Origin: Deltaproteobacteria bacterium
GTDB taxonomy: Bacteria; Desulfobacterota; BSN033; UBA1163
Assembly: GCA_037441765.1 (NCBI GenBank)
Contig: JBBIRM010000005.1
Span: 1,520-55,189, forward strand
Direction: 5' to 3'
Length of the DNA: 53,670 bases
The notes beneath the pieces are model-generated. The model saw nothing but the letters and a program-made list of their open reading frames with translations, searched no databases and was not told where the DNA came from. Position 1 is the stretch's first letter. Each line of letters begins with the position of its first letter. This document shows positions 1 through 53,670 of this stretch, piece by piece. The position numbers and the translations under genes are program-made.

Positions 1-306
1 CAACGGAAGGTGGAGGATTTTGAAAGAGAATTCCAAAGACGCACAGGGATTAACCTCCAATTTAGCGAGGAGGCTATTAATCGGATTACAGAACTCCTAT
101 TGAATGAAGAAGGAAAGGAGAAAGCGCTCTTCTCAAGGCTCTCGAAGGATTATGAATACGGATTTGAATTGATCAGGGAGAAAACGGGTCAGAGGGAATT
201 CGTCATCACCCGAGAGGCGGTCGATGACCCGGAGGGTTATTTAGATAGGACCATCCGAGACATCTACCGGCGGCAATCCAGTCAAAAGTTTGAGGATAAG
301 GAGTAA
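1..306 (+). CDS. C-terminal fragment of an AAA+ (ClpX/HslU-like) ATPase; 5' end lies outside the window
   Basis: Frame 1 is open from the window edge to TAA at 304-306. The tail ([18 protein letters not shown] ... [10 protein letters not shown]) resembles the C-terminal lid of Clp/Hsl-type unfoldases. Its stop overlaps the next start (TAATG). Confidence 0.35.
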
Positions 307-1220
307 TGGCAGGGAAAGACTATTACAGCATCTTAGGTGTGAGTAAAAATGCAAGTGAAGAGGAGATTAAGCGGGCCTATCGAAAGCTTGCCATGAAATA
401 TCACCCCGACCGAAACCCCAATAAGAAAGAGGCCGAGGAGCGCTTCAAAGAGATCAATGAAGCCTATGCAGTTCTGAGCGACAAGGAGAAAAGAAAACAA
501 TACGATACCTTTGGGGCCGAGGGCTTCCATCAACGATTTACTCAAGAAGACATTTTCCGAGGTTTTGATCTGGATGAAATCTTATCCAGCCTCTTTGGGG
601 GAGGCAGGAGGGAGTTTCGCTTCGGTGGGAGGAGCGGTTTTGATTTTGGAGACTTCTTTGGGGGCCAAACCTTCTATAAAGATATGGGCCGAATGCCCCA
701 GAAGGGCGAGGATATCATTTATGAATTGCCCATCACCATTGAGGAGGTAGCCTTTGGAGGGGAAAAGAGAGTCTCTTATCGGAAGGATGGAAAGATAGAA
801 GAAGTCTCTGTAAAAATTCCAAAGGGTATATCTGATGGCAAGAAATTGAGACTGGCGGGAAAGGGAATGGAGGGTAAAAACGGGGGTCCCCCAGGAGACC
901 TCTACCTCCAAGTCTCGATTCAGGAACATCCTATATATATTCGGGAGGGGGATGATCTCATTGTCGAGAAGGAGATCAAATTTTCAGAGGCCATCTTAGG
1001 GACAACCCTGGAGGTTCCTACCCTGGAAGGGATTAAGAAAGTGAAAATTCCCCCTGGTACACAGAGCCATACCAAGATGAGGCTTAAAGGCCTTGGCCTT
1101 CCACATTTCCAGAGGGAGGGGCGGGGAGATGAATTTGTAAAAGTCATAATTAAAGTTCCTAAGAAAGTGACTGAGAAGGCTAAAAGATTGATTCAAGAAC
1201 TTGCTGAGGAAGGTCTCTAA
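306..1220 (+). CDS. cbpA: J-domain co-chaperone, class II DnaJ/CbpA type (no zinc-finger domain)
   Basis: J domain with KDYYSILGV ... KYHPDRNP, then a Gly/Phe-rich linker ([24 protein letters not shown]) and C-terminal DnaJ-type substrate-binding domains. No CxxCxGxG repeats; 304 aa. Confidence 0.8.
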
Positions 1221-1300
1221 ATGAGAGAACCAAATCACTGACCCTTCTATTTAATAAAATTCTCAATATACCTTCCACCTTTTCGAACCCCCAACTTTAG

Positions 1301-1329
1301 TTGACATTTCATTATTTCTAAGGTAGAAA
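1301..1329 (+). promoter_or_regulatory. Candidate sigma70-type promoter for the Lon-like protease gene
   Basis: TTGACA (1301-1306), a 17-nt spacer, then TAGAAA (1324-1329), about 50 nt upstream of the ATG at 1379. Confidence 0.35.
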
Positions 1330-1378
1330 ATTAAAAAATAAAATTAAATTTTTATACTTTAGCGAGAGGGAGATTATC

Positions 1379-3862
1379 ATGGATAGGGTATTTGAAGAAG
1401 TTCCAGTAGAAAAATTGAGGTGGCGCTGTGACCCAAATAAAATTCCTTTTGAGACCACTGATGACATTAAACCTTGCCAGGAGATCATTGGCCAAGAAAG
1501 GGCACTGGAGGCAATCCGTGTGGGGCTGGATATCCACAGTATCGGATATAATATCTTTGTAACAGGTCTGGCAGGAACAGGCCGTTTCACCACCATTAAA
1601 CGAGTCCTCGAGGAAATGGATGTGAAAGGAAAGATTCCCAACGACATCTGTTATGTGAACAATTTTAAGAATCCTGATATGCCCCATATGTTAATCCTCC
1701 CCGCAGGACAAGGTATCGCTTTTAAGAAAGAGATGGAGAATCTGATCGAAACATTGAAGAAAAAAATACCTCTCATTTTTGAAAACGAGACCTATCTGGA
1801 TAAGAAAAAAGAGGTGTTGGAGAGATATCGGACCAGGCAGGCCGAGATATTTAGAGATTTTGAAAGAAAGGTAAACAGGGAAGGATTTGCATTGGTTCAG
1901 GTCCAGATGGGGCCCTATTCAAGGCCGGGGATATTCCCTGTTCTGGAGGGAAATCCAGTCAACATCGAACAACTTGAGTCGATGGCCGAAGAGGATAAGT
2001 TTTCCAAAGAAGATCTTGAAAGGTTGAAGACGAAGCAGGCCGAACTGATAAACGAGTTAGAAAACATCTTCAAGGAGACGAGGAAGGCGGAAAAGGAGAT
2101 CAAGGAGGAACTTACCGCCCTGGACAACGAGGTAATCTCACCTGTGGTGAAGGATTCGATTTCCGATATTAAAGAGAAGTTTAATAGTGAAAAAGTGGGA
2201 AGCTATTTAGAGGAGGTCGAGGAGCATATTTTAGCCAACCTTTCACGTTTTAGAGAAAAAGAGGAGCCGATAGCCCCTCCCCTTCCAGGATTGATGCTAC
2301 CCCAGCCTGTGGATACATTCAGCGAATACCAGGTCAACGTCCTTGTGGACAATTCAGAAACTAAAGGGGCCCCTATCATTGTTGAGACCACCCCAAACTA
2401 TAGAAATCTTTTTGGCACAATTGAGAGGGTGTTGGATCGTTCTGGAGTCTGGAGGACAGATTTCATGCATATCAAGGCAGGCTCATTTTTAAGGGCAAAT
2501 GGTGGCTACTTAATATTTAATGCCCTGGATGCCCTTACCGAGCCATGGGTATGGCCTGCCTTGAAGAGGACATTGAAAAATCAGGTGATTGAAATTCAGA
2601 CCTATGATCCTTTCTACTTCTTTTCTACCTCTGCCCTAAAACCTGAGCCCATTGAATGCAATACCAAGGTGATCATGATTGGGGATGCCCAACTCTATTA
2701 CCTCCTTTACAATCTGGATGATGATTTTAAGAAGATCTTTAAGATCAAGGCGGATTTTGATTCGGTGACGAACCGGGACGATGAAAAAATTTACCAATAT
2801 GCCTCCTTCATCAAAAAGATCTGTGATGAGGATAAGTTGAGGCCCTTTGACCGTACAGGGATCGCTGCGGTAGTGGAATATGGGGTTAAATTGACAGGTA
2901 GACAGAAGAAGTTATCAACACGCTTTCACCTCATTGCCGACCTTTTGAGGGAGGCAAACTATTGGGCAGAAAAAGATGGAAGCGATGTGGTGAAGGAAGA
3001 GCATGTCGATAAGGCAATCGAAAAAAAGATATACAGAGTCAACCGTATCGAAGAGAAGATACAGGAGATGATTGAGGAGGGGACGATCCTGATCGATTCA
3101 GATGGAATGGTGGTAGGGCAGGTCAACGGTCTCTCCATTTACAAATTATGTGATTATATGTTTGGCAAACCCTGTCGGATTACTTCAAAAACTTCACTGG
3201 GAAAAGCCGGGATTATCAATATCGAGAGAGAAGCGGAGTTGAGTGGGCCCATCCATAACAAAGGGGTCTATATCCTCGCTGGATATTTACGGGGGAAATA
3301 TGCCCAGGATAAACCCATCACGATGAGCGCCAGTCTCTGTTTCGAACAATCCTACAGTGGGGTAGAGGGCGATAGCGCCTCCTCAACAGAAATTTATGCA
3401 TTGCTTTCCAGCCTCTCCGGACTCCCACTCCGTCAGGATATTGCGGTTACGGGTTCTGTCAACCAAAAAGGAGAGATTCAACCCATAGGTGGCGTGAATG
3501 AAAAGATTGAAGGATTCTTCGATGTCTGTAAGGCCAAGGGGTTGACGGGAAGGCAAGGTGTGATGATCCCCCACCTCAATGTAGATGATTTGATGTTAAG
3601 GAAGGATGTCGTTCAAGCGGTGAAGGAAGGAAAATTTCACATCTATCCTGTTCGGACGATCGATCAGGGGATTGAAATCCTTACAGGGGTAGAGGCAGGT
3701 GAAAGGATGGAGGATGGACGATTTAAAGAAGGAACGGTCAATGACCTGGCGGATAAGAAACTCCGAGAACTGGGAATGAAGATCAGAGAATTTGAAGGAG
3801 GAGAGGAAGGGCCTAAAGAGGAGAGAAAGAAGAGGGGGAGAAAACCCACCTGTGATGGATAG
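1379..3862 (+). CDS. Lon-like serine protease with an N-terminal AAA-like domain (LonB/YcbZ-like family)
   Basis: C-terminal Lon proteolytic domain in Ser-Lys dyad context (SYSGVEGDSASSTE ... GGVNEKIEGFF). P-loop-like GLAGTGRFT has Arg where the Walker A Lys is expected. SD GGGAG lies 6 nt before the ATG; 827 aa. Confidence 0.8.
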   Translation: MDRVFEEVPVEKLRWRCDPNKIPFETTDDIKPCQEIIGQERALEAIRVGLDIHSIGYNIFVTGLAGTGRFTTIKRVLEEMDVKGKIPNDICYVNNFKNPDMPHMLILPAGQGIAFKKEMENLIETLKKKIPLIFENETYLDKKKEVLERYRTRQAEIFRDFERKVNREGFALVQVQMGPYSRPGIFPVLEGNPVNIEQLESMAEEDKFSKEDLERLKTKQAELINELENIFKETRKAEKEIKEELTALDNEVISPVVKDSISDIKEKFNSEKVGSYLEEVEEHILANLSRFREKEEPIAPPLPGLMLPQPVDTFSEYQVNVLVDNSETKGAPIIVETTPNYRNLFGTIERVLDRSGVWRTDFMHIKAGSFLRANGGYLIFNALDALTEPWVWPALKRTLKNQVIEIQTYDPFYFFSTSALKPEPIECNTKVIMIGDAQLYYLLYNLDDDFKKIFKIKADFDSVTNRDDEKIYQYASFIKKICDEDKLRPFDRTGIAAVVEYGVKLTGRQKKLSTRFHLIADLLREANYWAEKDGSDVVKEEHVDKAIEKKIYRVNRIEEKIQEMIEEGTILIDSDGMVVGQVNGLSIYKLCDYMFGKPCRITSKTSLGKAGIINIEREAELSGPIHNKGVYILAGYLRGKYAQDKPITMSASLCFEQSYSGVEGDSASSTEIYALLSSLSGLPLRQDIAVTGSVNQKGEIQPIGGVNEKIEGFFDVCKAKGLTGRQGVMIPHLNVDDLMLRKDVVQAVKEGKFHIYPVRTIDQGIEILTGVEAGERMEDGRFKEGTVNDLADKKLRELGMKIREFEGGEEGPKEERKKRGRKPTCDG

Positions 3863-4607
3863 AATCGTTATCGACCACCCGATTGAGGTCAACCAGGAAG
3901 TTTTAATTAAGGGGCCTCTTTTAGAGGCCCTTCGTTTTCAAAGGGCAAGAGTTGGAAGTATCATCACCCTCACGAATTCGGACCGGAGGGATTTTAGGGG
4001 AAGAATACTTAGAATTACAGAAGAAGAGGCTTCTGTCCTCGTCTTTGAATCTTTTAATAATCCTATAGAATCTCCCTTAGAGATTGTCCTCCTTCAAGCC
4101 CTCCCGCAGAAGGAACGGATGGAATGGATCATCCAAAAGGCTACGGAGCTTGGTGTTTCGACCATTGTCCCTTTTAAATCTGAAAGGTCAATCTCTTTAG
4201 AGGAGAGGGAGGCAAAGCAGAGAAAGGCTCACCGTTGGCAAGATATTGCTCTGAAGGCGACCCAGCAATCGCGAAGGGCAAGGATTCCTAAGGTGGCCTC
4301 CTATTGTTCATATCAAGAGGCTTTAAATTGGGCTGAAAAAGAGGAGTTAAAGATTCTTCTCTGGGAGAAGGAAGGTGAAAGCCTTAAAGAGGTCTTAAAA
4401 AAAGAGAGAGAGGGTCTTAAAAAAGGACAGCCCAAAAGGACAATTGTGCTTGTTGGCCCTGAGGGAGGGTTTACTAAAAACGAAGTAGAGTTGGCTAAAA
4501 CCAGAGGTTTTATCCCAATCAAACTGGGCCAAAGAATCTTGAGGACGGAGACCGCGGCCATCCTCATCGTTGGAATTCTTCAATACGAATTAGGAGACCT
4601 CGCCTAA
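3855..4607 (+). CDS. rsmE: 16S rRNA (uracil1498-N3)-methyltransferase RsmE
   Basis: SPOUT-family motifs (LLQALPQKERMEWIIQKATELGV, VGPEGGFT, LGQRILRTETAA). I place the start at ATG 3855, overlapping the lon-like stop. The longer track ORF from 3792 would run through the lon-like 3' end. Confidence 0.8.
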   Translation: MDRIVIDHPIEVNQEVLIKGPLLEALRFQRARVGSIITLTNSDRRDFRGRILRITEEEASVLVFESFNNPIESPLEIVLLQALPQKERMEWIIQKATELGVSTIVPFKSERSISLEEREAKQRKAHRWQDIALKATQQSRRARIPKVASYCSYQEALNWAEKEELKILLWEKEGESLKEVLKKEREGLKKGQPKRTIVLVGPEGGFTKNEVELAKTRGFIPIKLGQRILRTETAAILIVGILQYELGDLA

Positions 4608-4771
4608 TTTCTTAACCCTCAGCATGGTAACCAATAAATCAAAAATAGGTCAAAGGGTCATCGTCATTTCATTTTTTAAAGCCCTGTTTGTGTATTTTGT
4701 TGGCTTGGGTGATAGGAGGTGATGATAGGCGCATTGAATTGTTTTTTTCCTCCATGCTATTTTTGAAAAAG

Positions 4772-6055
4772 ATGAGAAAATTCCAAGTCAATATTGAATC
4801 TGTTGCCTTTAGGGGTTATGGGGTGGCTCGCATTCATGGGAAGGTGGTTTTTATCCCACATACCGTGACTGGTGACCGTGTATGGATCGAAATAACAGAA
4901 GAAAAAAAGACCTACTCGAAAGGGAGGTTAATCAATATTATTGATCCATCCCCCTGGAGGGTAAGCCCACAATGCCCATCGTTTGGGGTTTGTGGTGGCT
5001 GTCACTGGCAACATATTGACTATTTAAATCAATGTAACATCAAGAGGAAAATTTTAGAAGATCTCCTCAAAAGAATTGGAGGGCTTAATGAAATTACTTC
5101 CCATTCGGTCATCCCCTCTGTTCAACCCTATGGATATCGGGTTAGAGTCCAACTGAAGGCAAGGGGAAAAAGACTGGGTTATTTTCAGGAGAAGTCACAT
5201 CATGTCGTAGACATCCAGACTTGCCCAATCGCCCATCCTTTAATAAATCAACTGCTCTCATTGATTAGAAAAAGTTTCCTCCCATTCACTCAAACAGAAG
5301 GAATAGAAATCCATGTCTCCCCAGATGAGAACAAAGGAGTCATCCTCCTTCCCTATATCTCCTTCAATCAAGAGAGCGAAAAATTCTTTGAGGAAATTTT
5401 AAAAAACCATCCCATCTTCAAAGGGATAGCAATTGGCCAAAAAGAAGGAGCAATCCTTCTGGGTGATCCAAGCCTAAACTTTAAAATCCCTTTGAATTTA
5501 GGAGAAGAAGAAAGAACACTTAATATCAGAGTCTCTCCTGGGAGTTTTTCTCAGGTCAACCCGATGCAGAATCGAAGGTTAATTCAAACCATTCTACAAT
5601 GGATGGAAGTTGATAAAATCGAAAGGGCATTGGATCTCTACTGTGGGATCGGAAATTTAACCCTCCCCATTGGAGCGAAGGGTGTAAAGAGGGTTTGGGG
5701 TATCGAGGAGAATCAAATGGCGATTCAGGATGCGAGGTTTAATGCAGAAAGCAATGGAATAAGAAATTTCAAATTTATTCAGGGAAAGGTGGAAGATGTA
5801 TTAAAGAGTTGGAAAAGAGTAGATTTCGACCTCATTTTACTCGATCCTCCAAGAATGGGTTGTAAAGCGATCTTAGACCATTTGGTTGCTTTAAAACCCC
5901 AAAGACTGATATATGTCTCTTGTGAACCCACCACTTTTGCCAGGGATCTTCGACTTCTGACTAAAAGTGGGTACTCCCTTCAAAGGCTGGAACTCATAGA
6001 TATGTTTCCACAGACCTACCATATGGAAGTAATAGGACTTCTGGAGCCGAAATAA
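4772..6055 (+). CDS. rlmD: 23S rRNA (uracil-5-)-methyltransferase, RlmD/RumA family (TRAM + SAM methyltransferase)
   Basis: TRAM-like N-terminus (VESVAFRGYGVARIHGKVVFIPHTVTGDRVWIEI), a RumA-type Cys cluster (CPSFGVCGGCHWQH ... C), SAM-binding LDLYCGIGNLTLP and a catalytic YVSCEP. The start is uncertain (ATG 4772 or 4754); the track start at 4688 is a TTG extension. Confidence 0.8.
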   Translation: MRKFQVNIESVAFRGYGVARIHGKVVFIPHTVTGDRVWIEITEEKKTYSKGRLINIIDPSPWRVSPQCPSFGVCGGCHWQHIDYLNQCNIKRKILEDLLKRIGGLNEITSHSVIPSVQPYGYRVRVQLKARGKRLGYFQEKSHHVVDIQTCPIAHPLINQLLSLIRKSFLPFTQTEGIEIHVSPDENKGVILLPYISFNQESEKFFEEILKNHPIFKGIAIGQKEGAILLGDPSLNFKIPLNLGEEERTLNIRVSPGSFSQVNPMQNRRLIQTILQWMEVDKIERALDLYCGIGNLTLPIGAKGVKRVWGIEENQMAIQDARFNAESNGIRNFKFIQGKVEDVLKSWKRVDFDLILLDPPRMGCKAILDHLVALKPQRLIYVSCEPTTFARDLRLLTKSGYSLQRLELIDMFPQTYHMEVIGLLEPK

Positions 6056-6124
6056 AGGGTTCAAATGGTCTTGGAGTCAAGGGGTTAAGTGCTTAGTGGA
6101 AATCTTGGAGCCAAGCTTTAGAAG

Positions 6125-6159
6125 ATAAGACTCGAACCCTTGACCTCTCGAATCCTTTA
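6125..6159 (-). repeat. Short dispersed intergenic repeat, copy 1 (3' of hisG)
   Basis: ATAAGACTCGAACCCTTGACCTCTCGAATCCTTTA matches 13899-13933 at roughly 30 of 36 aligned positions (hand alignment). Both copies lie 3' of minus-strand genes in the same orientation. Confidence 0.45.
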
Positions 6160-6184
6160 ATCCCAAATCTTGCTTTGATGGGGG

Positions 6185-7057
6185 TCAGATGACTTTATTG
6201 AGCGGGTATTCAATGATCCCGACCGCCCCCCGTTTTAGAAGTTGTGGGATCAATTCTCTGACCACTTTTTCGGAAACCATCACCTCTACAGCAAACCAAT
6301 CGCTCTGAAAAAGATTCGAGATGGTGGGAGCAGTGATACTGGGAAGGATCTCGATGACGCTCTTAAGGTCATTTGCTGAAACATTCATTTTCAAACCAAC
6401 CATCCCTTCAGCTCGAAGGGCACCCTGGAGGAGAAGAGAGATCTGCTCAATCTTATCCCTCTTCCACGGATCTTGGTAAGACTGTCGGTTGGCAATCAGT
6501 TGAGTGTTGGTCTGCATCAATTCTTCAACAATCCGGAGGCCATTGGCCCTCAAGGTGCTTCCTGTCTCTGTCACTTCCACGATCGCATCACATAACCCTT
6601 CAATCACTTTTCCTTCAGTCGCTCCCCACGAAAACTCTACGTCCACCTTAATCTTCCGGTCAGCAAAATATCGTCTGGTGAAATTAACCAGTTCAGTGAA
6701 GATCTTCTTCCCTTCTAAATCTTTTATGGTCCTAATAGGTGAATCCTCTGCCACCACCAAAACCCATCGTGCAGGGGCAGCGGTGGTTTTGGAGTAGATT
6801 AGGTCTTGAACAACAATGACATCCGAACCATTTTCCAAAACCCAATCCTTCCCAGTGAGCCCTATATCTAATGTCCCCATCTCTACAAATCTCGACATCT
6901 CCTGGGCTCGAACTAAAGTACAGCGAATCTCATCATCATCCACCGAAGGGAAATAACTTCTTCCACTGACTGAAATTTTCCATCCCGACTTCCTAAAAAG
7001 TTCAATCGTAGCACTTTCCAAACTTCCCTTTGGAATTCCAACTTTCAGAATTTTCAC
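6185..7057 (-). CDS. hisG: ATP phosphoribosyltransferase, long form
   Basis: 290 aa with a HisG fold and the C-terminal regulatory domain ([13 protein letters not shown] ... [10 protein letters not shown] ...). Its start overlaps the hisI stop by 4 nt. Confidence 0.9.
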
Positions 7058-7431
7058 GGTTTATATACCTCCTTTGGATTAAATATCTTTTTCCCAGAAA
7101 TTATCCATCTCCCCTTCTCATACTTATGGTGGAAACAACTCCGATACCCTGTATGGCAGGAAGCTCCTCCGATCTGGTCAACTTTAAGCAGAAGGGTATC
7201 CCCATCACAATCGATGTAGATTTCTTTGACTTCCTGAAAATGGCCAGAGGTCTCCCCCTTCAGCCAGAGTTTATTGCGAGATCTTGACCAGAAGGTGGCC
7301 TTCTTTTCCCTAAGTGTCTTTCTCCATGCCTCTCGGTTCATATACCCCATCATGAGGACCTCATTGGTCGAGGCATCCTGAATGATGACCGGGACAAGTC
7401 CTTTCCCTTTCTTAAAATCGATCTTAACCAC
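7054..7431 (-). CDS. hisI: Phosphoribosyl-AMP cyclohydrolase
   Basis: GLVPVIIQD ... MMGYMNREA ... FWSRSR ... [10 protein letters not shown] ... IDCDGD ... CHTG are HisI signatures; 125 aa, monofunctional. Confidence 0.9.
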
Positions 7432-7490
7432 GGTTCCTCCCCTTCAAGTTGCAGATTTCGGAATGCATTTTGAATTAAATCCCACAACCA

Positions 7491-8297
7491 TCAATCCGTC
7501 ACACGCAATTGTAAAAGTCTGGCCATTTGGGCTGCATTCTTGGCGGCAGACCCTGCATGGCAATTATTAAAAAAGACTAGGGTCTTTACAGTGCTTTTTG
7601 AAATATCCTTAATATCTGAAATAAACTCCTTTAGCTCCTTTTCACTATATAAATAATCATACCTTACTGAAGTGGGAACGTTAAACCAGTTCGGATTTCT
7701 TCCATGAAATCGAAAGTATCCGATCTCAGAAGTGGCCTTTGGAAGGTAGGGCATCAATTTAGGCAATTTCGGCTCATCAACTACACAAAACCCTATCCCA
7801 TTTTTTTCTAAAAACTGGAAGGTTTGGTCTTTTAACCATATCTTATTCCGAAATTCAAAGACTAAAGGGATATCGGCCATCTCTTCTCGAAATCGTTCGA
7901 GATAGTCAAGATTTGACCTGTTCGGGAAGAACCCATAGGGAAATTGGGCCAGCACGCAGGCAAGTTTCCCTTCATCGATTAAGGGGGTTAGGCTATATTT
8001 AAACTTTTTAAATATCTCCTTATTATCTAAAATCTCCCCTGTCTCCTTGTCCCGTATCTCATGGGTCATCCCTTTAAAAGATTTCACGACAAACTCAAAA
8101 TCCTTGGAGGTTTTTTTTGACATTGCCGAAAAACTCTTCTGAGAAGGGAGGGTATAATAGGTGAAATTAACCTCCAGGGCATTAAATCCCAATTCCCTCT
8201 CATAAAAAGAGAGCATATCCCTTTCTCGAATACCAATTGGGTAGATTGTCCCTTTCCAATCTAAAAAGGAGAACCCACTTGTTCCGATCTTAATCAT
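7491..8297 (-). CDS. DUF72 family protein
   Basis: MIKIGTSGFSF ... WKGTIYP is a typical DUF72 N-terminus. I place the start at ATG 8297; the track ORF extends 23 codons further upstream without homology-like sequence. Confidence 0.7.
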   Translation of the reverse strand: MIKIGTSGFSFLDWKGTIYPIGIRERDMLSFYERELGFNALEVNFTYYTLPSQKSFSAMSKKTSKDFEFVVKSFKGMTHEIRDKETGEILDNKEIFKKFKYSLTPLIDEGKLACVLAQFPYGFFPNRSNLDYLERFREEMADIPLVFEFRNKIWLKDQTFQFLEKNGIGFCVVDEPKLPKLMPYLPKATSEIGYFRFHGRNPNWFNVPTSVRYDYLYSEKELKEFISDIKDISKSTVKTLVFFNNCHAGSAAKNAAQMARLLQLRVTD

Positions 8298-8496
8298 ATT
8301 AAAATAGAAGCATCTTGATAAAACATCTAATTTAATAAAAATAGACGAATTGTAACCTGTTGTCAATCTCTGGTCGAGCCTCTGCTCAGTCCATCACACC
8401 CAAAGTGAGAAAAGAAGGATTGACCTTCCTCCATATTTTCCCTTGAGTCCTGAAAAGGATTGGCCTATATTTATAACCATGGGCAGGAGGATTAAA

Positions 8497-11400
8497 ATGG
8501 AATTTCATATTTCGCGAAAGGTGCGAGATCTTTACCAGTTTGACGACTCCCTATTCACCCTCAGTGGAAATGTCATCCTACCTAACCTACGTGCATCAAG
8601 ACTGCTTGCCCATAAAATAAATGAGAAGAAGGACTTGATCAATTTCCCCGAAAAAGCGTTCAAACCAGGGCAGATCAATGCCATGGGTTTGATAGATGAA
8701 ATCCTCCACTATATTGTCGGTTTGTATCGCAGGGAAAAAAATTCGCTTGCCATTGAGCAGGCATTAAACTGGCTTTATGAAAAACTGGGCAAGAAAAAAG
8801 TAGACGAGACATTAAGAAGATTTTTGGACGAATTCCCACCAGTGGCTGTTTATCGAGGAGAATTGGAACTGAATCCCTATTTAGAAGGAGAAACGGAAAG
8901 TGTACCTCATCGTCTCATCATATTGGAGGAGATGCTCATGCTCTGGTTAGCCAATATGAATCCTGCCTTTTCTCCCTTCATCGAACTCTTTGATGATACC
9001 CCTTTAAAAGAAGAAACCTCATACTTGGCAATGATTGAAGGACTCTATCAATTCTTTAACACCCAACCCTTCTTCGGTCCAGAACACCAGAATCTGGTGG
9101 ATATGCTTCGGAGCCCTGCTTTATTAGTCCCCCATTCCCTTAAGGGACAGTTGGAGTATATCCGTGATAAATGGGGTTACCTTTTAGGCCCATATCTTTT
9201 AAGACTTCTCAGTGGTCTTGATTTTATAAATGAGGAAGAAATTGCCGAACTGCGAAGAATGGCAATTTGGGAACGCCCATCCGTGGAGGTTTATGAATAC
9301 CTTGGGATGGAGGAGGAACCAGAGCGTTTTAGCCATGACCTCGAATGGATGCCCAGGGTGGTATTGATGGCAAAAAATATTTATGTATGGCTACATCAAC
9401 TTTCTCGAAAATATAAGCGCTCAATCTACAGGCTTGATCAAATCCCTGATGAAGAACTTGACCTCTTGGCCAACCAAGGGTTCACAGGGTTGTGGCTCAT
9501 CGGTGTCTGGGAAAGGAGCCTCGCCTCAAAGAGGATCAAAGAGATCATGGGTGATCCTGATGCTGTGGCCTCAGCCTATTCTCTGTTCGATTATCAGATT
9601 GCAGGTGACCTCGGGGGTGAAGCGTCATTTCAAAATTTTAAAGATCGCTGCTGGAGGCATGGCATTCGGTTGGCAAGTGATATTGTACCAAATCATATGG
9701 GAATTGACTCAAAATGGGTGATTGAGCATCCTGACTGGTTTATTTCATTGGATCACCCTCCATTCCCTTCATATCGTTTCAGCGGACCAGACCTTTCATG
9801 GAGTGAAGAAGTAGGGATTTATATTGAAGACCATTATTATGACCGAAGCGATGCAGCGGTCGTCTTTAAACGTGTGGATCGCAACAATGGAGAGGAGATA
9901 TATCTTTACCATGGAAACGATGGCACCCGAATGCCCTGGAATGATACTGCCCAATTGAATTTCCTGAAAGAAGAGGTTCGCGAGACGGTCATCCAGACCA
10001 TTCTCCATGTTGCCAGAAAATTTCCTATCATCCGTTTTGATGCTGCAATGACCCTAACCAAAAGACATTATCAGCGTCTCTGGTTCCCAGAGCCAGGGAC
10101 AGGCGGGGCCATTCCATCACGAGCAGAATATGGAATGACTAAGGAGGAATTTAATCGACATATGCCTGAAGAATTCTGGCGACAGGTGGTTGACCGGGTC
10201 GCTCAGGAAGTTCCCGACACCCTACTTCTGGCAGAAGCCTTTTGGCTGTTAGAGGGTTTTTTTGTCAGGACTTTGGGAATGCACCGTGTTTATAATAGTG
10301 CCTTTATGAATATGCTCAAAGATGAAGAGAATGCCAAATATCGTTCTGTCTTGAAGAACACACTCGAATTCAATCCCGAGATCCTCAAGCGATTTGTCAA
10401 TTTTATGAGTAACCCGGATGAGGAGACGGCTGTGACCCAATTCGGCAAGGGAGATAAATATTTCGGGATCTGCACTATGATGGTAACTCTGCCTGGACTT
10501 CCCATGTTTGCCCATGGTCAGGTTGAAGGGTTCAGTGAAAGGTACGGGATGGAATATCGATTTGCCAAATGGGATGAACAGCCTGATCAGGAATTGCTCA
10601 ACCGCCATGAGAGAGAGATTTTCCCCCTGATGAAACGTCGTCATCTGTTTTCAGATGTTAAACATTTTTTACTCTACGATTTTTTCACCCCCGAAGGCTT
10701 TGTAAATGAGAATGTCTTTGCTTATTCCAATTGTTACGAGCATGAACGAGCCTTAATCGTCTATCACAATAAATATGATTTCGCATACGGATGGATAAGA
10801 ACTTCTGTTGCCTATTCGGTGAAGATAGACAAAGGCGAGGGACGTCAATTGATTCAAAAAACCTTAGGGGAAGGTCTCGGGTTACATGATGATCCTGCCT
10901 ACTTTTGCATCTTCAGAGACCATGTGAATGGCCTTGAATATATACGCAATTGCAAAGAACTCTATGAGAAAGGGTTATACGTGGAACTGGGTGCCTATAA
11001 ATATCATGTCTTTCTGGACTTTAAAGAGGTTCGGGATAACCAATGGAATCATTATGCCCAAGTAGCACTCTCTTTAAACGGTCGTGGTGTTCCGAGCATT
11101 GAAGAGGTACTTAAAGAGGTCAGATTGCAACCAATTCAAAACGCCTTTAAGGAGTTGGTTAATGCAGATCTAATCCACCGATTGATGGAGGTCCGCGTCA
11201 CTCAACCACAGGGTCAACTTGATCAGATGTTGATAGGAGAAATTGAAAAAATGATGGTTAATCTTCTAAGGCAAATAAAACAGTTCTGCGAAGGGAGAGG
11301 GGACGAGGTGGCGATTGCCCGAGAGGTAAAGCAGAAACTCGAAGCCATCTTATATTTACCCATCATTACCAGTCGATATCCACAGATCCAACCAAAAGGA

Positions 11401-11964
11401 GTCAAGGAGGCGGCAGAATACCTCCATAAAAAATTAACCGATTCGGTTGAGATTTGGGCCACACTTCTTATTTGGCTATTTGTCCATACCCTTGGAAAGG
11501 TGGTAAGCCAAAGGGATTTCGTAGAACGAAGTTATACACTCATTGACAAATTTAGACTGGATGAAATCATAAGAGGGGTTCTCAAGGATCTGGAGTTTGA
11601 GGAGAGACTTATCTGGAGATCTTTACTGCTGATCAAAATTCTCACTTGCCATCAGAGATGGTTTGAGGATGAGAAAGCCGTCAGAGCATTAGAAAAAATC
11701 TTTAAGGATAACAAAGCACAATATTTTTTAGGAGTAAATCAATATGACGGTATTTGGTGGTTCAAAAAAGAATCCTTTGAAGAACTTCTCTGGTGGTTGT
11801 TGCTTATCTCAGCCATTGAAATCGGGTTTGATCCTCTTCGTCCAATCAACGAGATGATGAAAAAATTGGAGATGTGTTGGTCAATGATTGAGAAACTTCA
11901 GGAAGCCAAGACCTACTCCGAATACCAAGTTGAAAAACTGCTGGAGACCCTGAGGAAGTTTTAA
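8497..11964 (+). CDS. Large (about 1155 aa) GH13 alpha-amylase-family protein with long N- and C-terminal extensions
   Basis: GH13 conserved regions are readable: DIVPNHMG (I), IIRFDAAMTL (II), LLLAEAFW (III), FVNFMSNPDEE (IV, with Pro where His is usual). SD AGGAGG at 8486-8491 sits before ATG 8497. Confidence 0.75.
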   Translation: MEFHISRKVRDLYQFDDSLFTLSGNVILPNLRASRLLAHKINEKKDLINFPEKAFKPGQINAMGLIDEILHYIVGLYRREKNSLAIEQALNWLYEKLGKKKVDETLRRFLDEFPPVAVYRGELELNPYLEGETESVPHRLIILEEMLMLWLANMNPAFSPFIELFDDTPLKEETSYLAMIEGLYQFFNTQPFFGPEHQNLVDMLRSPALLVPHSLKGQLEYIRDKWGYLLGPYLLRLLSGLDFINEEEIAELRRMAIWERPSVEVYEYLGMEEEPERFSHDLEWMPRVVLMAKNIYVWLHQLSRKYKRSIYRLDQIPDEELDLLANQGFTGLWLIGVWERSLASKRIKEIMGDPDAVASAYSLFDYQIAGDLGGEASFQNFKDRCWRHGIRLASDIVPNHMGIDSKWVIEHPDWFISLDHPPFPSYRFSGPDLSWSEEVGIYIEDHYYDRSDAAVVFKRVDRNNGEEIYLYHGNDGTRMPWNDTAQLNFLKEEVRETVIQTILHVARKFPIIRFDAAMTLTKRHYQRLWFPEPGTGGAIPSRAEYGMTKEEFNRHMPEEFWRQVVDRVAQEVPDTLLLAEAFWLLEGFFVRTLGMHRVYNSAFMNMLKDEENAKYRSVLKNTLEFNPEILKRFVNFMSNPDEETAVTQFGKGDKYFGICTMMVTLPGLPMFAHGQVEGFSERYGMEYRFAKWDEQPDQELLNRHEREIFPLMKRRHLFSDVKHFLLYDFFTPEGFVNENVFAYSNCYEHERALIVYHNKYDFAYGWIRTSVAYSVKIDKGEGRQLIQKTLGEGLGLHDDPAYFCIFRDHVNGLEYIRNCKELYEKGLYVELGAYKYHVFLDFKEVRDNQWNHYAQVALSLNGRGVPSIEEVLKEVRLQPIQNAFKELVNADLIHRLMEVRVTQPQGQLDQMLIGEIEKMMVNLLRQIKQFCEGRGDEVAIAREVKQKLEAILYLPIITSRYPQIQPKGVKEAAEYLHKKLTDSVEIWATLLIWLFVHTLGKVVSQRDFVERSYTLIDKFRLDEIIRGVLKDLEFEERLIWRSLLLIKILTCHQRWFEDEKAVRALEKIFKDNKAQYFLGVNQYDGIWWFKKESFEELLWWLLLISAIEIGFDPLRPINEMMKKLEMCWSMIEKLQEAKTYSEYQVEKLLETLRKF

Positions 11965-11984
11965 TTAAAACCCCCAATCCCCAT

Positions 11985-13139
11985 TCAATAGAGGCCAGCC
12001 CAAGTTAGGGTCCAATCTCCGAACTTTTCGTTTACCCGATCCATTGCCCTAAGGAGATTTTCCTTCTTATTCGGTTTTTCAAAGAGGTCTAATTGGTATC
12101 CCTCTTTTTTCAATTCAGACATCCCAACTCCTAAAAGTCTAATCGGTTTGGGGTGGTTAATCGACTCAAAGAGCTCCAACGCATGCTTAAATATTTCATT
12201 ACCGCTATTCATCCATTGGGAGAGGGTCTTTTGTTTGGAAAAGGTAAAAAAATCTGAGTAACGGATAGTAATGGCAATCCTCCTTCCATAAAACCCTTCA
12301 ATTCTCATCCTTCTTGAGACCTTCTCGGAAAGCAGTAAGAAGACTTTCTTAATCCTTTTCAGGTCAGAGGTATCCTCTTCAAAGGTAACACTATGGCTTA
12401 TAGATTTTGGATCTCCCTCTTCCTCAAAGGGAACAACAGGGCTATCGTCTAAACCTAAACCCATCTCTTTGAGTCTTTCGCCAAGGACCCCAAACCTTTC
12501 TCTTAAGACAGAGGTAGAAACCCTCCCCAACTGCCCACAGGTAAATATCCCCATTGAATTCAAAGTCTCTTTCAGTTTTGGACCAATCCCATTGAGTTTC
12601 TCCACAGGGAGGTCTCTGAGGATTTCCTCAACCTCTTCATCTTTAATTATCATTAAGCCATCGGGTTTCTGGAGACGGCTTCCCAACTTTGCAAGAAGTT
12701 TATTGGGGGCGATACCAATGGAGCAGGTTAATTTTTCCTCATTTCGAATTCTCTCTTTTATCAATTTGCCAATATGGAAAGGTGTTTTAAAGAGAAGGAT
12801 AGAATCTGTGATATCAAGATAGGCTTCATCAATAGAGGCGATTTCTACAAGGGGGGTGTAATTTTTAAGGAGAGTAAAAATTCTGGAGGCTGTCTCTGTA
12901 TATTTTGAATGGTCCCCTTCAACCAGAATCAAATGTGGACATCTCCTCTTGGCTTCTTGAACAGAGATCCCTGCCCTAATCCTATAAGACCTTGCTTCGT
13001 AGTTAGCCGATGTTATGACACTTCGAGGAAGGGACCCGCAAACCGCTGCTGGCTTTCCTTTAAGTGATGGATCATCCCTCTGCTCTACAGAGATAAAAAA
13101 GGCATCCATGTCGATGTGTAAAATAATTCGATTAACCAT
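11985..13139 (-). CDS. dinB: DNA polymerase IV (Y-family)
   Basis: ILHIDMDAFFISVEQRDDP ... SIDEAYLD motifs; 384 aa; starts 9 nt after the lexA stop. Confidence 0.9.
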   Translation of the reverse strand: MVNRIILHIDMDAFFISVEQRDDPSLKGKPAAVCGSLPRSVITSANYEARSYRIRAGISVQEAKRRCPHLILVEGDHSKYTETASRIFTLLKNYTPLVEIASIDEAYLDITDSILLFKTPFHIGKLIKERIRNEEKLTCSIGIAPNKLLAKLGSRLQKPDGLMIIKDEEVEEILRDLPVEKLNGIGPKLKETLNSMGIFTCGQLGRVSTSVLRERFGVLGERLKEMGLGLDDSPVVPFEEEGDPKSISHSVTFEEDTSDLKRIKKVFLLLSEKVSRRMRIEGFYGRRIAITIRYSDFFTFSKQKTLSQWMNSGNEIFKHALELFESINHPKPIRLLGVGMSELKKEGYQLDLFEKPNKKENLLRAMDRVNEKFGDWTLTWAGLY

Positions 13140-13148
13140 AAACCCTCT

Positions 13149-13760
13149 TTATATTTTCCTAAATATCCCTATCACTTTCCCAATGATGGTAAATTTATTA
13201 TCTCCTTTTTTTACCACTATGGGCTCCATCCTCGGATTAGCAGGTTCAAGGCGGATGAAATCCCTCTCTTTAAATATTCTTTTGATCGTTGCCTCATCTT
13301 CGATCAATGCCACAACAATCTCCCCACTCTCCGCATCGGATTGTTGTTTAACCAAGGCAAAATCCCCATCCTGAATATGAGCATCAATCATACTCTCCCC
13401 ACGAACACGGAGAAGAAAGACATTCTCAGAATTTACAAGATTTCGATCGAAGTTGAGGTATCCCTCCAAATTTTCAATTGCAAGGATTGGTTCTCCTGCT
13501 CTTACCCCTCCAATAATTGGAATCGCCACCACCCCTCCAGGCGAAAACCCGAGAATTTCAATTGCTCTTGATCCCCCTGGAACTCTTCTTATAAATCCCT
13601 TTTTCTCAAGAATATTGAGTATTTTTTGTGGCCCCCTTGGACTTTTAAGCCCAAAATGTTTGGCTACTTCCCTTAAGGTAGGCGGAAATCCTTTTTTAAG
13701 GATAAAATCCCTTAAAAAATCCAATACTTCCTTCTGTTTTTTCGTTAAGTTATCTCTCAT
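13149..13760 (-). CDS. lexA: LexA repressor
   Basis: wHTH (LTKKQKEVLDFL ... PPTLREVAKHF), Ala-Gly cleavage site (VRAGEP), S24 peptidase Ser (RGESM) and Lys (ATIKR). The start is probably ATG 13760 (MRDNLTKKQ); the track start at 13790 lies inside the operator palindrome. Confidence 0.85.
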   Translation of the reverse strand: MRDNLTKKQKEVLDFLRDFILKKGFPPTLREVAKHFGLKSPRGPQKILNILEKKGFIRRVPGGSRAIEILGFSPGGVVAIPIIGGVRAGEPILAIENLEGYLNFDRNLVNSENVFLLRVRGESMIDAHIQDGDFALVKQQSDAESGEIVVALIEDEATIKRIFKERDFIRLEPANPRMEPIVVKKGDNKFTIIGKVIGIFRKI

Positions 13761-13770
13761 TTCCCTCATT

Positions 13771-13788
13771 GGTATACATATGTATACC
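13771..13788 (-). promoter_or_regulatory. Perfect 18-bp palindrome, candidate LexA operator (SOS box)
   Basis: GGTATACATATGTATACC equals its own reverse complement. It overlaps the -10 region of the lexA promoter and ends about 10 nt before the lexA start. Confidence 0.55.
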
Positions 13789-13807
13789 ATTTTTAAAAAA
13801 ATGTCAA
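13781..13807 (-). promoter_or_regulatory. Candidate sigma70 promoter of lexA-dinB
   Basis: On the minus strand: TTGACA (13807-13802), a 15-nt spacer ending in TGG (extended -10-like), then TATACA (13786-13781). Confidence 0.45.
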
Positions 13808-13898
13808 GGGAAAATTATCGAACCTTCTAAAAATATTAAAAATTATGGTATGTTCGAAAAGAATGCTTAAGGCGCAAATTAAATTAAGCAATTATAAA

Positions 13899-13933
13899 AT
13901 AAGCACTTGAACCCTGAAATACTCGAATCCTTT
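13899..13933 (-). repeat. Short dispersed intergenic repeat, copy 2
   Basis: ATAAGCACTTGAACCCTGAAATACTCGAATCCTTT is similar to 6125-6159. It lies 3' of the 240-aa gene. Confidence 0.45.
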
Positions 13934-13968
13934 TTAGTACCTAAATTGGGGAGAACATAATTTATAAA

Positions 13969-14691
13969 TTATGGAGGTAGAGGAAAGTAAATTAACTCGA
14001 AAAGGGATGAAAAGGATTCCAAATTCTCCTCGATTTCTGCTTGGAGAAGTTGAGAGAAGGTATCCAAGATGACAACTGCATTACTGGGTGCATCTCCTTT
14101 ACTTTTTGTCTCCCGGATAGCAGAGGAAATCCTGTTGCAAATGCCTCGATTAACTTTCTGAACCATAGAATATGCTCGATCAAGAAGGTCCAATGATAAA
14201 TCCGGCTGTCCCCTCCTCTTTGCAATAAAATATTGGCTCAAAAGATGCAGCGAAATGGAGCGAATGATGGTCTCCTCCTCAGTTGAAAAAGGGAGATGAA
14301 ATCTCGCCATGGGCTTAAGGAAGTCCATAACTGGGCAATTACTTGTGGCCATAATGATTCCAAAGATAGAGGAAAGGCCTTTTTGAACAGGGCACTCTTT
14401 CCAATAGTTTCTTTCTGCTGTGTAAACGGTGATCCGAACAGTCTCAGTAGACTCGATCTCTTTGAAATGTTCGATCAGATCAGAAATATTTGCTGCAATC
14501 GGGCAATAAGGCTCTTTCTCTTTTATAAGCGGGCATCCGTCACAAGGGTAGTGCTCCAGTTTTGTCCAGGGTGGAAGAGGCGACTTTCGCTCTGAGATTA
14601 GAGAGATTTTCTCTCTATCCAGTTTTAGGGGATAGAAATACTTCTTTCCATCTTGAAATTCAAACTCATAAGTAATGTTGATGGTGGACAT
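13969..14691 (-). CDS. Conserved-looking hypothetical protein with a Cys motif (240 aa)
   Basis: Long ORF, co-directional with and 57 nt downstream of the E2 gene. It contains HYPCDGCPL ... YCP plus further Cys residues. I recognise no family. Confidence 0.5.
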   Translation of the reverse strand: MSTINITYEFEFQDGKKYFYPLKLDREKISLISERKSPLPPWTKLEHYPCDGCPLIKEKEPYCPIAANISDLIEHFKEIESTETVRITVYTAERNYWKECPVQKGLSSIFGIIMATSNCPVMDFLKPMARFHLPFSTEEETIIRSISLHLLSQYFIAKRRGQPDLSLDLLDRAYSMVQKVNRGICNRISSAIRETKSKGDAPSNAVVILDTFSQLLQAEIEENLESFSSLFELIYFPLPP

Positions 14692-14748
14692 AACATTTTA
14701 AGAATGAAAAATAAACTAAGATGTTTCAATTGGGGTTCAGTACCCATT

Positions 14749-15996
14749 TCAAGTTTCTAAGAGGATAAGATCTGGATCTTCGAGGCGAGCGATAACGGTA
14801 TTAAGAAACCTTGCCGCCTCTGCACCATCCACCACACGATGATCGAAAGAGAGGGCTAATGGAAGGATCTTTCGGATTACCACCTTACCACCCCTTACCA
14901 CCGGCACTTCTCTGATTTTCCCCACGCCAAGAATGGCTACCTCCGGATAATTGATAATTGGAGTTCCGTAAATTCCTCCTAAGGCTCCATAGTTGGTGAT
15001 AGTAAAGGTTCCTCCCTTTAGGTCTGCCAGATCGATTGTCCTATTTCTTGCCTTCTCCGCCAACTGAGTGAGTTCTTGACCTATTTGGAGGATCGATTTG
15101 TCTTTAGCATTCTTCACTACGGGAACCATTAATCCTTCAGGGGTGTCAGTGGCAAAGCCAATATTATAGTACTTTTTTAGAATAATCTCTTCATTCTCAT
15201 CATCTAAGGTAGCGTTGAGATAAGGGTGTTCTATCAATCCGGCCACAACAGCTTTTACAATAAATGGAAGAATTGTGAGTTTTATCCCTTTCTTTTCCGC
15301 TACCTTCTTTTCCTTCTCCCTGATCACCCACAACTCCGTTACATCCGCTTCATCTATCGTGGTGACATGTGGTGCGGTATATTTCGATCTGACCATGGCC
15401 TTTGCAATGGATCGCCTTATCCCTCTAAGAGGGACATGCTCCACATATCCATAGAGGTCATATTTCTTGACCTTGCTGATCTTTATTTCCTGATCTAAAG
15501 GCTTTTCCTTAGTCTCTGCAAAAAGTCGGACATCCTTTTCTAAAACCCTTCCCTCAGGACCTGTCCCTTTTACTCGGTTAATATCTACTCCCAATTCTTT
15601 TGCCAGGGCCCTAACCGCAGGGGTTGCCAATACATGTTCCCTGAGAAAAGACGGTTTTACTTCTGTTTGAATGGAAGGAATCTCTTCAGGAGCCTCCTCA
15701 AGTTCACCTACCACTCCAACCGATTTGGGCTTTTGGGGTTGTGGTTCGAAGACCTCCCCTTTTTCGCCGATAATAACGATTACCTGACCTACTTTTACAA
15801 TCTCTCTCTCTCTTGCTAATATTTTGAGAATAACCCCTGTCTTTGGAGAAGGGATCTCTGCAAGTGCCTTATCAGTTTCAACTTCAACAAGGGGATCGCC
15901 CTCTTTTACTTCATCTCCTTCCTTAACAAGCCAGCGAACAATCTCTCCCTCGGTCAACCCCTCGCCAATGTCAGGAAACTTAAATTCAAATGGCAT
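14749..15996 (-). CDS. Dihydrolipoamide acyltransferase (E2) of a 2-oxoacid dehydrogenase complex
   Basis: Lipoyl domain (VETDKALAEIPSP), E3/E1-binding domain (ATPAVRALAKELGVD) and catalytic domain with DHRVVDGA. Confidence 0.9.
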   Translation of the reverse strand: MPFEFKFPDIGEGLTEGEIVRWLVKEGDEVKEGDPLVEVETDKALAEIPSPKTGVILKILAREREIVKVGQVIVIIGEKGEVFEPQPQKPKSVGVVGELEEAPEEIPSIQTEVKPSFLREHVLATPAVRALAKELGVDINRVKGTGPEGRVLEKDVRLFAETKEKPLDQEIKISKVKKYDLYGYVEHVPLRGIRRSIAKAMVRSKYTAPHVTTIDEADVTELWVIREKEKKVAEKKGIKLTILPFIVKAVVAGLIEHPYLNATLDDENEEIILKKYYNIGFATDTPEGLMVPVVKNAKDKSILQIGQELTQLAEKARNRTIDLADLKGGTFTITNYGALGGIYGTPIINYPEVAILGVGKIREVPVVRGGKVVIRKILPLALSFDHRVVDGAEAARFLNTVIARLEDPDLILLET

Positions 15997-16031
15997 AATA
16001 CCTCCTATAATACAATACCAAATGTCAAAGT

Positions 16032-17009
16032 TCAGAAGCTCATCACCTTTTTTACGGCCATCACAATCCTCTTAGGATTGGGAAGATAGTAATGTTCAGA
16101 TTTTAGTAAGGGAACAGGTATATCAAATCCTGTCACCCTCTCGATGGGTGCTTGAAGAGAGAGAAGTGCCTTCTCATTGATCTGGGCAATAATCTCTGCA
16201 CCCAAACCACAGGTCTTGGGTGCTTCATGAACAATCACTCCTCTTCCTGTTTTCCTAATAGAATTCACTATAGTCTCAATATCCATTGGAAAGACGGTTC
16301 TAAGATCAATGATCTCAACATCAATATTATCCCCTCTCAACTTTTCAGCTGCACTGAATACCTCCCTCACCATTGCCCCCCAGGCAATCACTGTTACGTC
16401 TTTCCCCTCCTTAATCAACCTCGCCTTACCAATAGGTATGGTATAATCCCCTTCAGGAACTTCTTCCCGAATTGCACGATAGATTCGCTTTGGCTCAAGG
16501 AAAAGAACAGGGTCTGGATCTCGAATGGAAGAGATAAGAAGTCCTTTGGCCTCATAGGGAGTGGAGGGGATAACAACCTTTATCCCTGGAGTGTGTGCTA
16601 AGATCGCCTCTGGGCTTTCAGAATGATGTTCAGGAGCATGAATGCCACCTCCATAAGGAACTCGAATGACCATCTGGCAGGTGAATCTTCCTCTTGAGCG
16701 ATTTCTTATTCGACCAATATGGTTGGTAATCTGATCAAGACATGGATAAAGAAACCCATCAAACTGAATCTCTGCGACAGGCCGAAGTCCATTGAGAGCC
16801 ATTCCCATGGCTGTTCCAACAATGCCTGACTCTGCCAGAGGTGTATCAATAACCCGCTCAGGTCCAAACCTTTCTTGAAGCCCGTCGGTAACTCGGAAAA
16901 CCCCTCCTTCTCTCCCCACATCTTCACCCAGGATCACAATCCGATTGTCCCTTTCCATCTCCTCTAGGAGAGCCATATTAATTGCCTCTACCATATTAAG
17001 TTTACTCAT
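16032..17009 (-). CDS. 2-oxoacid dehydrogenase E1 beta subunit (PDH/BCKDH/acetoin type)
   Basis: Transketolase-like pyrimidine-binding and C-terminal domains (ILGEDVG ... GGVFRVT ... RVIDTPLAE); 325 aa. Confidence 0.9.
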   Translation of the reverse strand: MSKLNMVEAINMALLEEMERDNRIVILGEDVGREGGVFRVTDGLQERFGPERVIDTPLAESGIVGTAMGMALNGLRPVAEIQFDGFLYPCLDQITNHIGRIRNRSRGRFTCQMVIRVPYGGGIHAPEHHSESPEAILAHTPGIKVVIPSTPYEAKGLLISSIRDPDPVLFLEPKRIYRAIREEVPEGDYTIPIGKARLIKEGKDVTVIAWGAMVREVFSAAEKLRGDNIDVEIIDLRTVFPMDIETIVNSIRKTGRGVIVHEAPKTCGLGAEIIAQINEKALLSLQAPIERVTGFDIPVPLLKSEHYYLPNPKRIVMAVKKVMSF

Positions 17010-17063
17010 TGACTATCCCTCCTTCGAAGATAAAGTGATCGTGTCTCTTACAGGCAGAAGACC

Positions 17064-18137
17064 TTATTTCAAACTCTCTTTTAAATACTCCATCTGTTCC
17101 TTTAGTTGAGGGGGAATCTGCTCAAAGACATATTGAAAGATTTCTTCTACTTCAGGGTTTGGAACCGATTCGGCCTCTCTGACCACTTGATCAATCTCCC
17201 TTTGAGCATCTTCATTTAAACTCTTTTCAACATCCTCATCCCATAGTCCTTTCCCTTTCAGATAGAGCCTCAATCTTACCAACGGATCCAGTGGCCTCCA
17301 GGGTTCAATCTCCTCTTCGGTCCTGTATTTGGTCGGGTCGTCTGCGGTGGTGTGGGGCCCAAATCGGTAGGTTATGCACTCGATCAGTGTGGGACCATCT
17401 CCTGATCGGGCCTTTTCTACAGCCTCTCTGGTTGAAACAAAAACGGCAAAAAGGTCATTCCCGTCCACCTGAATTCCATCAAATCCGTAGGCAATCGCCT
17501 TCTGGGCAATCGTTTTAGATGCGGTCTGCATCTTCCTCGGGACAGAGATTGCAAATTGATTGTTCTGACAAAGAAAGATTGTGGGAGTCCGAAATACCCC
17601 TGCAAAATTCATTGCCTCATGAAAATCACCTTTTGATGTAGCGCCGTCACCAAAGTAAGCGATGGTAACAATCTTTTCCCCTTTCAGTCTTGCAGCCCAA
17701 CCAACCCCAACCGCATGTAGTGGATGGGTCCCTACAGGGATTGAAACAGGTAACACATTGATTCCTTCTGGGGCATGGCTTCCCATCTCATTTCCCATCC
17801 AATAAAGAAAGATATTCATTAAAGGAACCCCCATCATCCATGTGGCTCCCAGCTCCCTGAAGGCAGGGAAGATCCAGTCTCCTTTTTGAAGGGTATAAAC
17901 ACTTCCCACCTGGCAGGCCTCTTGACCCCAGATGGGCGCATATGTTCCCATTCTACCTTGCCTCTGAAGCATCAGGGCCCTTTGATCTGCCAATCGAATG
18001 AAAAGCAACTTTTTATAGAGGTTAAATGTCTCTGGATCGCTAAAAGGAGGCTCTATATCCGGGGAAAGGGTTCCATCAGGCCTAAGGATCTGAAACATCT
18101 TCCCCTTCAATGGGTGGTACTCTTCAAATAAACCCAT
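17064..18137 (-). CDS. 2-oxoacid dehydrogenase E1 alpha subunit (TPP-binding)
   Basis: TPP motif YFGDGATSKGDFHEAMNFA ... FLCQNNQFAIS; 357 aa. Confidence 0.9.
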   Translation of the reverse strand: MGLFEEYHPLKGKMFQILRPDGTLSPDIEPPFSDPETFNLYKKLLFIRLADQRALMLQRQGRMGTYAPIWGQEACQVGSVYTLQKGDWIFPAFRELGATWMMGVPLMNIFLYWMGNEMGSHAPEGINVLPVSIPVGTHPLHAVGVGWAARLKGEKIVTIAYFGDGATSKGDFHEAMNFAGVFRTPTIFLCQNNQFAISVPRKMQTASKTIAQKAIAYGFDGIQVDGNDLFAVFVSTREAVEKARSGDGPTLIECITYRFGPHTTADDPTKYRTEEEIEPWRPLDPLVRLRLYLKGKGLWDEDVEKSLNEDAQREIDQVVREAESVPNPEVEEIFQYVFEQIPPQLKEQMEYLKESLK

Positions 18138-18222
18138 GGATTTTCCTTTCCATCTTAAGAATTTAGGAATTTATGATTTTTTTATTTCCAATTTAGAATC
18201 TCCAATCTGAAATCTACAATTT

Positions 18223-18495
18223 TTATTCTAATGCCCATTTCTTTAACCGCTCATAGTCCGTAGAACCACAGATCCATTTACCAGTCTTTTTGTTAAAGAA
18301 AAAAGGCACGCCTCCACAATACCCCTTATCATACTCTCTCATCAGTTTGGCATTGGCTTCATTGTGCCAGACTTCCAGTCTTGCCACTTTGACCCCTTCT
18401 TCATCCTCTAACCTCTCCACGAGAGGTTCCATCTTTTGGCAATGGGGTCATTCTGCGCCAGTAAATTCCAAGAGATAAAATTCTTCTTTGACCAT
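18223..18495 (-). CDS. Thioredoxin-fold (glutaredoxin-like) selenoprotein with a U-P-H-C redox motif
   Basis: The track ORF (69 aa) starts just after the redox motif. Extending upstream gives MVKEEFYLLEFTGAE-TGA-PHCQKMEPLVERLE, with the TGA (18448-18450) in the first position of a CxxC motif. SD GGAGG precedes ATG 18495 and a hairpin follows the TGA. Confidence 0.75.
18410..18428 (-). promoter_or_regulatory. SECIS-like hairpin of the thioredoxin-like selenoprotein gene
   Basis: The mRNA reads AACCUCUC-GUG-GAGAGGUU, a perfect 8-bp stem with a G/U-containing loop, starting 19 nt after the UGA. Confidence 0.6.
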
Positions 18496-18532
18496 TTTTC
18501 TCCTCCTTTCAGGGTTGAAACCCAAAAGATTC

Positions 18533-19561
18533 TCATTCAACCTTTAGAGTTGATAAAAGGATTCTTTTTCCGATCATATTCGCAATTGGGCTATATAGCA
18601 TGACCAATACAATCAGAGGAAGAAAAGATGCGGTCAGTGAGTCCGATTTAAACCCTTCTATGAAGTAGGCAATGATAAGAAGAATGGCAGTAAAGTTATG
18701 GGTACATATCATGCCGAGGTTGGCAGGAGCCATCTTTACGGGATCTTCATAATACCTTTTTAATATCGAGATCGTTTTAAAAGCTATCGGAAGAGTTAAA
18801 AGGGATATGATCCCAATCTTAGGGATCTTTCCTAAGATGATGCCCAAGAGGATGACAACATAGGCTGAAATAAGGCTTAGGATAAAAAGTCTCACCCCTG
18901 CCTCTTTACCGAACCTGGCAACAAGGTTCAGTTTCCCAGCCCGGCGATCTTCAAGATAATCTGGGATCTCATTGATAGTAATCATCGAGAAAAGCATAAT
19001 CCCGAAGGGAAATGTCCCCCAGAAGGCCTCCCAGGAGATTTTCTGTGTCTGAACATAATATGCACCTAACCCGATGCCAGGCCCAAAACATAGAAGTTGG
19101 GCAATTTCACCTAACCCCCTGTAACCGAATCGAACAGGAGGAGCGGTATAAAAGAAGGCACAAAAAAAACCAAATGCTAGAAGAAATAAAACAAACCTAC
19201 CCCTTAAAATTCCTAAAAAGATTCCAATCCCAATTGCAATTATATAGAAACTCGCAAAAACATTTCTCATCTGAATTGGACTGATTGTCCCCTTAGAGAG
19301 AACACCACTTCCGCCCGAATAGGGATTCCCATGAGTATCTAAGGCATCGACCAGATGACGAAAATCGTAATAGTCATCTGTCATGTTTAGGGCCAGGTGA
19401 TTAAAGACGAGACCCAGAATGGCCAGAAGGAAGTATTTAGGATGAAATTGCCCATCATAAGTCCAGGCGATCGTTCCACCTAAAATTGCCGGCATAAAAC
19501 TGGCAGAGGTATAGTGAAATCTAAAGGCCCTCCACCAGATTTTCAAGCCTCCTGATTTCAT
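18533..19561 (-). CDS. UbiA-family aromatic prenyltransferase (MenA-like)
   Basis: Polytopic membrane protein with the Asp-rich motif NMTDDYYDFRHLVD and a second motif IPDYLEDRRAGK; 342 aa. Confidence 0.7.
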   Translation of the reverse strand: MKSGGLKIWWRAFRFHYTSASFMPAILGGTIAWTYDGQFHPKYFLLAILGLVFNHLALNMTDDYYDFRHLVDALDTHGNPYSGGSGVLSKGTISPIQMRNVFASFYIIAIGIGIFLGILRGRFVLFLLAFGFFCAFFYTAPPVRFGYRGLGEIAQLLCFGPGIGLGAYYVQTQKISWEAFWGTFPFGIMLFSMITINEIPDYLEDRRAGKLNLVARFGKEAGVRLFILSLISAYVVILLGIILGKIPKIGIISLLTLPIAFKTISILKRYYEDPVKMAPANLGMICTHNFTAILLIIAYFIEGFKSDSLTASFLPLIVLVMLYSPIANMIGKRILLSTLKVE

Positions 19562-19562
19562 C

Positions 19563-19964
19563 TTAACCCCTTTTCTTTCTTAAAAAATAATCGAGGCTCA
19601 GTCGTCCTGGTCCAACAACCAGAAGGAGAAGGCACCCTCCAAACATGCTCACATTTTTCATGAACATAATCATCTGGATTCTGTCGTTGAAATTGGTATG
19701 AAAGATGAGTGTGGTGGGAATAAGAAAGATAAGTATGAGAAACGTTCCAAATCGGGTAAAATACCCCAAAATGACACTAAGGCTTCCTACCAGTTCGAAT
19801 AAGATGGCACCGATTAGGAAGAAACTTGTGTAAGGCATCCCGAACTTGGCCATATACTGGGCTGTCCCTTCAAAGTTTCCTATCTTACCAATCCCAGAAT
19901 TTAGAAAGATGAGAACGAGTAAAATTCTACTAATCAAACTCCCAAAGGCCTTAATCCATTCCAT
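19563..19964 (-). CDS. DoxX-family membrane protein
   Basis: 133 aa with 4 predicted TM segments and DoxX-like sequence (LLVLIFLNSGIGKI ... FGMP). SD GAAGGAG precedes the start. Confidence 0.7.
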   Translation of the reverse strand: MEWIKAFGSLISRILLVLIFLNSGIGKIGNFEGTAQYMAKFGMPYTSFFLIGAILFELVGSLSVILGYFTRFGTFLILIFLIPTTLIFHTNFNDRIQMIMFMKNVSMFGGCLLLLVVGPGRLSLDYFLRKKRG

Positions 19965-20078
19965 TGTATTCTCCTTCTACTCTGTTAAATCTCCCTTTTC
20001 CTTTCAAGATAACCCCTTCCCGCTCTTATCTTAATAAGAAATGGGCGGATATAAATATTGACCAGAACCAGTAAGGGA

Positions 20079-20576
20079 TTAAAGATTGATATGAAGGTCT
20101 TTATACTTCTTTATATGTTCAACCAAACCCCCATCGCTCAAAATTCTTTTCATGGTATCTGGAATAGGAGAAAAAAGAATGATTTCATTCTTTGTGTGAT
20201 TTAAAACCTTTCCTTCATCAAGGAAAATCTCCAACTCATCTCCCCCACTGATTCTATTTGTATCGCAAATGATAGCAGGAAGGCCATTGTTGAAACAGTT
20301 TCGATAAAAGATGCGTGCAAAACTCTTTGCCAACACCGCCTGAATCCCATTCATCTTGATCACAATGGCAGCATGCTCCCGACTCGAACCTTGACCAAAG
20401 TTATCTCCTCCCACGATGAAATCCCCTGGCCTTACCTTCTCAGAAAAGCCTGGACTCTCATATTCCATAATATGCTTAGCCAGTTCTGGTAGATTGGACC
20501 TTAGATAAAAGTATCTTCCTGGAATAATATGGTCCGTGCTGATCCCGTCTCCAAACTTCCATGCTCTTCCTCTCAT
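20079..20576 (-). CDS. leuD: Aconitase-family dehydratase small subunit (LeuD/HacB type)
   Basis: 165 aa, short archaeal-type LeuD with GDNFGQGSSREHA. It lies 10 nt downstream of the leuC-like gene. Confidence 0.85.
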   Translation of the reverse strand: MRGRAWKFGDGISTDHIIPGRYFYLRSNLPELAKHIMEYESPGFSEKVRPGDFIVGGDNFGQGSSREHAAIVIKMNGIQAVLAKSFARIFYRNCFNNGLPAIICDTNRISGGDELEIFLDEGKVLNHTKNEIILFSPIPDTMKRILSDGGLVEHIKKYKDLHINL

Positions 20577-20586
20577 AAATTACTCC

Positions 20587-21840
20587 TCATAGATATTTTC
20601 TCGGGTCCGCGATCTTACCTTCAATGGCGGTTGCAGCAGCAACTGCAGGAGAGCCTAAATAGATAAATGATTCCGGACTCCCCATCCTCCCCTTGAAATT
20701 TCTTGGTTGGGTGGCTAAACAGACCTCGCCATCTCCTAAGACCCCTCCATGCAATCCCACACAGGCTCCACAACCAGGGGGGGTGATTAAGGCCCCTGAG
20801 GCAACTAAGGTTTCAATCGTGCCGTCTTTTAAAGCCTCCATATAAACTAAATGAGAACCAGGAGTAACAATCATCCTTGTCTTAGGATGAATAAATCTCC
20901 CCTTTAATATCTTTGAAGCGATCTGAAGATCTTCCAATCGTCCATTGCACGATGTCCCAAGAAAAACCTGATCTACCCTGACATCTCCGATTTCATCGAT
21001 AGTTTTAATATTGTCTACTTGATGTGGACAGGCAATGGTGGGTTTTAGGTCTTTTGCATTGATCCTTACGGTCTGCTCATAGGTTGCATCTGGATCGGGA
21101 AAAAGTTTTCTAAATTCATTTGACCTACCCATTCGATCTAACCACCCTTTGGTGATCTCATCAGAAGGGAAAAGCCCGACCTTTGCTCCTGCTTCAACAG
21201 CCATATTCGCAATGGTCAGCCTTCCGGCCATCCCAAGAGTTTCAATTGTATCCCCAGAAAACTCGAGGGCTTTGTAGGTGGCTCCATTTGATCTGATCTT
21301 CCCAATTAGATGAAGAATGATATCCTTCCCATAGACCCCTTCAGGAAGTCTTCCTTCAACCACAACTTGAATGGTTTCTGGAACCCTCAACCATATTTTA
21401 CAAAGTGCAATGGCAACTGCCGCATCGGTGGAACCAACCCCTGTTGCAAATGCACCCAGAGCCCCCCCTGTGCAGGTTTGGGTATCGGCGCCGTTTATCA
21501 GATCCCAAGGGTTCCCCCACCGCTCTGCTTCTACCGGGGGGGATATTCGTCACCCGAGTTCGGATACTGTTATTCCTGTCTTTTGAGCAAACTCCCTTAA
21601 AAAGATATGGTCGTTGCTCAGTTCAAACCTTGGACTTGGAGAGGCATGGTCAAAAAAGAAAATTGTCTTCTTAGGAGAACAGACCTTATCAAAACCCATT
21701 TCAATGATCTTCCTCACCGCTAAAGGACCAGTTCCGTCCTGGGTATAAGTGAGGTCAACATGAACCACCTTGATTTCGCCTGCACGAGCCTCCTCTCCTG
21801 CATGCTCACTCAGAATCTTTTCTGCCAACGTCATTCCCAT
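20587..21840 (-). CDS. leuC: Aconitase-family dehydratase large subunit (LeuC/HacA type) interrupted by one in-frame TGA at 21550-21552; Sec recoding or pseudogene unresolved
   Basis: The two track ORFs (96 aa and 267 aa) and the 159 nt between them form one frame: ...[70 protein letters not shown]... The C-terminal part has canonical GSCNGR and GCGACVG ligand motifs. The usual GADSHT reads GADTQT. Confidence 0.6.
21513..21543 (-). promoter_or_regulatory. GC-rich hairpin 6 nt downstream of the leuC in-frame UGA (possible SECIS)
   Basis: The mRNA reads UCCCCCCCG-GUAGAAGCAGAG-CGGUGGGGGA: 9 bp (8 of them G:C), one bulged U and a 12-nt loop. Confidence 0.4.
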
Positions 21841-21898
21841 AGGGGAACCTCTTCAATTTTTAAATAATTTTATAGCATAAATTTTTGATAACTTCACC

Positions 21899-21927
21899 TT
21901 GATTTTTTAAAAATCAGTCCTTATCTT
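21899..21927 (+). promoter_or_regulatory. Candidate hsp20 promoter overlapping a 17-nt palindrome
   Basis: TTGATT (21899-21904), a 17-nt spacer, then TATCTT (21922-21927). The palindrome TGATTTTT-T-AAAAATCA at 21900-21916 covers the -35 and spacer. Confidence 0.35.
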
Positions 21928-21952
21928 AAAATTAGAGAAAGGGGGTGTGATT

Positions 21953-22252
21953 ATGAACAACAGAACAAAATTTACCCCATGTGTCTGTGTCTCCCATGAT
22001 GACGAAAATGGACGTCTTAAAATCGAACTCGAACTTCCAGGAGTGGATAAAAAAGATATTTCCCTTGAGATGATGAAAGATCGTTTCTGCCTTTCTGCTC
22101 CGAGAGGAGAGGAGATTGAATATTCTGGCTGTTTCTGGTTGGCTCACGAAGTATTACCTGAAAAAGCAGAGGCGAAATTTGAAAGTGGTCTTCTCACCAT
22201 TTTCGTTCCAGTTAAGGAATTGGGAGAAAAAATTAATATCATGGTTCAATAG
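21953..22252 (+). CDS. Small heat-shock protein (minimal Hsp20/alpha-crystallin domain)
   Basis: Alpha-crystallin-like core (LKIELELPGVDKKDISLEM ... AEAKFESGLLTIFVP). SD AAGGGGGTG precedes ATG 21953; about 99 aa. Confidence 0.7.
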   Translation: MNNRTKFTPCVCVSHDDENGRLKIELELPGVDKKDISLEMMKDRFCLSAPRGEEIEYSGCFWLAHEVLPEKAEAKFESGLLTIFVPVKELGEKINIMVQ

Positions 22253-22276
22253 TAAGACACTATTAACTCTTCTTTT

Positions 22277-22314
22277 AAAGCCCTTCTAAAGAAATTTAGA
22301 AGGGCTTTAATTTT
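22277..22314 (+). terminator. Rho-independent terminator after hsp20
   Basis: Perfect 14-bp stem AAAGCCCTTCTAAA / TTTAGAAGGGCTTT with a GAAA loop, followed by AATTTT. Confidence 0.85.
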
Positions 22315-22371
22315 AAAAACAAATATAAAAATCCATTCTTTCATCCTAAATTCAATTTTAAAGAGATTTTT

Positions 22372-22387
22372 TGTAAAAATTTTCACA
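22372..22387 (+). promoter_or_regulatory. CRP/FNR-like inverted repeat upstream of the small Cys-rich ORF
   Basis: TGTAA-AAATTT-TCACA has one mismatch to the TGTGA-N6-TCACA architecture. It lies about 110 nt upstream of ATG 22497. Confidence 0.25.
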
Positions 22388-22496
22388 AAAATAAGTTTGA
22401 ACCAGTTAAGTTTAGTCGAAATGTAATGTTTTCGTTACGGAAGATTTACTTGAAATAGAAATTTAAATGGTTAAATTAATAAAAGGGGTGTTTAAA

Positions 22497-22622
22497 ATGA
22501 AAAAAACAAATAAAAAATCAAGTATAAAAAGTATTAAAAAACAACCAATAAAAATTTATGATTGCTGTTGGTATGAACCTTCTTATTCAAGACTCTGTTG
22601 TGGAGGCCTTTGCTGCTGTTGA
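22497..22622 (+). CDS. 41-aa Lys-rich / Cys-rich peptide (MKKTNKKSSIKSIKKQPIKIYDCCWYEPSYSRLCCGGLCCC)
   Basis: Not in the ORF track because it is under 60 aa. SD AAAGGGGTG lies 7 nt before the ATG. There are 7 Cys in the last 20 residues, arranged CC / CC / CCC. Confidence 0.45.
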   Translation: MKKTNKKSSIKSIKKQPIKIYDCCWYEPSYSRLCCGGLCCC

Positions 22623-22676
22623 TTGGGCTCAGCAGAAAGATGAAGAAGGTCAATATCCTGAAAGGGGTGAAAAAAA

Positions 22677-22841
22677 ATGTACGTAATCAAGGGGATTAAA
22701 CAATGCTCTTATTATGAGCTGGATGATAAAGAAGAAGTCTTATTGGTCCAAGTGGACCATTCAAAAGGGAAAAAAGAGGACTTCCTATTTAAACGTGAAA
22801 AGGTGGATTTCTTTATTCATCCAAGGGCAATCAGCGGGTGA
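22677..22841 (+). CDS. 54-aa hypothetical small protein
   Basis: MYVIKGIKQCSYYELDDKEEVLLVQVDHSKGKKEDFLFKREKVDFFIHPRAISG. It is preceded by the same SD-like AAAGGGGTG as the upstream peptide. I recognise no family. Confidence 0.35.
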   Translation: MYVIKGIKQCSYYELDDKEEVLLVQVDHSKGKKEDFLFKREKVDFFIHPRAISG

Positions 22842-22859
22842 AAGGTAGAAATTGACTCC

Positions 22860-24044
22860 TCAAGCCCTTCGATTATCAATGGGTACATATTCACAAGCCT
22901 GAGGACCACAGTAGGTTCCAATATAATCTGCATCAGGCCTATAGAGTTCAGGCTTGGATTGTGCTTCTGCAAATTTTTCTTCAATAATATGGGCTGTCCA
23001 CCCAGAGACTCTCGATATGGCGAATACAGGAGTGAAGAGATCGATGGGAATCCCCATCATATAATAGACCGAGGCGCTATAGAAATCGACGTTAGCATAA
23101 ATTTCTTTCCCTTTTAAACTTCTAAACTCCTCTTTTGTTGCTTCCTCAATGGCTTTGCTTAGTTCATACCATTTTAGGTTTCCTATCCGACTTGCAAGAT
23201 TTTTAGCAATTTCGCTTAGGATCCTCGCCCTCGGATCCACGGTTCGATAAACTGCATGTCCCATCCCCATGACCTTCCCACCTCTCCGAAGTTTTTCAGA
23301 AACCCATTCCTTCACTCGATCCAACTCCCCAATTTCAAGAAGCATCTTCATGACCTCACTGTTCGCCCCCCCATGAAGCTCGCCCGAGAGGGCCCCAACA
23401 GCAGCAACCACGGATGCATAAAGGTGAGCATGAGTGGAAGCAACCTCCCGGCCAGCAAAGGTGGATGCATTGAAGGAATGCTCTGCATGAAGTATTAGAC
23501 ATATATCAAAATCCCTATTGGTCTCCGCAGTGGGTGGAACACCAAATAACATATATAAAAAGTTTCCAGCATGATTGAGATCCAGAGAGGGGAGAATTGG
23601 ATCCATTCCTTTTCGAATTCTTTCCCAGGCAGAGACAATTGTTGGGAGTTTTGAAATGAGCCTTACAGCCTTTCTAAAATTTGCCTCTTTGGTTTCATCC
23701 TCCAATTCATGGTCATAACCTGCAAGCATGGATATCCCCGCTTGAAGAATGTCCATGGGATGGGTTGAAGCAGGCATTAGTTTCATCCAATCATAGATGG
23801 TTTGAGGAATACCTCTTTCTGATATCAGTTCTTTTTTAAATTTTTCTAAAGCCTCTGCTGTTGGGAGGTGATCCTTCAAGAGAAGGTAAGAGACCTCTTC
23901 AAAGGTTGAATGAGCGACGAGGTCACAGATATTGTAGCCTCGATAGATCAAATTTCCTCTCTCTCCATCAACATCTGAAATCTTTGTATCCGCAACTTTC
24001 ACTCCCCGAAGACCAATATTTTTTGCAATAATAATTTTTTCCAT
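22860..24044 (-). CDS. gltA: Citrate synthase (or 2-methylcitrate synthase), short type
   Basis: Citrate synthase motifs LHAEHSFNAST, GPLHGGAN-like (GELHGGAN) and MGMGHAVYRTVDPR. The start is likely ATG 24044 with AGGAAG upstream; the track start is a TTG extension. Confidence 0.85.
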   Translation of the reverse strand: MEKIIIAKNIGLRGVKVADTKISDVDGERGNLIYRGYNICDLVAHSTFEEVSYLLLKDHLPTAEALEKFKKELISERGIPQTIYDWMKLMPASTHPMDILQAGISMLAGYDHELEDETKEANFRKAVRLISKLPTIVSAWERIRKGMDPILPSLDLNHAGNFLYMLFGVPPTAETNRDFDICLILHAEHSFNASTFAGREVASTHAHLYASVVAAVGALSGELHGGANSEVMKMLLEIGELDRVKEWVSEKLRRGGKVMGMGHAVYRTVDPRARILSEIAKNLASRIGNLKWYELSKAIEEATKEEFRSLKGKEIYANVDFYSASVYYMMGIPIDLFTPVFAISRVSGWTAHIIEEKFAEAQSKPELYRPDADYIGTYCGPQACEYVPIDNRRA

Positions 24045-24061
24045 TTCTAACTTCCTCTCGA

Positions 24062-24772
24062 TCAACTTTCTTTTGGAAAGGTCATCTGTCCTCCATAGTA
24101 ACCTAAAAGAGTAACAATCGGGGTAAGAAGGAAGACCATAAGGAAGTAGAGGGGGCTCGTAATCTCATTTGACAAAATCCTCCATAAGATCAAAATGATT
24201 TCAAAAATGAGGAGCAGGGCAGAAAGCTGAATCTTCCTTTTAACAAAATAACTCATTTTAAGGCGATAATTGATCCACCATGTAAGTGCTCCAGTGGCCA
24301 TTGCAAAGGGAGAAGAGAGACTACCTAATAACAAGAGATAGAAAGCGGTCATTTCAAAGGAAGGGTTTCTGAATAAGAGATAGAGGAACAGGAATAAAGA
24401 GGAACCCATAATAAACGCAATAGGAAAGTGTACCATCATGGGATGAGGGTGTCGCTTGGCCATTGGAACCCTCTTGAGAAATTGCTGAAGATAGGGGGGG
24501 AGATGTTTTAATTCCTCAGAGACACCCTTCTTCAATCTTCCCACCTGTGGATAACGTTCAAGAACCTCTGCTCCATGAGGCGCTGCGAATATCTCTCCTG
24601 TGAGATCCTTCCCGGAAGAGTGTCTGTTCATATGGATTCCTTTAGACCAAAGAGGGCTTTTTGAGACATCATAGACTTTTTCTTCTAAGCAGATATATAC
24701 AGGTCTCCCTTCTTTCCCATTATAATAGGATAATTCTTCAGAATCGAATTCTTTCATTTTTTCCATGCTCAC
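24062..24772 (-). CDS. Cytochrome b5-like haem-binding domain fused to a DUF2231 membrane domain
   Basis: N-terminal b5-like domain (EELSYYNGKEGRPVYI ... HSSGKDLT ... APHG) and a C-terminal 4-TM DUF2231-like domain (HPMMVHFPIAF). The start overlaps the cytochrome c stop. Confidence 0.65.
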   Translation of the reverse strand: MSMEKMKEFDSEELSYYNGKEGRPVYICLEEKVYDVSKSPLWSKGIHMNRHSSGKDLTGEIFAAPHGAEVLERYPQVGRLKKGVSEELKHLPPYLQQFLKRVPMAKRHPHPMMVHFPIAFIMGSSLFLFLYLLFRNPSFEMTAFYLLLLGSLSSPFAMATGALTWWINYRLKMSYFVKRKIQLSALLLIFEIILILWRILSNEITSPLYFLMVFLLTPIVTLLGYYGGQMTFPKES

Positions 24773-25173
24773 TTCTTTTTGAGAGGAGATTTTGATGCTG
24801 AATATTCAACTACATAATAGACCAAACCCCAGCGCTCTTGTTCAGAGAGATGATCCCATTTAATCATGGAGGTATTGGGAATTCCCTTAGAAATTATCTG
24901 AAAAACCTTTCTAAGATCTCCTTTAGAGTAGGGCCACTGTTTAAAAGGTAAATTAAAGTCCCGTGGTGGAGGATTTAGTGAAGGGCCAAGCTGTCCCTTA
25001 CCGTCTCCCTTGATCCCATGACATGGGATACAGTTCTTTTCATAAAGTTTTTTCCCCTGGTTTAAAAGTTCAAGGTTTTTTGGGGGGATCTTTGTCTGTC
25101 CATTCAATATACAGGGTGAAGAAAGAAGAAAAATTAATATAATTAAGATCTTATCCAACAATGACTTTTTCAT
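24769..25173 (-). CDS. Monohaem cytochrome c (ActE-like position)
   Basis: Signal peptide, a single CIPCH motif and a distal Met region (NTSM); 134 aa. Confidence 0.75.
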   Translation of the reverse strand: MKKSLLDKILIILIFLLSSPCILNGQTKIPPKNLELLNQGKKLYEKNCIPCHGIKGDGKGQLGPSLNPPPRDFNLPFKQWPYSKGDLRKVFQIISKGIPNTSMIKWDHLSEQERWGLVYYVVEYSASKSPLKKK

Positions 25174-25183
25174 GTGGATCTCC

Positions 25184-26485
25184 TTATCTTAATGATCGCT
25201 GGGGGGATTCGATTCTTATCTCTTTTTTCTCTTTTTCTATCTCCCATATAGAAATTACAGGAAAGAATTTTGAAAAAAAGATAAAAGCCAGTGTGAACCC
25301 TGCACACAGACCTGCCATCATTGACCACTCAACCCAAGTTGGCATGTAGCTTCCTCTTAGGTAATGAAGACGAGGATGGGCAAGAGATGGGATAATGATG
25401 AGGAAGCGTTCAAGCCACATTCCGATAACCACTGAAATCGAAGTGATTAGGAGAAATATAGGTGTTCTCTTTAAGATCAGAAGTGGAAAGGGGATGATAA
25501 AACACAGAGTAACCATGCTCCAGAAAAGTGGAGCATATCTCCCCGTGATTTTACTCCACAGAACATTTAGCTCATGTGTTCCTCCTCCGTAGACTACGGT
25601 CAGATGTTCCGCAAAGGTAAAATAGGCCCAGAGAAGAGTAAATACTAGTAGAAGCAGTCCCATGTTATTGAAGTGGTAAGGCGTTAAATACTCCTCCAGA
25701 TGGTAAACCCTCCTAAGCAAGATCGTTACTATAAGAATTGTTGCGATGCCTGAGAAGATTGCTCCTGTAACAAAATAAGGAGCAAATATAGTGCTGTACC
25801 ACATTGGCTGGGTCTGCAACCCGAAGACCCAGGAGACCACTGTATGCACGCTTACAGCAATAGGAATAACTGCTATGCATAAAAATCCAACAACATTAAG
25901 AAGGACTTTCCATTGGTTTTCGGTTCCCTTCCATCCGAGAGAAAGGGGTTTATAAATCCACTTTCTTTTTGGAAAGATCTCTCTTAGCAACCCTATGTCG
26001 GGTATCATGAGGACATAGAGGAAGATGATGCTTACCGCGAAATAGGTCATAATGCACCCAAAATCCCATATCAATGGGGATTTAAACTGCGCATGAAGCG
26101 GGACCCAATAGAATCTTATGGATCTACCAAGGTCAAAGAGGATATTGGTTGGTCCAGCGGCAAGAGCAAAAACCGTAACTGCTTCGGCAGCCCTTCCAAA
26201 AGGCGTTCCCCATTTTGCATTAGTTATTCTTAATACTGCAGAGACAAGAGCCCCTGCATGGCTTATGCCGATGAAGAATACAAAGTTTACAAGATAAAGA
26301 GTCCAGGACATGGGGTGGCCCATCCCTGTCTTTCCAAGACCCCATTGGTACTGCCAGCCAAAGGCAAAAAAAGACCAGAGAAATATAATGGAGAGTGGGA
26401 TGACAGTCAACCAGAACCATAGGCTCACACGGGTCAAGGGCTTAACGATTTGACCGTACTTAATTGCAAGATTCTGGCTATCCAT
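25184..26485 (-). CDS. NrfD/PsrC-family integral membrane quinone-interacting subunit (ActC/QrcD-like)
   Basis: 433 aa with about 10 hydrophobic segments and NrfD-like sequence. It overlaps the FeS subunit gene by 8 nt. Confidence 0.8.
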   Translation of the reverse strand: MDSQNLAIKYGQIVKPLTRVSLWFWLTVIPLSIIFLWSFFAFGWQYQWGLGKTGMGHPMSWTLYLVNFVFFIGISHAGALVSAVLRITNAKWGTPFGRAAEAVTVFALAAGPTNILFDLGRSIRFYWVPLHAQFKSPLIWDFGCIMTYFAVSIIFLYVLMIPDIGLLREIFPKRKWIYKPLSLGWKGTENQWKVLLNVVGFLCIAVIPIAVSVHTVVSWVFGLQTQPMWYSTIFAPYFVTGAIFSGIATILIVTILLRRVYHLEEYLTPYHFNNMGLLLLVFTLLWAYFTFAEHLTVVYGGGTHELNVLWSKITGRYAPLFWSMVTLCFIIPFPLLILKRTPIFLLITSISVVIGMWLERFLIIIPSLAHPRLHYLRGSYMPTWVEWSMMAGLCAGFTLAFIFFSKFFPVISIWEIEKEKKEIRIESPQRSLR

Positions 26486-27173
26486 CTTTCCATTCCCCCT
26501 GTTTCAGGTAAAATACTCTTGGTTCTGTACCGAGTTCTTCCATCAGGCGAAATGCCCTGGGGCTCTTCGAAAGTAAATACACACGACTCTTTGGATCGTT
26601 TAGGTCGCCAAATGTGATGGCATCGGTTGGACATGTTTCAGCACAGGCAGGAACAACCTCTCCGTCTCTGATCCGTCTCTTCTCCTTCTTAGCAACCTCC
26701 TTTGCTTTCCGGATTCTATGGATACAGAAGTTACATTTTTCTGTAATTCCTTTCCTTCTCTTATAGACATCTGGGTTTCTTCCTCTTTTATACTCATTGG
26801 GCCAATCGGGAGCATGCCAATTAAAATAGCGAACCGTATAAGGACAGTTTGAGATACACATTCTAACCCCTATACAACGAGGATAGACCTGTGCCACTAT
26901 TCCTTCAGGGTTTTTATAAGTAGCCCTTACAGGGCAGACAATTGTGCAAGGAGGGTTGTCACACTGCATGCAGGGAATCGGGATAAAGTGCATCTTTAAA
27001 TCTGGATAATCTCCCTCAATCTCTCTTATCATATTCATCCAGAATTTCGCTCTACCGAGTTTTGCTTGTTTTTCTCCTGCGAAAGGGATGTTGTTTTCCT
27101 GTCGACATGCTACCACGCAGGCCTGACAGCCAGTGCATCTATCCAGATCGATCACCATTGCCCATCGATACAT
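26478..27173 (-). CDS. Four-cluster [4Fe-4S] ferredoxin subunit (PsrB/ActB2/QrcC-like)
   Basis: MVIDLDRCTGCQACVVACRQEN, CMQCDNPPCTIVCP, CIGVRMCISNCP and CAETCPTDAI. The start is probably ATG 27173 (SD AGGGG); the track start is a TTG extension. Confidence 0.8.
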   Translation of the reverse strand: MYRWAMVIDLDRCTGCQACVVACRQENNIPFAGEKQAKLGRAKFWMNMIREIEGDYPDLKMHFIPIPCMQCDNPPCTIVCPVRATYKNPEGIVAQVYPRCIGVRMCISNCPYTVRYFNWHAPDWPNEYKRGRNPDVYKRRKGITEKCNFCIHRIRKAKEVAKKEKRRIRDGEVVPACAETCPTDAITFGDLNDPKSRVYLLSKSPRAFRLMEELGTEPRVFYLKQGEWKDG

Positions 27174-27235
27174 CTTAACCCCTTTCATATAAAGTTGACC
27201 GAATATGGAGAAATTCTTTTCCCTTCTCAACCACC

Positions 27236-29632
27236 CTATACGTTTTTTCTCGCCTTATATATCTTAACCCTCGTTGAAAAGTGAGAAAGAAATCCCCCTA
27301 AGTAATCATATTCCTTAACCAAAATATCATTTGGATTAACCCCTCTACCTTTCGCCCACCGTCCATAGGCCCGATGCCCCTGACCATATGGCATTTGAAG
27401 GCAAGCAGGATGTGTACCTGGAAAGAGTCGCACATGAGTCTTTAGCCGGCCTTTTACGGATTCTATCCAAACAGGGTCACCATCTTTTAGCCCCAATCTT
27501 CGGGCAGTCTCAGGATTGATCTCTACCCAAGAATCCCATCTCTCATAAAGATGGGGGCCAAAAATCTCCTGGAGATAAGGTTGATTTGCCCCTCTTCCTT
27601 CAGCAGATGTCATCGGTTTATAATGGATGAGGTGGAAAGGATAATCCTTTTTGTCTCCAATAAAACAGGGTTTCTCAAAGTGGGGAAGAAAGACCTTATC
27701 CCCTTTTACTTCGATCTTTAAATCCCTTAGAATTGTATCAAACGATTTTGAAGTTTTATGGGCTAATTCCCTCAACCCCTGCCTCAGGAGTTGGGAATAG
27801 AATTCAAACTTACCTGATGGTGTATTAAATTTAGCCCTCCATTTACCAAAAGGGTAGGTCTCCTCCCACCATCCTCCTATTTTAGTGATTTTATTCCAAA
27901 ACCCATCAAAATCCTTTTCAAGAATTGAGCCCCTTTTTGAACTGAATATCCCATAAAAGGCCTCTTTCAATGCTTTCTCCATATTCTCCCAGGGAAATGA
28001 TTTTGCAACGCTTCCCCCAATTTCCTTCGCAAGCGAAATCAATACATCTCCAGTATTTCGAACGTTATGAATCGGTTTGGAAAGGATGGGTTGTCTTATT
28101 CCAACCATTGGAAAGCCTAAGCCGGGTTGAGGAACATCATCCTGCCATCGTTCAAAATATGTTCCATCTGGAAGTATTATATCAGCATACTCCGTTGTTT
28201 CATCCATAAAGGGTGAGAAGCTAACAATGAACGAAATCTTCTCGATAGCAGAGAGTAGCTTTTCTGGTTCAGGAATACTGAATAAGGGATTTGTATAATA
28301 AAGAAAGAGAGTCTCTATAGGATAGGGATCCCCTGCCTCAATTCTTTCCGGTAGAATGTAAGGAACCTCTTGGGCAAAAGGAAAGGGAATCTCTCCTGCC
28401 CCATCAATACGAGGTTGAGAGAGTCCCTTTTCTGAAAAGGAGTCTCTTTGAACAGGAGGCCATTTTTTAAAATTGGGCTTTCTCTGAAGAAGAAGCCCAC
28501 CCTGACAATCAATTGATCCGACCAGGGCGTTGAGACAATCTATAGCCATTTGGCTATAGGTCCCATTGGTCTGCATCCCAACACCTCTCCCTGAAATGGC
28601 AATTGAAGGTAGGTGGGATGAAAACTCTCTCGCTACATTTACAATTACCTCTTCAGAAACCCCTGTAATTGAAGATACCTGTTGTGGTGAGTAATCCTTG
28701 AGGACTAGGTTTTTAAACCCAAGATGTTGTCTTCCCTCTGAGTCTTTCCAGTCCTCAAAGCCAAAGGTATAACGGGAAACAAACTCCTTATCATATCTTC
28801 TCTCTTTAATGATCCAGTGTGCAATTCCAAGGGCAAGGGCCCCGTCTGTTCCAGGCTCAATGGGAACCCACTGGTCGGCTTTCGATGCTGTAAGAGAGAA
28901 CCGAGGTTCAATCTGAACAAGTTTTCCTCGAATGCCAGGTCTTCCCCTTCTGAAATGACCATACCCCCAAAGATTTCTAAGGGAGGGCCGGGAGGCCTCT
29001 AATAGACTCGCACCGAAGGAAAGAACATAATTGACTTTCTCCCAGTGGATTGCCAGAAAATCATTTTCACCCATAGTAAAGAAGTGGCCTTTCAGTATCC
29101 CTTCTGAACCCCTTGAGGAGTTACCAAGATGGTTTGGTGAACCATAAGCCTCCATGAATCGGGAGACCAGATCAAACATATGGCCCCGATATCTTCCTCC
29201 CCAGAAGACCACCTGATGGGCTCTTCCCCTCATGCGGAGCCCTTTTAAGTTTTCAGCAACAATACGAATCGCATCGTCCCATGAGATTCTTTCCCACTTT
29301 CCTTCTCCACGTTTACCTTTTCTTCTTAGAGGAGATGGGATACGGTCAGGGTCATAAAGGACCTGAAGCCCTGCCTGACCTTTTGGGCAGAGTCGCCCTC
29401 GGTTTATTGGATAATCTTTAATTCCTTCTAACTTGACAGGCCAACCATTAACCGATCTGACTCGGAGGCCACAGCCACCAGGGCATTGAAGGCAGATCCC
29501 AGTTGACCAGTATTCTTCATAGGGAATCCACTCTCCTTCAGAGGGAAGTGCATAAAGGATTTCCTCAGGGAGAGCTATCCCAAAGGTTGCTGCGCCTATC
29601 ATCTTAAGGAGATCTCTACGTGAGATTCTCAT
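27236..29632 (-). CDS. Tat-exported molybdopterin-oxidoreductase-family large subunit (PsrA/ActB1/QrcB-like)
   Basis: Twin-arginine signal MRISRRDLLKMIGAA. The N-terminal FS0 motif C-x2-C-x3-C-x27-C is complete (CLQCPGGC ... LCPKG). 798 aa. Confidence 0.8.
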   Translation of the reverse strand: MRISRRDLLKMIGAATFGIALPEEILYALPSEGEWIPYEEYWSTGICLQCPGGCGLRVRSVNGWPVKLEGIKDYPINRGRLCPKGQAGLQVLYDPDRIPSPLRRKGKRGEGKWERISWDDAIRIVAENLKGLRMRGRAHQVVFWGGRYRGHMFDLVSRFMEAYGSPNHLGNSSRGSEGILKGHFFTMGENDFLAIHWEKVNYVLSFGASLLEASRPSLRNLWGYGHFRRGRPGIRGKLVQIEPRFSLTASKADQWVPIEPGTDGALALGIAHWIIKERRYDKEFVSRYTFGFEDWKDSEGRQHLGFKNLVLKDYSPQQVSSITGVSEEVIVNVAREFSSHLPSIAISGRGVGMQTNGTYSQMAIDCLNALVGSIDCQGGLLLQRKPNFKKWPPVQRDSFSEKGLSQPRIDGAGEIPFPFAQEVPYILPERIEAGDPYPIETLFLYYTNPLFSIPEPEKLLSAIEKISFIVSFSPFMDETTEYADIILPDGTYFERWQDDVPQPGLGFPMVGIRQPILSKPIHNVRNTGDVLISLAKEIGGSVAKSFPWENMEKALKEAFYGIFSSKRGSILEKDFDGFWNKITKIGGWWEETYPFGKWRAKFNTPSGKFEFYSQLLRQGLRELAHKTSKSFDTILRDLKIEVKGDKVFLPHFEKPCFIGDKKDYPFHLIHYKPMTSAEGRGANQPYLQEIFGPHLYERWDSWVEINPETARRLGLKDGDPVWIESVKGRLKTHVRLFPGTHPACLQMPYGQGHRAYGRWAKGRGVNPNDILVKEYDYLGGFLSHFSTRVKIYKARKNV

Positions 29633-29695
29633 CTGTTTAGTTTTGAATTCGAAGCTCTGAGTTTTGAAATTTGATTTTCCCCTTCTCCCAACGGG

Positions 29696-30247
29696 TTAAC
29701 TTGAATGACATGTATAACAATCTGTATCTGCACCACTTTTTTTGTGGCAATCCATACACCAGTCCATATAGTTTCTGTCCACCATCTTAACAGGTCTCTC
29801 ATTGAGGCCTGTCACCCCATGACATACAGAGCAATCGATCTCTCTTCTTATATGGATCCAGTGAGGAAAGACAACAAATTTGGGAAGTTCATACATCCTT
29901 TTCCATGGGATTTCTCTACCTGACTGCACATATCTTACAACTTTAATGGCCTCTGGCTTTTTACTTATCGAATCTGTGAAATGACATGCCCTGCAGACCT
30001 CGATATTGGGTATTCCTGCAACCCTGTAATTCTCTGCATAGCGATGGCAAAAGATGCATTTCAGATTTACCACCTCTTTATGTCGGAGATGGTTAAAAAG
30101 AACAGGCTGATTGACTGATACCCAACTATAAATTGGAAAAATGGAAAAGAGGGCCATTTGAGTTTGAACCCGAAATCGATGATAGGAGATAATTGCAAAA
30201 AGGATTAGAATGATGAGAACTAAAAAAAGGATGAAGGTCTTTTTCAT
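29696..30247 (-). CDS. Membrane-anchored pentahaem cytochrome c (ActA-like)
   Basis: N-terminal TM helix and five CxxCH motifs (CIFCH, CRACH, CSVCH, CMDCH, CYTCH); 183 aa. Confidence 0.8.
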   Translation of the reverse strand: MKKTFILFLVLIILILFAIISYHRFRVQTQMALFSIFPIYSWVSVNQPVLFNHLRHKEVVNLKCIFCHRYAENYRVAGIPNIEVCRACHFTDSISKKPEAIKVVRYVQSGREIPWKRMYELPKFVVFPHWIHIRREIDCSVCHGVTGLNERPVKMVDRNYMDWCMDCHKKSGADTDCYTCHSS

Positions 30248-30318
30248 AACTTTTTTACACCTCTACGATACTTAATGCCAAAGCCTCCAGACAAGTTAAA
30301 TAGATTAAACCCTGTATT

Positions 30319-31230
30319 TTAATACAAAAAATAATGTATTTGTCCAAATATTAGCCTGTCAAGTAAAAAACATACCATGATAAGTAAGATATAGAGATTG
30401 ATGGCTCTGGAGATTGTCCGATGGTTCCATCCTTGATGTCGGGAGATCAGAATTTTATATGCACTCCGTAATAAACCTCCTCCTACGCTGAATAATCCTC
30501 CCGATATGACCGGAGTTTTTAGAAGACCAAACATCGGAACAAGGAAACAGGTTATCCCTGTTGAAAAGAGCCAGACAAATAGAATCCTATTAAACTGGTA
30601 TTGATTAAATAGTCGGATTAAAGTAGGATATCCTACTTCTTCATAATCCTTCCTGAATTGGAATTGAAGAATCCAGAAATGCGGTACCTGCCAGATATAA
30701 AAGAGGAATGAAAGGATGAGTATTTTAGGGTCCCAAAGATCACCTCCTCCGAATGTCCAACCTATTATCGGTGGGATCGTACCAATTAATGCCCCGGGAA
30801 TAACTGCAAAGGCTGTAATCCTCTTGAGAGGTGTATAAATGAAATGATACCAGATGAGAGCAAAAGCACAAAGAAGAATTGCAATCCAATTTGTCCAATA
30901 GAAAATTATAAATCCTCCTAATAGAATCAAAAAAAGAGAAAGTTTCAGGGCAAAGATCGGTGTTATCCTTTTTGACGGAATTGGACGACCTTTTGTCCTA
31001 TCCATCCGTTGATCATATTCTCTTTCTTGGAATTGATTAAGTCCACAAGAACCTGAGGCTAATAAGAAAACTCCTATAACCATTGGAATGATCTCGATTG
31101 AGATTTCTGACCTTGCAAGGATAAAGCCTGTTATCGCAGAAAGAGTTAAAAATACTGAAATTTTGAATTTTGTAAATTCTAAAAGAATCTTCATCTGTAA
31201 TGCCACACTTACCTGGAGATTATTCCTCAT
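30319..31230 (-). CDS. ctaB: Protohaem IX farnesyltransferase (haem O synthase)
   Basis: UbiA-family membrane protein with LNQFQEREYDQRMDRTKGRPIPS. It sits directly after the cox genes. Confidence 0.85.
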   Translation of the reverse strand: MRNNLQVSVALQMKILLEFTKFKISVFLTLSAITGFILARSEISIEIIPMVIGVFLLASGSCGLNQFQEREYDQRMDRTKGRPIPSKRITPIFALKLSLFLILLGGFIIFYWTNWIAILLCAFALIWYHFIYTPLKRITAFAVIPGALIGTIPPIIGWTFGGGDLWDPKILILSFLFYIWQVPHFWILQFQFRKDYEEVGYPTLIRLFNQYQFNRILFVWLFSTGITCFLVPMFGLLKTPVISGGLFSVGGGLLRSAYKILISRHQGWNHRTISRAINLYILLIMVCFLLDRLIFGQIHYFLY

Positions 31231-31267
31231 TCTAACCTTTCGTAAGCCCCTCTCCCAGAGTGATAAA

Positions 31268-32185
31268 TTATTTTAAGCCCTTAATATATTGAATGATCTC
31301 TTTCATCTCCGACTCCTTCAAGATCCCTTTTTGAGAAGGCATGATAGGTGGAAACCCTTTTACAATATCCACATTAGGTTCTAAAAGTGATTTCCTTAAA
31401 TAGGCCTCATCTGCTATGATCTCTCGCTCCCTCCCTTCTGTTACAACCACAACCTTTTCCCCGAAAAGACCCTTCAGGGTAGGCCCTATAAGTTTAGTTC
31501 CATCAATACTGTGGCAGACTTTGCAGCCTTTCTCCTCAAAAAGTCTAAGACCTGTAGGGAGGGCCGCTACCTCCCTCGGTCTTTCTTCTTCATACCATTT
31601 TTGGAAATCCTCTTCCTTAAGTACGATTACTTTCGTAAGCATATAGGAGTGTTGGACTCCGCAATATTCTGCGCATAGGACATCATAACTTCCTGCCTCT
31701 GGTGCCCTAAACCAAAGATGATTTACCATCCCAGGGACAACGTCCTGCTTGACCTTAAAGGCAGGTATATAAAAACTGTGGATTACATCCTGGGAGGTAA
31801 GGGCTAAATGAATTGCCTTTCCTAAAGGAACTATTAATTCAGAACTTTTTAATCCATTTTCATATTCAAATAACCAGGACCATTGTCGTGCTGTAACTTT
31901 AACCCTCATGGCACCTTCGGGAATCTTCTTTAGGTAATGAAATCCCTTTAACCCATAAAAGAACATGGTGAGGACGAGAAGGGTTGGAACAATTGTCCAA
32001 AAGATTTCTAACCATTTTCTCCCTACGATGTTTTCAGGTTGGGGATGACGCCTTCTATGATATCGAAGGACAAAATAAACCATTAAAAAAGTGATTAGGG
32101 CCAGAAGGAAGACAGCAATTAAAGCGATATAGAGAAAAACATTTTCCACCACTCTGCTGGAAAAGCTGATAGAGGTTGAGAACAT
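31268..32185 (-). CDS. coxB: Cytochrome c oxidase subunit II with a fused C-terminal cytochrome c domain (caa3 type)
   Basis: Two N-terminal TM helices, the CuA motif CAEYCGVQHSYM and a C-terminal CKVCH haem c domain. Confidence 0.9.
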   Translation of the reverse strand: MFSTSISFSSRVVENVFLYIALIAVFLLALITFLMVYFVLRYHRRRHPQPENIVGRKWLEIFWTIVPTLLVLTMFFYGLKGFHYLKKIPEGAMRVKVTARQWSWLFEYENGLKSSELIVPLGKAIHLALTSQDVIHSFYIPAFKVKQDVVPGMVNHLWFRAPEAGSYDVLCAEYCGVQHSYMLTKVIVLKEEDFQKWYEEERPREVAALPTGLRLFEEKGCKVCHSIDGTKLIGPTLKGLFGEKVVVVTEGREREIIADEAYLRKSLLEPNVDIVKGFPPIMPSQKGILKESEMKEIIQYIKGLK

Positions 32186-32197
32186 TTCCTTTTCACC

Positions 32198-32491
32198 TCA
32201 TCGGAGAACCACATCAAAGAATGTTAAACCAATGAAGAGAATAAGAAGGACCAGGACCCCTGGAACCATCCATTTAAATAGTCTTAGCTGTTTCTCATAT
32301 TTTAGATGCATAAAGTAACTCAACACCAATCCCGATTTAATGCCAGCAATAAGGAGAGCAATACAGATCCCCCACCGACCCAGGTTCATCCCTGCAATGG
32401 ATACCGTGGCCCCTGTAAGAAGGAGCAATTCCAGCCAAACCAAAAAATAGATTTTTTCACTTATCGGTGATGAACTTCCCTCATTCGCCAT
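32198..32491 (-). CDS. Small membrane subunit IV of cytochrome c oxidase (CoxD/CtaF-like)
   Basis: 97 aa with three hydrophobic segments, located between the subunit III and subunit II genes. Confidence 0.5.
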   Translation of the reverse strand: MANEGSSSPISEKIYFLVWLELLLLTGATVSIAGMNLGRWGICIALLIAGIKSGLVLSYFMHLKYEKQLRLFKWMVPGVLVLLILFIGLTFFDVVLR

Positions 32492-32500
32492 TCCATCCCC

Positions 32501-33103
32501 CTATCTAATTAAATAGAAGAGTGGAAATAGAAAGATCCAGATGATATCCACCAGATGCCAATACAATCCGGAATTCTCAAGGGGAATAAAGTCTACCTCG
32601 TTTACCTTTCCCTTAACCATTAAAACTCCCATAATCAATAGCACTACCAGCCCGACCAGGACATGAAGGGCATGAAGCCCTGTCATCGAATAGTAAAGAC
32701 CATAAAAGAGAACCTCTCCTTTATCCCTTTCCAAGAGCCGAGGAGAATTGGGATAGATTTCATGATAAATCTTTTCAACCCATTCAAAGTATTTGATTGC
32801 AAGAAAGGTGAAGCCTAAAAGGAGGGTCGCTGCAAGGAAGACCAAAGAAGATTTTCCTTTCCCATTTTTAAAGGACGATATAGAAACCGCCATGGTCAGA
32901 CTGCTAGTGATCAAAAAGATAGTATTGAGGGTTCCAAGGGGTCTATTAAGTTCCCCTGCGGCAAGATGAAAACTCAACGGATGTTTAAACCGATAGACAG
33001 AATAGAGAATAAACAGTCCTCCAAATAGAAGGATCTCTGAGAGAATAAAAAGCCACATCCCTGTCTTAGAGCCAATTTTTTCTTTATGCTCAATCATATT
33101 CAT
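32501..33103 (-). CDS. coxC: Cytochrome c oxidase subunit III
   Basis: 200 aa polytopic protein with subunit III-like motifs (LFILSEILLFGGLF ... YWHLVDIIWIFLF). Confidence 0.85.
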   Translation of the reverse strand: MNMIEHKEKIGSKTGMWLFILSEILLFGGLFILYSVYRFKHPLSFHLAAGELNRPLGTLNTIFLITSSLTMAVSISSFKNGKGKSSLVFLAATLLLGFTFLAIKYFEWVEKIYHEIYPNSPRLLERDKGEVLFYGLYYSMTGLHALHVLVGLVVLLIMGVLMVKGKVNEVDFIPLENSGLYWHLVDIIWIFLFPLFYLIR

Positions 33104-34706
33104 AAGGTCCTTTTTTTACAATTGGTATCTCCTCAAAATTTTCTTTTGGGGGTGGGGATGGAATCTGCCATTCAAGAGTTGCTCCTCCCCAGGGGTTGCT
33201 TCCTACCATTTCCCCCCTAAAAAGTGAAAATAATAGATTTATAAACATCAGAATCAAACCTGTAATAAGAACCCAAGATCCAATCGTGGAGATCAATTGA
33301 AGTGTGTGAAATTGGGCGAGATAGTCATAATATCTTCTGGGCATTCCCTCCCAACCTAAAATGAACATTGGGAAGTAGAGAATGTTAAATCCAATAAATA
33401 GTAATGCCCATGAGAGATATGGAATTCTTCTCTTAAACATCTTACCAAACATCTTTGGAAACCAGTAGTGAAGGCCCCCAAAAAGAGCAAAACCTGTTCC
33501 TCCAAAAATGACATAATGAAAATGCCCCACGACCCAGTAAGTATCATGGAGATGGACATCGGTGGCAAGGGCACCCTGAAAAAGGCCTGTCAATCCACCT
33601 ATAGAAAAAAGAAAGATGAATGTAAGGGCAAATAGGAGAGGCGGCTTCAACTCTATTGACCCTTTATATAATGTGGCCACCCAGTTGAATACCTTAACCG
33701 CGCTCGGAACAGCCACAAAAAAGGTTAAAAAGGAGAAGATCAGGCTTACCAAATCACTCTGGCCACTTACAAACATATGATGGCCCCATACCAGCGAACC
33801 CACACTGGCAATGGCAAGGCTTGAAAAGACAATGGCTTTATATCCAAAGATCGCCTTTCGAGCAAAAACTGGGATTATTTCTGAGATTACTCCCATGGCT
33901 GGAAGAATCATGATATAAACTGCTGGATGGGAATATATCCAGAAGAGATGCTGGTAGAGAATAGGATCTCCCCCTTTCGCAGGGTCGAAAATCCCAACCC
34001 CTACCAGTCTCTCTAATAAGGTAAGAAGCAGTGTAATCCCAATTACTGGAGTAACAAGAATCTGTATCCATGCAGTAGCATAGATACTCCAGACAAAAAG
34101 GGGTAGTCGGAACCAACTCATTCCAGGTGCCCGAAGCCAGTGGATGGTAGTCACAAAATTGATTCCGGTAAGAATGGAAGAGAAACCGAGAATAAATACA
34201 GAAACCACTGCAAGAGGAACATTGACCGTAGTGCGAAGACTATAGGGAACGTAAAAAGTCCACCCTGTATCAATGGGGCCACCACCTGTAAACAGGGAGA
34301 TGATGGCCAAAGAGGCACCCGCCATATAAATCCACCAAGAGAGGAGATTTATTTTTGGAAAAGCAACGTCCCTTGCACCAATCTGGATAGGCATAAAGAA
34401 ATTTCCAAATATAGATGGAATTCCAGGGATGACAAATAGAAAGATCATGATCACCCCATGTAGGGTAAAGATGGCATTATATGTCTGGGGTTTCATGATT
34501 GTGGAACCTGGTGCCATTAATTCCAACCGCATTAAAAATCCGAGGGATACTCCAATTATAAAAAAGAAGAGAATGGATATAAGGTAAAGAAGACCTATTC
34601 TTTTATGATCGGTTGAGAAGATCCAGCCCAGAATTCCACCAAACCCGCCCTTCGATTCGTAAAAATTGATTCCTGATTTGTACTGTTTCGATAGTTCTGC
34701 CATCAC
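33090..34706 (-). CDS. coxA: Haem-copper oxidase subunit I, A2 subtype
   Basis: Contains WGHHMF and GHFHYV. The FWIYSHPAVY motif carries the Tyr-Ser pair in place of the GHPEVY glutamate, as in A2-type caa3 oxidases. 538 aa. Confidence 0.9.
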   Translation of the reverse strand: MMAELSKQYKSGINFYESKGGFGGILGWIFSTDHKRIGLLYLISILFFFIIGVSLGFLMRLELMAPGSTIMKPQTYNAIFTLHGVIMIFLFVIPGIPSIFGNFFMPIQIGARDVAFPKINLLSWWIYMAGASLAIISLFTGGGPIDTGWTFYVPYSLRTTVNVPLAVVSVFILGFSSILTGINFVTTIHWLRAPGMSWFRLPLFVWSIYATAWIQILVTPVIGITLLLTLLERLVGVGIFDPAKGGDPILYQHLFWIYSHPAVYIMILPAMGVISEIIPVFARKAIFGYKAIVFSSLAIASVGSLVWGHHMFVSGQSDLVSLIFSFLTFFVAVPSAVKVFNWVATLYKGSIELKPPLLFALTFIFLFSIGGLTGLFQGALATDVHLHDTYWVVGHFHYVIFGGTGFALFGGLHYWFPKMFGKMFKRRIPYLSWALLFIGFNILYFPMFILGWEGMPRRYYDYLAQFHTLQLISTIGSWVLITGLILMFINLLFSLFRGEMVGSNPWGGATLEWQIPSPPPKENFEEIPIVKKGPYEYD

Positions 34707-35497
34707 TTCATCCCCTTTTCGGGTTTTCTTCTTCCACTAAAAATAAGGAAGAAGATAAAACCAAGGGCAAATACTAAAATAATAACCCCAGTTACTTTCA
34801 AAGTATTAAATACATATTTTCTCCCTTTAGGGTCATAGCTGAAACAGAATTGTAATATCCTATTGATAGTGGGGCTAACCTTCCCCTCCGAGGCTTCTAA
34901 GAGAGCCATTTTTAAATCGAAAGGGAGAAAATTCATCCCATAGATATATCGGGTAATTTTCCCCTTAGAAGATAGAATGACTAATGCGACAGGATGTTGG
35001 AAAACCTCTCCTTCCCTTCTGAAATGAAAGCCTACAGACTCGGTTAATTTCTGGATATTCTCATAATCACCCGTTAAAAATCTCCAGGCATCTTCTGGAA
35101 AGGGCTTTTGGATCATCTTGACATAGAGTCTCTTCTTTTCGAGGGCGAGCACAGGGGTCTCTGTCTCATCAAAACTGATTGCTAATATTCTATATTCCTT
35201 ACCAGGCTCAGCAGGCAGTTTATTTATCACCTCGGCAAGATTATATAATAAAAGACCGCACACATCGGGACAGGAAAAATAGACCAAAACAAGGATGACA
35301 GGGGTCTGGATCAATTGCCCAAGGGATACCAAATGATTAGTTTCATCCCTGAACCTTAAATCAAGGGGAATGGTTTGTGTTAATCTTTCATCTATTCCTA
35401 TCCCCTTGGGATCTTTAGGAATTTCCTTATAGGAATGAAGATTGAGTGGGAAAATGATGGAAATGATAAAAAGAAAGAAAATAAAGTAAATTTTCAT
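34703..35497 (-). CDS. SCO1/SenC copper chaperone
   Basis: Signal/anchor sequence and a thioredoxin-fold CxxxC motif (YFSCPDVCGLL). Its stop overlaps the coxA start (ATGA). Confidence 0.8.
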   Translation of the reverse strand: MKIYFIFFLFIISIIFPLNLHSYKEIPKDPKGIGIDERLTQTIPLDLRFRDETNHLVSLGQLIQTPVILVLVYFSCPDVCGLLLYNLAEVINKLPAEPGKEYRILAISFDETETPVLALEKKRLYVKMIQKPFPEDAWRFLTGDYENIQKLTESVGFHFRREGEVFQHPVALVILSSKGKITRYIYGMNFLPFDLKMALLEASEGKVSPTINRILQFCFSYDPKGRKYVFNTLKVTGVIILVFALGFIFFLIFSGRRKPEKGMK

Positions 35498-35582
35498 ACC
35501 AGATAATCCGGAGCCTTTTTATCCTACCGCCAAACTCCCAAAGAAATTCTAATCAATGATTAAATTTGCAGGACTTAAAAAA

Positions 35583-35610
35583 ATTATATTATATTAAAGT
35601 TAAAAATCAA
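35583..35610 (-). promoter_or_regulatory. Candidate sigma70 promoter of the SCO1-cox-act-like string
   Basis: On the minus strand: TTGATT (35610-35605), a 16-nt spacer, then TATAAT (35588-35583), about 85 nt upstream of the SCO1 ATG. Confidence 0.4.
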
Positions 35611-35657
35611 CCTAAAGAAAACGATGGGATATTTTTTAAGACAAAGAGATAATTTAT

Positions 35658-38183
35658 TCAAATGGCTACATTGTTTTGGGGGAATTTTGGATAGCGATCA
35701 ACATTGAATCCCAATCTCTCTGCAAGGGTAAAAAGATTGGGTGGGAAAGGCATCCTGGCTACTTCTCCAACCCAGCACTTATCCAGTTCCTCCATACACT
35801 CATCAAGCATCTCATTCATTCGGTTCTGTGCCTCTTCTTTGGAAAGTTCGAAACCCCATCTCTCCATCCAATCGAGAAAGGTTAGAATCTCCTTGACCTG
35901 TTGACTCTGTCTTTCCCAACCTGTGCCTTTTGTCTCCTGAAGAAGTCTCATCTTTTTATTCAAAATTTTATGGAAGATTTCATTTACCTTCTCCATATTT
36001 AATCGATAGCCGAATTCTCTGGCCTCCCTGATTATTCGATCAATCTCCCCCCTTTCCAATGTCCCATTCAAATCAACCTCTAAGGATTGGGCCTCATGCC
36101 AGAGTCTGTCGTTAAGCGTCATCTCTGCTGCCATGCGTATCTCAAGGGGAATTTCAAAACCCTCTTTGATCAAAGCCTCCACCATCTCCCTTGTCTTATT
36201 AAAAAGACCAGCGTAGAGCCTTCGATGTTCATCCAACTCACCCTCAATCAATTTCTGAAAGAGGGTCTGTCTTTCTTCTTTAAAGATATCGTGAACCGTA
36301 AGAATACAATTTCCAAGATAGGAGTTTAAAACCTGGACTGCTTCCTCTTCACTGCGGTTGATGGCATCGATAAATTTATCCTTCAGAAGATCAAAATGTA
36401 TTGGATCCTTCTGCTCCAGAACCCATGTTTGAAACAACCACTTCTTAAAAGGGATCACTCCAAAGAGAAAATTTTTTGATTCTAAAGTGATCTCGGATGA
36501 GACCTCGAGGCTTCCAAGGGCAAAAACTCTATTCCCTCTTTCAATCCTTTCAAATTCTGAACAATTGACTTGGAATGAATAGATTTTTTTTTCTGTTTCC
36601 TTTCCCATTATCAGAGAAGAAATGGCGAAGTGATTGACCACCTGATCAAATCCCATCCATTTGGGCTTGACCAGATGTTCGTAAACCTGCCTGCCATCTC
36701 CCATATCAGGAATGTTGCTTTTTGCCTCGGCGAGATGGTCGAGGAACCTCTCCTCGATCCTTCTCCCACTCACCTCCTCGGCCAACTGAATAGCCCTTCC
36801 TGCGTACCGAAGAACCTGAACCGTCTCAAGCCCTGAAAGATCAGCAAAAAACCACCCACAACTTGTAAACATTAACAACCCATGCCTTTCCATCTCGAGA
36901 AGTTTCAGCCCCTTGATTGTTACCTCCATGTTTTGGTTCGACACTCCATATCTTTCAAAAAATCTCTCTACATTTTCAGGAGTACGATCCAGGAGGACCC
37001 CAATATAACCATTCCTCGCCTCCCAAACATCGTTGAAAATCTTCCCTCCCTCCTCCTCAAAAATGGAATTGAGTTCCTCTCTCAAAAAATTGAGAGACTC
37101 TCTTAACGGTTTTCTCCACTTCTGATTCCAACCCTCCTTTCCGCCTGTGCTACATCCACAATCCTCCTTCCATCTTTCTACACCATGGGCACAGCTCCAG
37201 GAACTCCCCTCTCCTTTTGGCCCTTCATCAATCTCCACTTCGTAAGTGGGAGGAAATCTTTTTAGATAGGCACCATGATTGATCAGTTCAAGCCCCCTTG
37301 AGGAAAACCCTTCCTGCAAGGCATAGGCCAGTGCCATCTCTCCAAATTTTTTATGGTGCCCGTAGGTCTCACCATCAGTGGCGATGTGGATCAATTGAGG
37401 TCTTTTTTTTGAGGGGATGTAAACCTTTGCAAATCGGTCACAAAATAGATCTCCATTTCTTAAGAGGTCTCCAAAGGCCACCTCCCTCGAGATCGCCCCT
37501 TCATAAAAAAAGATATCTATAAATTGATCGAATACCTTTTTACCTGATGGGTCTTTTAAAAAACAACGGTAAGGCTGGGTAGGATCGATACGGCCCCGAG
37601 AAACATCTATCCACCTCTTTCCTTCAAATGGTCTAATCCTTGAGGCCTGCAATGGACTGAGTATGAGGTATCGCATTCCATGTTTGATCAAAACCCTTAA
37701 AGTAGGATGATCGACCGCTGTCTCAGGAAGCCACATCGCATCTGGTTTTCTATGGAAACGCTTCTCAAAATCTTCAATCCCCCAGAGGACCTCTGTCTCC
37801 TTATCCCTTTCATTAGCCAGAGGCATGATGATGTGGTTATAGACCTGAGCCATGGCATTCCCATAGCCCCACCTTTTTAAACTCTCCCTATCTGCCTCAA
37901 GGATTTTCCGATACACGGATGGAAATTGCTTCTCCAACCAGGAAAGGAGAGTTGGACCGAAATTAAAACTGATAAATGAATAGTTGTTTAAGAGGTCAAG
38001 GATCCTTCCCCTGTGATCGAGTATTCGGGCATGGGCGTTGGGCCGATAACATTCAACCGCGACCCGCTCATTCCAGTCATGAAAGGGAAAGGCACTCTCT
38101 TCAGTCTCAATAAATTCGAGCCAGGGATTCTCCCTCGGTGGTTGATAGAAATGGCCATGTATTGCCACATAGGCCTCTTTCAT
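35658..38183 (-). CDS. GH57-family glycoside hydrolase with a long C-terminal extension
   Basis: GH57 N-terminal signature HGHFYQPPRENPW, then ...WLPETA... and ...ATDGETYGHH... 841 aa, monocistronic by layout. Confidence 0.8.
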   Translation of the reverse strand: MKEAYVAIHGHFYQPPRENPWLEFIETEESAFPFHDWNERVAVECYRPNAHARILDHRGRILDLLNNYSFISFNFGPTLLSWLEKQFPSVYRKILEADRESLKRWGYGNAMAQVYNHIIMPLANERDKETEVLWGIEDFEKRFHRKPDAMWLPETAVDHPTLRVLIKHGMRYLILSPLQASRIRPFEGKRWIDVSRGRIDPTQPYRCFLKDPSGKKVFDQFIDIFFYEGAISREVAFGDLLRNGDLFCDRFAKVYIPSKKRPQLIHIATDGETYGHHKKFGEMALAYALQEGFSSRGLELINHGAYLKRFPPTYEVEIDEGPKGEGSSWSCAHGVERWKEDCGCSTGGKEGWNQKWRKPLRESLNFLREELNSIFEEEGGKIFNDVWEARNGYIGVLLDRTPENVERFFERYGVSNQNMEVTIKGLKLLEMERHGLLMFTSCGWFFADLSGLETVQVLRYAGRAIQLAEEVSGRRIEERFLDHLAEAKSNIPDMGDGRQVYEHLVKPKWMGFDQVVNHFAISSLIMGKETEKKIYSFQVNCSEFERIERGNRVFALGSLEVSSEITLESKNFLFGVIPFKKWLFQTWVLEQKDPIHFDLLKDKFIDAINRSEEEAVQVLNSYLGNCILTVHDIFKEERQTLFQKLIEGELDEHRRLYAGLFNKTREMVEALIKEGFEIPLEIRMAAEMTLNDRLWHEAQSLEVDLNGTLERGEIDRIIREAREFGYRLNMEKVNEIFHKILNKKMRLLQETKGTGWERQSQQVKEILTFLDWMERWGFELSKEEAQNRMNEMLDECMEELDKCWVGEVARMPFPPNLFTLAERLGFNVDRYPKFPQNNVAI

Positions 38184-38492
38184 TTTTTAAAACCCCTCTC
38201 TAAATTATCTTACACAATCATTTTAAATTCAAAGTAATTTTTCATGTAACACCTCACTCATCCGGGGAATCGGGTAGGGATGTAAAGGCATTCTATTAAC
38301 CGACCCACTATATAAGATTTTTGGAAATATTACTACCCGATTCATATAGTTCCCTCCTTCAGTGTGCCATTACTTTTTCATCCAAAGGGATGGGGGAGTC
38401 ACCGACCCCCCAAACGAACTGATCCAGGCCTTTCTTGAATCCCTTAAAATTACTAAAAAAGAGGTGTGACTAATTCCAGGAAGGTCAAAAAG

Positions 38493-39497
38493 TTATTTGG
38501 CTGATAACAACTCCTTAAATTTTGCAGTCAAAGCAGGCAGGACCTCTTTGTAATCCGCAACGATCCCAAAGTGTGCAATATTGAAGATATTGGCTTCGGG
38601 ATCTTTATTAATCGCAACGATATACTTTGATCCTAAACAGCCAACGATATGAGACATAGCACCAGAAAGAGCAACCGCGAAATAGAGCTTAGGACTTACA
38701 ACCTTTCCACTCTGTCCTATCTGGCGGGTGACTGGAATCCACCCCTCATCACAGGACCGTCTTGTAGCACCAACAGTCCCACCCAAAAGGCGAGCCAGCT
38801 CCCAGAGCATCTCAAAATTTTTAGCACTGCCAATACCATGCCCACCACTTACAACGACTTCCGCTTCTTCCAGTTTTACTCCCTCAACTTCTTCTCTGAT
38901 TCGCTCGATTACCCTGACTTTGATGGCTGAAGGATCAACCTTTTCCTCTACCGGGATGACCTGACCTTGTTTTGATTCATCACGCTCGGCAGGGGGAAAT
39001 ACCTTACTTCTCACAGTAGCCATTTGAGGCCGTGCAGTCTTGGAGATCACCCTGGCATAGGCATTCCCACCAAAGATGGGCCTTGTTGAGACTAAGAGCT
39101 TGGTCGTATGGTCGATAGACAACTCATTGACATCCATCGCAAGCCCTCCCCCTAAACGGCCATTTAGCCGTGGGGCTAAATCACAACCGATGTCTGTGTG
39201 ACCGATGAGTAATATAGAAGGTAAGACCTTCTGACAGAGATTAGCCACCAATTGGGTATATGCATCAGAATTATATTCGTCAAAGAGGGAATCCTCGGCT
39301 ATATAGACTTTATCTGCTCCATATGCGATTGCCTCTTTGGCCAGGCCTCCTGCCTTCCCTCCCATTAATAGAACACTCAGGTCCTCAGCCAATTCGTCGG
39401 CAAGTTTTTTTCCAATTCCAAGGAGTTCGCTTGTAATGGGTGCCAATTTCCCATCAGCAATCTCACCTAAAATTAAAACACCTTTATATTGCTCCAT
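38493..39497 (-). CDS. etfA: Electron transfer flavoprotein alpha subunit
   Basis: The C-terminal FAD-binding region PKLYFAVALSGAMSHIVG corresponds to the ETF-alpha signature; 334 aa. Confidence 0.9.
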   Translation of the reverse strand: MEQYKGVLILGEIADGKLAPITSELLGIGKKLADELAEDLSVLLMGGKAGGLAKEAIAYGADKVYIAEDSLFDEYNSDAYTQLVANLCQKVLPSILLIGHTDIGCDLAPRLNGRLGGGLAMDVNELSIDHTTKLLVSTRPIFGGNAYARVISKTARPQMATVRSKVFPPAERDESKQGQVIPVEEKVDPSAIKVRVIERIREEVEGVKLEEAEVVVSGGHGIGSAKNFEMLWELARLLGGTVGATRRSCDEGWIPVTRQIGQSGKVVSPKLYFAVALSGAMSHIVGCLGSKYIVAINKDPEANIFNIAHFGIVADYKEVLPALTAKFKELLSAK

Positions 39498-39528
39498 GAT
39501 ATATCCTCCATTTAATTAAAATCTAAGT

Positions 39529-40323
39529 TCATATCAACTTAATAAGCTTTAGGGCTAAGTTGGCAGCCGCATCAGCAGGCGTAGCACCCGTAATGAGTTC
39601 ACAATGGGTTTCTCGTTTGGGAATAAAGATCTCTGTGATTTCTGTATGGGCCTTGGTTTTGTCCAATTGGGTGGGATCTGCTCCAATATCCTTTGCCTTC
39701 CAGATTGGAATCTGTTTCCGACGGGCAAGCATCAGACCCATTCCGGCAGGAAGACGGGGAAGCCCAATTTCACTGCTTACCGTCATTAGAGCAGGCATGG
39801 GAACTTCCACCACTTCATAACCATCTTTAAGTATTCTCTTTACCTTAAACCTCTTATCCTCTAATTGAATATCAAAGGCAAAGGTCACCAGAGGAAGCCC
39901 GAGGATTTCTGCCAGAATGGAGCCAACCTGACCTGCCCCCCAATCTGCGGCCTGACGGCCACATAGAATAAGATCATAATTCCCAATCTTCTGAATGGCC
40001 TTCCCTAAGACATAAGCAGTACCAAAACTGTCTAAGTTTTCAAAAGGTTCATCCTGTAACACAAAACCCTCGTCTGCCCCCATTGATATAGCATGCCTGA
40101 CCACTTCGATAGCCTTTTCCGATCCTATGCTGATTACTGTAATCTTCCCTTTGTGCTTATCCTTGAGTCGGCAGGCAGCCTCCACGGCCCGTTCGTCATA
40201 GACACTGATCACGGGCGGTACACCAGGTGGAGGAATGACTTTTTTAGTCTCGGTATCAATCTTGAATTTAGCAGGTGGAATCTCTGGATCAGGAACCTGT
40301 TTAACACAAACAATAATATTCAT
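39529..40323 (-). CDS. etfB: Electron transfer flavoprotein beta subunit
   Basis: MNIIVCVKQVPD ... is a typical ETF-beta N-terminus; 264 aa. Confidence 0.9.
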   Translation of the reverse strand: MNIIVCVKQVPDPEIPPAKFKIDTETKKVIPPPGVPPVISVYDERAVEAACRLKDKHKGKITVISIGSEKAIEVVRHAISMGADEGFVLQDEPFENLDSFGTAYVLGKAIQKIGNYDLILCGRQAADWGAGQVGSILAEILGLPLVTFAFDIQLEDKRFKVKRILKDGYEVVEVPMPALMTVSSEIGLPRLPAGMGLMLARRKQIPIWKAKDIGADPTQLDKTKAHTEITEIFIPKRETHCELITGATPADAAANLALKLIKLI

Positions 40324-40373
40324 ATACCTTACCTCCTGAGAGGGCGATAAACATTGAACCCCTCATCGCCAAG

Positions 40374-42407
40374 TTATTCCTTTACCATTGCCTCTTCAAC
40401 GATTTCCACTAAATCTCTTGCCCTTAAAAAATCCTTCATCCCTTTATGTTCGATCCCATCTTCAAACATCTGTAAACAATATGGGCAAGCGGTCACTACT
40501 GTATCCGCCCCGGTTTTGATAGCGTCCTCAACTCTCATCTGGTTGATTTTTGTAGTACCCGGTTGTTCTTCGATCCACATTAGTCCACCCCCACCACCAC
40601 AGCAAAAGCTCTCTGATTTTGAACGCTCCATTTCCTCAAGATCTTTATTTATGATTGACTGCAATATCCATCGTGGCTCTTTAAATATTCCATTATAGCG
40701 GCCCAAATAGCAAGGATCATGATAAGTAAGTTTTGAGTTTAGCCCTTTAGAGATTCCCAACTTTTTATCCTTTATTAAATTTGCAATGAGTTGTGTATAA
40801 TGAACCACCTTAAATTCGCCTCCAAAGGCAGGGTATTCATTTTTAATAGTATGATAGCAGTGGGGACAGGTGGTGATAATCTCTTTTATTTCGTAACTTT
40901 TAAAAATCTCAATATTCTGTTCCGCCATAATTTGAAATTGAAACTCATTTCCTGCCCTCCGTGCAGGGTCCCCGCAACACGTCTCAGCATCACCTAATAC
41001 CCCGAAATCGATTCCAGCCCTTTTGAGGAGCCGTGTCATCGCTTGGCTCACCTTGACATTACGCTCGATAAGGGCTCCTGTACAACCTATCCAGAGGAGT
41101 GTCCCCACGCGATCTCCTTCGGACAATACCTTTAACTCTAAACCAGCAGTCCAGTCGCCCCTCAGTCTCAATGACTGGGCGCCAGCCCATGGATGTCCCC
41201 TCATTTGCATATTTCTTAACATCAATTGGGCACTTTCTGGCATCCTGCTTTGTGAAAGGACAAGATTTCTCCTAAGCTCAATGATCTTACGAATATGTTC
41301 TATATTGACTGGACAAAGTTCTTGACAGGCACCGCAGGTAGTGCAGGCCCAGATTTCTTCCTCCGTGACCACCTCCCCGATCATCGTTTTCATTTTTATT
41401 TCCGAAGAAGAATCCTGCTTGCCTCCGATCAATTCAGGACCAATCTCAAGTAAATGCTCTTTCAAATTGCGAATGACCTCTCTCGGCGATAGCGATTTCC
41501 CTGTAAGTTGAGCAGGACAATTGGCATGGCAACGGCCACACACTGCACAGGAATAAAGATCGAGCAAGTCTTTCCAGGTAAAATCTTGAATCCTCGATGC
41601 ACCAAAGGTCTCTGTTTCTTCAGGGGAAATAGGCTTGAGTACACCTTTGGGCCCCAAGGGTTTAAAAAATGCATTAACAGAGGAAGCAAGAATATGTAGG
41701 TGTTTTGAACGTGGAATATATACCATAAAGCCGAGGATGATGAGGTAATGGAGCCACCAAACACCCAGGTAACCTGATTCCGTGGCCTTTGCTGAAAAAC
41801 CGCTCTCTTTCAGAAACTTTGCAAGGGTTGCCCCCAAAGGTGGCCAAGAGGCCGAAACGTCACGGGACGCATAATCGAGGCCCTCACCCAAAACATGAAG
41901 GGCCATAAGGGAAAAGACAAGAATCAGAATAATGCCGGCCTCAAGCGATGGCTCCAGTCTTTGTGGTCTGATTATGTAACGCCTAATAGCCGCCACAATT
42001 AAGGTCAGGATGACTATCACTGCAGCAATATCTAATATAGAAAAGTATGCTGTCTCAAAGGGTGTGCGTTCTATCCATGAAGAGAGACCCAAACCCCCTG
42101 CAAGACCAATGAAAATTATGTAACTGATAAGAAACAGACTAAAGCACCAAAATAATAGAGCGTGCCCAATTCCTGCTCGATCCTTTCTTGTAACGGTTTT
42201 AAGGGTACACCACTGAGGAATAAGTTCGACCAGCATTGCTTTGATTCTTTGCCCGACATGGTCGAAACGGTTTTCCTTTTTCCCAAGACGTAGGAGGCGA
42301 AAAAGTAAATAGGCCCTCCGGAAAAATAAGGAGAAGGCAATGGCAAAAAGAATCCAGAAAATTATATAGCCCGATATTCCTCCATAAGTTATGCTAACAG
42401 GCGACAC
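40374..42407 (-). CDS. Membrane-bound Hdr-like Fe-S oxidoreductase: NarI/DsrM/HdrE-like TM domain + 2x[4Fe-4S] + two CCG domains (ETF:quinone oxidoreductase type of syntrophs)
   Basis: N-terminal segment of about 250 aa with 5-6 TM helices and conserved His residues. Also CAVCGRCHANCP, CTTCGACQELCP and two Cys-rich CCG-type regions (ETCCGDPA ... CPHCYH; SFCCGGGGG ... CPYC). 677 aa. Confidence 0.75.
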   Translation of the reverse strand: MSPVSITYGGISGYIIFWILFAIAFSLFFRRAYLLFRLLRLGKKENRFDHVGQRIKAMLVELIPQWCTLKTVTRKDRAGIGHALLFWCFSLFLISYIIFIGLAGGLGLSSWIERTPFETAYFSILDIAAVIVILTLIVAAIRRYIIRPQRLEPSLEAGIILILVFSLMALHVLGEGLDYASRDVSASWPPLGATLAKFLKESGFSAKATESGYLGVWWLHYLIILGFMVYIPRSKHLHILASSVNAFFKPLGPKGVLKPISPEETETFGASRIQDFTWKDLLDLYSCAVCGRCHANCPAQLTGKSLSPREVIRNLKEHLLEIGPELIGGKQDSSSEIKMKTMIGEVVTEEEIWACTTCGACQELCPVNIEHIRKIIELRRNLVLSQSRMPESAQLMLRNMQMRGHPWAGAQSLRLRGDWTAGLELKVLSEGDRVGTLLWIGCTGALIERNVKVSQAMTRLLKRAGIDFGVLGDAETCCGDPARRAGNEFQFQIMAEQNIEIFKSYEIKEIITTCPHCYHTIKNEYPAFGGEFKVVHYTQLIANLIKDKKLGISKGLNSKLTYHDPCYLGRYNGIFKEPRWILQSIINKDLEEMERSKSESFCCGGGGGLMWIEEQPGTTKINQMRVEDAIKTGADTVVTACPYCLQMFEDGIEHKGMKDFLRARDLVEIVEEAMVKE

Positions 42408-42437
42408 TATGACCTCCTGATGATTTGCCTTTGAACC

Positions 42438-42929
42438 CTAATCCAGATTCAGTTCTACTTTACACTGATTACACCTTATCGCACCGCGGAATACCTTGTG
42501 CCCGCATGAAGGACAGGTATAACGTGCCTCCTCATCTTGAATCCACTTTTCAGTGCCGAACTTACGCCAATAGGGAATCGCCCGTAAGATCACTTTTTTC
42601 CCGACAGTCATTGGAAAGTTTTCAATATATTGGCAAGGAAATTGATCGCATTGATGACATCCAATGTAACCTTTCTCCTTCGTACAATTCCTGATCTCAC
42701 ATTGTTGGCAATAGACAAAGGGGTCATCCGATAAACAACCCTTGCATTTTATGTTTTCTATGGAAAGTTTCTCAGCATTTGGAAGCACACCTTTCCCAGG
42801 AGTCCCTCCTTTATAAAGATTTAATAACTTTTCCTTAAGTTTGAGATTGTTATCACGATGGGCAATATAGATGGCACAGACCCCACAGTAAAGACCACAG
42901 GGAGAAATAAAATCACGATTGATCACCAT
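42438..42929 (-). CDS. DUF3795-like Cys-rich protein
   Basis: The N-terminus ISPCGLYCGVCAIY and many further Cys pairs (CKGC, CQQCEIRNC, CHQCDQFPC, CPSCGH, CNQC). Only 1 nt separates it from the bamF-like stop. Confidence 0.6.
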   Translation of the reverse strand: MVINRDFISPCGLYCGVCAIYIAHRDNNLKLKEKLLNLYKGGTPGKGVLPNAEKLSIENIKCKGCLSDDPFVYCQQCEIRNCTKEKGYIGCHQCDQFPCQYIENFPMTVGKKVILRAIPYWRKFGTEKWIQDEEARYTCPSCGHKVFRGAIRCNQCKVELNLD

Positions 42930-42930
42930 A

Positions 42931-43767
42931 TCAACTTTCTTTACCCTTTCTTATAAGGACCCTCTTCTCATCAGGGATAGGAGGCGGAGGGGTTTCTCCA
43001 ATGATCTTTCTCACGGCACTAAATCGAGGAGGACAAACTTCAAGACAGGTTCCACATTTGATACATTTCTCTTGGTCAATGACATGGATCAGGTTCTTCC
43101 CACTTAAAATCGCATCCACAGGACATCTTCGGGCACAGGCCATACAGGCCTGACACTTCTCAGGGTCGATATAGTAGTAGGGTAATTCCCGGAATAGGGT
43201 TTCGATCTCCTCTTTCATAAACAGATCATTCCACTTTTGTGGATCCCGAATCCGGTTGAACAGTTTCTGTTTTTTAACCATCTTGATGTAAGGAACCAGT
43301 TTCGTCACTTCATTGAGTTTGGTCTTTAATTGGTCAGGCTCCAACCCCTCTTTTAGTCCAAGAGGCCCTATCTCCCTAATCTTTTTAGTAAAATCGCTGA
43401 CTGTCTCTGCAAAACGGGACCCTTCGGCAGATGACATAAATTCAACCCTTAATCGATCCGGGTTTAGACCGATATATTCCATTATTTTTCTACATAAGAG
43501 GACCATATTTAGGGCATAGTAATTTCCCTGTGTCACATATTTACATTCATCTAAACGGCAACCCGCAATGTATACCCCATCCATTTGATTATAGAAAGAC
43601 CTAAGGACAAAGGCCAAATCTACCCTTCCTGTGCACATGACCCTGACCAGTTTGATTTCACTTGGATACTGTAGTCTGGAAACTCCAGCTAAATCAGCAG
43701 CCCCGTATCCTCACCAATTGCATACGAAGCCTAATATCTTAGGTTTCACTTTAAGTGCTCTTCCCAT
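42931..43767 (-). CDS. bamF: MvhD-like domain fused to a 2x[4Fe-4S] ferredoxin domain, selenocysteine-containing (BamF-like)
   Basis: Extending the track ORF upstream gives [52 protein letters not shown]. The TGA (43711-43713) aligns with the Cys of the MvhD CNWC motif. SD GAGGTG precedes ATG 43767. The C-terminal ferredoxin domain has CQACMACARRCP and CIKCGTCLEVCP. Confidence 0.8.
43672..43691 (-). promoter_or_regulatory. SECIS-like hairpin of the bamF-like gene
   Basis: The mRNA reads UAGCUGGA-GUU-UCCAG(A)CUA: 8 bp with a bulged A and a GUU loop, starting 19 nt after the UGA. Confidence 0.55.
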
Positions 43768-43824
43768 CGATATTTCACCTCTAAATGATCACATTCATCA
43801 TCAAAATAGGTAGACATAGGAGTA

Positions 43825-46800
43825 TTATTTAACTCTCCCCGCTTTATCAATTTGTGCCACCATCTCTTCATCCGTATAATGTTTTAATTGGATCGCCCCT
43901 GTTGGGCATAAGGAATTGCATAGGCCATCTCCTTTGCAAAGGACTGGATTGACCCTCGCCTTCTCTCCCTGCCGGGTATCATAAAGACCTATCGCCCCAT
44001 AGGTACAGGCCTCGACGCAGGCTCCACATCCCATACACTTCCTCTCATCCACCATACAGACGGATCCTGAAATCACAACCGTATCATGGGAAAGAAGTGT
44101 CATGACCCTTCCCGCTGCCCCGTAAGCCTGGCTCACGGCCTCGGTAAGCAATTTGGGATATTGAGCCATTCCGCAGAGGTAAACACCATCCTCGCCAAAA
44201 TCGACAGGCCTCAATTTGACATGGGCCTCTTTGAAGAAACCGTCCTCTCCCAGTAACGCTTTAAAAAGCTGAGAGACTTCTTTGTTCCCATGAGAAGGTA
44301 TAACGGCTGCGGCCAGGGAAACCAAATCTGTATCAATTTCGAGCCTCTGGCCTAATATAAGATCTGAGACAGTTACCCTTAAAAGATTCTGTCCCCCTTC
44401 CTCCACCACTTCAACCTTAGGTGGATCCTCAGGCTCGTAATGGATGAACTTTACCTCCCTCTCACCTGCTAACCTGTAATAGTCTTCATTAAACCCATAG
44501 GTTCTCATATCTCGAAAGAGAATATAAATATCCATATTGGGGTTTAACTCTTTTAGTTTGAGAGCATTTTTGATCGACTCACTGCAACAGATTCTCGAAC
44601 AGTAATTTCTTTCCTCATTTCGACTTCCAACGCACTGGATCATCACAAGACTTTGGCAATTGAGTATTTTTTCATCTCTTCGAGCAATCTTTTCTTCCAA
44701 CTCTAAGTTGGTCATCACCCGATCATCCTTCCCATAGAGATACTCTGAGGGTTTATATTCCTCAGCACCTGTAGCAATGACCGTGGCCCCGTGTTTAATC
44801 TCAATTGCCCCATCGCCTGAAGTGACCTTCGTCACAAAATTTCCCACATAACCTGTCACTTCTGAAATGACTGCCTCTGTAAATACATGGATGAGGGGAT
44901 GATGATAGACCTTCTTGATAAGATCCTGTAGAAAAGACCCTACATCAACACTATTGAGGAGGTAGTGAATCCTTTTGGCCATCCCCCCGAGTTCTTTCTC
45001 CCTTTCGATTAAATAGACCTCATGTCCCTGATTGGCTATGGAGAGGGCACAGGTCATCCCCGCCACCCCTCCTCCTACAACCAGGGCATTCTTATTCACA
45101 GGAATTTCATATTCTTGCAATGCCTCTAAACGGAGCGCCCTGGCTAAGGACATCCTAAGTAGGTCTTTTGCCTTTTCTAAGGCCTCTTCTTTATCTCGGG
45201 AATGTACCCAGGAACAATGCTCCCTGATATTGGCCATATCTACGAAATATTGATTGATTCCTCCTTCTCTTATGGAATCCCTAAAAGTCGGCTCATGGGT
45301 CTTGGGGGTACAGGCAGCAACCACAACCCGATTTAGCCCTTTCTCTCGAATCACATCCATGATCTGCCTGGTAGACTCCGTGGAACAAGAAAAGAGTTGC
45401 TCTTGAGAATGAACAACGTGTGGCAGGCCTAATGCATATTCCACCACTGCGGGAACATCAACCACCCTTCCAATGTTTGCTCCACAATGACAGACAAATA
45501 CGCCAACCTTCGGCTCCTCTTTTGAGACATCCCTTTCCGGGGGATAGACCCTTCTGGTGGTCAGCTTATCTCGTCGATAGTCAAGGAACTGACCGCACTG
45601 GGAACTTGCACCACTTGCGGTGAATACCGACTCTGGAATATCGATCGGTCCCCCAAAGGCTCCGCTAACAAAAACTCCAGGTCTACTTGTTTCAACGGGA
45701 TTAAAAGGATGGGTCTGACAGAATCCATGGGGTTCAAGTTCTATACCTAATCGATCTGCCAAGGCCTTTGCTTGTGCAGGTGGGGTTAATCCAACAGATA
45801 AAACGACCATTTCAAACTCTTCGTCTTTCACCCCTTCCTCTGGGGTTGTATATCTTATGACAATGTTTTTCGTCTCTGGAACTTCTCTGACAACGGTTGC
45901 ATAGCTTCTAATAAACCGAACCCCTGGAAGCGCCTCCGCCCGTTGATAGAATCGTTCAAAATCCTTTCCAAAGGAACGGATGTCATTATGGAAGACAACA
46001 CACTCTGCGTCTGGATGATGATCTTTGGTTAAAATCACCTGTTTTTGAGTGTAGGTACAGCATACGGACGAGCAGTAAGTATTCCCACCTGGAGTTACCT
46101 GTCTTGAACCTACACATTGAATCCAGGCTATTTTATGGGGGTGCCTCAAATCTGAAGTTCTTCGAATCTCCCCCTCATAAGGACCCGTGGAGCTTAAAAT
46201 CCTTTCGTAGTCCATGCTCGAAATGACATTTGCCATCTTTCCATAGCCGTACTCATTTTTCGCCTTTGGGTCAAAGGGCATGAACCCTAAGGCAAGGACG
46301 ATGGCTCCAACCTTTATCTCCTCCCTCTCCGGAGTCTGTGTAAAATCAATGGCCTTCTTCTCACAGACCGCTTCACAGATGCGACATTTTTTCTCCTTCA
46401 GATAAAGACAGTTTTCATCAATATAAGAGATCAGGGGGATGGCTTGTGAGAAGTAGATGTGAATTGCCTTATTCCTTGAAATCTCTTGATTAAAAGGGTC
46501 AGGGATTTTCACAGGGCAGTATTCATTGCATGTCATGCAACCTGTACACTTACTTTCAATCACATACCTGGGCTTCCTAAGCAGTGTAACCCTGAAGTCC
46601 CCTGCTTCCCCCTCAATCCTATCCACTTCTGTATAGGAAATTAACTCAATATTTGGATGCCGGCCGACCTCGACCAGTTTGGGCGAAAGGATTCAGATGG
46701 AGCATTCATTGGTGGGGAAGGTCTTGTCCAGCTGAGCCATATGACCCCCGATCGATGGGGCGCTGTCCACCATATAAACCTTAAACCCCGAATTACCGAG

Positions 46801-46908
46801 GTCGAGTGCAGCCTGAACACCGCTGATCCCGCCTCCCACCACCATCACATCACCAAAATTCTTTGTCGCCAGCCTTTTAAAAAATTGTTCCAATCTCTCT
46901 TCTTCCAC
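43825..46908 (-). CDS. bamE: HdrA-like FAD/Fe-S protein, selenocysteine-containing, about 1027 aa (BamE-like)
   Basis: The 71-aa and 933-aa track ORFs are in one frame: ...[17 protein letters not shown] ... [44 protein letters not shown]... The TGA (46693-46695) aligns with the second Cys of the HdrA CSxC(ILAPK) motif. There are further dinucleotide-binding motifs ([12 protein letters not shown]) and several 4Fe-4S motifs. Confidence 0.85.
46660..46677 (-). promoter_or_regulatory. SECIS-like hairpin of the bamE-like gene
   Basis: The mRNA reads CUGGUC-GAGGUC-GGCCGG: 6 bp including two G:U pairs and a GGU-containing loop, 15 nt after the UGA. Confidence 0.4.
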
Positions 46909-46975
46909 TTCTCTTTAACCTCGTCTCTGATTTTAAACAGGGCTCACTTAACACTAAATCCTGATAACCCCAGCT

Positions 46976-47001
46976 AACCTCCCCCCGAGTTAGGGAGGGT
47001 T
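46976..47001 (-). other. Intercistronic hairpin pairing an anti-SD-like arm with an SD-like arm (bamD/bamE junction)
   Basis: The mRNA reads UAACCCUCCC-UAACUCGGG-GGGAGGUU. It starts inside the TAA stop of the bamD-like gene and shares AACCCUCCCU with the hairpin at 48182-48227. Confidence 0.5.
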
Positions 47002-48154
47002 AAATCACCTCCTGGACGATCTCCGTAATATCTCTAATCTCAAGGGTTTCATTCTCCTTAAGGAGGGACTTACTATCCTCAAATTGGGTAATACAATATG
47101 GGCATGAAGTAACCAACACCTCTGCCCCAGTCTCTATGGCCTGTTTCAATCGAAGATCAGAAAATCTCTCACCCCTTGCGGTCTCCATCCACACCCTGCC
47201 CCCTCCCATCCCACAGCAGAGGCTTTTATCCCTTGAATCAGCCATCTCCACCAACTCCAAGCCAGATATCCTTTTTAATACCTCCCGAGGTTCTTCGTAG
47301 ATGCCATTATGCCTGCCAAGATAACAGGGATCATGATAAGTGACTCTCTTTTTATACTCCCTGTTAATCTCAAGCCTCCCTTCTTGCATTGACTTATATA
47401 AGAATTGGGTAATGTGGATGACCTCAAAGGTTGCCTTAAATTCAGGATATTCATTTAGAAAAGTATGATAGCAATGAGGAGAAGTGGTAAGAATCTTCTT
47501 CACCCCATGATCGATAAAGGCCTTTATGTTTTCACGGGCCAAGCGTTTGAATAAATCCTCATTGCCAGAACTCCGAACGCTCTCCCCACAGCAATTCTCC
47601 TTTGAACCAAGTAGTCCAAAATCAACGCCTACTTTATTTAGAATTTGAGCGGTAGCCTGGGCAACCTTCCTTAGTCTCGGCTCATAACTGGGATAACAGC
47701 ATGGAAAATATAAAAAATCTGTCCCCTCGGCGAAGGGCTTTATAAAAAGGGACTCTGCCCACTCAGCCCTGTCTTTCTCCTGTCGAAATGGATTCCCCAC
47801 ACTGGCAATGCTTGTCATCGCACTCCGAAGGTTAGGTAGGCTTGCAGGGACTACACCATCTGGCACCAAGATTCTCCTCATAGCCCTCATAACATCGATG
47901 ATCTTTACCCCCCTTGGACATTGATCAACACAATTTCGACAGGTGGTGCAGAGCCACAGGTCTTCAGACTCAAAAGGGACCAGACCGAATTGGGCCTGAT
48001 GGATTAACCTTCTAATAAAAAATTTCCTGACCTGATTCCATGGGCAAACTGTTTCGCATTTTCCACATTGATAGCAAAATTTGTTGGCCTCTCCACCCGC
48101 CTCTTTAATCCCATCAATGACCACCCTAAAAGGGGTTAGGGGAATAATTTCCAT
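47000..48154 (-). CDS. bamD: HdrD/GlpC-like Fe-S oxidoreductase with two [4Fe-4S] motifs and two CCG domains (BamD-like)
   Basis: CYQCGKCETVCP, CTTCRNCVDQCP, and CCG-type regions (NCCGESV ... SPHCYH; SLCCGMGGG ... CPYC). 384 aa. Confidence 0.75.
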   Translation of the reverse strand: MEIIPLTPFRVVIDGIKEAGGEANKFCYQCGKCETVCPWNQVRKFFIRRLIHQAQFGLVPFESEDLWLCTTCRNCVDQCPRGVKIIDVMRAMRRILVPDGVVPASLPNLRSAMTSIASVGNPFRQEKDRAEWAESLFIKPFAEGTDFLYFPCCYPSYEPRLRKVAQATAQILNKVGVDFGLLGSKENCCGESVRSSGNEDLFKRLARENIKAFIDHGVKKILTTSPHCYHTFLNEYPEFKATFEVIHITQFLYKSMQEGRLEINREYKKRVTYHDPCYLGRHNGIYEEPREVLKRISGLELVEMADSRDKSLCCGMGGGRVWMETARGERFSDLRLKQAIETGAEVLVTSCPYCITQFEDSKSLLKENETLEIRDITEIVQEVI

Positions 48155-48181
48155 GAGTTTCTACCCTCTTTTCTCATAATG

Positions 48182-48227
48182 AACCTCTCCTCCCCTCCCC
48201 CAAAATAAGGGGAGAAAGGGAGGGTTT
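48182..48227 (-). other. Intercistronic imperfect hairpin (bamC/bamD junction)
   Basis: The mRNA reads AAACCCUCCCUUUCUCCCC-UUAUUUU-GGGGAGGGGAGGAGAGGUU. A pyrimidine-rich arm pairs with a purine-rich SD-like arm, with several mismatches. Confidence 0.45.
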
Positions 48228-48230
48228 ACG

Positions 48231-48773
48231 TTATTCCTTCTGAGACATTCTGGCCATAGCGTCGATGACCTTATCCTTCCCATATTTATCGATAAGGGAT
48301 TCCAAACCTATTTCCAGTTCATTCAGTTTTAATTCCTCTTCAAACTCCTCCTCTCTTTCCTCGTAAACCAAGGCATCGCTCAGACACCACTGGACGCACA
48401 TGGGTTCAGAGAGGGGAGGCTCCTCCTCACACATATCGCATTTAAGAGGTAGTTTGGAATCTGGCTCCTTAAAAATGTCCCTCGATGGACAGGAAGCACC
48501 ACAGAAGGCACAGTCAGAGTACTCCTTTCCATCAAGGATATATTTGTTTCTACCTGCACATTCGGCAGGTGTATACTCACTGGCATAGACAGGAAGGTAG
48601 ATGTTTTTTAATGGATCAAAAAGGATCCTAATCCGGGATCTGTTTGGATTGTTACTACTATATTTAGGCTTTGCATGAAAAGCAGAACAGATCACCTCGC
48701 AGGCCCGGCAACCATTACATTTCTCTACATCTATCTTTATTACCCTTACTTTTCTCTTTTTCTTCTCACTCAT
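48231..48773 (-). CDS. bamC: Poly-ferredoxin-like Fe-S protein (BamC-like)
   Basis: CNGCRACEVIC, CAFCGASCP, CDMCEEEP ... CVQWC; 180 aa. It lies 42 nt downstream of the AOR-family gene. Confidence 0.7.
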   Translation of the reverse strand: MSEKKKRKVRVIKIDVEKCNGCRACEVICSAFHAKPKYSSNNPNRSRIRILFDPLKNIYLPVYASEYTPAECAGRNKYILDGKEYSDCAFCGASCPSRDIFKEPDSKLPLKCDMCEEEPPLSEPMCVQWCLSDALVYEEREEEFEEELKLNELEIGLESLIDKYGKDKVIDAMARMSQKE

Positions 48774-48815
48774 CTTGGTTCCACCCTTTTAATTTTATCT
48801 CTTTTTTCCCCAATA

Positions 48816-50804
48816 CTACTTGGATGGAGAGGTCTCGTGATTGGTCAGAATGCCCCTTTGTAGAAAGTCCTCCGTCACATAATCTAACCTTAACCGATTC
48901 AAATTCTCCTTTGTAGGAATTCCCCTCTCATCCCATCCCTTAAACCGATAATACTCCTCTAAGAGCTTTGCTTCATACTCAGGAAATCTTTTCTTCCAAT
49001 GATCCTCGGGAGGACGTTCGTCTTCCCTCTTTAAGCCTCTTCTAATATTGACCGCCCGAACTAAGTTTCGATTTCTGCTGGCTATCGTCCACAATTCATT
49101 CTCATCTATATCCATCCCGCTTGCATGGGAGATGATAATGGGTAGATTGTGGATGTGATAGGGAGGTTTTATAGGAAAGGATGATAGTCCTGCACAGATT
49201 CCAATGGAATCATCGATATAGTGCATGATCTCCTGCCAGTCGACAAGCTCGCAGACTAAATCAATGGTAGGATAAAAGGGAAAAGAAGTTCCAGGTTCTC
49301 CCCATTCTAAGATAAATCTTTTAAACCTCTCCTCTTTTCCGGTTGGAATATGAATCCAATCCTTCACAAACTCTTCCCTCTCTTCTCTCATTGAAAATGG
49401 CGCCTGGGGAATCTGACCTTCTATCTGGGTGATGTTGATCTTCTCTCCTGTTGACCACATCAGATAGTAGATGGGATTCGTGACTCCCAATTTGATTGGT
49501 ACCTGTTCATGTTTTTTGATGGTATTGTGATCATAAGCCTCTGCTCCCTTCCCAATCTTTCTTGCTGCCCAGTAAACTCCGTCGGCCAAAACCTCTCCAA
49601 TGCCTTCCCTCCTTACAATTCTATCGAGGAGCCAGTTAAACCTCCCTTCAATATCCTCAGGCATCCCTTTCAGATCATCATCAGTGAGAATGCCTGCCTC
49701 ATAAAGTTCCAGAGCAAAGGCCAAAACCTGAGGTGTGGTAAATCCATCAACTCCATAATGTTGAGCCCGGGCAGCAATCTTTAAACCAAATTCGAGGTCA
49801 TCTACCATAGCAGCCATCGTATAGGTAAGTTTTGAGAAACATTTCATGATGTAAGGGGGATGTCCTGGAAGTTGAATGATTCCTGCACATCGTACAGGGC
49901 AATTGTAGCAACTGATTAATCGTCTCCGTGCCTTCTCCAATGCATCTGTCCACATCTTTTCAACTTCTTTGTTCCAGAAGCCTTTTCTTCGATGTCGGGC
50001 ATGCCCCCATGCAAAACTAATTGTATGCCACTCCTCATCATGTAAGGCCATCTCCTGTGGAGAACCAATTCGGGCTAAGATGGGCGGGACCCCTGGAAGG
50101 GGATTATTCAACCTGTGCTCTATGTATTTAAGGATTTCATTGCATTGATCGATCAGTTCATTGGGTCGCGCAATATTGAGGTCTTTCGTTCCTCGAACCG
50201 CTATGGCCTTTAACTTTTTGTCTCCCATAATTGCCCCTAATCCCAATCGACTTGCACTTCCTCGGTGGGTCTCGATAGAGGCAAAATAGACTCTATTCTC
50301 TCCAGCAAGCCCAATTGCCATCACCTGAGCCCTGGGTTCTTTCAATTCCTCTTTAATCATCTCAGCGGTCTCATAGGTGCTTTTACCCTGAAGGTGGGTC
50401 GCATCCCTTATCTCCACTTTATCATTATTTATCCAAAGGTAGACCCATTGGGGAGATTTCCCACGAATAATGACCTTATCATAACCTGCGAATTTCAACT
50501 CGGGTGCCCAAAATCCTCCCACCATAGAGAATGCCATCAACAGGGTCTGTGGAGAAATGGAAGATATAATGGTCCGATTAGCCCCGGGCACTGGAGTACC
50601 ACCTAATAGGCCACTGCTAAAGATCAGGAGGTTATCCGGAGAAAAGGGGCCTATCTCTGGAGAAACCCTGTCCCATAATATTTTTGCATTTGTCCCAAGA
50701 CCTCCCAAATATAGTTCAGTCATCCGCTGATCAGTGCTGACTCGCTCAATACTTCCCTTAGAGAGGTCAACCTCTAAGTTATACCCAGTCTCTGCATACC
50801 TCAT
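48816..50804 (-). CDS. bamB: Tungsten/molybdopterin aldehyde:ferredoxin-oxidoreductase-family protein, BamB-like
   Basis: AOR-family N-terminus (MRYAETGYNLEVDLSKGSIERV ... YLGGLGTNAKILWD), Fe-S motif LISCYNCPVRC and an AOR C-terminal domain. 662 aa. Its context (Fd, HdrD, HdrA-Sec, MvhD-Sec) matches the bamBCDEF order. Confidence 0.7.
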   Translation of the reverse strand: MRYAETGYNLEVDLSKGSIERVSTDQRMTELYLGGLGTNAKILWDRVSPEIGPFSPDNLLIFSSGLLGGTPVPGANRTIISSISPQTLLMAFSMVGGFWAPELKFAGYDKVIIRGKSPQWVYLWINNDKVEIRDATHLQGKSTYETAEMIKEELKEPRAQVMAIGLAGENRVYFASIETHRGSASRLGLGAIMGDKKLKAIAVRGTKDLNIARPNELIDQCNEILKYIEHRLNNPLPGVPPILARIGSPQEMALHDEEWHTISFAWGHARHRRKGFWNKEVEKMWTDALEKARRRLISCYNCPVRCAGIIQLPGHPPYIMKCFSKLTYTMAAMVDDLEFGLKIAARAQHYGVDGFTTPQVLAFALELYEAGILTDDDLKGMPEDIEGRFNWLLDRIVRREGIGEVLADGVYWAARKIGKGAEAYDHNTIKKHEQVPIKLGVTNPIYYLMWSTGEKINITQIEGQIPQAPFSMREEREEFVKDWIHIPTGKEERFKRFILEWGEPGTSFPFYPTIDLVCELVDWQEIMHYIDDSIGICAGLSSFPIKPPYHIHNLPIIISHASGMDIDENELWTIASRNRNLVRAVNIRRGLKREDERPPEDHWKKRFPEYEAKLLEEYYRFKGWDERGIPTKENLNRLRLDYVTEDFLQRGILTNHETSPSK

Positions 50805-50824
50805 CTTTTTCTCCCTATAAAACT

Positions 50825-50838
50825 TGTGAATATTTACA
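50825..50838 (-). promoter_or_regulatory. Imperfect 14-bp palindrome between the candidate promoter and the bamB-like start
   Basis: TGTGAATATTTACA has half-sites TGTGAA/TGTAAA with one mismatch. It is flanked by the direct repeat ACTTGT and lies 21-34 nt upstream of the ATG. Confidence 0.25.
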
Positions 50839-50847
50839 CTTGTCTTT

Positions 50848-50876
50848 ATATAACAAAATTTTGGTCTTTATCTCAA
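50848..50876 (-). promoter_or_regulatory. Candidate sigma70 promoter of the bam-like operon
   Basis: On the minus strand: TTGAGA (50876-50871), a 17-nt spacer, then TTATAT (50853-50848). Confidence 0.3.
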
Positions 50877-50955
50877 GAAAAAAATATATTGTACCAAAAA
50901 TTTTTTCCAAAATATAAAATCTCATAAAATTTCAATAAGTTAACCCGAAAAAGAT

Positions 50956-51396
50956 TCAATCCAAATGTTTCCTTAGATTGATAAAAGGAGAACGGTCAAA
51001 CCCTATAGCCTTGAAAAAGGAGAGCATATCCCCTGCATCCCAGCGAACAGAAGTATGGATATCACGAATTCCCTCTTTTTTAAAAAAAGAAAAAAGTTTT
51101 TCTGCTAAGGCTCTACCAATTCCAATTCCCATGTATCTCGGGTGAACTCCCACCACTTCTATCCAACCGCTGTGCTCTAGACCAAATCCCTCTCCTTTAA
51201 TCTCTCCTATAATAAATCCTACCACCTGACCATCCTTTAAAGCGACAAAACCTATTTCTCCCTGTTTTTTAAGATGATCTTTTACCATCTGGACCCACTT
51301 TTTGGAGACCCTTTTCTGTAAAATAGACTCCTGAATGGAGATGATCTCAGAAACATCTTCAATTCTAATCTTTCTGATTTTGATCTCTCTTTTCAT
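50956..51396 (-). CDS. GNAT-family N-acetyltransferase
   Basis: The acetyl-CoA-binding motif VHPRYMGIGIGRAL matches the R/Q-x-x-G-x-G/A pattern; 146 aa. Confidence 0.8.
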   Translation of the reverse strand: MKREIKIRKIRIEDVSEIISIQESILQKRVSKKWVQMVKDHLKKQGEIGFVALKDGQVVGFIIGEIKGEGFGLEHSGWIEVVGVHPRYMGIGIGRALAEKLFSFFKKEGIRDIHTSVRWDAGDMLSFFKAIGFDRSPFINLRKHLD

Positions 51397-51403
51397 TCCA
51401 TTC

Positions 51404-51589
51404 TCAGTCTATTCGAATGATCTTCACGCGTTTCCCCACCCACTCTGGAGGAAGGTAAACCCGGCCACTATTTCCGCTCAGTTTAACCTCCTTTTCGATC
51501 ATCTCCTCCCCGTAGACCTCAAATTTAGACTTATTCTGTATCTGCATCGGAGGGAGGAGATCAAACCTGGGGTCTTTTTTTCGGGCCAT
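51404..51589 (-). CDS. Small AbrB/MazE (SpoVT)-fold-like protein, DUF2080-like
   Basis: 61 aa. VKLSGNSGRVYLPPEWVGKRVKII resembles the GNS..v.lP swapped-hairpin motif. Its stop lies 7 nt before the GNAT start. Confidence 0.5.
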   Translation of the reverse strand: MARKKDPRFDLLPPMQIQNKSKFEVYGEEMIEKEVKLSGNSGRVYLPPEWVGKRVKIIRID

Positions 51590-51637
51590 ATACTCTTCAA
51601 AATAGTTGCAAATTAACTATTAAATAATCACATTATA

Positions 51638-51666
51638 TTTATAATATAGTATAAAAATGTTGTCAA
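51638..51666 (-). promoter_or_regulatory. Strong candidate sigma70 promoter for the AbrB-like/GNAT pair
   Basis: On the minus strand: TTGACA (51666-51661), a 17-nt spacer, then TATAAA (51643-51638). Confidence 0.5.
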
Positions 51667-51720
51667 GTTAAAATTTGGGGACCTCTGAAATAGTATTTAA
51701 AACGAATTTTCAGATCTTGT

Positions 51721-52776
51721 TCAAATCCTTATCGATTTTCGCTGAATCGAAACCTCCCTCCCCTGAATCTTGAGTCCGAGAAACTCCCTTGGTAAATCCT
51801 CTCTTGTTTCTATGGAGACCCTGCTAAGTCTAAACTCCTTCTTAAGTTTCAGGAGATTTTCGTTTTTCTGGCCCCTTAAATTTGATACCTCCTTAGTGCT
51901 ACAAAAGAAGATGGCCTCTTGCCCTTTTGGAAAATCTTGAAGAAGAATCTTGGCCATATCATAAAAAATAGCAGACTCAATCAGTTGACGAAGTGCAGGG
52001 TGATAGGGGCCAGCAAGGAGGTATTCTTCCAGTTCTCTGGTTGGCTGAAGACCTATCCTTGCCACAGGAATGGACTCTCTCTCTAACCGGAGGAGTCCAT
52101 ACTTAAGCCAATCAATCGCCTCTCTCAAGGAAAGGGGATTGTAGTCTCCTGCTCTCCATAAATTTTCCAGGGGGGCACCTCTCAATACCAGTGTAGGGTG
52201 AATTCTCACAAAATCAGGTCTAAGTTCAACGGCTCTTTCAACGCTCTGGAAGAAACGAGAACGATCCTCCCCAGGAAGGCCAACCATCAGATGGAGACCA
52301 ACCTCAAATCCACATGCCCTCAATTCTGAAATGGCAAAAAAGGTCTCTTTTGCCGAATGTCCCCTCATTGAATGGAACAAAATCTCGTCAACCAGGGATT
52401 GGGCCCCTACCTCAACCGTCTTAACCCCATACTGTTTAAGAAGTGAGAGAATCCCTTTATCCAAGGTATCAGGCCGAGTAGATATCCGGATTGAATCTAC
52501 CTTTCCTGATAAGAGAAATGGCTGGACTTCCTCGAGATAGAGTTCCTGGTCTTCTCTCTTTATCGCAGTGAAACTTCCACCATAAAAAGCAACCTGTCTC
52601 ATCTTATTTCTACTATATGGAGAAAATGTCTGTAATGATTTTTCAATAAACTTCTTAACAGATGAGGGAGGAGGAATCTCCTTGGCTACAGCCTTCTGGT
52701 TGCAGAAGAGACATTGCCTCGGGCAACCCAGATGTGGAAGGAAAATGGGAATGATCAAGTGTGAGTTAGGTTCCAT
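51721..52776 (-). CDS. Radical SAM protein (ELP3/COG1243-like radical SAM domain, no fused acetyltransferase)
   Basis: IPIFLPHLGCPRQCLFCNQ carries the CxxxCxxC motif very near the N-terminus, followed by TIM-barrel-like sequence; 351 aa. Confidence 0.75.
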   Translation of the reverse strand: MEPNSHLIIPIFLPHLGCPRQCLFCNQKAVAKEIPPPSSVKKFIEKSLQTFSPYSRNKMRQVAFYGGSFTAIKREDQELYLEEVQPFLLSGKVDSIRISTRPDTLDKGILSLLKQYGVKTVEVGAQSLVDEILFHSMRGHSAKETFFAISELRACGFEVGLHLMVGLPGEDRSRFFQSVERAVELRPDFVRIHPTLVLRGAPLENLWRAGDYNPLSLREAIDWLKYGLLRLERESIPVARIGLQPTRELEEYLLAGPYHPALRQLIESAIFYDMAKILLQDFPKGQEAIFFCSTKEVSNLRGQKNENLLKLKKEFRLSRVSIETREDLPREFLGLKIQGREVSIQRKSIRI

Positions 52777-52798
52777 TTAAATTTGAGATTGATTAGGC

Positions 52799-53509
52799 TT
52801 AAAAGATTTTATTCAATTGATCTATGGCATTTTTTGCTGCTTCCTGCTCAGCATCCTTCTTGTTTCCTCCCCACCCAACTCCCTTTACCTCTCCCCCAAT
52901 GATCACTGAGGCCTTAAATCGTTTTTCATGTTCAGGTCCGATTTCCCTCAGAACCTTATATTGAGGAGAGAAACCATAAGACTTCTGAGTATATTCCTGG
53001 AGAAGGCTTTTATAATCATCAAAGAGGCAGGGGGCGATCTCTCCCTCAAGGTAGGGTGCAAAATGTGATCGAATGATATCCAGGGCCTGATCGAATCCAG
53101 AATCCATGAAGATAGCCCCGATCAATGCCTCATAGGCATTTGCCAGAATGGAAGATTTCTTAACCACTTCATTTAAACGTTCTCCTTTCCCGAGGAGAAG
53201 ATATTCTTCAATATGGAGTTTCTTAGAAACCTGAACTAATGTGCTCTTTTTAACAAGGGATGCCCTCTTTTTTGAAAGGATACCCTCAGGGGCTTCAGGA
53301 AATTTGAGAATGAGTAGCTGGCCTATCGCAAGATTAAGCACAGCGTCCCCAAGAAATTCCAGAACCTCATTGGACTCTTTTGGAGAGAGGGTGGACTCAT
53401 TGATGTGAGAGCTATGGGTAAGTGCCTTTTCAAGTAAACGGATATCTTTAAAAGAATATCCAAGGTGTTTCTCCACTACCTTTAAGGCCTCCCATCTTTT
53501 TTCATCCAT
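52799..53509 (-). CDS. rnc: Ribonuclease III
   Basis: RNase III signature NEVLEFLGDAVLNL, the catalytic ANAYEALIGAIF region and a C-terminal dsRBD (KSLLQEY ... GGNKKDAEQEAAKNA). Confidence 0.9.
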   Translation of the reverse strand: MDEKRWEALKVVEKHLGYSFKDIRLLEKALTHSSHINESTLSPKESNEVLEFLGDAVLNLAIGQLLILKFPEAPEGILSKKRASLVKKSTLVQVSKKLHIEEYLLLGKGERLNEVVKKSSILANAYEALIGAIFMDSGFDQALDIIRSHFAPYLEGEIAPCLFDDYKSLLQEYTQKSYGFSPQYKVLREIGPEHEKRFKASVIIGGEVKGVGWGGNKKDAEQEAAKNAIDQLNKIF

Positions 53510-53670
53510 GTTCTATCACCCTTCCAATTAAGCCCTTCTCGCCCTCACCCGTGATCCATACCTTCAATTCTCGATTAATCCACGCAGGAGGCGTCTCTCT
53601 TTCATTGTATAAATCCAGAAGGACAGGAATATAGTTTCTTGAGATCCCTATCCACTTACCGGTCTTCTTG
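53502..53670 (-). CDS. 3' end of an unidentified CDS running into the window edge
   Basis: The open frame ...KKTGKWIGISRNYIPVLLDLYNERETPPAWINRELKVWITGEGEKGLIGRVIEHG ends in a TGA that overlaps the rnc start (ATGGATGA). It is too short to be in the ORF track. Confidence 0.35.
   Translation of the reverse strand, partial: KKTGKWIGISRNYIPVLLDLYNERETPPAWINRELKVWITGEGEKGLIGRVIEHG

Follow-up and report, generated by a model that had tools for sequence, protein, structure and literature searches.

An in-frame TGA in a HacA/LeuC-type gene of a deltaproteobacterial draft genome: on comparative evidence not a selenocysteine codon, but either an artefact of sequencing or assembly or a recent disruption of the gene

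The large-subunit gene and its partner

The window analysed here is a stretch of 53,670 nt from the draft genome of a deltaproteobacterium (assembly GCA_037441765.1). On its minus strand, positions 20587-21840 hold a large-subunit gene of the HacA/LeuC type (aconitase/IPM-dehydratase family) with 417 codons plus a stop. The gene is broken at codon 97 by a TGA (21550-21552, minus strand), the sole in-frame stop, which leaves ORFs of 96 and 267 amino acids. An earlier note, made from the sequence alone, had described one frame with a lone TGA, a split into these two ORFs, and LeuC-like sequence between them; our reading of the ORFs agrees. The same note had proposed that the TGA might encode selenocysteine (Sec) and mark a new selenoprotein family, or that the gene might be a fresh pseudogene or reflect a sequencing problem.

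Family membership over the full length was supported by the NCBIfam model NF001614 (513.7 bits; cut-off 385) and by TIGR01343 (499 bits; cut-off 386). The intact orthologue from the same genus scored 558.6 bits with NF001614. The scores of the window gene exceed the subfamily cut-offs of the archaeal-type isomerase/homoaconitase models (NF001614, TIGR01343, and TIGR02086) and stay under the equivalog cut-offs of both LeuC (432 vs 611 bits) and HacA (418 vs 550 bits). All three cysteine ligands of the [4Fe-4S] cluster (C298, C357, and C360) are kept; C357 and C360 were invariant in 22 of 22 sequences, and C298 lies in a G-T-S-C-N-G-R block conserved among close orthologues.

An intact small-subunit gene of the LeuD/HacB type (20079-20576, minus strand; TIGR02087, 187 bits) lies directly downstream. 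Its dN/dS against the same-genus orthologue was 0.068. The best model was LEUD_arch, with a score over the cut-off; HacB2_Meth gave 179 bits, under its cut-off of 230. The substrate-loop region of the small subunit reads G-R-Y-F-Y-L-R-S.

The nearest solved structures are those of LeuC (4KP1/4NQY) and HacA (4KP2) from Methanocaldococcus jannaschii, and the intact orthologue matched 4NQY over its full length (E = 1.5e-117). The three cluster cysteines and the adjacent LeuD/HacB-type small subunit are shared with the M. jannaschii enzymes. Unlike the archaeal-type LeuC/HacA proteins, which carry G-V-C-H-Q, the orthologue group of the window gene has G-I-S-H-Q. Within this group, only the window copy is interrupted by a stop and has lost the conserved His, Ser-His, and Gly. 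The genome also holds a second intact leuC, a possibility raised in the earlier note: a canonical leuCD pair is located on another contig (C38:18281-19534) and shares 42% identity with the window gene.

Orthologues and the column of the TGA

About 110 orthologues were compared: 13 from genomes, 73 from public metagenomes, and 26 database proteins. The 13 genomic sequences were recovered by searching 40 related genomes in all six frames; they come from the same genus and family and share 74-88% identity with the window gene, the closest (88%) being of the same genus. A close orthologue was absent from 11 of 24 genomes of the same family. In the sister genomes the frame that is disrupted here is intact.

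The orthologues align with the window gene without an indel and give the consensus G-x-G-I-S-H-Q-V-V-A-E ... P-G-D-V-V-[IV]-G-A-D-S-H-T-C-T-G-G, in which codon 97 is the variable x directly N-terminal of the invariant G-I-S-H-Q. It had been suggested that, with a two-residue indel, the UGA coincides with, or adjoins, the Cys of a G-[IV]-C-H-Q motif. In the indel-free alignment the UGA stands before G-I-S-H-Q instead; the residue equivalent to that Cys is a Ser in this subfamily, and it is present in the window gene as S100.

No stop was found at the TGA column in any of the 13 genome, 73 metagenome, or 26 database orthologues; the single TGA is that of the window gene. Among the metagenome orthologues the residue is mostly aromatic or aliphatic (Y23, F15, L12, S7, W4, C3, E3, N2, Q2, K1, and M1). 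Other orthologues have K, F, N, S, Y, L, Q, E, or D, and the database proteins K, M, F, Q, L, S, or C. Cysteine occurs in only 3 of 73 metagenome and 1 of 26 database sequences. The same-genus orthologue has Lys (AAG) at this column and M. jannaschii LeuC (4NQY) has Glu. The column is therefore variable and non-catalytic, and the UGA is not aligned with Cys or Sec in the homologues. Sense codons for residues other than Cys or Sec at this position are what the earlier note had named as refuting its Sec reading, and the new selenoprotein family that it had proposed is not supported. The altered segment as a whole was shared by none of 2942 homologues from a collection of 5.8 billion proteins; the best match had 81% identity over residues 60-160.

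An indel hidden in a C7 run had also been considered. The length and frame of the gene equal those of its orthologues, and neither of the other frames restores G-I-S-H-Q. Compensating frameshifts in the C7, G5, and G7 runs were examined as well and rejected: the other frames read VTNIPPGRSRAVGEPLGSD... and NSGDEYPPR* (asterisk, stop).

One public-metagenome orthologue (Ga0209427_10001566, L083:1501-2751) has an in-frame stop of its own at a different column, reading ..KTIN*VGEV.. where KTIDEIGEV is usual. This stop corresponds to truncated database proteins of 282 amino acids.

Catalytic residues

The damage to the gene extends beyond the stop codon. The change of G-A-D-S-H-T to G-A-D-T-Q-T, pointed out earlier, is present in the window gene (codons 120-121, Ser-His to Thr-Gln; 21478-21483, minus strand), whereas Ser-His is kept in 73 of 73 metagenome orthologues. 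Codon 101, the His of G-I-S-H-Q, has become Pro (21538-21540, minus strand). The segments G-I-I-H-Q...G-T-D-S-H-T of mitochondrial aconitase (5ACN/7ACN) and G-I-S-H-Q...G-A-D-S-H-T align without a gap, which makes codon 101 the equivalent of aconitase His147 and codons 120-121 the equivalents of Ser166 and His167. From established structural work we take His147, Asp165, Ser166, and His167 (aconitase chain numbering) to be active-site residues. In the window copy they correspond to Pro, Asp, Thr, and Gln, so that only the Asp is kept.

None of the 73 metagenome orthologues, and none of the 21 homologues, departs from G98, H101, S120, or H121. The motifs G-I-x-H-Q and G-x-D-S-H-T are present in the orthologues and missing from the window copy alone. 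A product made by read-through would be catalytically crippled, whichever residue was inserted at codon 97.

Selenocysteine decoding and the hairpin

The genome is a draft MAG of 278 contigs (2.97 Mb, 43% G+C, 94% complete) in which a tmRNA is present; its named relatives are Syntrophaceae/Thermodesulfobacteriota MAGs. A tRNA-Sec (C19:15428-15522) and an intact selB (C54) were identified, and selA is present with an in-frame TAG. The organism uses selenocysteine, with UGA at established Sec sites in at least seven of its genes. Three of these genes lie in the window on the minus strand: HdrA (46693-46695), MvhD (43711-43713), and a Trx-like gene with U-P-H-C (18448-18450). The others encode FdhA (CARL-U-HSS; C73:3564), GrdB (C91:2202), and two peroxiredoxins (C11:1852 and C238:362).

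Seven SECIS elements of this genome were used as controls. Each has a hairpin within 10-22 nt of the UGA, a stem of 5-8 bp, and a G-containing loop of 3-6 nt (GGGCU, GGG, AGGG, AGGU, GUU, GUG, and AGUU or UGAAUU, some assigned by inspection).

The hairpin reported downstream of the window TGA is real. It spans 21513-21543 on the minus strand and consists of UCCCCCCCG paired with CGG-U-GGGGGA (arms 21535-21543 and 21513-21522, one bulged U) around a 12-nt apical loop, GUAGAAGCAGAG, with GU at its start. It begins 6 nt past the UGA, has a predicted stability of -17.5 kcal/mol, and places the loop 18 nt from the U. Statistically it is unexceptional: the 45-nt element had z = -1.75, 12 of 200 shuffled sequences (6%) were equally stable, and in a 91-nt context z was -0.42. 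In the orthologous 45-nt segments, that of the same genus included, the hairpin was absent (-9.7 to -12.9 kcal/mol, z about 0). Both of its arms are made by substitutions particular to the window copy (CAT>CCC, CAG>CCG, GCG>GGG, and AGG>CGG). A search against Rfam gave no match at the hairpin; the HdrA and MvhD SECIS controls gave none either, and the search has no power here. The idea that an ancestral hairpin had been perfected as a quasi-palindrome is not supported: the orthologues do show a weak TCTCGC/GCGAGA pairing, but the window copy forms its stem in another register.

The arrangement resembles the fdhF-type SECIS of Escherichia coli and the FdhA, GrdB, peroxiredoxin, HdrA, MvhD, and Trx-like genes of the same genome in having, no more than about 20 nt past an in-frame UGA, a hairpin rich in G:C pairs with GU at the start of its loop. 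Unlike the real selenoprotein genes of this genome, the window gene has its UGA away from a Cys/Sec column, a UGA that is not conserved, a 12-nt loop, and a destroyed active site. A UGA followed by a hairpin is insufficient as evidence of recoding, even in a genome that uses selenocysteine, and the orthologue column needs to be checked.

A tract of clustered substitutions

The TGA, the hairpin, and the lost catalytic residues all fall within a 94-nt tract (21478-21571, minus strand; codons 90-121) of clustered, transversion-biased substitutions that was seen solely in this assembly. Against the same-genus orthologue the tract has 35 mismatches, 27 of them transversions and 8 transitions. The background comes from an alignment of 16.7 kb with the contig of the same genus, which has 3144 mismatches (1911 transitions, 61%; 1233 transversions). 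For the core of the tract (21478-21556; 22 transversions, 7 transitions) the difference from this background was significant (Fisher p = 7e-5), and the tract holds the most transversion-dense 75-nt window of the 16.7 kb (21 transversions; mean 5.5, SD 3.0).

When the changes were polarised from the sister species and read on the plus strand, A>T (8), T>G (7), and C>G (5) made up 20 of the 35. The types A>T, A>C, C>G, and T>G together account for 16% of the changes elsewhere in the alignment (Fisher p = 6e-8).

The dN of codons 90-121 was 0.263, about five times that of the upstream (0.057) and downstream (0.053) flanks. Sixteen of the 35 substitutions in the tract alter first or second codon positions, whereas the differences in the flanks are almost all at third positions and give a dN/dS of 0.03-0.06, which indicates strong purifying selection outside the tract. 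Third-position divergence is raised within the tract as well; its borders are sharp, and it contains no indel. Ten changes unique to the window gene hit columns that are invariant in close orthologues, and seven of these sit in residues 98-121. Four (G98R, H101P, S120T, and H121Q) are at columns invariant in all 21 homologues, distant LeuC paralogues included. In a DNA alignment of the two genes, 18 bases were unique at otherwise invariant columns, and 8 of the 18 lie within 21483-21549. Since the flanks are under purifying selection and the small subunit is intact, the gene had been kept under selection until now, and the tract would be a single, recent, unselected lesion.

A comparable tract was sought in a 132-kb alignment with the sister genome, from which 33 transversion-dense windows were listed. 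Three others of these were inspected; they lay in intergenic DNA, in variable protein segments, or in runs of N, and none was a second tract of this kind.

Other interrupted genes in the assembly

The window gene is not the only conserved gene of this assembly with an unexpected stop. The TAG in selA (C19:12573-12575; L001:2068-2070), which reads ..LSRYG*EKEPT.., is a single T>A change from the TTG of the same genus; the remainder of selA is conserved, S-G-D-K-L-L-G-G-P-Q-A-G included. Either way the stop counts against Sec at codon 97: a real one would leave the strain unable to make selenocysteine, and a false one shows that nonsense errors occur in this assembly. Given at least seven intact selenoprotein genes, the selA TAG is probably a base error.

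Two more genes that are conserved and intact in sister species carry nonsense changes here, one for a Radical_SAM_N2 protein (GAG>TAA) and one for a DAO oxidoreductase (CGA>TGA). In-frame stops interrupt further conserved domains: a TGA in a Peripla_BP_6 gene, a TAA past the receiver domain of an NtrC-type regulator, and a TGA plus a TAG in a DHDPS-family gene. The stops outside selA are at C8 about 44662 (minus strand), C201:1414-1416, C148:263-265, C95:7979-7981, C153, and C31. Two in-frame stops directly adjoin N-runs. The screen was crude, and the true count of such stops is probably higher. The DHDPS-family gene on C153 was dropped as a test case for nonsense changes, because its closest match in a sister genome has 26% identity and the changes cannot be polarised.

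The window tract and the base errors of draft MAGs are alike in being confined to a single assembly, in looking unselected, in having a biased spectrum, and in occurring together with other nonsense codons and with stops at N-gaps. Unlike the single-base nonsense changes elsewhere in the genome, the tract is far denser, with 35 differences in 94 nt and no indel.

Origin of the tract

On the comparative evidence, the in-frame TGA is not a selenocysteine codon, but stems from an error in sequencing or assembly or from a fresh break of the gene. The suspicion of a fresh pseudogene or a sequencing problem voiced in the earlier note is thus supported in substance, although the lesion is a 94-nt tract rather than a lone nonsense codon or a homopolymer indel. 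The tract is unique to this assembly, tightly clustered, skewed in its spectrum, and destructive, and neither its TGA nor its hairpin is conserved.

We favour, with a probability of roughly 0.6, a local base-calling or assembly error that left a poorly supported consensus in the draft MAG. Such an error would have put a stop at a variable, non-catalytic codon within an otherwise well-conserved gene, and the same error would have replaced four invariant residues, two catalytic histidines among them. The C7 and G5 runs would have arisen in the tract by chance and would then pair as a hairpin. The strand-asymmetric A>T, T>G, and C>G changes (plus strand) could reflect the loss of a single-channel signal during two-colour Illumina base calling. 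In two-colour Illumina chemistry A carries both dyes, C the red, T the green, and G is dark, so that any miscall in a single channel is a transversion; loss of signal turns A into T, C into G, T into G, and A into C. The spectrum of the tract would fit such a loss if a two-colour instrument had been used, a match that rests on general knowledge of the chemistry. We know of no natural process that would introduce about 20-35% substitutions over 94 nt without an indel and with this A>T/T>G/C>G asymmetry, and we infer a technical rather than a mutational cause. The organism itself then most likely has an intact gene with G-x-G-I-S-H-Q...G-A-D-S-H-T.

Three observations do not sit easily with an error. 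Errors at about 20-35% of the bases in 94 nt, with no indel among them, are unusual in an assembled consensus; the lack of a second such tract in the windows inspected from the 132 kb alignment means that this is not a frequent artefact of the assembly; and the orthologue is missing from about half of the related genomes, so that a real loss would be tolerable. An independent copy from the species was looked for. Protein searches for exact copies of the two ORF products (96 and 267 aa), of the small subunit, and of the neighbouring Hsp20 gave no match, nor did an exact search of metagenome and genome collections with 39 nt of the tract, and protein-guided scans returned nothing above 88% identity.

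A recent knockout of a dispensable paralogue is a serious rival to an artefact, and we consider it a real if lesser possibility. The gene would be a genuine and very recent pseudogene, made by one complex event (for example, an error-prone repair patch) that changed some 17-20 bases in 94 nt, and the rest of the operon would have yet to decay. The sequence itself contains the stop and lacks catalytic residues that are otherwise invariant, and the canonical leuCD pair on C38 is intact. The gene is evidently dispensable, given the 11 of 24 genomes of the family in which no close orthologue was found, and the orthologue Ga0209427_10001566 has been broken elsewhere by its own stop. With no second tract among the windows inspected from the 132 kb, there is also no sign of a systematic artefact. 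However, no bacterial mutational process known to us fits both the density and the strand-asymmetric spectrum. Ordinary decay spreads over a gene, whereas here the flanks retain their low dN/dS and the small subunit is intact. Other suspicious nonsense codons occur in the assembly, that of selA included, despite at least seven intact selenoprotein genes.

Recombination or gene conversion, in which the tract came from some donor such as a diverged homologue or the template repeat of a diversity-generating retroelement (DGR), would explain the sharp borders, the absence of an indel, and the rise of third-position divergence along with that of the first two positions; it is nevertheless very unlikely. 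A functional donor would have retained G98, H101, S120, and H121, and the tract was found in 0 of 2942 homologous proteins. No donor or template repeat was detected in the 94%-complete genome, where the best candidates were chance matches of 12-17 nt, and the changes are not adenine-specific, unlike those made by DGRs.

Least probable of all is a new Sec codon with a new SECIS-like hairpin in a species-specific, neofunctionalised aconitase-family selenoprotein whose active-site histidines have been replaced: the tRNA-Sec, intact SelB, a SelA gene, the seven or more genes with UGA at known Sec sites, a stable hairpin with a GU loop start at a distance within the range of real elements, and arm-building substitutions that coincide with the TGA all favour it, but relatives do not have Cys or Sec at this column, where TGA occurs in 0 of about 110 orthologues, the hairpin is missing even in the same genus and is matched by 6% of shuffles, its 12-nt loop compares with 3-6 nt in the seven real elements, a protein made by read-through would be without counterparts of aconitase His147, Ser166, and His167, selA itself has an in-frame TAG in the assembly, and other conserved genes are likewise cut by TAA or TAG stops. 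If it were true, a new selenoprotein family would exist within a major enzyme superfamily; the evidence says otherwise. With nonsense codons in conserved genes, selA included, the base-level quality of this MAG is suspect, and its other single-stop candidates for recoding need confirmation at the level of reads.

Relatives and gene neighbourhood

The G-I-S-H-Q subfamily extends beyond the bacteria. Matches on genome contigs of Candidatus Methanoperedens and other Methanosarcinales archaea share 63-68% identity with it. These copies are closer than the organism's own canonical LeuC (42%), which suggests that the pair of large- and small-subunit genes may have been transferred between domains.

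In the same-genus genome (contig C61) the subunit pair adjoins a bam-like gene block without intervening DNA. In the window the two are about 13.5 kb apart (20108-22110 and 35655-51252), and the intervening stretch (22110-35655) carries a string of respiratory genes, a citrate synthase gene, and an Hsp20 gene.

Follow-up and report, generated by a model that had tools for sequence, protein, structure and literature searches.

[quoted passage not shown] External reduced ferredoxin is received by the C-terminal (H1/H2) domain of BamH, and a winged-helix motif of BamF forms the interface with BamI (bioRxiv 10.64898/2026.04.10.717634); Gmet_2083 carries the annotation 'HTH' (PMC1924859). The high-potential acceptor is an ETF (BamOP) that docks on BamD, is found bound in situ, is reduced by the reductase with a kcat of about 133 per min, and is re-oxidised by a benzoate-induced ETF:menaquinone oxidoreductase (EMO), which delivers the electrons to menaquinone (bioRxiv 10.64898/2026.04.10.717634). 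Within the aromatics island of this organism, bamOP (Gmet_2152/3) and the EMO gene (Gmet_2070) are encoded apart from the bam core.

Here we analyse a 53.7-kb stretch of bacterial DNA (the window) in which a bam-type core is followed directly by genes for an EMO and an ETF. An initial annotation had described this arrangement as an HdrA/MvhD-based bifurcating machine with ETF/menaquinone as its high-potential branch, which agrees with the Geobacter preprint. It had also taken this branch to be uncharacterised, although the 2026 G. metallireducens preprint had already shown it, and had assigned ETF and EMO the role of BamGHI. Because the two sets coexist in Geobacter, with BamGHI as the input and ETF/EMO as the exit, the latter are no replacement for the former. 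We propose instead, with moderate confidence, that the unit encodes a class II benzoyl-CoA reductase without BamGHI, Bam(BC)DEF, which is fed directly by ferredoxin and uses an ETF clade of its own together with EMO as the exit.

Organisation of the unit and its Bam core

All genes of the unit lie on the minus strand, in the order bamB-C-D-E-F, DUF3795, EMO, etfB and etfA. The tungsten-pterin catalytic subunit BamB (48816..50804), an AOR-family protein with Pfam AFOR_N and AFOR_C domains, matches G. metallireducens BamB (4Z3W chain A) with 1012 bits and 66% identity over 650 aa, whereas the next-best AORs reach at most 196 bits. Its poly-[4Fe-4S] ferredoxin partner BamC (48231..48773) gives a weak Pfam Fer4 match and aligns with 4z3w_E (254 bits, E = 4e-75). 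BamD (47000..48154; Pfam CCG x2 and Fer4) is HdrD-like, a fusion of HdrC and HdrB containing two cubane clusters as well as two CCG (non-cubane cluster) domains, and its PDB matches are HdrB, HdrC and 9OJN. BamE (43825..46908, 1027 aa) is a fused double HdrA-like flavoprotein that scores 821 bits against NCBIfam HdrA2 and 669 bits against HdrA, and it carries the bifurcating FAD. The MvhD-like adaptor BamF (42931..43767, 278 aa) contains Pfam FlpD and two Fer4 domains. The genes bamC, bamD and bamE thus stand in the same order after bamB as in class II benzoyl-CoA reductase, and, judged by sequence comparison, bamB-F of the window are true Bam orthologues. The putative substrate of the encoded enzyme is benzoyl-CoA or a close analogue, as BamB shares no more than 66% identity with the characterised enzyme, similar to BamB1, the second D. 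multivorans paralogue. Within the 53.7-kb window there is no other gene of the benzoyl-CoA pathway.

The earlier gene models of bamE and bamF required correction, as both are selenoprotein genes that read through an in-frame TGA. In bamE the selenocysteine is codon 72 (TGA at 46695-46693), inside a 13-residue motif, and in three related loci (L001, L002 and L083) the N-terminal fragment of BamE has been annotated as a separate gene of 71-84 aa. In bamF it is residue 19 (TGA at 43713-43711), the same position as Sec19 of G. metallireducens BamF. Hairpins downstream of these TGA codons are not significant on their own.

The four genes that follow bamF had been placed correctly, and the gaps reported between them (1, 30, 50 and 31 nt) are exact: the start codon of the DUF3795 gene (42438..42929) lies 1 nt past the bamF stop, the EMO gene occupies 40374..42407, etfB (39529..40323) starts 50 nt downstream of it, and etfA (38493..39497) is the final gene of the unit. 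EMO, etfB and etfA each have a GGAGG-type ribosome-binding site in front of them. The proposal of a single transcription unit is likewise upheld by gaps of 1-50 nt and by the lack of any promoter- or terminator-like match in the intergenic gaps, such matches being no more numerous than in shuffled sequence. A 309-nt gap separates the 3′ end of etfA from a GH57 gene, and the genes downstream of etfA differ among loci.

Upstream of bamB is an AT-rich intergenic region of 151 nt (50805..50955), in which 50910-50883 resembles a sigma-70 hexamer pair; the region is the likely promoter region of bamB-etfA, as judged from a 9/12 consensus match alone. Beyond it lie a GNAT acetyltransferase gene (50956..51396; Pfam Acetyltransf_1) and a 61-aa DUF2080 (AbrB-like) ORF (51404..51589; Pfam PF09853, E = 1.1e-6). 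The GNAT gene, found directly upstream of bamB in 29/65 loci, is the counterpart of G. metallireducens bamK (Gmet_2077), an N-acetyltransferase gene (PMC1924859). The order DUF2080-GNAT-AOR also occurs in L001 and L002, DUF2080 is kept upstream of GNAT in related loci, and this ORF may be the opening gene of the cluster. We conclude that 50804..38493 is probably one unit and that DUF2080 and GNAT are probably members as well.

The BamF C-terminal domain and bamGHI

The C-terminal module of BamF (about 42937-43191) is not a winged helix; it is a ferredoxin domain with two [4Fe-4S] clusters, cleanly substituted from approximately residue 197 onward. An AF2 model of BamF (pLDDT 78) matched MvhD first and HydB-type subunits thereafter, with a probability of 1.0 for the MvhD chains 5ODH_D, 5ODC_D and 7BKB_F. 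The relatives of the substituted module are found in BamH: the BamF C-terminus shares 49-67% identity with the BamH C-terminus in 10 loci over about 85 aa (92 in one match; 88-128 bits), and no other ferredoxin domain of these loci reaches more than 40 bits. Moreover, bamGHI is adjacent in 0/36 genome loci with this Fd-type BamF and in 15/16 loci whose BamF has no Fd domain (Fisher p = 4e-12, a value that overstates the support because the loci are related MAG sequences and not independent events). Loss of BamGHI therefore tracks the exchange of the BamF winged helix for a BamH-type ferredoxin domain.

As the initial annotation had noted, the window contains no NuoEFG-like gene, none being detected by Pfam among gene-strand ORFs of at least 100 aa, and a tblastn search of the window with BamG, BamH and BamI queries returned the BamF C-terminus as its only match. 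A NuoEF-like set in one surveyed locus (L016) was rejected as BamGHI, since it is part of a formate dehydrogenase/MTHFR cluster.

A bamGHI set could nonetheless be encoded at a distance and still assemble with the core, in which case the local ETF and EMO would simply add the known exit and the Fd domain would have moved from BamH to BamF. In strain NaphS2, bamB-F and bamG-I form two distinct clusters, so that a distant set is possible for this genome, and several surveyed BamH genes are approximately 85 aa shorter, seemingly without the C-terminal Fd domain, which implies that this domain is mobile within the system. However, the winged helix that provides the interface with BamI according to the preprint is missing from the window's BamF, no bamGHI occurs in 719 kb of DNA around 37 loci with Fd-type bamF (0/37), and a BamH-like gene is present in 0/80 loci of a metagenome survey anchored on EtfB. 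We therefore regard a distant set as unlikely.

Linkage with ETF and EMO

The conservation of gene order that had been anticipated for this locus was found in MAGs labelled Syntrophaceae, Deltaproteobacteria, Thermodesulfobacteriota and Dehalococcoidales. Among BamB-anchored loci the linkage recurs in 12/53, and the same operon is present in all three ETF-anchored contigs looked up. In the EtfB-anchored metagenome survey, EMO lies directly upstream of etfB in 46/46 informative loci, an Fd-type bamF is present in 30/32, and bamB in 12/13. The linkage of bam, ETF and EMO is far beyond chance, and this ETF clade together with EMO is near-obligately linked with bamBCDEF.

In one locus (L085), had (TIGR03201, with a score of 475 bits that exceeds the cut-off) and oah continue the operon, and four loci have PaaX regulators encoded upstream of bamB. 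These neighbours bear on the direction of electron flow. The same hardware could operate mainly in reverse, as the initial annotation had also suggested, with electrons from dienoyl-CoA oxidation, at very low potential, and from reduced ETF confurcating onto ferredoxin through the BamF Fd domain; ETF would then receive its electrons from acyl-CoA dehydrogenases or, by way of EMO, from menaquinol, and in fermentative or syntrophic growth the unit would supply low-potential reductant or make benzoate. Class II reductases can run both ways and have been assayed in reverse in vitro (bioRxiv 10.64898/2026.04.10.717634), the EMO of Syntrophus works both ways (enoyl-CoA respiration), and the closest relatives of the locus are labelled Syntrophaceae. 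Against this, had and oah act downstream of ring reduction, the PaaX-type regulators suggest aromatic acyl-CoA catabolism, and a reverse assay with reduced ETF in Geobacter gave no such activity (bioRxiv 10.64898/2026.04.10.717634). Operation chiefly in reverse thus appears improbable to us.

The 677-aa protein matches the M. smegmatis EMO/EtfD structure 9OJN (E = 3.6e-108) and contains five hydrophobic segments (4-36, 78-112, 116-148, 151-178 and 213-232), with His82, His220 and His238 invariant; Pfam gives no NarI match for the membrane domain. Its cytoplasmic part, in which Pfam detects Fer4 and two CCG domains (Fer4_8/9/10 at 282-369; best CCG stretch 561-648), matches both HdrB and HdrC and is 39% identical to BamD over 328 aa. 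By these features, we consider it an EMO/EtfD-type protein with a putative five-TM NarI-like domain joined to two cubane [4Fe-4S] motifs and two CCG (non-cubane cluster) domains.

Alternatively, ETF and EMO might serve only the acyl-CoA dehydrogenases of the lower pathway (glutaryl-CoA, cyclohexenoyl-CoA), being co-regulated with the reductase but exchanging no electrons with it. Oxidation of acyl-CoA dehydrogenases is the ordinary task of ETF/EMO, and the ORM2a MAG clusters EtfAB with glutaryl-CoA dehydrogenase. Yet the window, L001, L002 and L083 all lack an adjacent acyl-CoA dehydrogenase gene, the ETF clade is practically confined to positions behind bamF-EMO, and the Geobacter ETF is bound in situ to BamD and accepts electrons from the reductase (bioRxiv 10.64898/2026.04.10.717634). 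Since the two roles of ETF/EMO are also compatible with one another, service to dehydrogenases alone is quite doubtful.

Both ETF subunits are recognised by Pfam (ETF in the small subunit EtfB; ETF and ETF_alpha in the large, FAD-binding subunit EtfA). RxGV and GxxSPTxV are small-subunit motifs of group-2 ETFs (PMC10734219), and a DGDT loop, common to all solved bifurcating ETFs, can be read from five PDB alignments; in the present clade these are replaced by the signatures KAHTEI (for GxxSPTxV), PP[PA]GV (for RxGV, in at least 110/120 members) and DWGxG (for DGDT, in at least 103/120). The window's EtfB accordingly reads PPGV, DWGA and KAHTEI, with the N-terminal VCVKQVPD kept. EtfA has RPIFGG at residues 139-144, corresponding to the group-2 large-subunit motif RPxFGG, whose arginine lies by the bifurcating FAD and is also present in non-bifurcating ETF groups (PMC10734219). 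The retained RPxFGG speaks for bifurcation, and the replacement of three of the four group-2 motifs speaks against it. As its closest ETFs by sequence are bifurcating and RPxFGG is kept, EtfAB need not act as a simple shuttle. By its signatures the window's EtfB belongs to an ETF clade of its own, one that is dedicated to bam operons, and we infer that EtfAB carries one FAD.

If EtfAB were instead a bifurcating ETF with two FADs, NADH would reduce the beta-FAD, one electron would pass by the alpha-FAD and EMO to menaquinone, and the low-potential one would enter the BamF Fd domain and feed the HdrA-type bifurcation of BamE; EtfAB-EMO would then functionally replace BamGHI as an NADH-driven generator of low-potential electrons, as in FixABCX/EtfABCX, placing ETF-type and Hdr-type bifurcation in series on a membrane anchor, with a confurcating variant also considered. 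Although bifurcating ETFs make up all five of the best solved relatives for either subunit (CarDE, LctBC, EtfABCX, and EtfAB from A. fermentans and from C. difficile), and the retained motifs include the RPxFGG arginine that is essential in T. maritima as well as VCVKQVPD of EtfB, the three replacements are consistent across the clade, the arginine is shared with non-bifurcating groups, and the EMO-coupled ETFs studied to date are non-bifurcating, which makes this the least probable of the alternatives and very unlikely.

The remaining protein of the unit, a Cys-rich DUF3795 protein of 163 aa (Pfam PF12675, 3.7e-19), has 21 homologues in bam loci (71-82% identity), encoded between bamF and EMO or after etfA. 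Its 15 invariant cysteines and one invariant histidine, which include a CX3CX2C motif, three more Cys groups and a C-terminal four-Cys ribbon, suggest that it is probably a metal or Fe-S accessory subunit.

Proposed electron path and known systems

For a directly ferredoxin-fed Bam(BC)DEF, we envisage that reduced ferredoxin docks on the C-terminal 2x[4Fe-4S] domain of BamF, the homologue of BamH H1/H2, and that its electrons would pass through the C-terminal clusters of BamE and the [2Fe-2S]/Sec19 site of BamF to the bifurcating FAD of BamE. The low-potential electron would reach the tungsten site of BamB by way of clusters in BamE and BamC; there benzoyl-CoA, or a compound much like it, would be reduced to the dienoyl-CoA, which for benzoyl-CoA is cyclohexa-1,5-diene-1-carbonyl-CoA, and the high-potential electron would be transferred by BamD to the alpha-FAD of the operon's EtfAB. 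Reduced ETF would then leave BamD and dock on EMO, the cytoplasmic part of which is a BamD paralogue, and electrons would reach menaquinone through hemes b. In this scheme ferredoxin would be the sole donor and no BamGHI would join the complex. In this short form of a known machine, a ferredoxin-docking domain stands in place of the NADH-input module and surplus electrons would go to the quinone pool; the form, a predicted ATP-independent tungsten/selenium enzyme, is widespread and has apparently not been described before.

Compared with the G. metallireducens system, Bam[(BC)2DEFGHI]2 with BamOP and Gmet_2070, the window shares orthologous BamB-F, Sec19 in BamF, selenocysteine in BamE, a nearby bamK-like GNAT gene, and an ETF and EMO-type membrane protein as the high-potential exit. 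It differs in that bamGHI is missing and BamF bears the BamH-type 2x[4Fe-4S] domain rather than the winged helix that contacts BamI, in that the genes for ETF and EMO are part of the operon, whereas in Geobacter they lie about 10 and 65 genes distant, and in having a separate ETF clade with altered motifs and an additional DUF3795 gene.

The EMO-EtfAB system of Syntrophus aciditrophicus (SYN_02636-02638, ETF:methylmenaquinone oxidoreductase) resembles that of the window in joining an HdrC-like cubane domain and an HdrB-like non-cubane cluster domain in one chain to a five-TM NarI-like heme b domain, putative in the window's protein, and in having the EMO gene adjoin etfBA. That pair serves acyl-CoA dehydrogenases, however, and a linkage with bam is not reported; the two EtfB proteins differ in type, the Syntrophus peptide YASLPGIMKAK being without a counterpart in that of the window. 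Among solved structures, mycobacterial EtfD/EMO (9OJN; M. tuberculosis Rv0338c) is the best relative of the membrane protein, with the same cytoplasmic Fe-S module and the same ETF-to-menaquinone function; it is much larger (1042 aa), acts in beta-oxidation in an aerobe, and has a divergent TM domain without the distal heme (bioRxiv 10.64898/2026.04.10.717634).

EtfABCX/FixABCX likewise combine an ETF, a menaquinone-reducing membrane partner and a ferredoxin-type module, and their ETFs are among the closest solved relatives, but their quinone reductase is the ETF-QO-type EtfC, whereas that of the window is the HdrD/NarI-type EMO, and of the four group-2 motifs three are missing from the window's EtfB. 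Finally, BamE, BamF and BamD correspond to HdrA, MvhD and HdrBC of the methanogen HdrABC-MvhAGD complex, with bifurcation at an HdrA-type FAD in common. There the low-potential acceptor is ferredoxin, the high-potential acceptor is heterodisulfide and the donor enters at a hydrogenase; the corresponding positions in the window's system are taken by a tungsten AOR, an ETF and a ferredoxin domain.

Gene order and gene models of the unit

On the minus strand, bamB (48816-50804), bamC (48231-48773), bamD (47000-48154), bamE (43825-46908) and bamF (42931-43767) are followed by genes for a DUF3795 protein (42438-42929) and a 677-aa membrane Fe-S protein (40374-42407), and then by etfB (39529-40323) and etfA (38493-39497). 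The gaps of 1, 30, 50 and 31 nt that the initial annotation had reported after bamF proved exact on rechecking, and every domain it had named was matched by Pfam and NCBIfam. A GGAGG-type ribosome-binding site lies 5′ of each of the genes for the membrane protein, EtfB and EtfA; 3′ of etfA, a 309-nt gap leads to a GH57/DUF3536 gene. When promoters and terminators were sought as consensus matches and compared with shuffled sequence, 19 promoter-like matches were found versus 27.5 in the shuffles, and 16 terminator-like matches versus 17.2, which is chance level; none occupies an intergenic gap of the unit, including the one between bamF and DUF3795, consistent with the single transcription unit proposed earlier. 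An AT-rich gap of 151 nt (50805-50955, minus) separates bamB from a GNAT acetyltransferase gene (50956-51396, minus), itself preceded by a 61-aa DUF2080 ORF (51404-51589, minus). Both ORFs are kept 5′ of bamB in two comparison loci, L001 and L002, and the GNAT gene, the counterpart of bamK (N-acetyltransferase) of Geobacter metallireducens, is directly 5′ of bamB in 29/65 loci.

The BamB sequence aligns with G. metallireducens BamB (4Z3W) with 1012 bits and 66% identity over 650 residues, and with ordinary aldehyde:ferredoxin oxidoreductases (AORs) with at most 196 bits. BamC matches the BamC chain of 4Z3W with 254 bits, BamD is an HdrC and HdrB fusion, and BamE is a double HdrA. By homology, the genes 5′ of DUF3795 are a true Bam core. 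Two of its gene models required correction, because ORF callers split or shorten bamE and bamF, both selenoprotein genes, at in-frame TGA codons: bamE encodes 1027 aa, extending 5′ through a TGA at codon 72 (46693-46695, minus), and bamF encodes 278 aa, extending 5′ through a TGA at codon 19 (43711-43713, minus), the same position as Sec19 of G. metallireducens BamF. Folding of candidate SECIS hairpins 3′ of both TGA codons was no better than that of shuffled sequences (z = -1.2 and 0.1), and the selenocysteine assignment therefore rests on homology. The BamF selenocysteine is replaced by cysteine in the Dehalococcoidales loci L012, L016 and L045, and in L019, L059 and L061.

The 677-aa protein contains five hydrophobic segments, three invariant histidines (His82, His220 and His238), two cubane motifs and two CCG domains, and matches PDB 9OJN with E = 3.6e-108. 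A 2026 preprint about the Syntrophus counterpart identifies this structure as the Mycobacterium smegmatis ETF:menaquinone oxidoreductase and describes a family in which HdrC- and HdrB-like domains are joined to a NarI-like heme b domain. On these similarities the protein is an ETF:menaquinone oxidoreductase (EMO) of the EtfD type. Its cytoplasmic part is 39% identical to the window BamD over 328 residues. The position between bamF and etfB is occupied by two EMO subtypes that are ~50% identical and have clearly different membrane domains, one in L003, L004, L006, L007, L025 and L064, the other in the window, L001, L002, L012, L045 and L081, a split seen even among close relatives (BamB ~90%, EtfB ~84% identical). 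The metagenome set divides by identity to the window EMO into 45 loci at 65% or more and 35 with lower identity or none detected.

Homologues of the DUF3795 protein number 21 in bam loci (71-82% identity), located between bamF and EMO or 3′ of etfA, and only some one in four to one in three operons carry the gene. Invariant residues comprise 15 Cys and one His; a CX3CX2C motif and a four-Cys ribbon at the C-terminus are among them, and the product is probably a metal-binding accessory protein. A single-sequence AlphaFold model (pLDDT 41.8) was too poor for use, and a literature search for DUF3795 returned nothing related.

The remaining ORFs of the window encode housekeeping proteins, a 2-oxoacid dehydrogenase, citrate synthase, an ACIII-like complex and a caa3 oxidase. 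The ACIII-like set (24062-35497, minus; molybdopterin-family subunit, Fe-S subunit, NrfD, cytochrome c and DUF2231) lies a few kb from the operon of an oxygen-sensitive W/Se enzyme, beside a c7-type multiheme cytochrome, SCO1, the caa3-type oxidase COX1-4 (COX2 fused to cytochrome c) and a UbiA-family prenyltransferase of the heme O-making kind; this neighbourhood is the same in L001. An aconitase-family dehydratase large subunit (20587-21840, minus) is split into 21550-21840 and 20587-21390, with ~160 nt between the pieces readable in other frames only, indicating frameshifts, a pseudogene or an assembly error. Citrate synthase and a small ORF (Hsp20-like by eye) are separated by a gap of 600 nt, within which a 51-aa ORF (22467-22622, plus) ends in DCCWYEPSYSRLCCGGLCCC. 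Seven of the last 19 residues of this 51-aa ORF are Cys; it could encode a precursor peptide, or have no significance.

Conservation of the linkage to EMO and ETF

Two contigs found through EMO homologues match the window in gene order all the way from GNAT to etfA, except that one of them lacks DUF3795. A BamB scan limited to one genome per species yielded 80 loci, which were annotated with the window proteins. A total of 53 loci, the window included, have a complete bamF with 2.5 kb or more of sequence 3′ of it. Within this set, bamF is followed by (DUF3795)-EMO-etfBA in 12/53 loci, by bamGHI in 15/53 (Pfam-confirmed in one representative), and by neither in 25/53, with a sole locus (1/53) carrying bamF-EMO but no following etfBA. 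The MAGs behind the EMO-ETF loci bear the labels Syntrophaceae, Deltaproteobacteria, Thermodesulfobacteriota and Dehalococcoidales; the first three labels also cover the window's nearest relatives (BamB 89-91%).

To remove the bias of the BamB starting point, we also anchored the search on ETF. All three of the long contigs picked by EtfB similarity alone carry bamBCDEF-EMO-etfBA. An EtfB metagenome scan (80 loci) revealed EMO directly upstream in 46/46 loci with enough upstream DNA, bamF in 30/32 and bamB in 12/13, and a BamH-like gene in 0/80. The linkage is thus real and widespread, and the ETF-anchored results mark the ETF of the window as a clade devoted to operons of this type. The L085 operon runs on into had (TIGR03201, 475 bits, above cut-off) and oah, which ties it to the benzoyl-CoA pathway; the genes after etfA otherwise vary between loci.

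Other genes were observed 3′ of class II operons. A BzdQ/BcrAD-type ATPase (activase) gene pair lies directly 3′ in L083 (11911-13878) and L030 (16494-18200), an unexplained placement of ATP-driven electron-activation genes beside an ATP-independent reductase. One L083 activase passes the bzdQ equivalog cut-off (433 bits), a small ferredoxin gene follows the pair, and the locus also contains a second AOR with ThiS-like and pyridine-nucleotide oxidoreductase genes. A conserved pair of genes, for a 221-aa membrane protein and a ~490-aa product that by eye only resembles selenocysteine synthase (SelA), follows ferredoxin-type bamF in L021, L022, L032 and L078.

Two forms of BamF and the absence of adjacent bamGHI

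As the initial annotation had noted, NuoE-, NuoF- and NuoG-like genes are absent from the window ORFs, and a tblastn search of the window with BamG, BamH and BamI from a related locus matched the BamF C-terminus only. We typed BamF in every locus by reading through the selenocysteine codon. The window form, a ferredoxin-type BamF of ~278 aa with two CxxCxxCxxxC motifs and a PPPIPEE tail, occurs in 36 loci, 0 of which have adjacent bamGHI; the other, of ~255 aa or fused to BamG, bears a winged-helix-like segment and occurs in 16 loci, 15 with adjacent bamGHI (Fisher's exact p = 4e-12, for loci that are related rather than independent). Both forms align collinearly as far as residue ~197 but are wholly different thereafter, and therefore represent a clean module swap. 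The winged-helix motif, for which G. metallireducens bamF carries an HTH annotation, forms the interface to BamI (bioRxiv 10.64898/2026.04.10.717634).

The C-terminal module of the window BamF corresponds to the extreme C-terminus of BamH from ten loci (49-67% identity over ~85 residues, with one match of 92 aa; 88-128 bits), and every other ferredoxin domain in the surveyed loci scores at most 40 bits against it. An AlphaFold model of BamF (pLDDT 78) recovers MvhD chains as its first matches, followed more weakly by HydB-type subunits of NfnABC, StnABC and HydABC, and by RnfB. The ferredoxin-type family comprises 4743 clusters at E <= 1e-20, and the best 120 of the 4743 all have both motifs. 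BamH is ~85 aa shorter in L018, L028, L055, L059 and L061, its C-terminal ferredoxin domain seemingly missing; in L059 and L061 (~18.0-19.2 kb), BamF is fused to the NuoE-like BamG in a single 397-414-aa ORF.

Strain NaphS2 has bamGHI far from bamB-F, but we consider a distant BamGHI in the window's genome unlikely: bamGHI was not found in 719 kb around ferredoxin-type loci, where NuoEF-like genes occur only in L016. In that Dehalococcoidales MAG the genes in question (402-9942), NuoEFG-like at first sight, proved not to be BamGHI; they are a formate dehydrogenase, NuoE and a NuoF-NfnB/GltD-like fusion beside MTHFR, just 5′ of a PaaX regulator and bamB. A Wood-Ljungdahl-type module thus adjoins the ring reductase there.

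Proposed electron entry and exit

We favor, with moderate confidence, the hypothesis that the unit encodes a BamGHI-less class II benzoyl-CoA reductase fed by reduced ferredoxin and discharging through ETF and EMO. Reduced ferredoxin would donate to the ferredoxin domain of BamF, from which electrons would pass through a BamE/BamF relay to the BamE FAD; one electron would then travel through BamC and BamB to benzoyl-CoA, and the other through BamD, ETF and EMO to menaquinone. Ferredoxin has a potential near -450 to -500 mV. Together with the ETF potential of ~+16 mV and the ~640 mV span between the two outputs in G. metallireducens (bioRxiv 10.64898/2026.04.10.717634), this suggests that a ferredoxin-only donor would supply more driving force than NADH and ferredoxin together, but would consume more reduced ferredoxin. 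Operation mainly in reverse, with ETF electrons and quinol serving as inputs, seems slightly less plausible even than a distant BamGHI, and mere co-regulation of ETF and EMO with the reductase, which would also place them in one operon, is improbable.

Among solved structures, bifurcating ETFs (CarDE, for example) are the closest to the window EtfA and EtfB; similarity is lower to the AMP-containing G. metallireducens ETF (5OW0, ranking sixth) and to human ETF. When checked against the group-2 (bifurcating) signatures given in PMC10734219, EtfA retains RPxFGG, as RPIFGG, but in EtfB PPGV replaces RxGV, KAHTEI replaces GxxSPTxV, and DWGA stands where five bifurcating structures share a DGDT loop, substitutions conserved through the clade. 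We read this ETF as a putative one-FAD shuttle, and a bifurcating ETF truly replacing BamGHI is the least probable of the alternatives. A Syntrophus-type ETF was also rejected, as the Syntrophus aciditrophicus SYN_02636 peptide YASLPGIMKAK has no equivalent in the window EtfB; because these EtfBs are of different types, the flavin content of the Syntrophus ETF is not transferable.

Without using ATP, class II benzoyl-CoA reductase performs a reaction that ranks among the most reducing in biology, and how it is powered was clarified only in a 2026 preprint, for one organism. The hard-wiring of ETF and EMO to the reductase in ~50 BamF- or BamB-linked loci of uncultured anaerobes lends independent genomic support to ETF and menaquinone as the high-potential exit. 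The survey further points to a common, simpler form in which the NADH-confurcating BamGHI arm was dropped and its ferredoxin-accepting domain grafted onto BamF. If so, four reduced ferredoxins would be spent per benzoyl-CoA, with two electrons recovered at the quinone level, which would shift the energy balance of syntrophic and sulfate-reducing organisms that degrade aromatics. The two BamF forms offer a simple marker for sorting metagenome bam clusters, and fewer subunits with one donor could make coupled bifurcation measurable in vitro, an assay defeated in Geobacter by ferredoxin-to-ETF short circuits. Judged against the searchable literature, which here excludes subscription papers (the D. 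cetonica study, for example), three elements are new: the joining of a dedicated ETF clade and EMO to the reductase within one operon, the existence of two BamF forms that divide BamGHI-containing from BamGHI-less systems, and the proposal of direct ferredoxin input.

In G. metallireducens, cryo-EM and cryo-ET identify BamGH as a HydBC-type confurcating input that draws electrons from NADH and reduced ferredoxin, and BamI and BamF as the relay to the bifurcating FAD of BamE; the high-potential electron exits via BamD to ETF (BamOP), which was seen on BamD in cells and reduced in vitro, and a benzoate-induced EMO feeding menaquinone is the proposed re-oxidiser (bioRxiv 10.64898/2026.04.10.717634). 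These findings contradict the assumption of the initial annotation that BamGHI is an NAD-linked high-potential branch. Its assignment of that branch to ETF and menaquinone was right, but not novel, since work on the model enzyme had already proposed it and in large part demonstrated it. As this is already the current model, the view that ETF and EMO replace BamGHI is not supported: they form the exit, and BamGHI the input. The corresponding genes in G. metallireducens are Gmet_2152/3 (bamOP) and Gmet_2070 (EMO), and in D. multivorans bamOP is located between two bamB-D copies.
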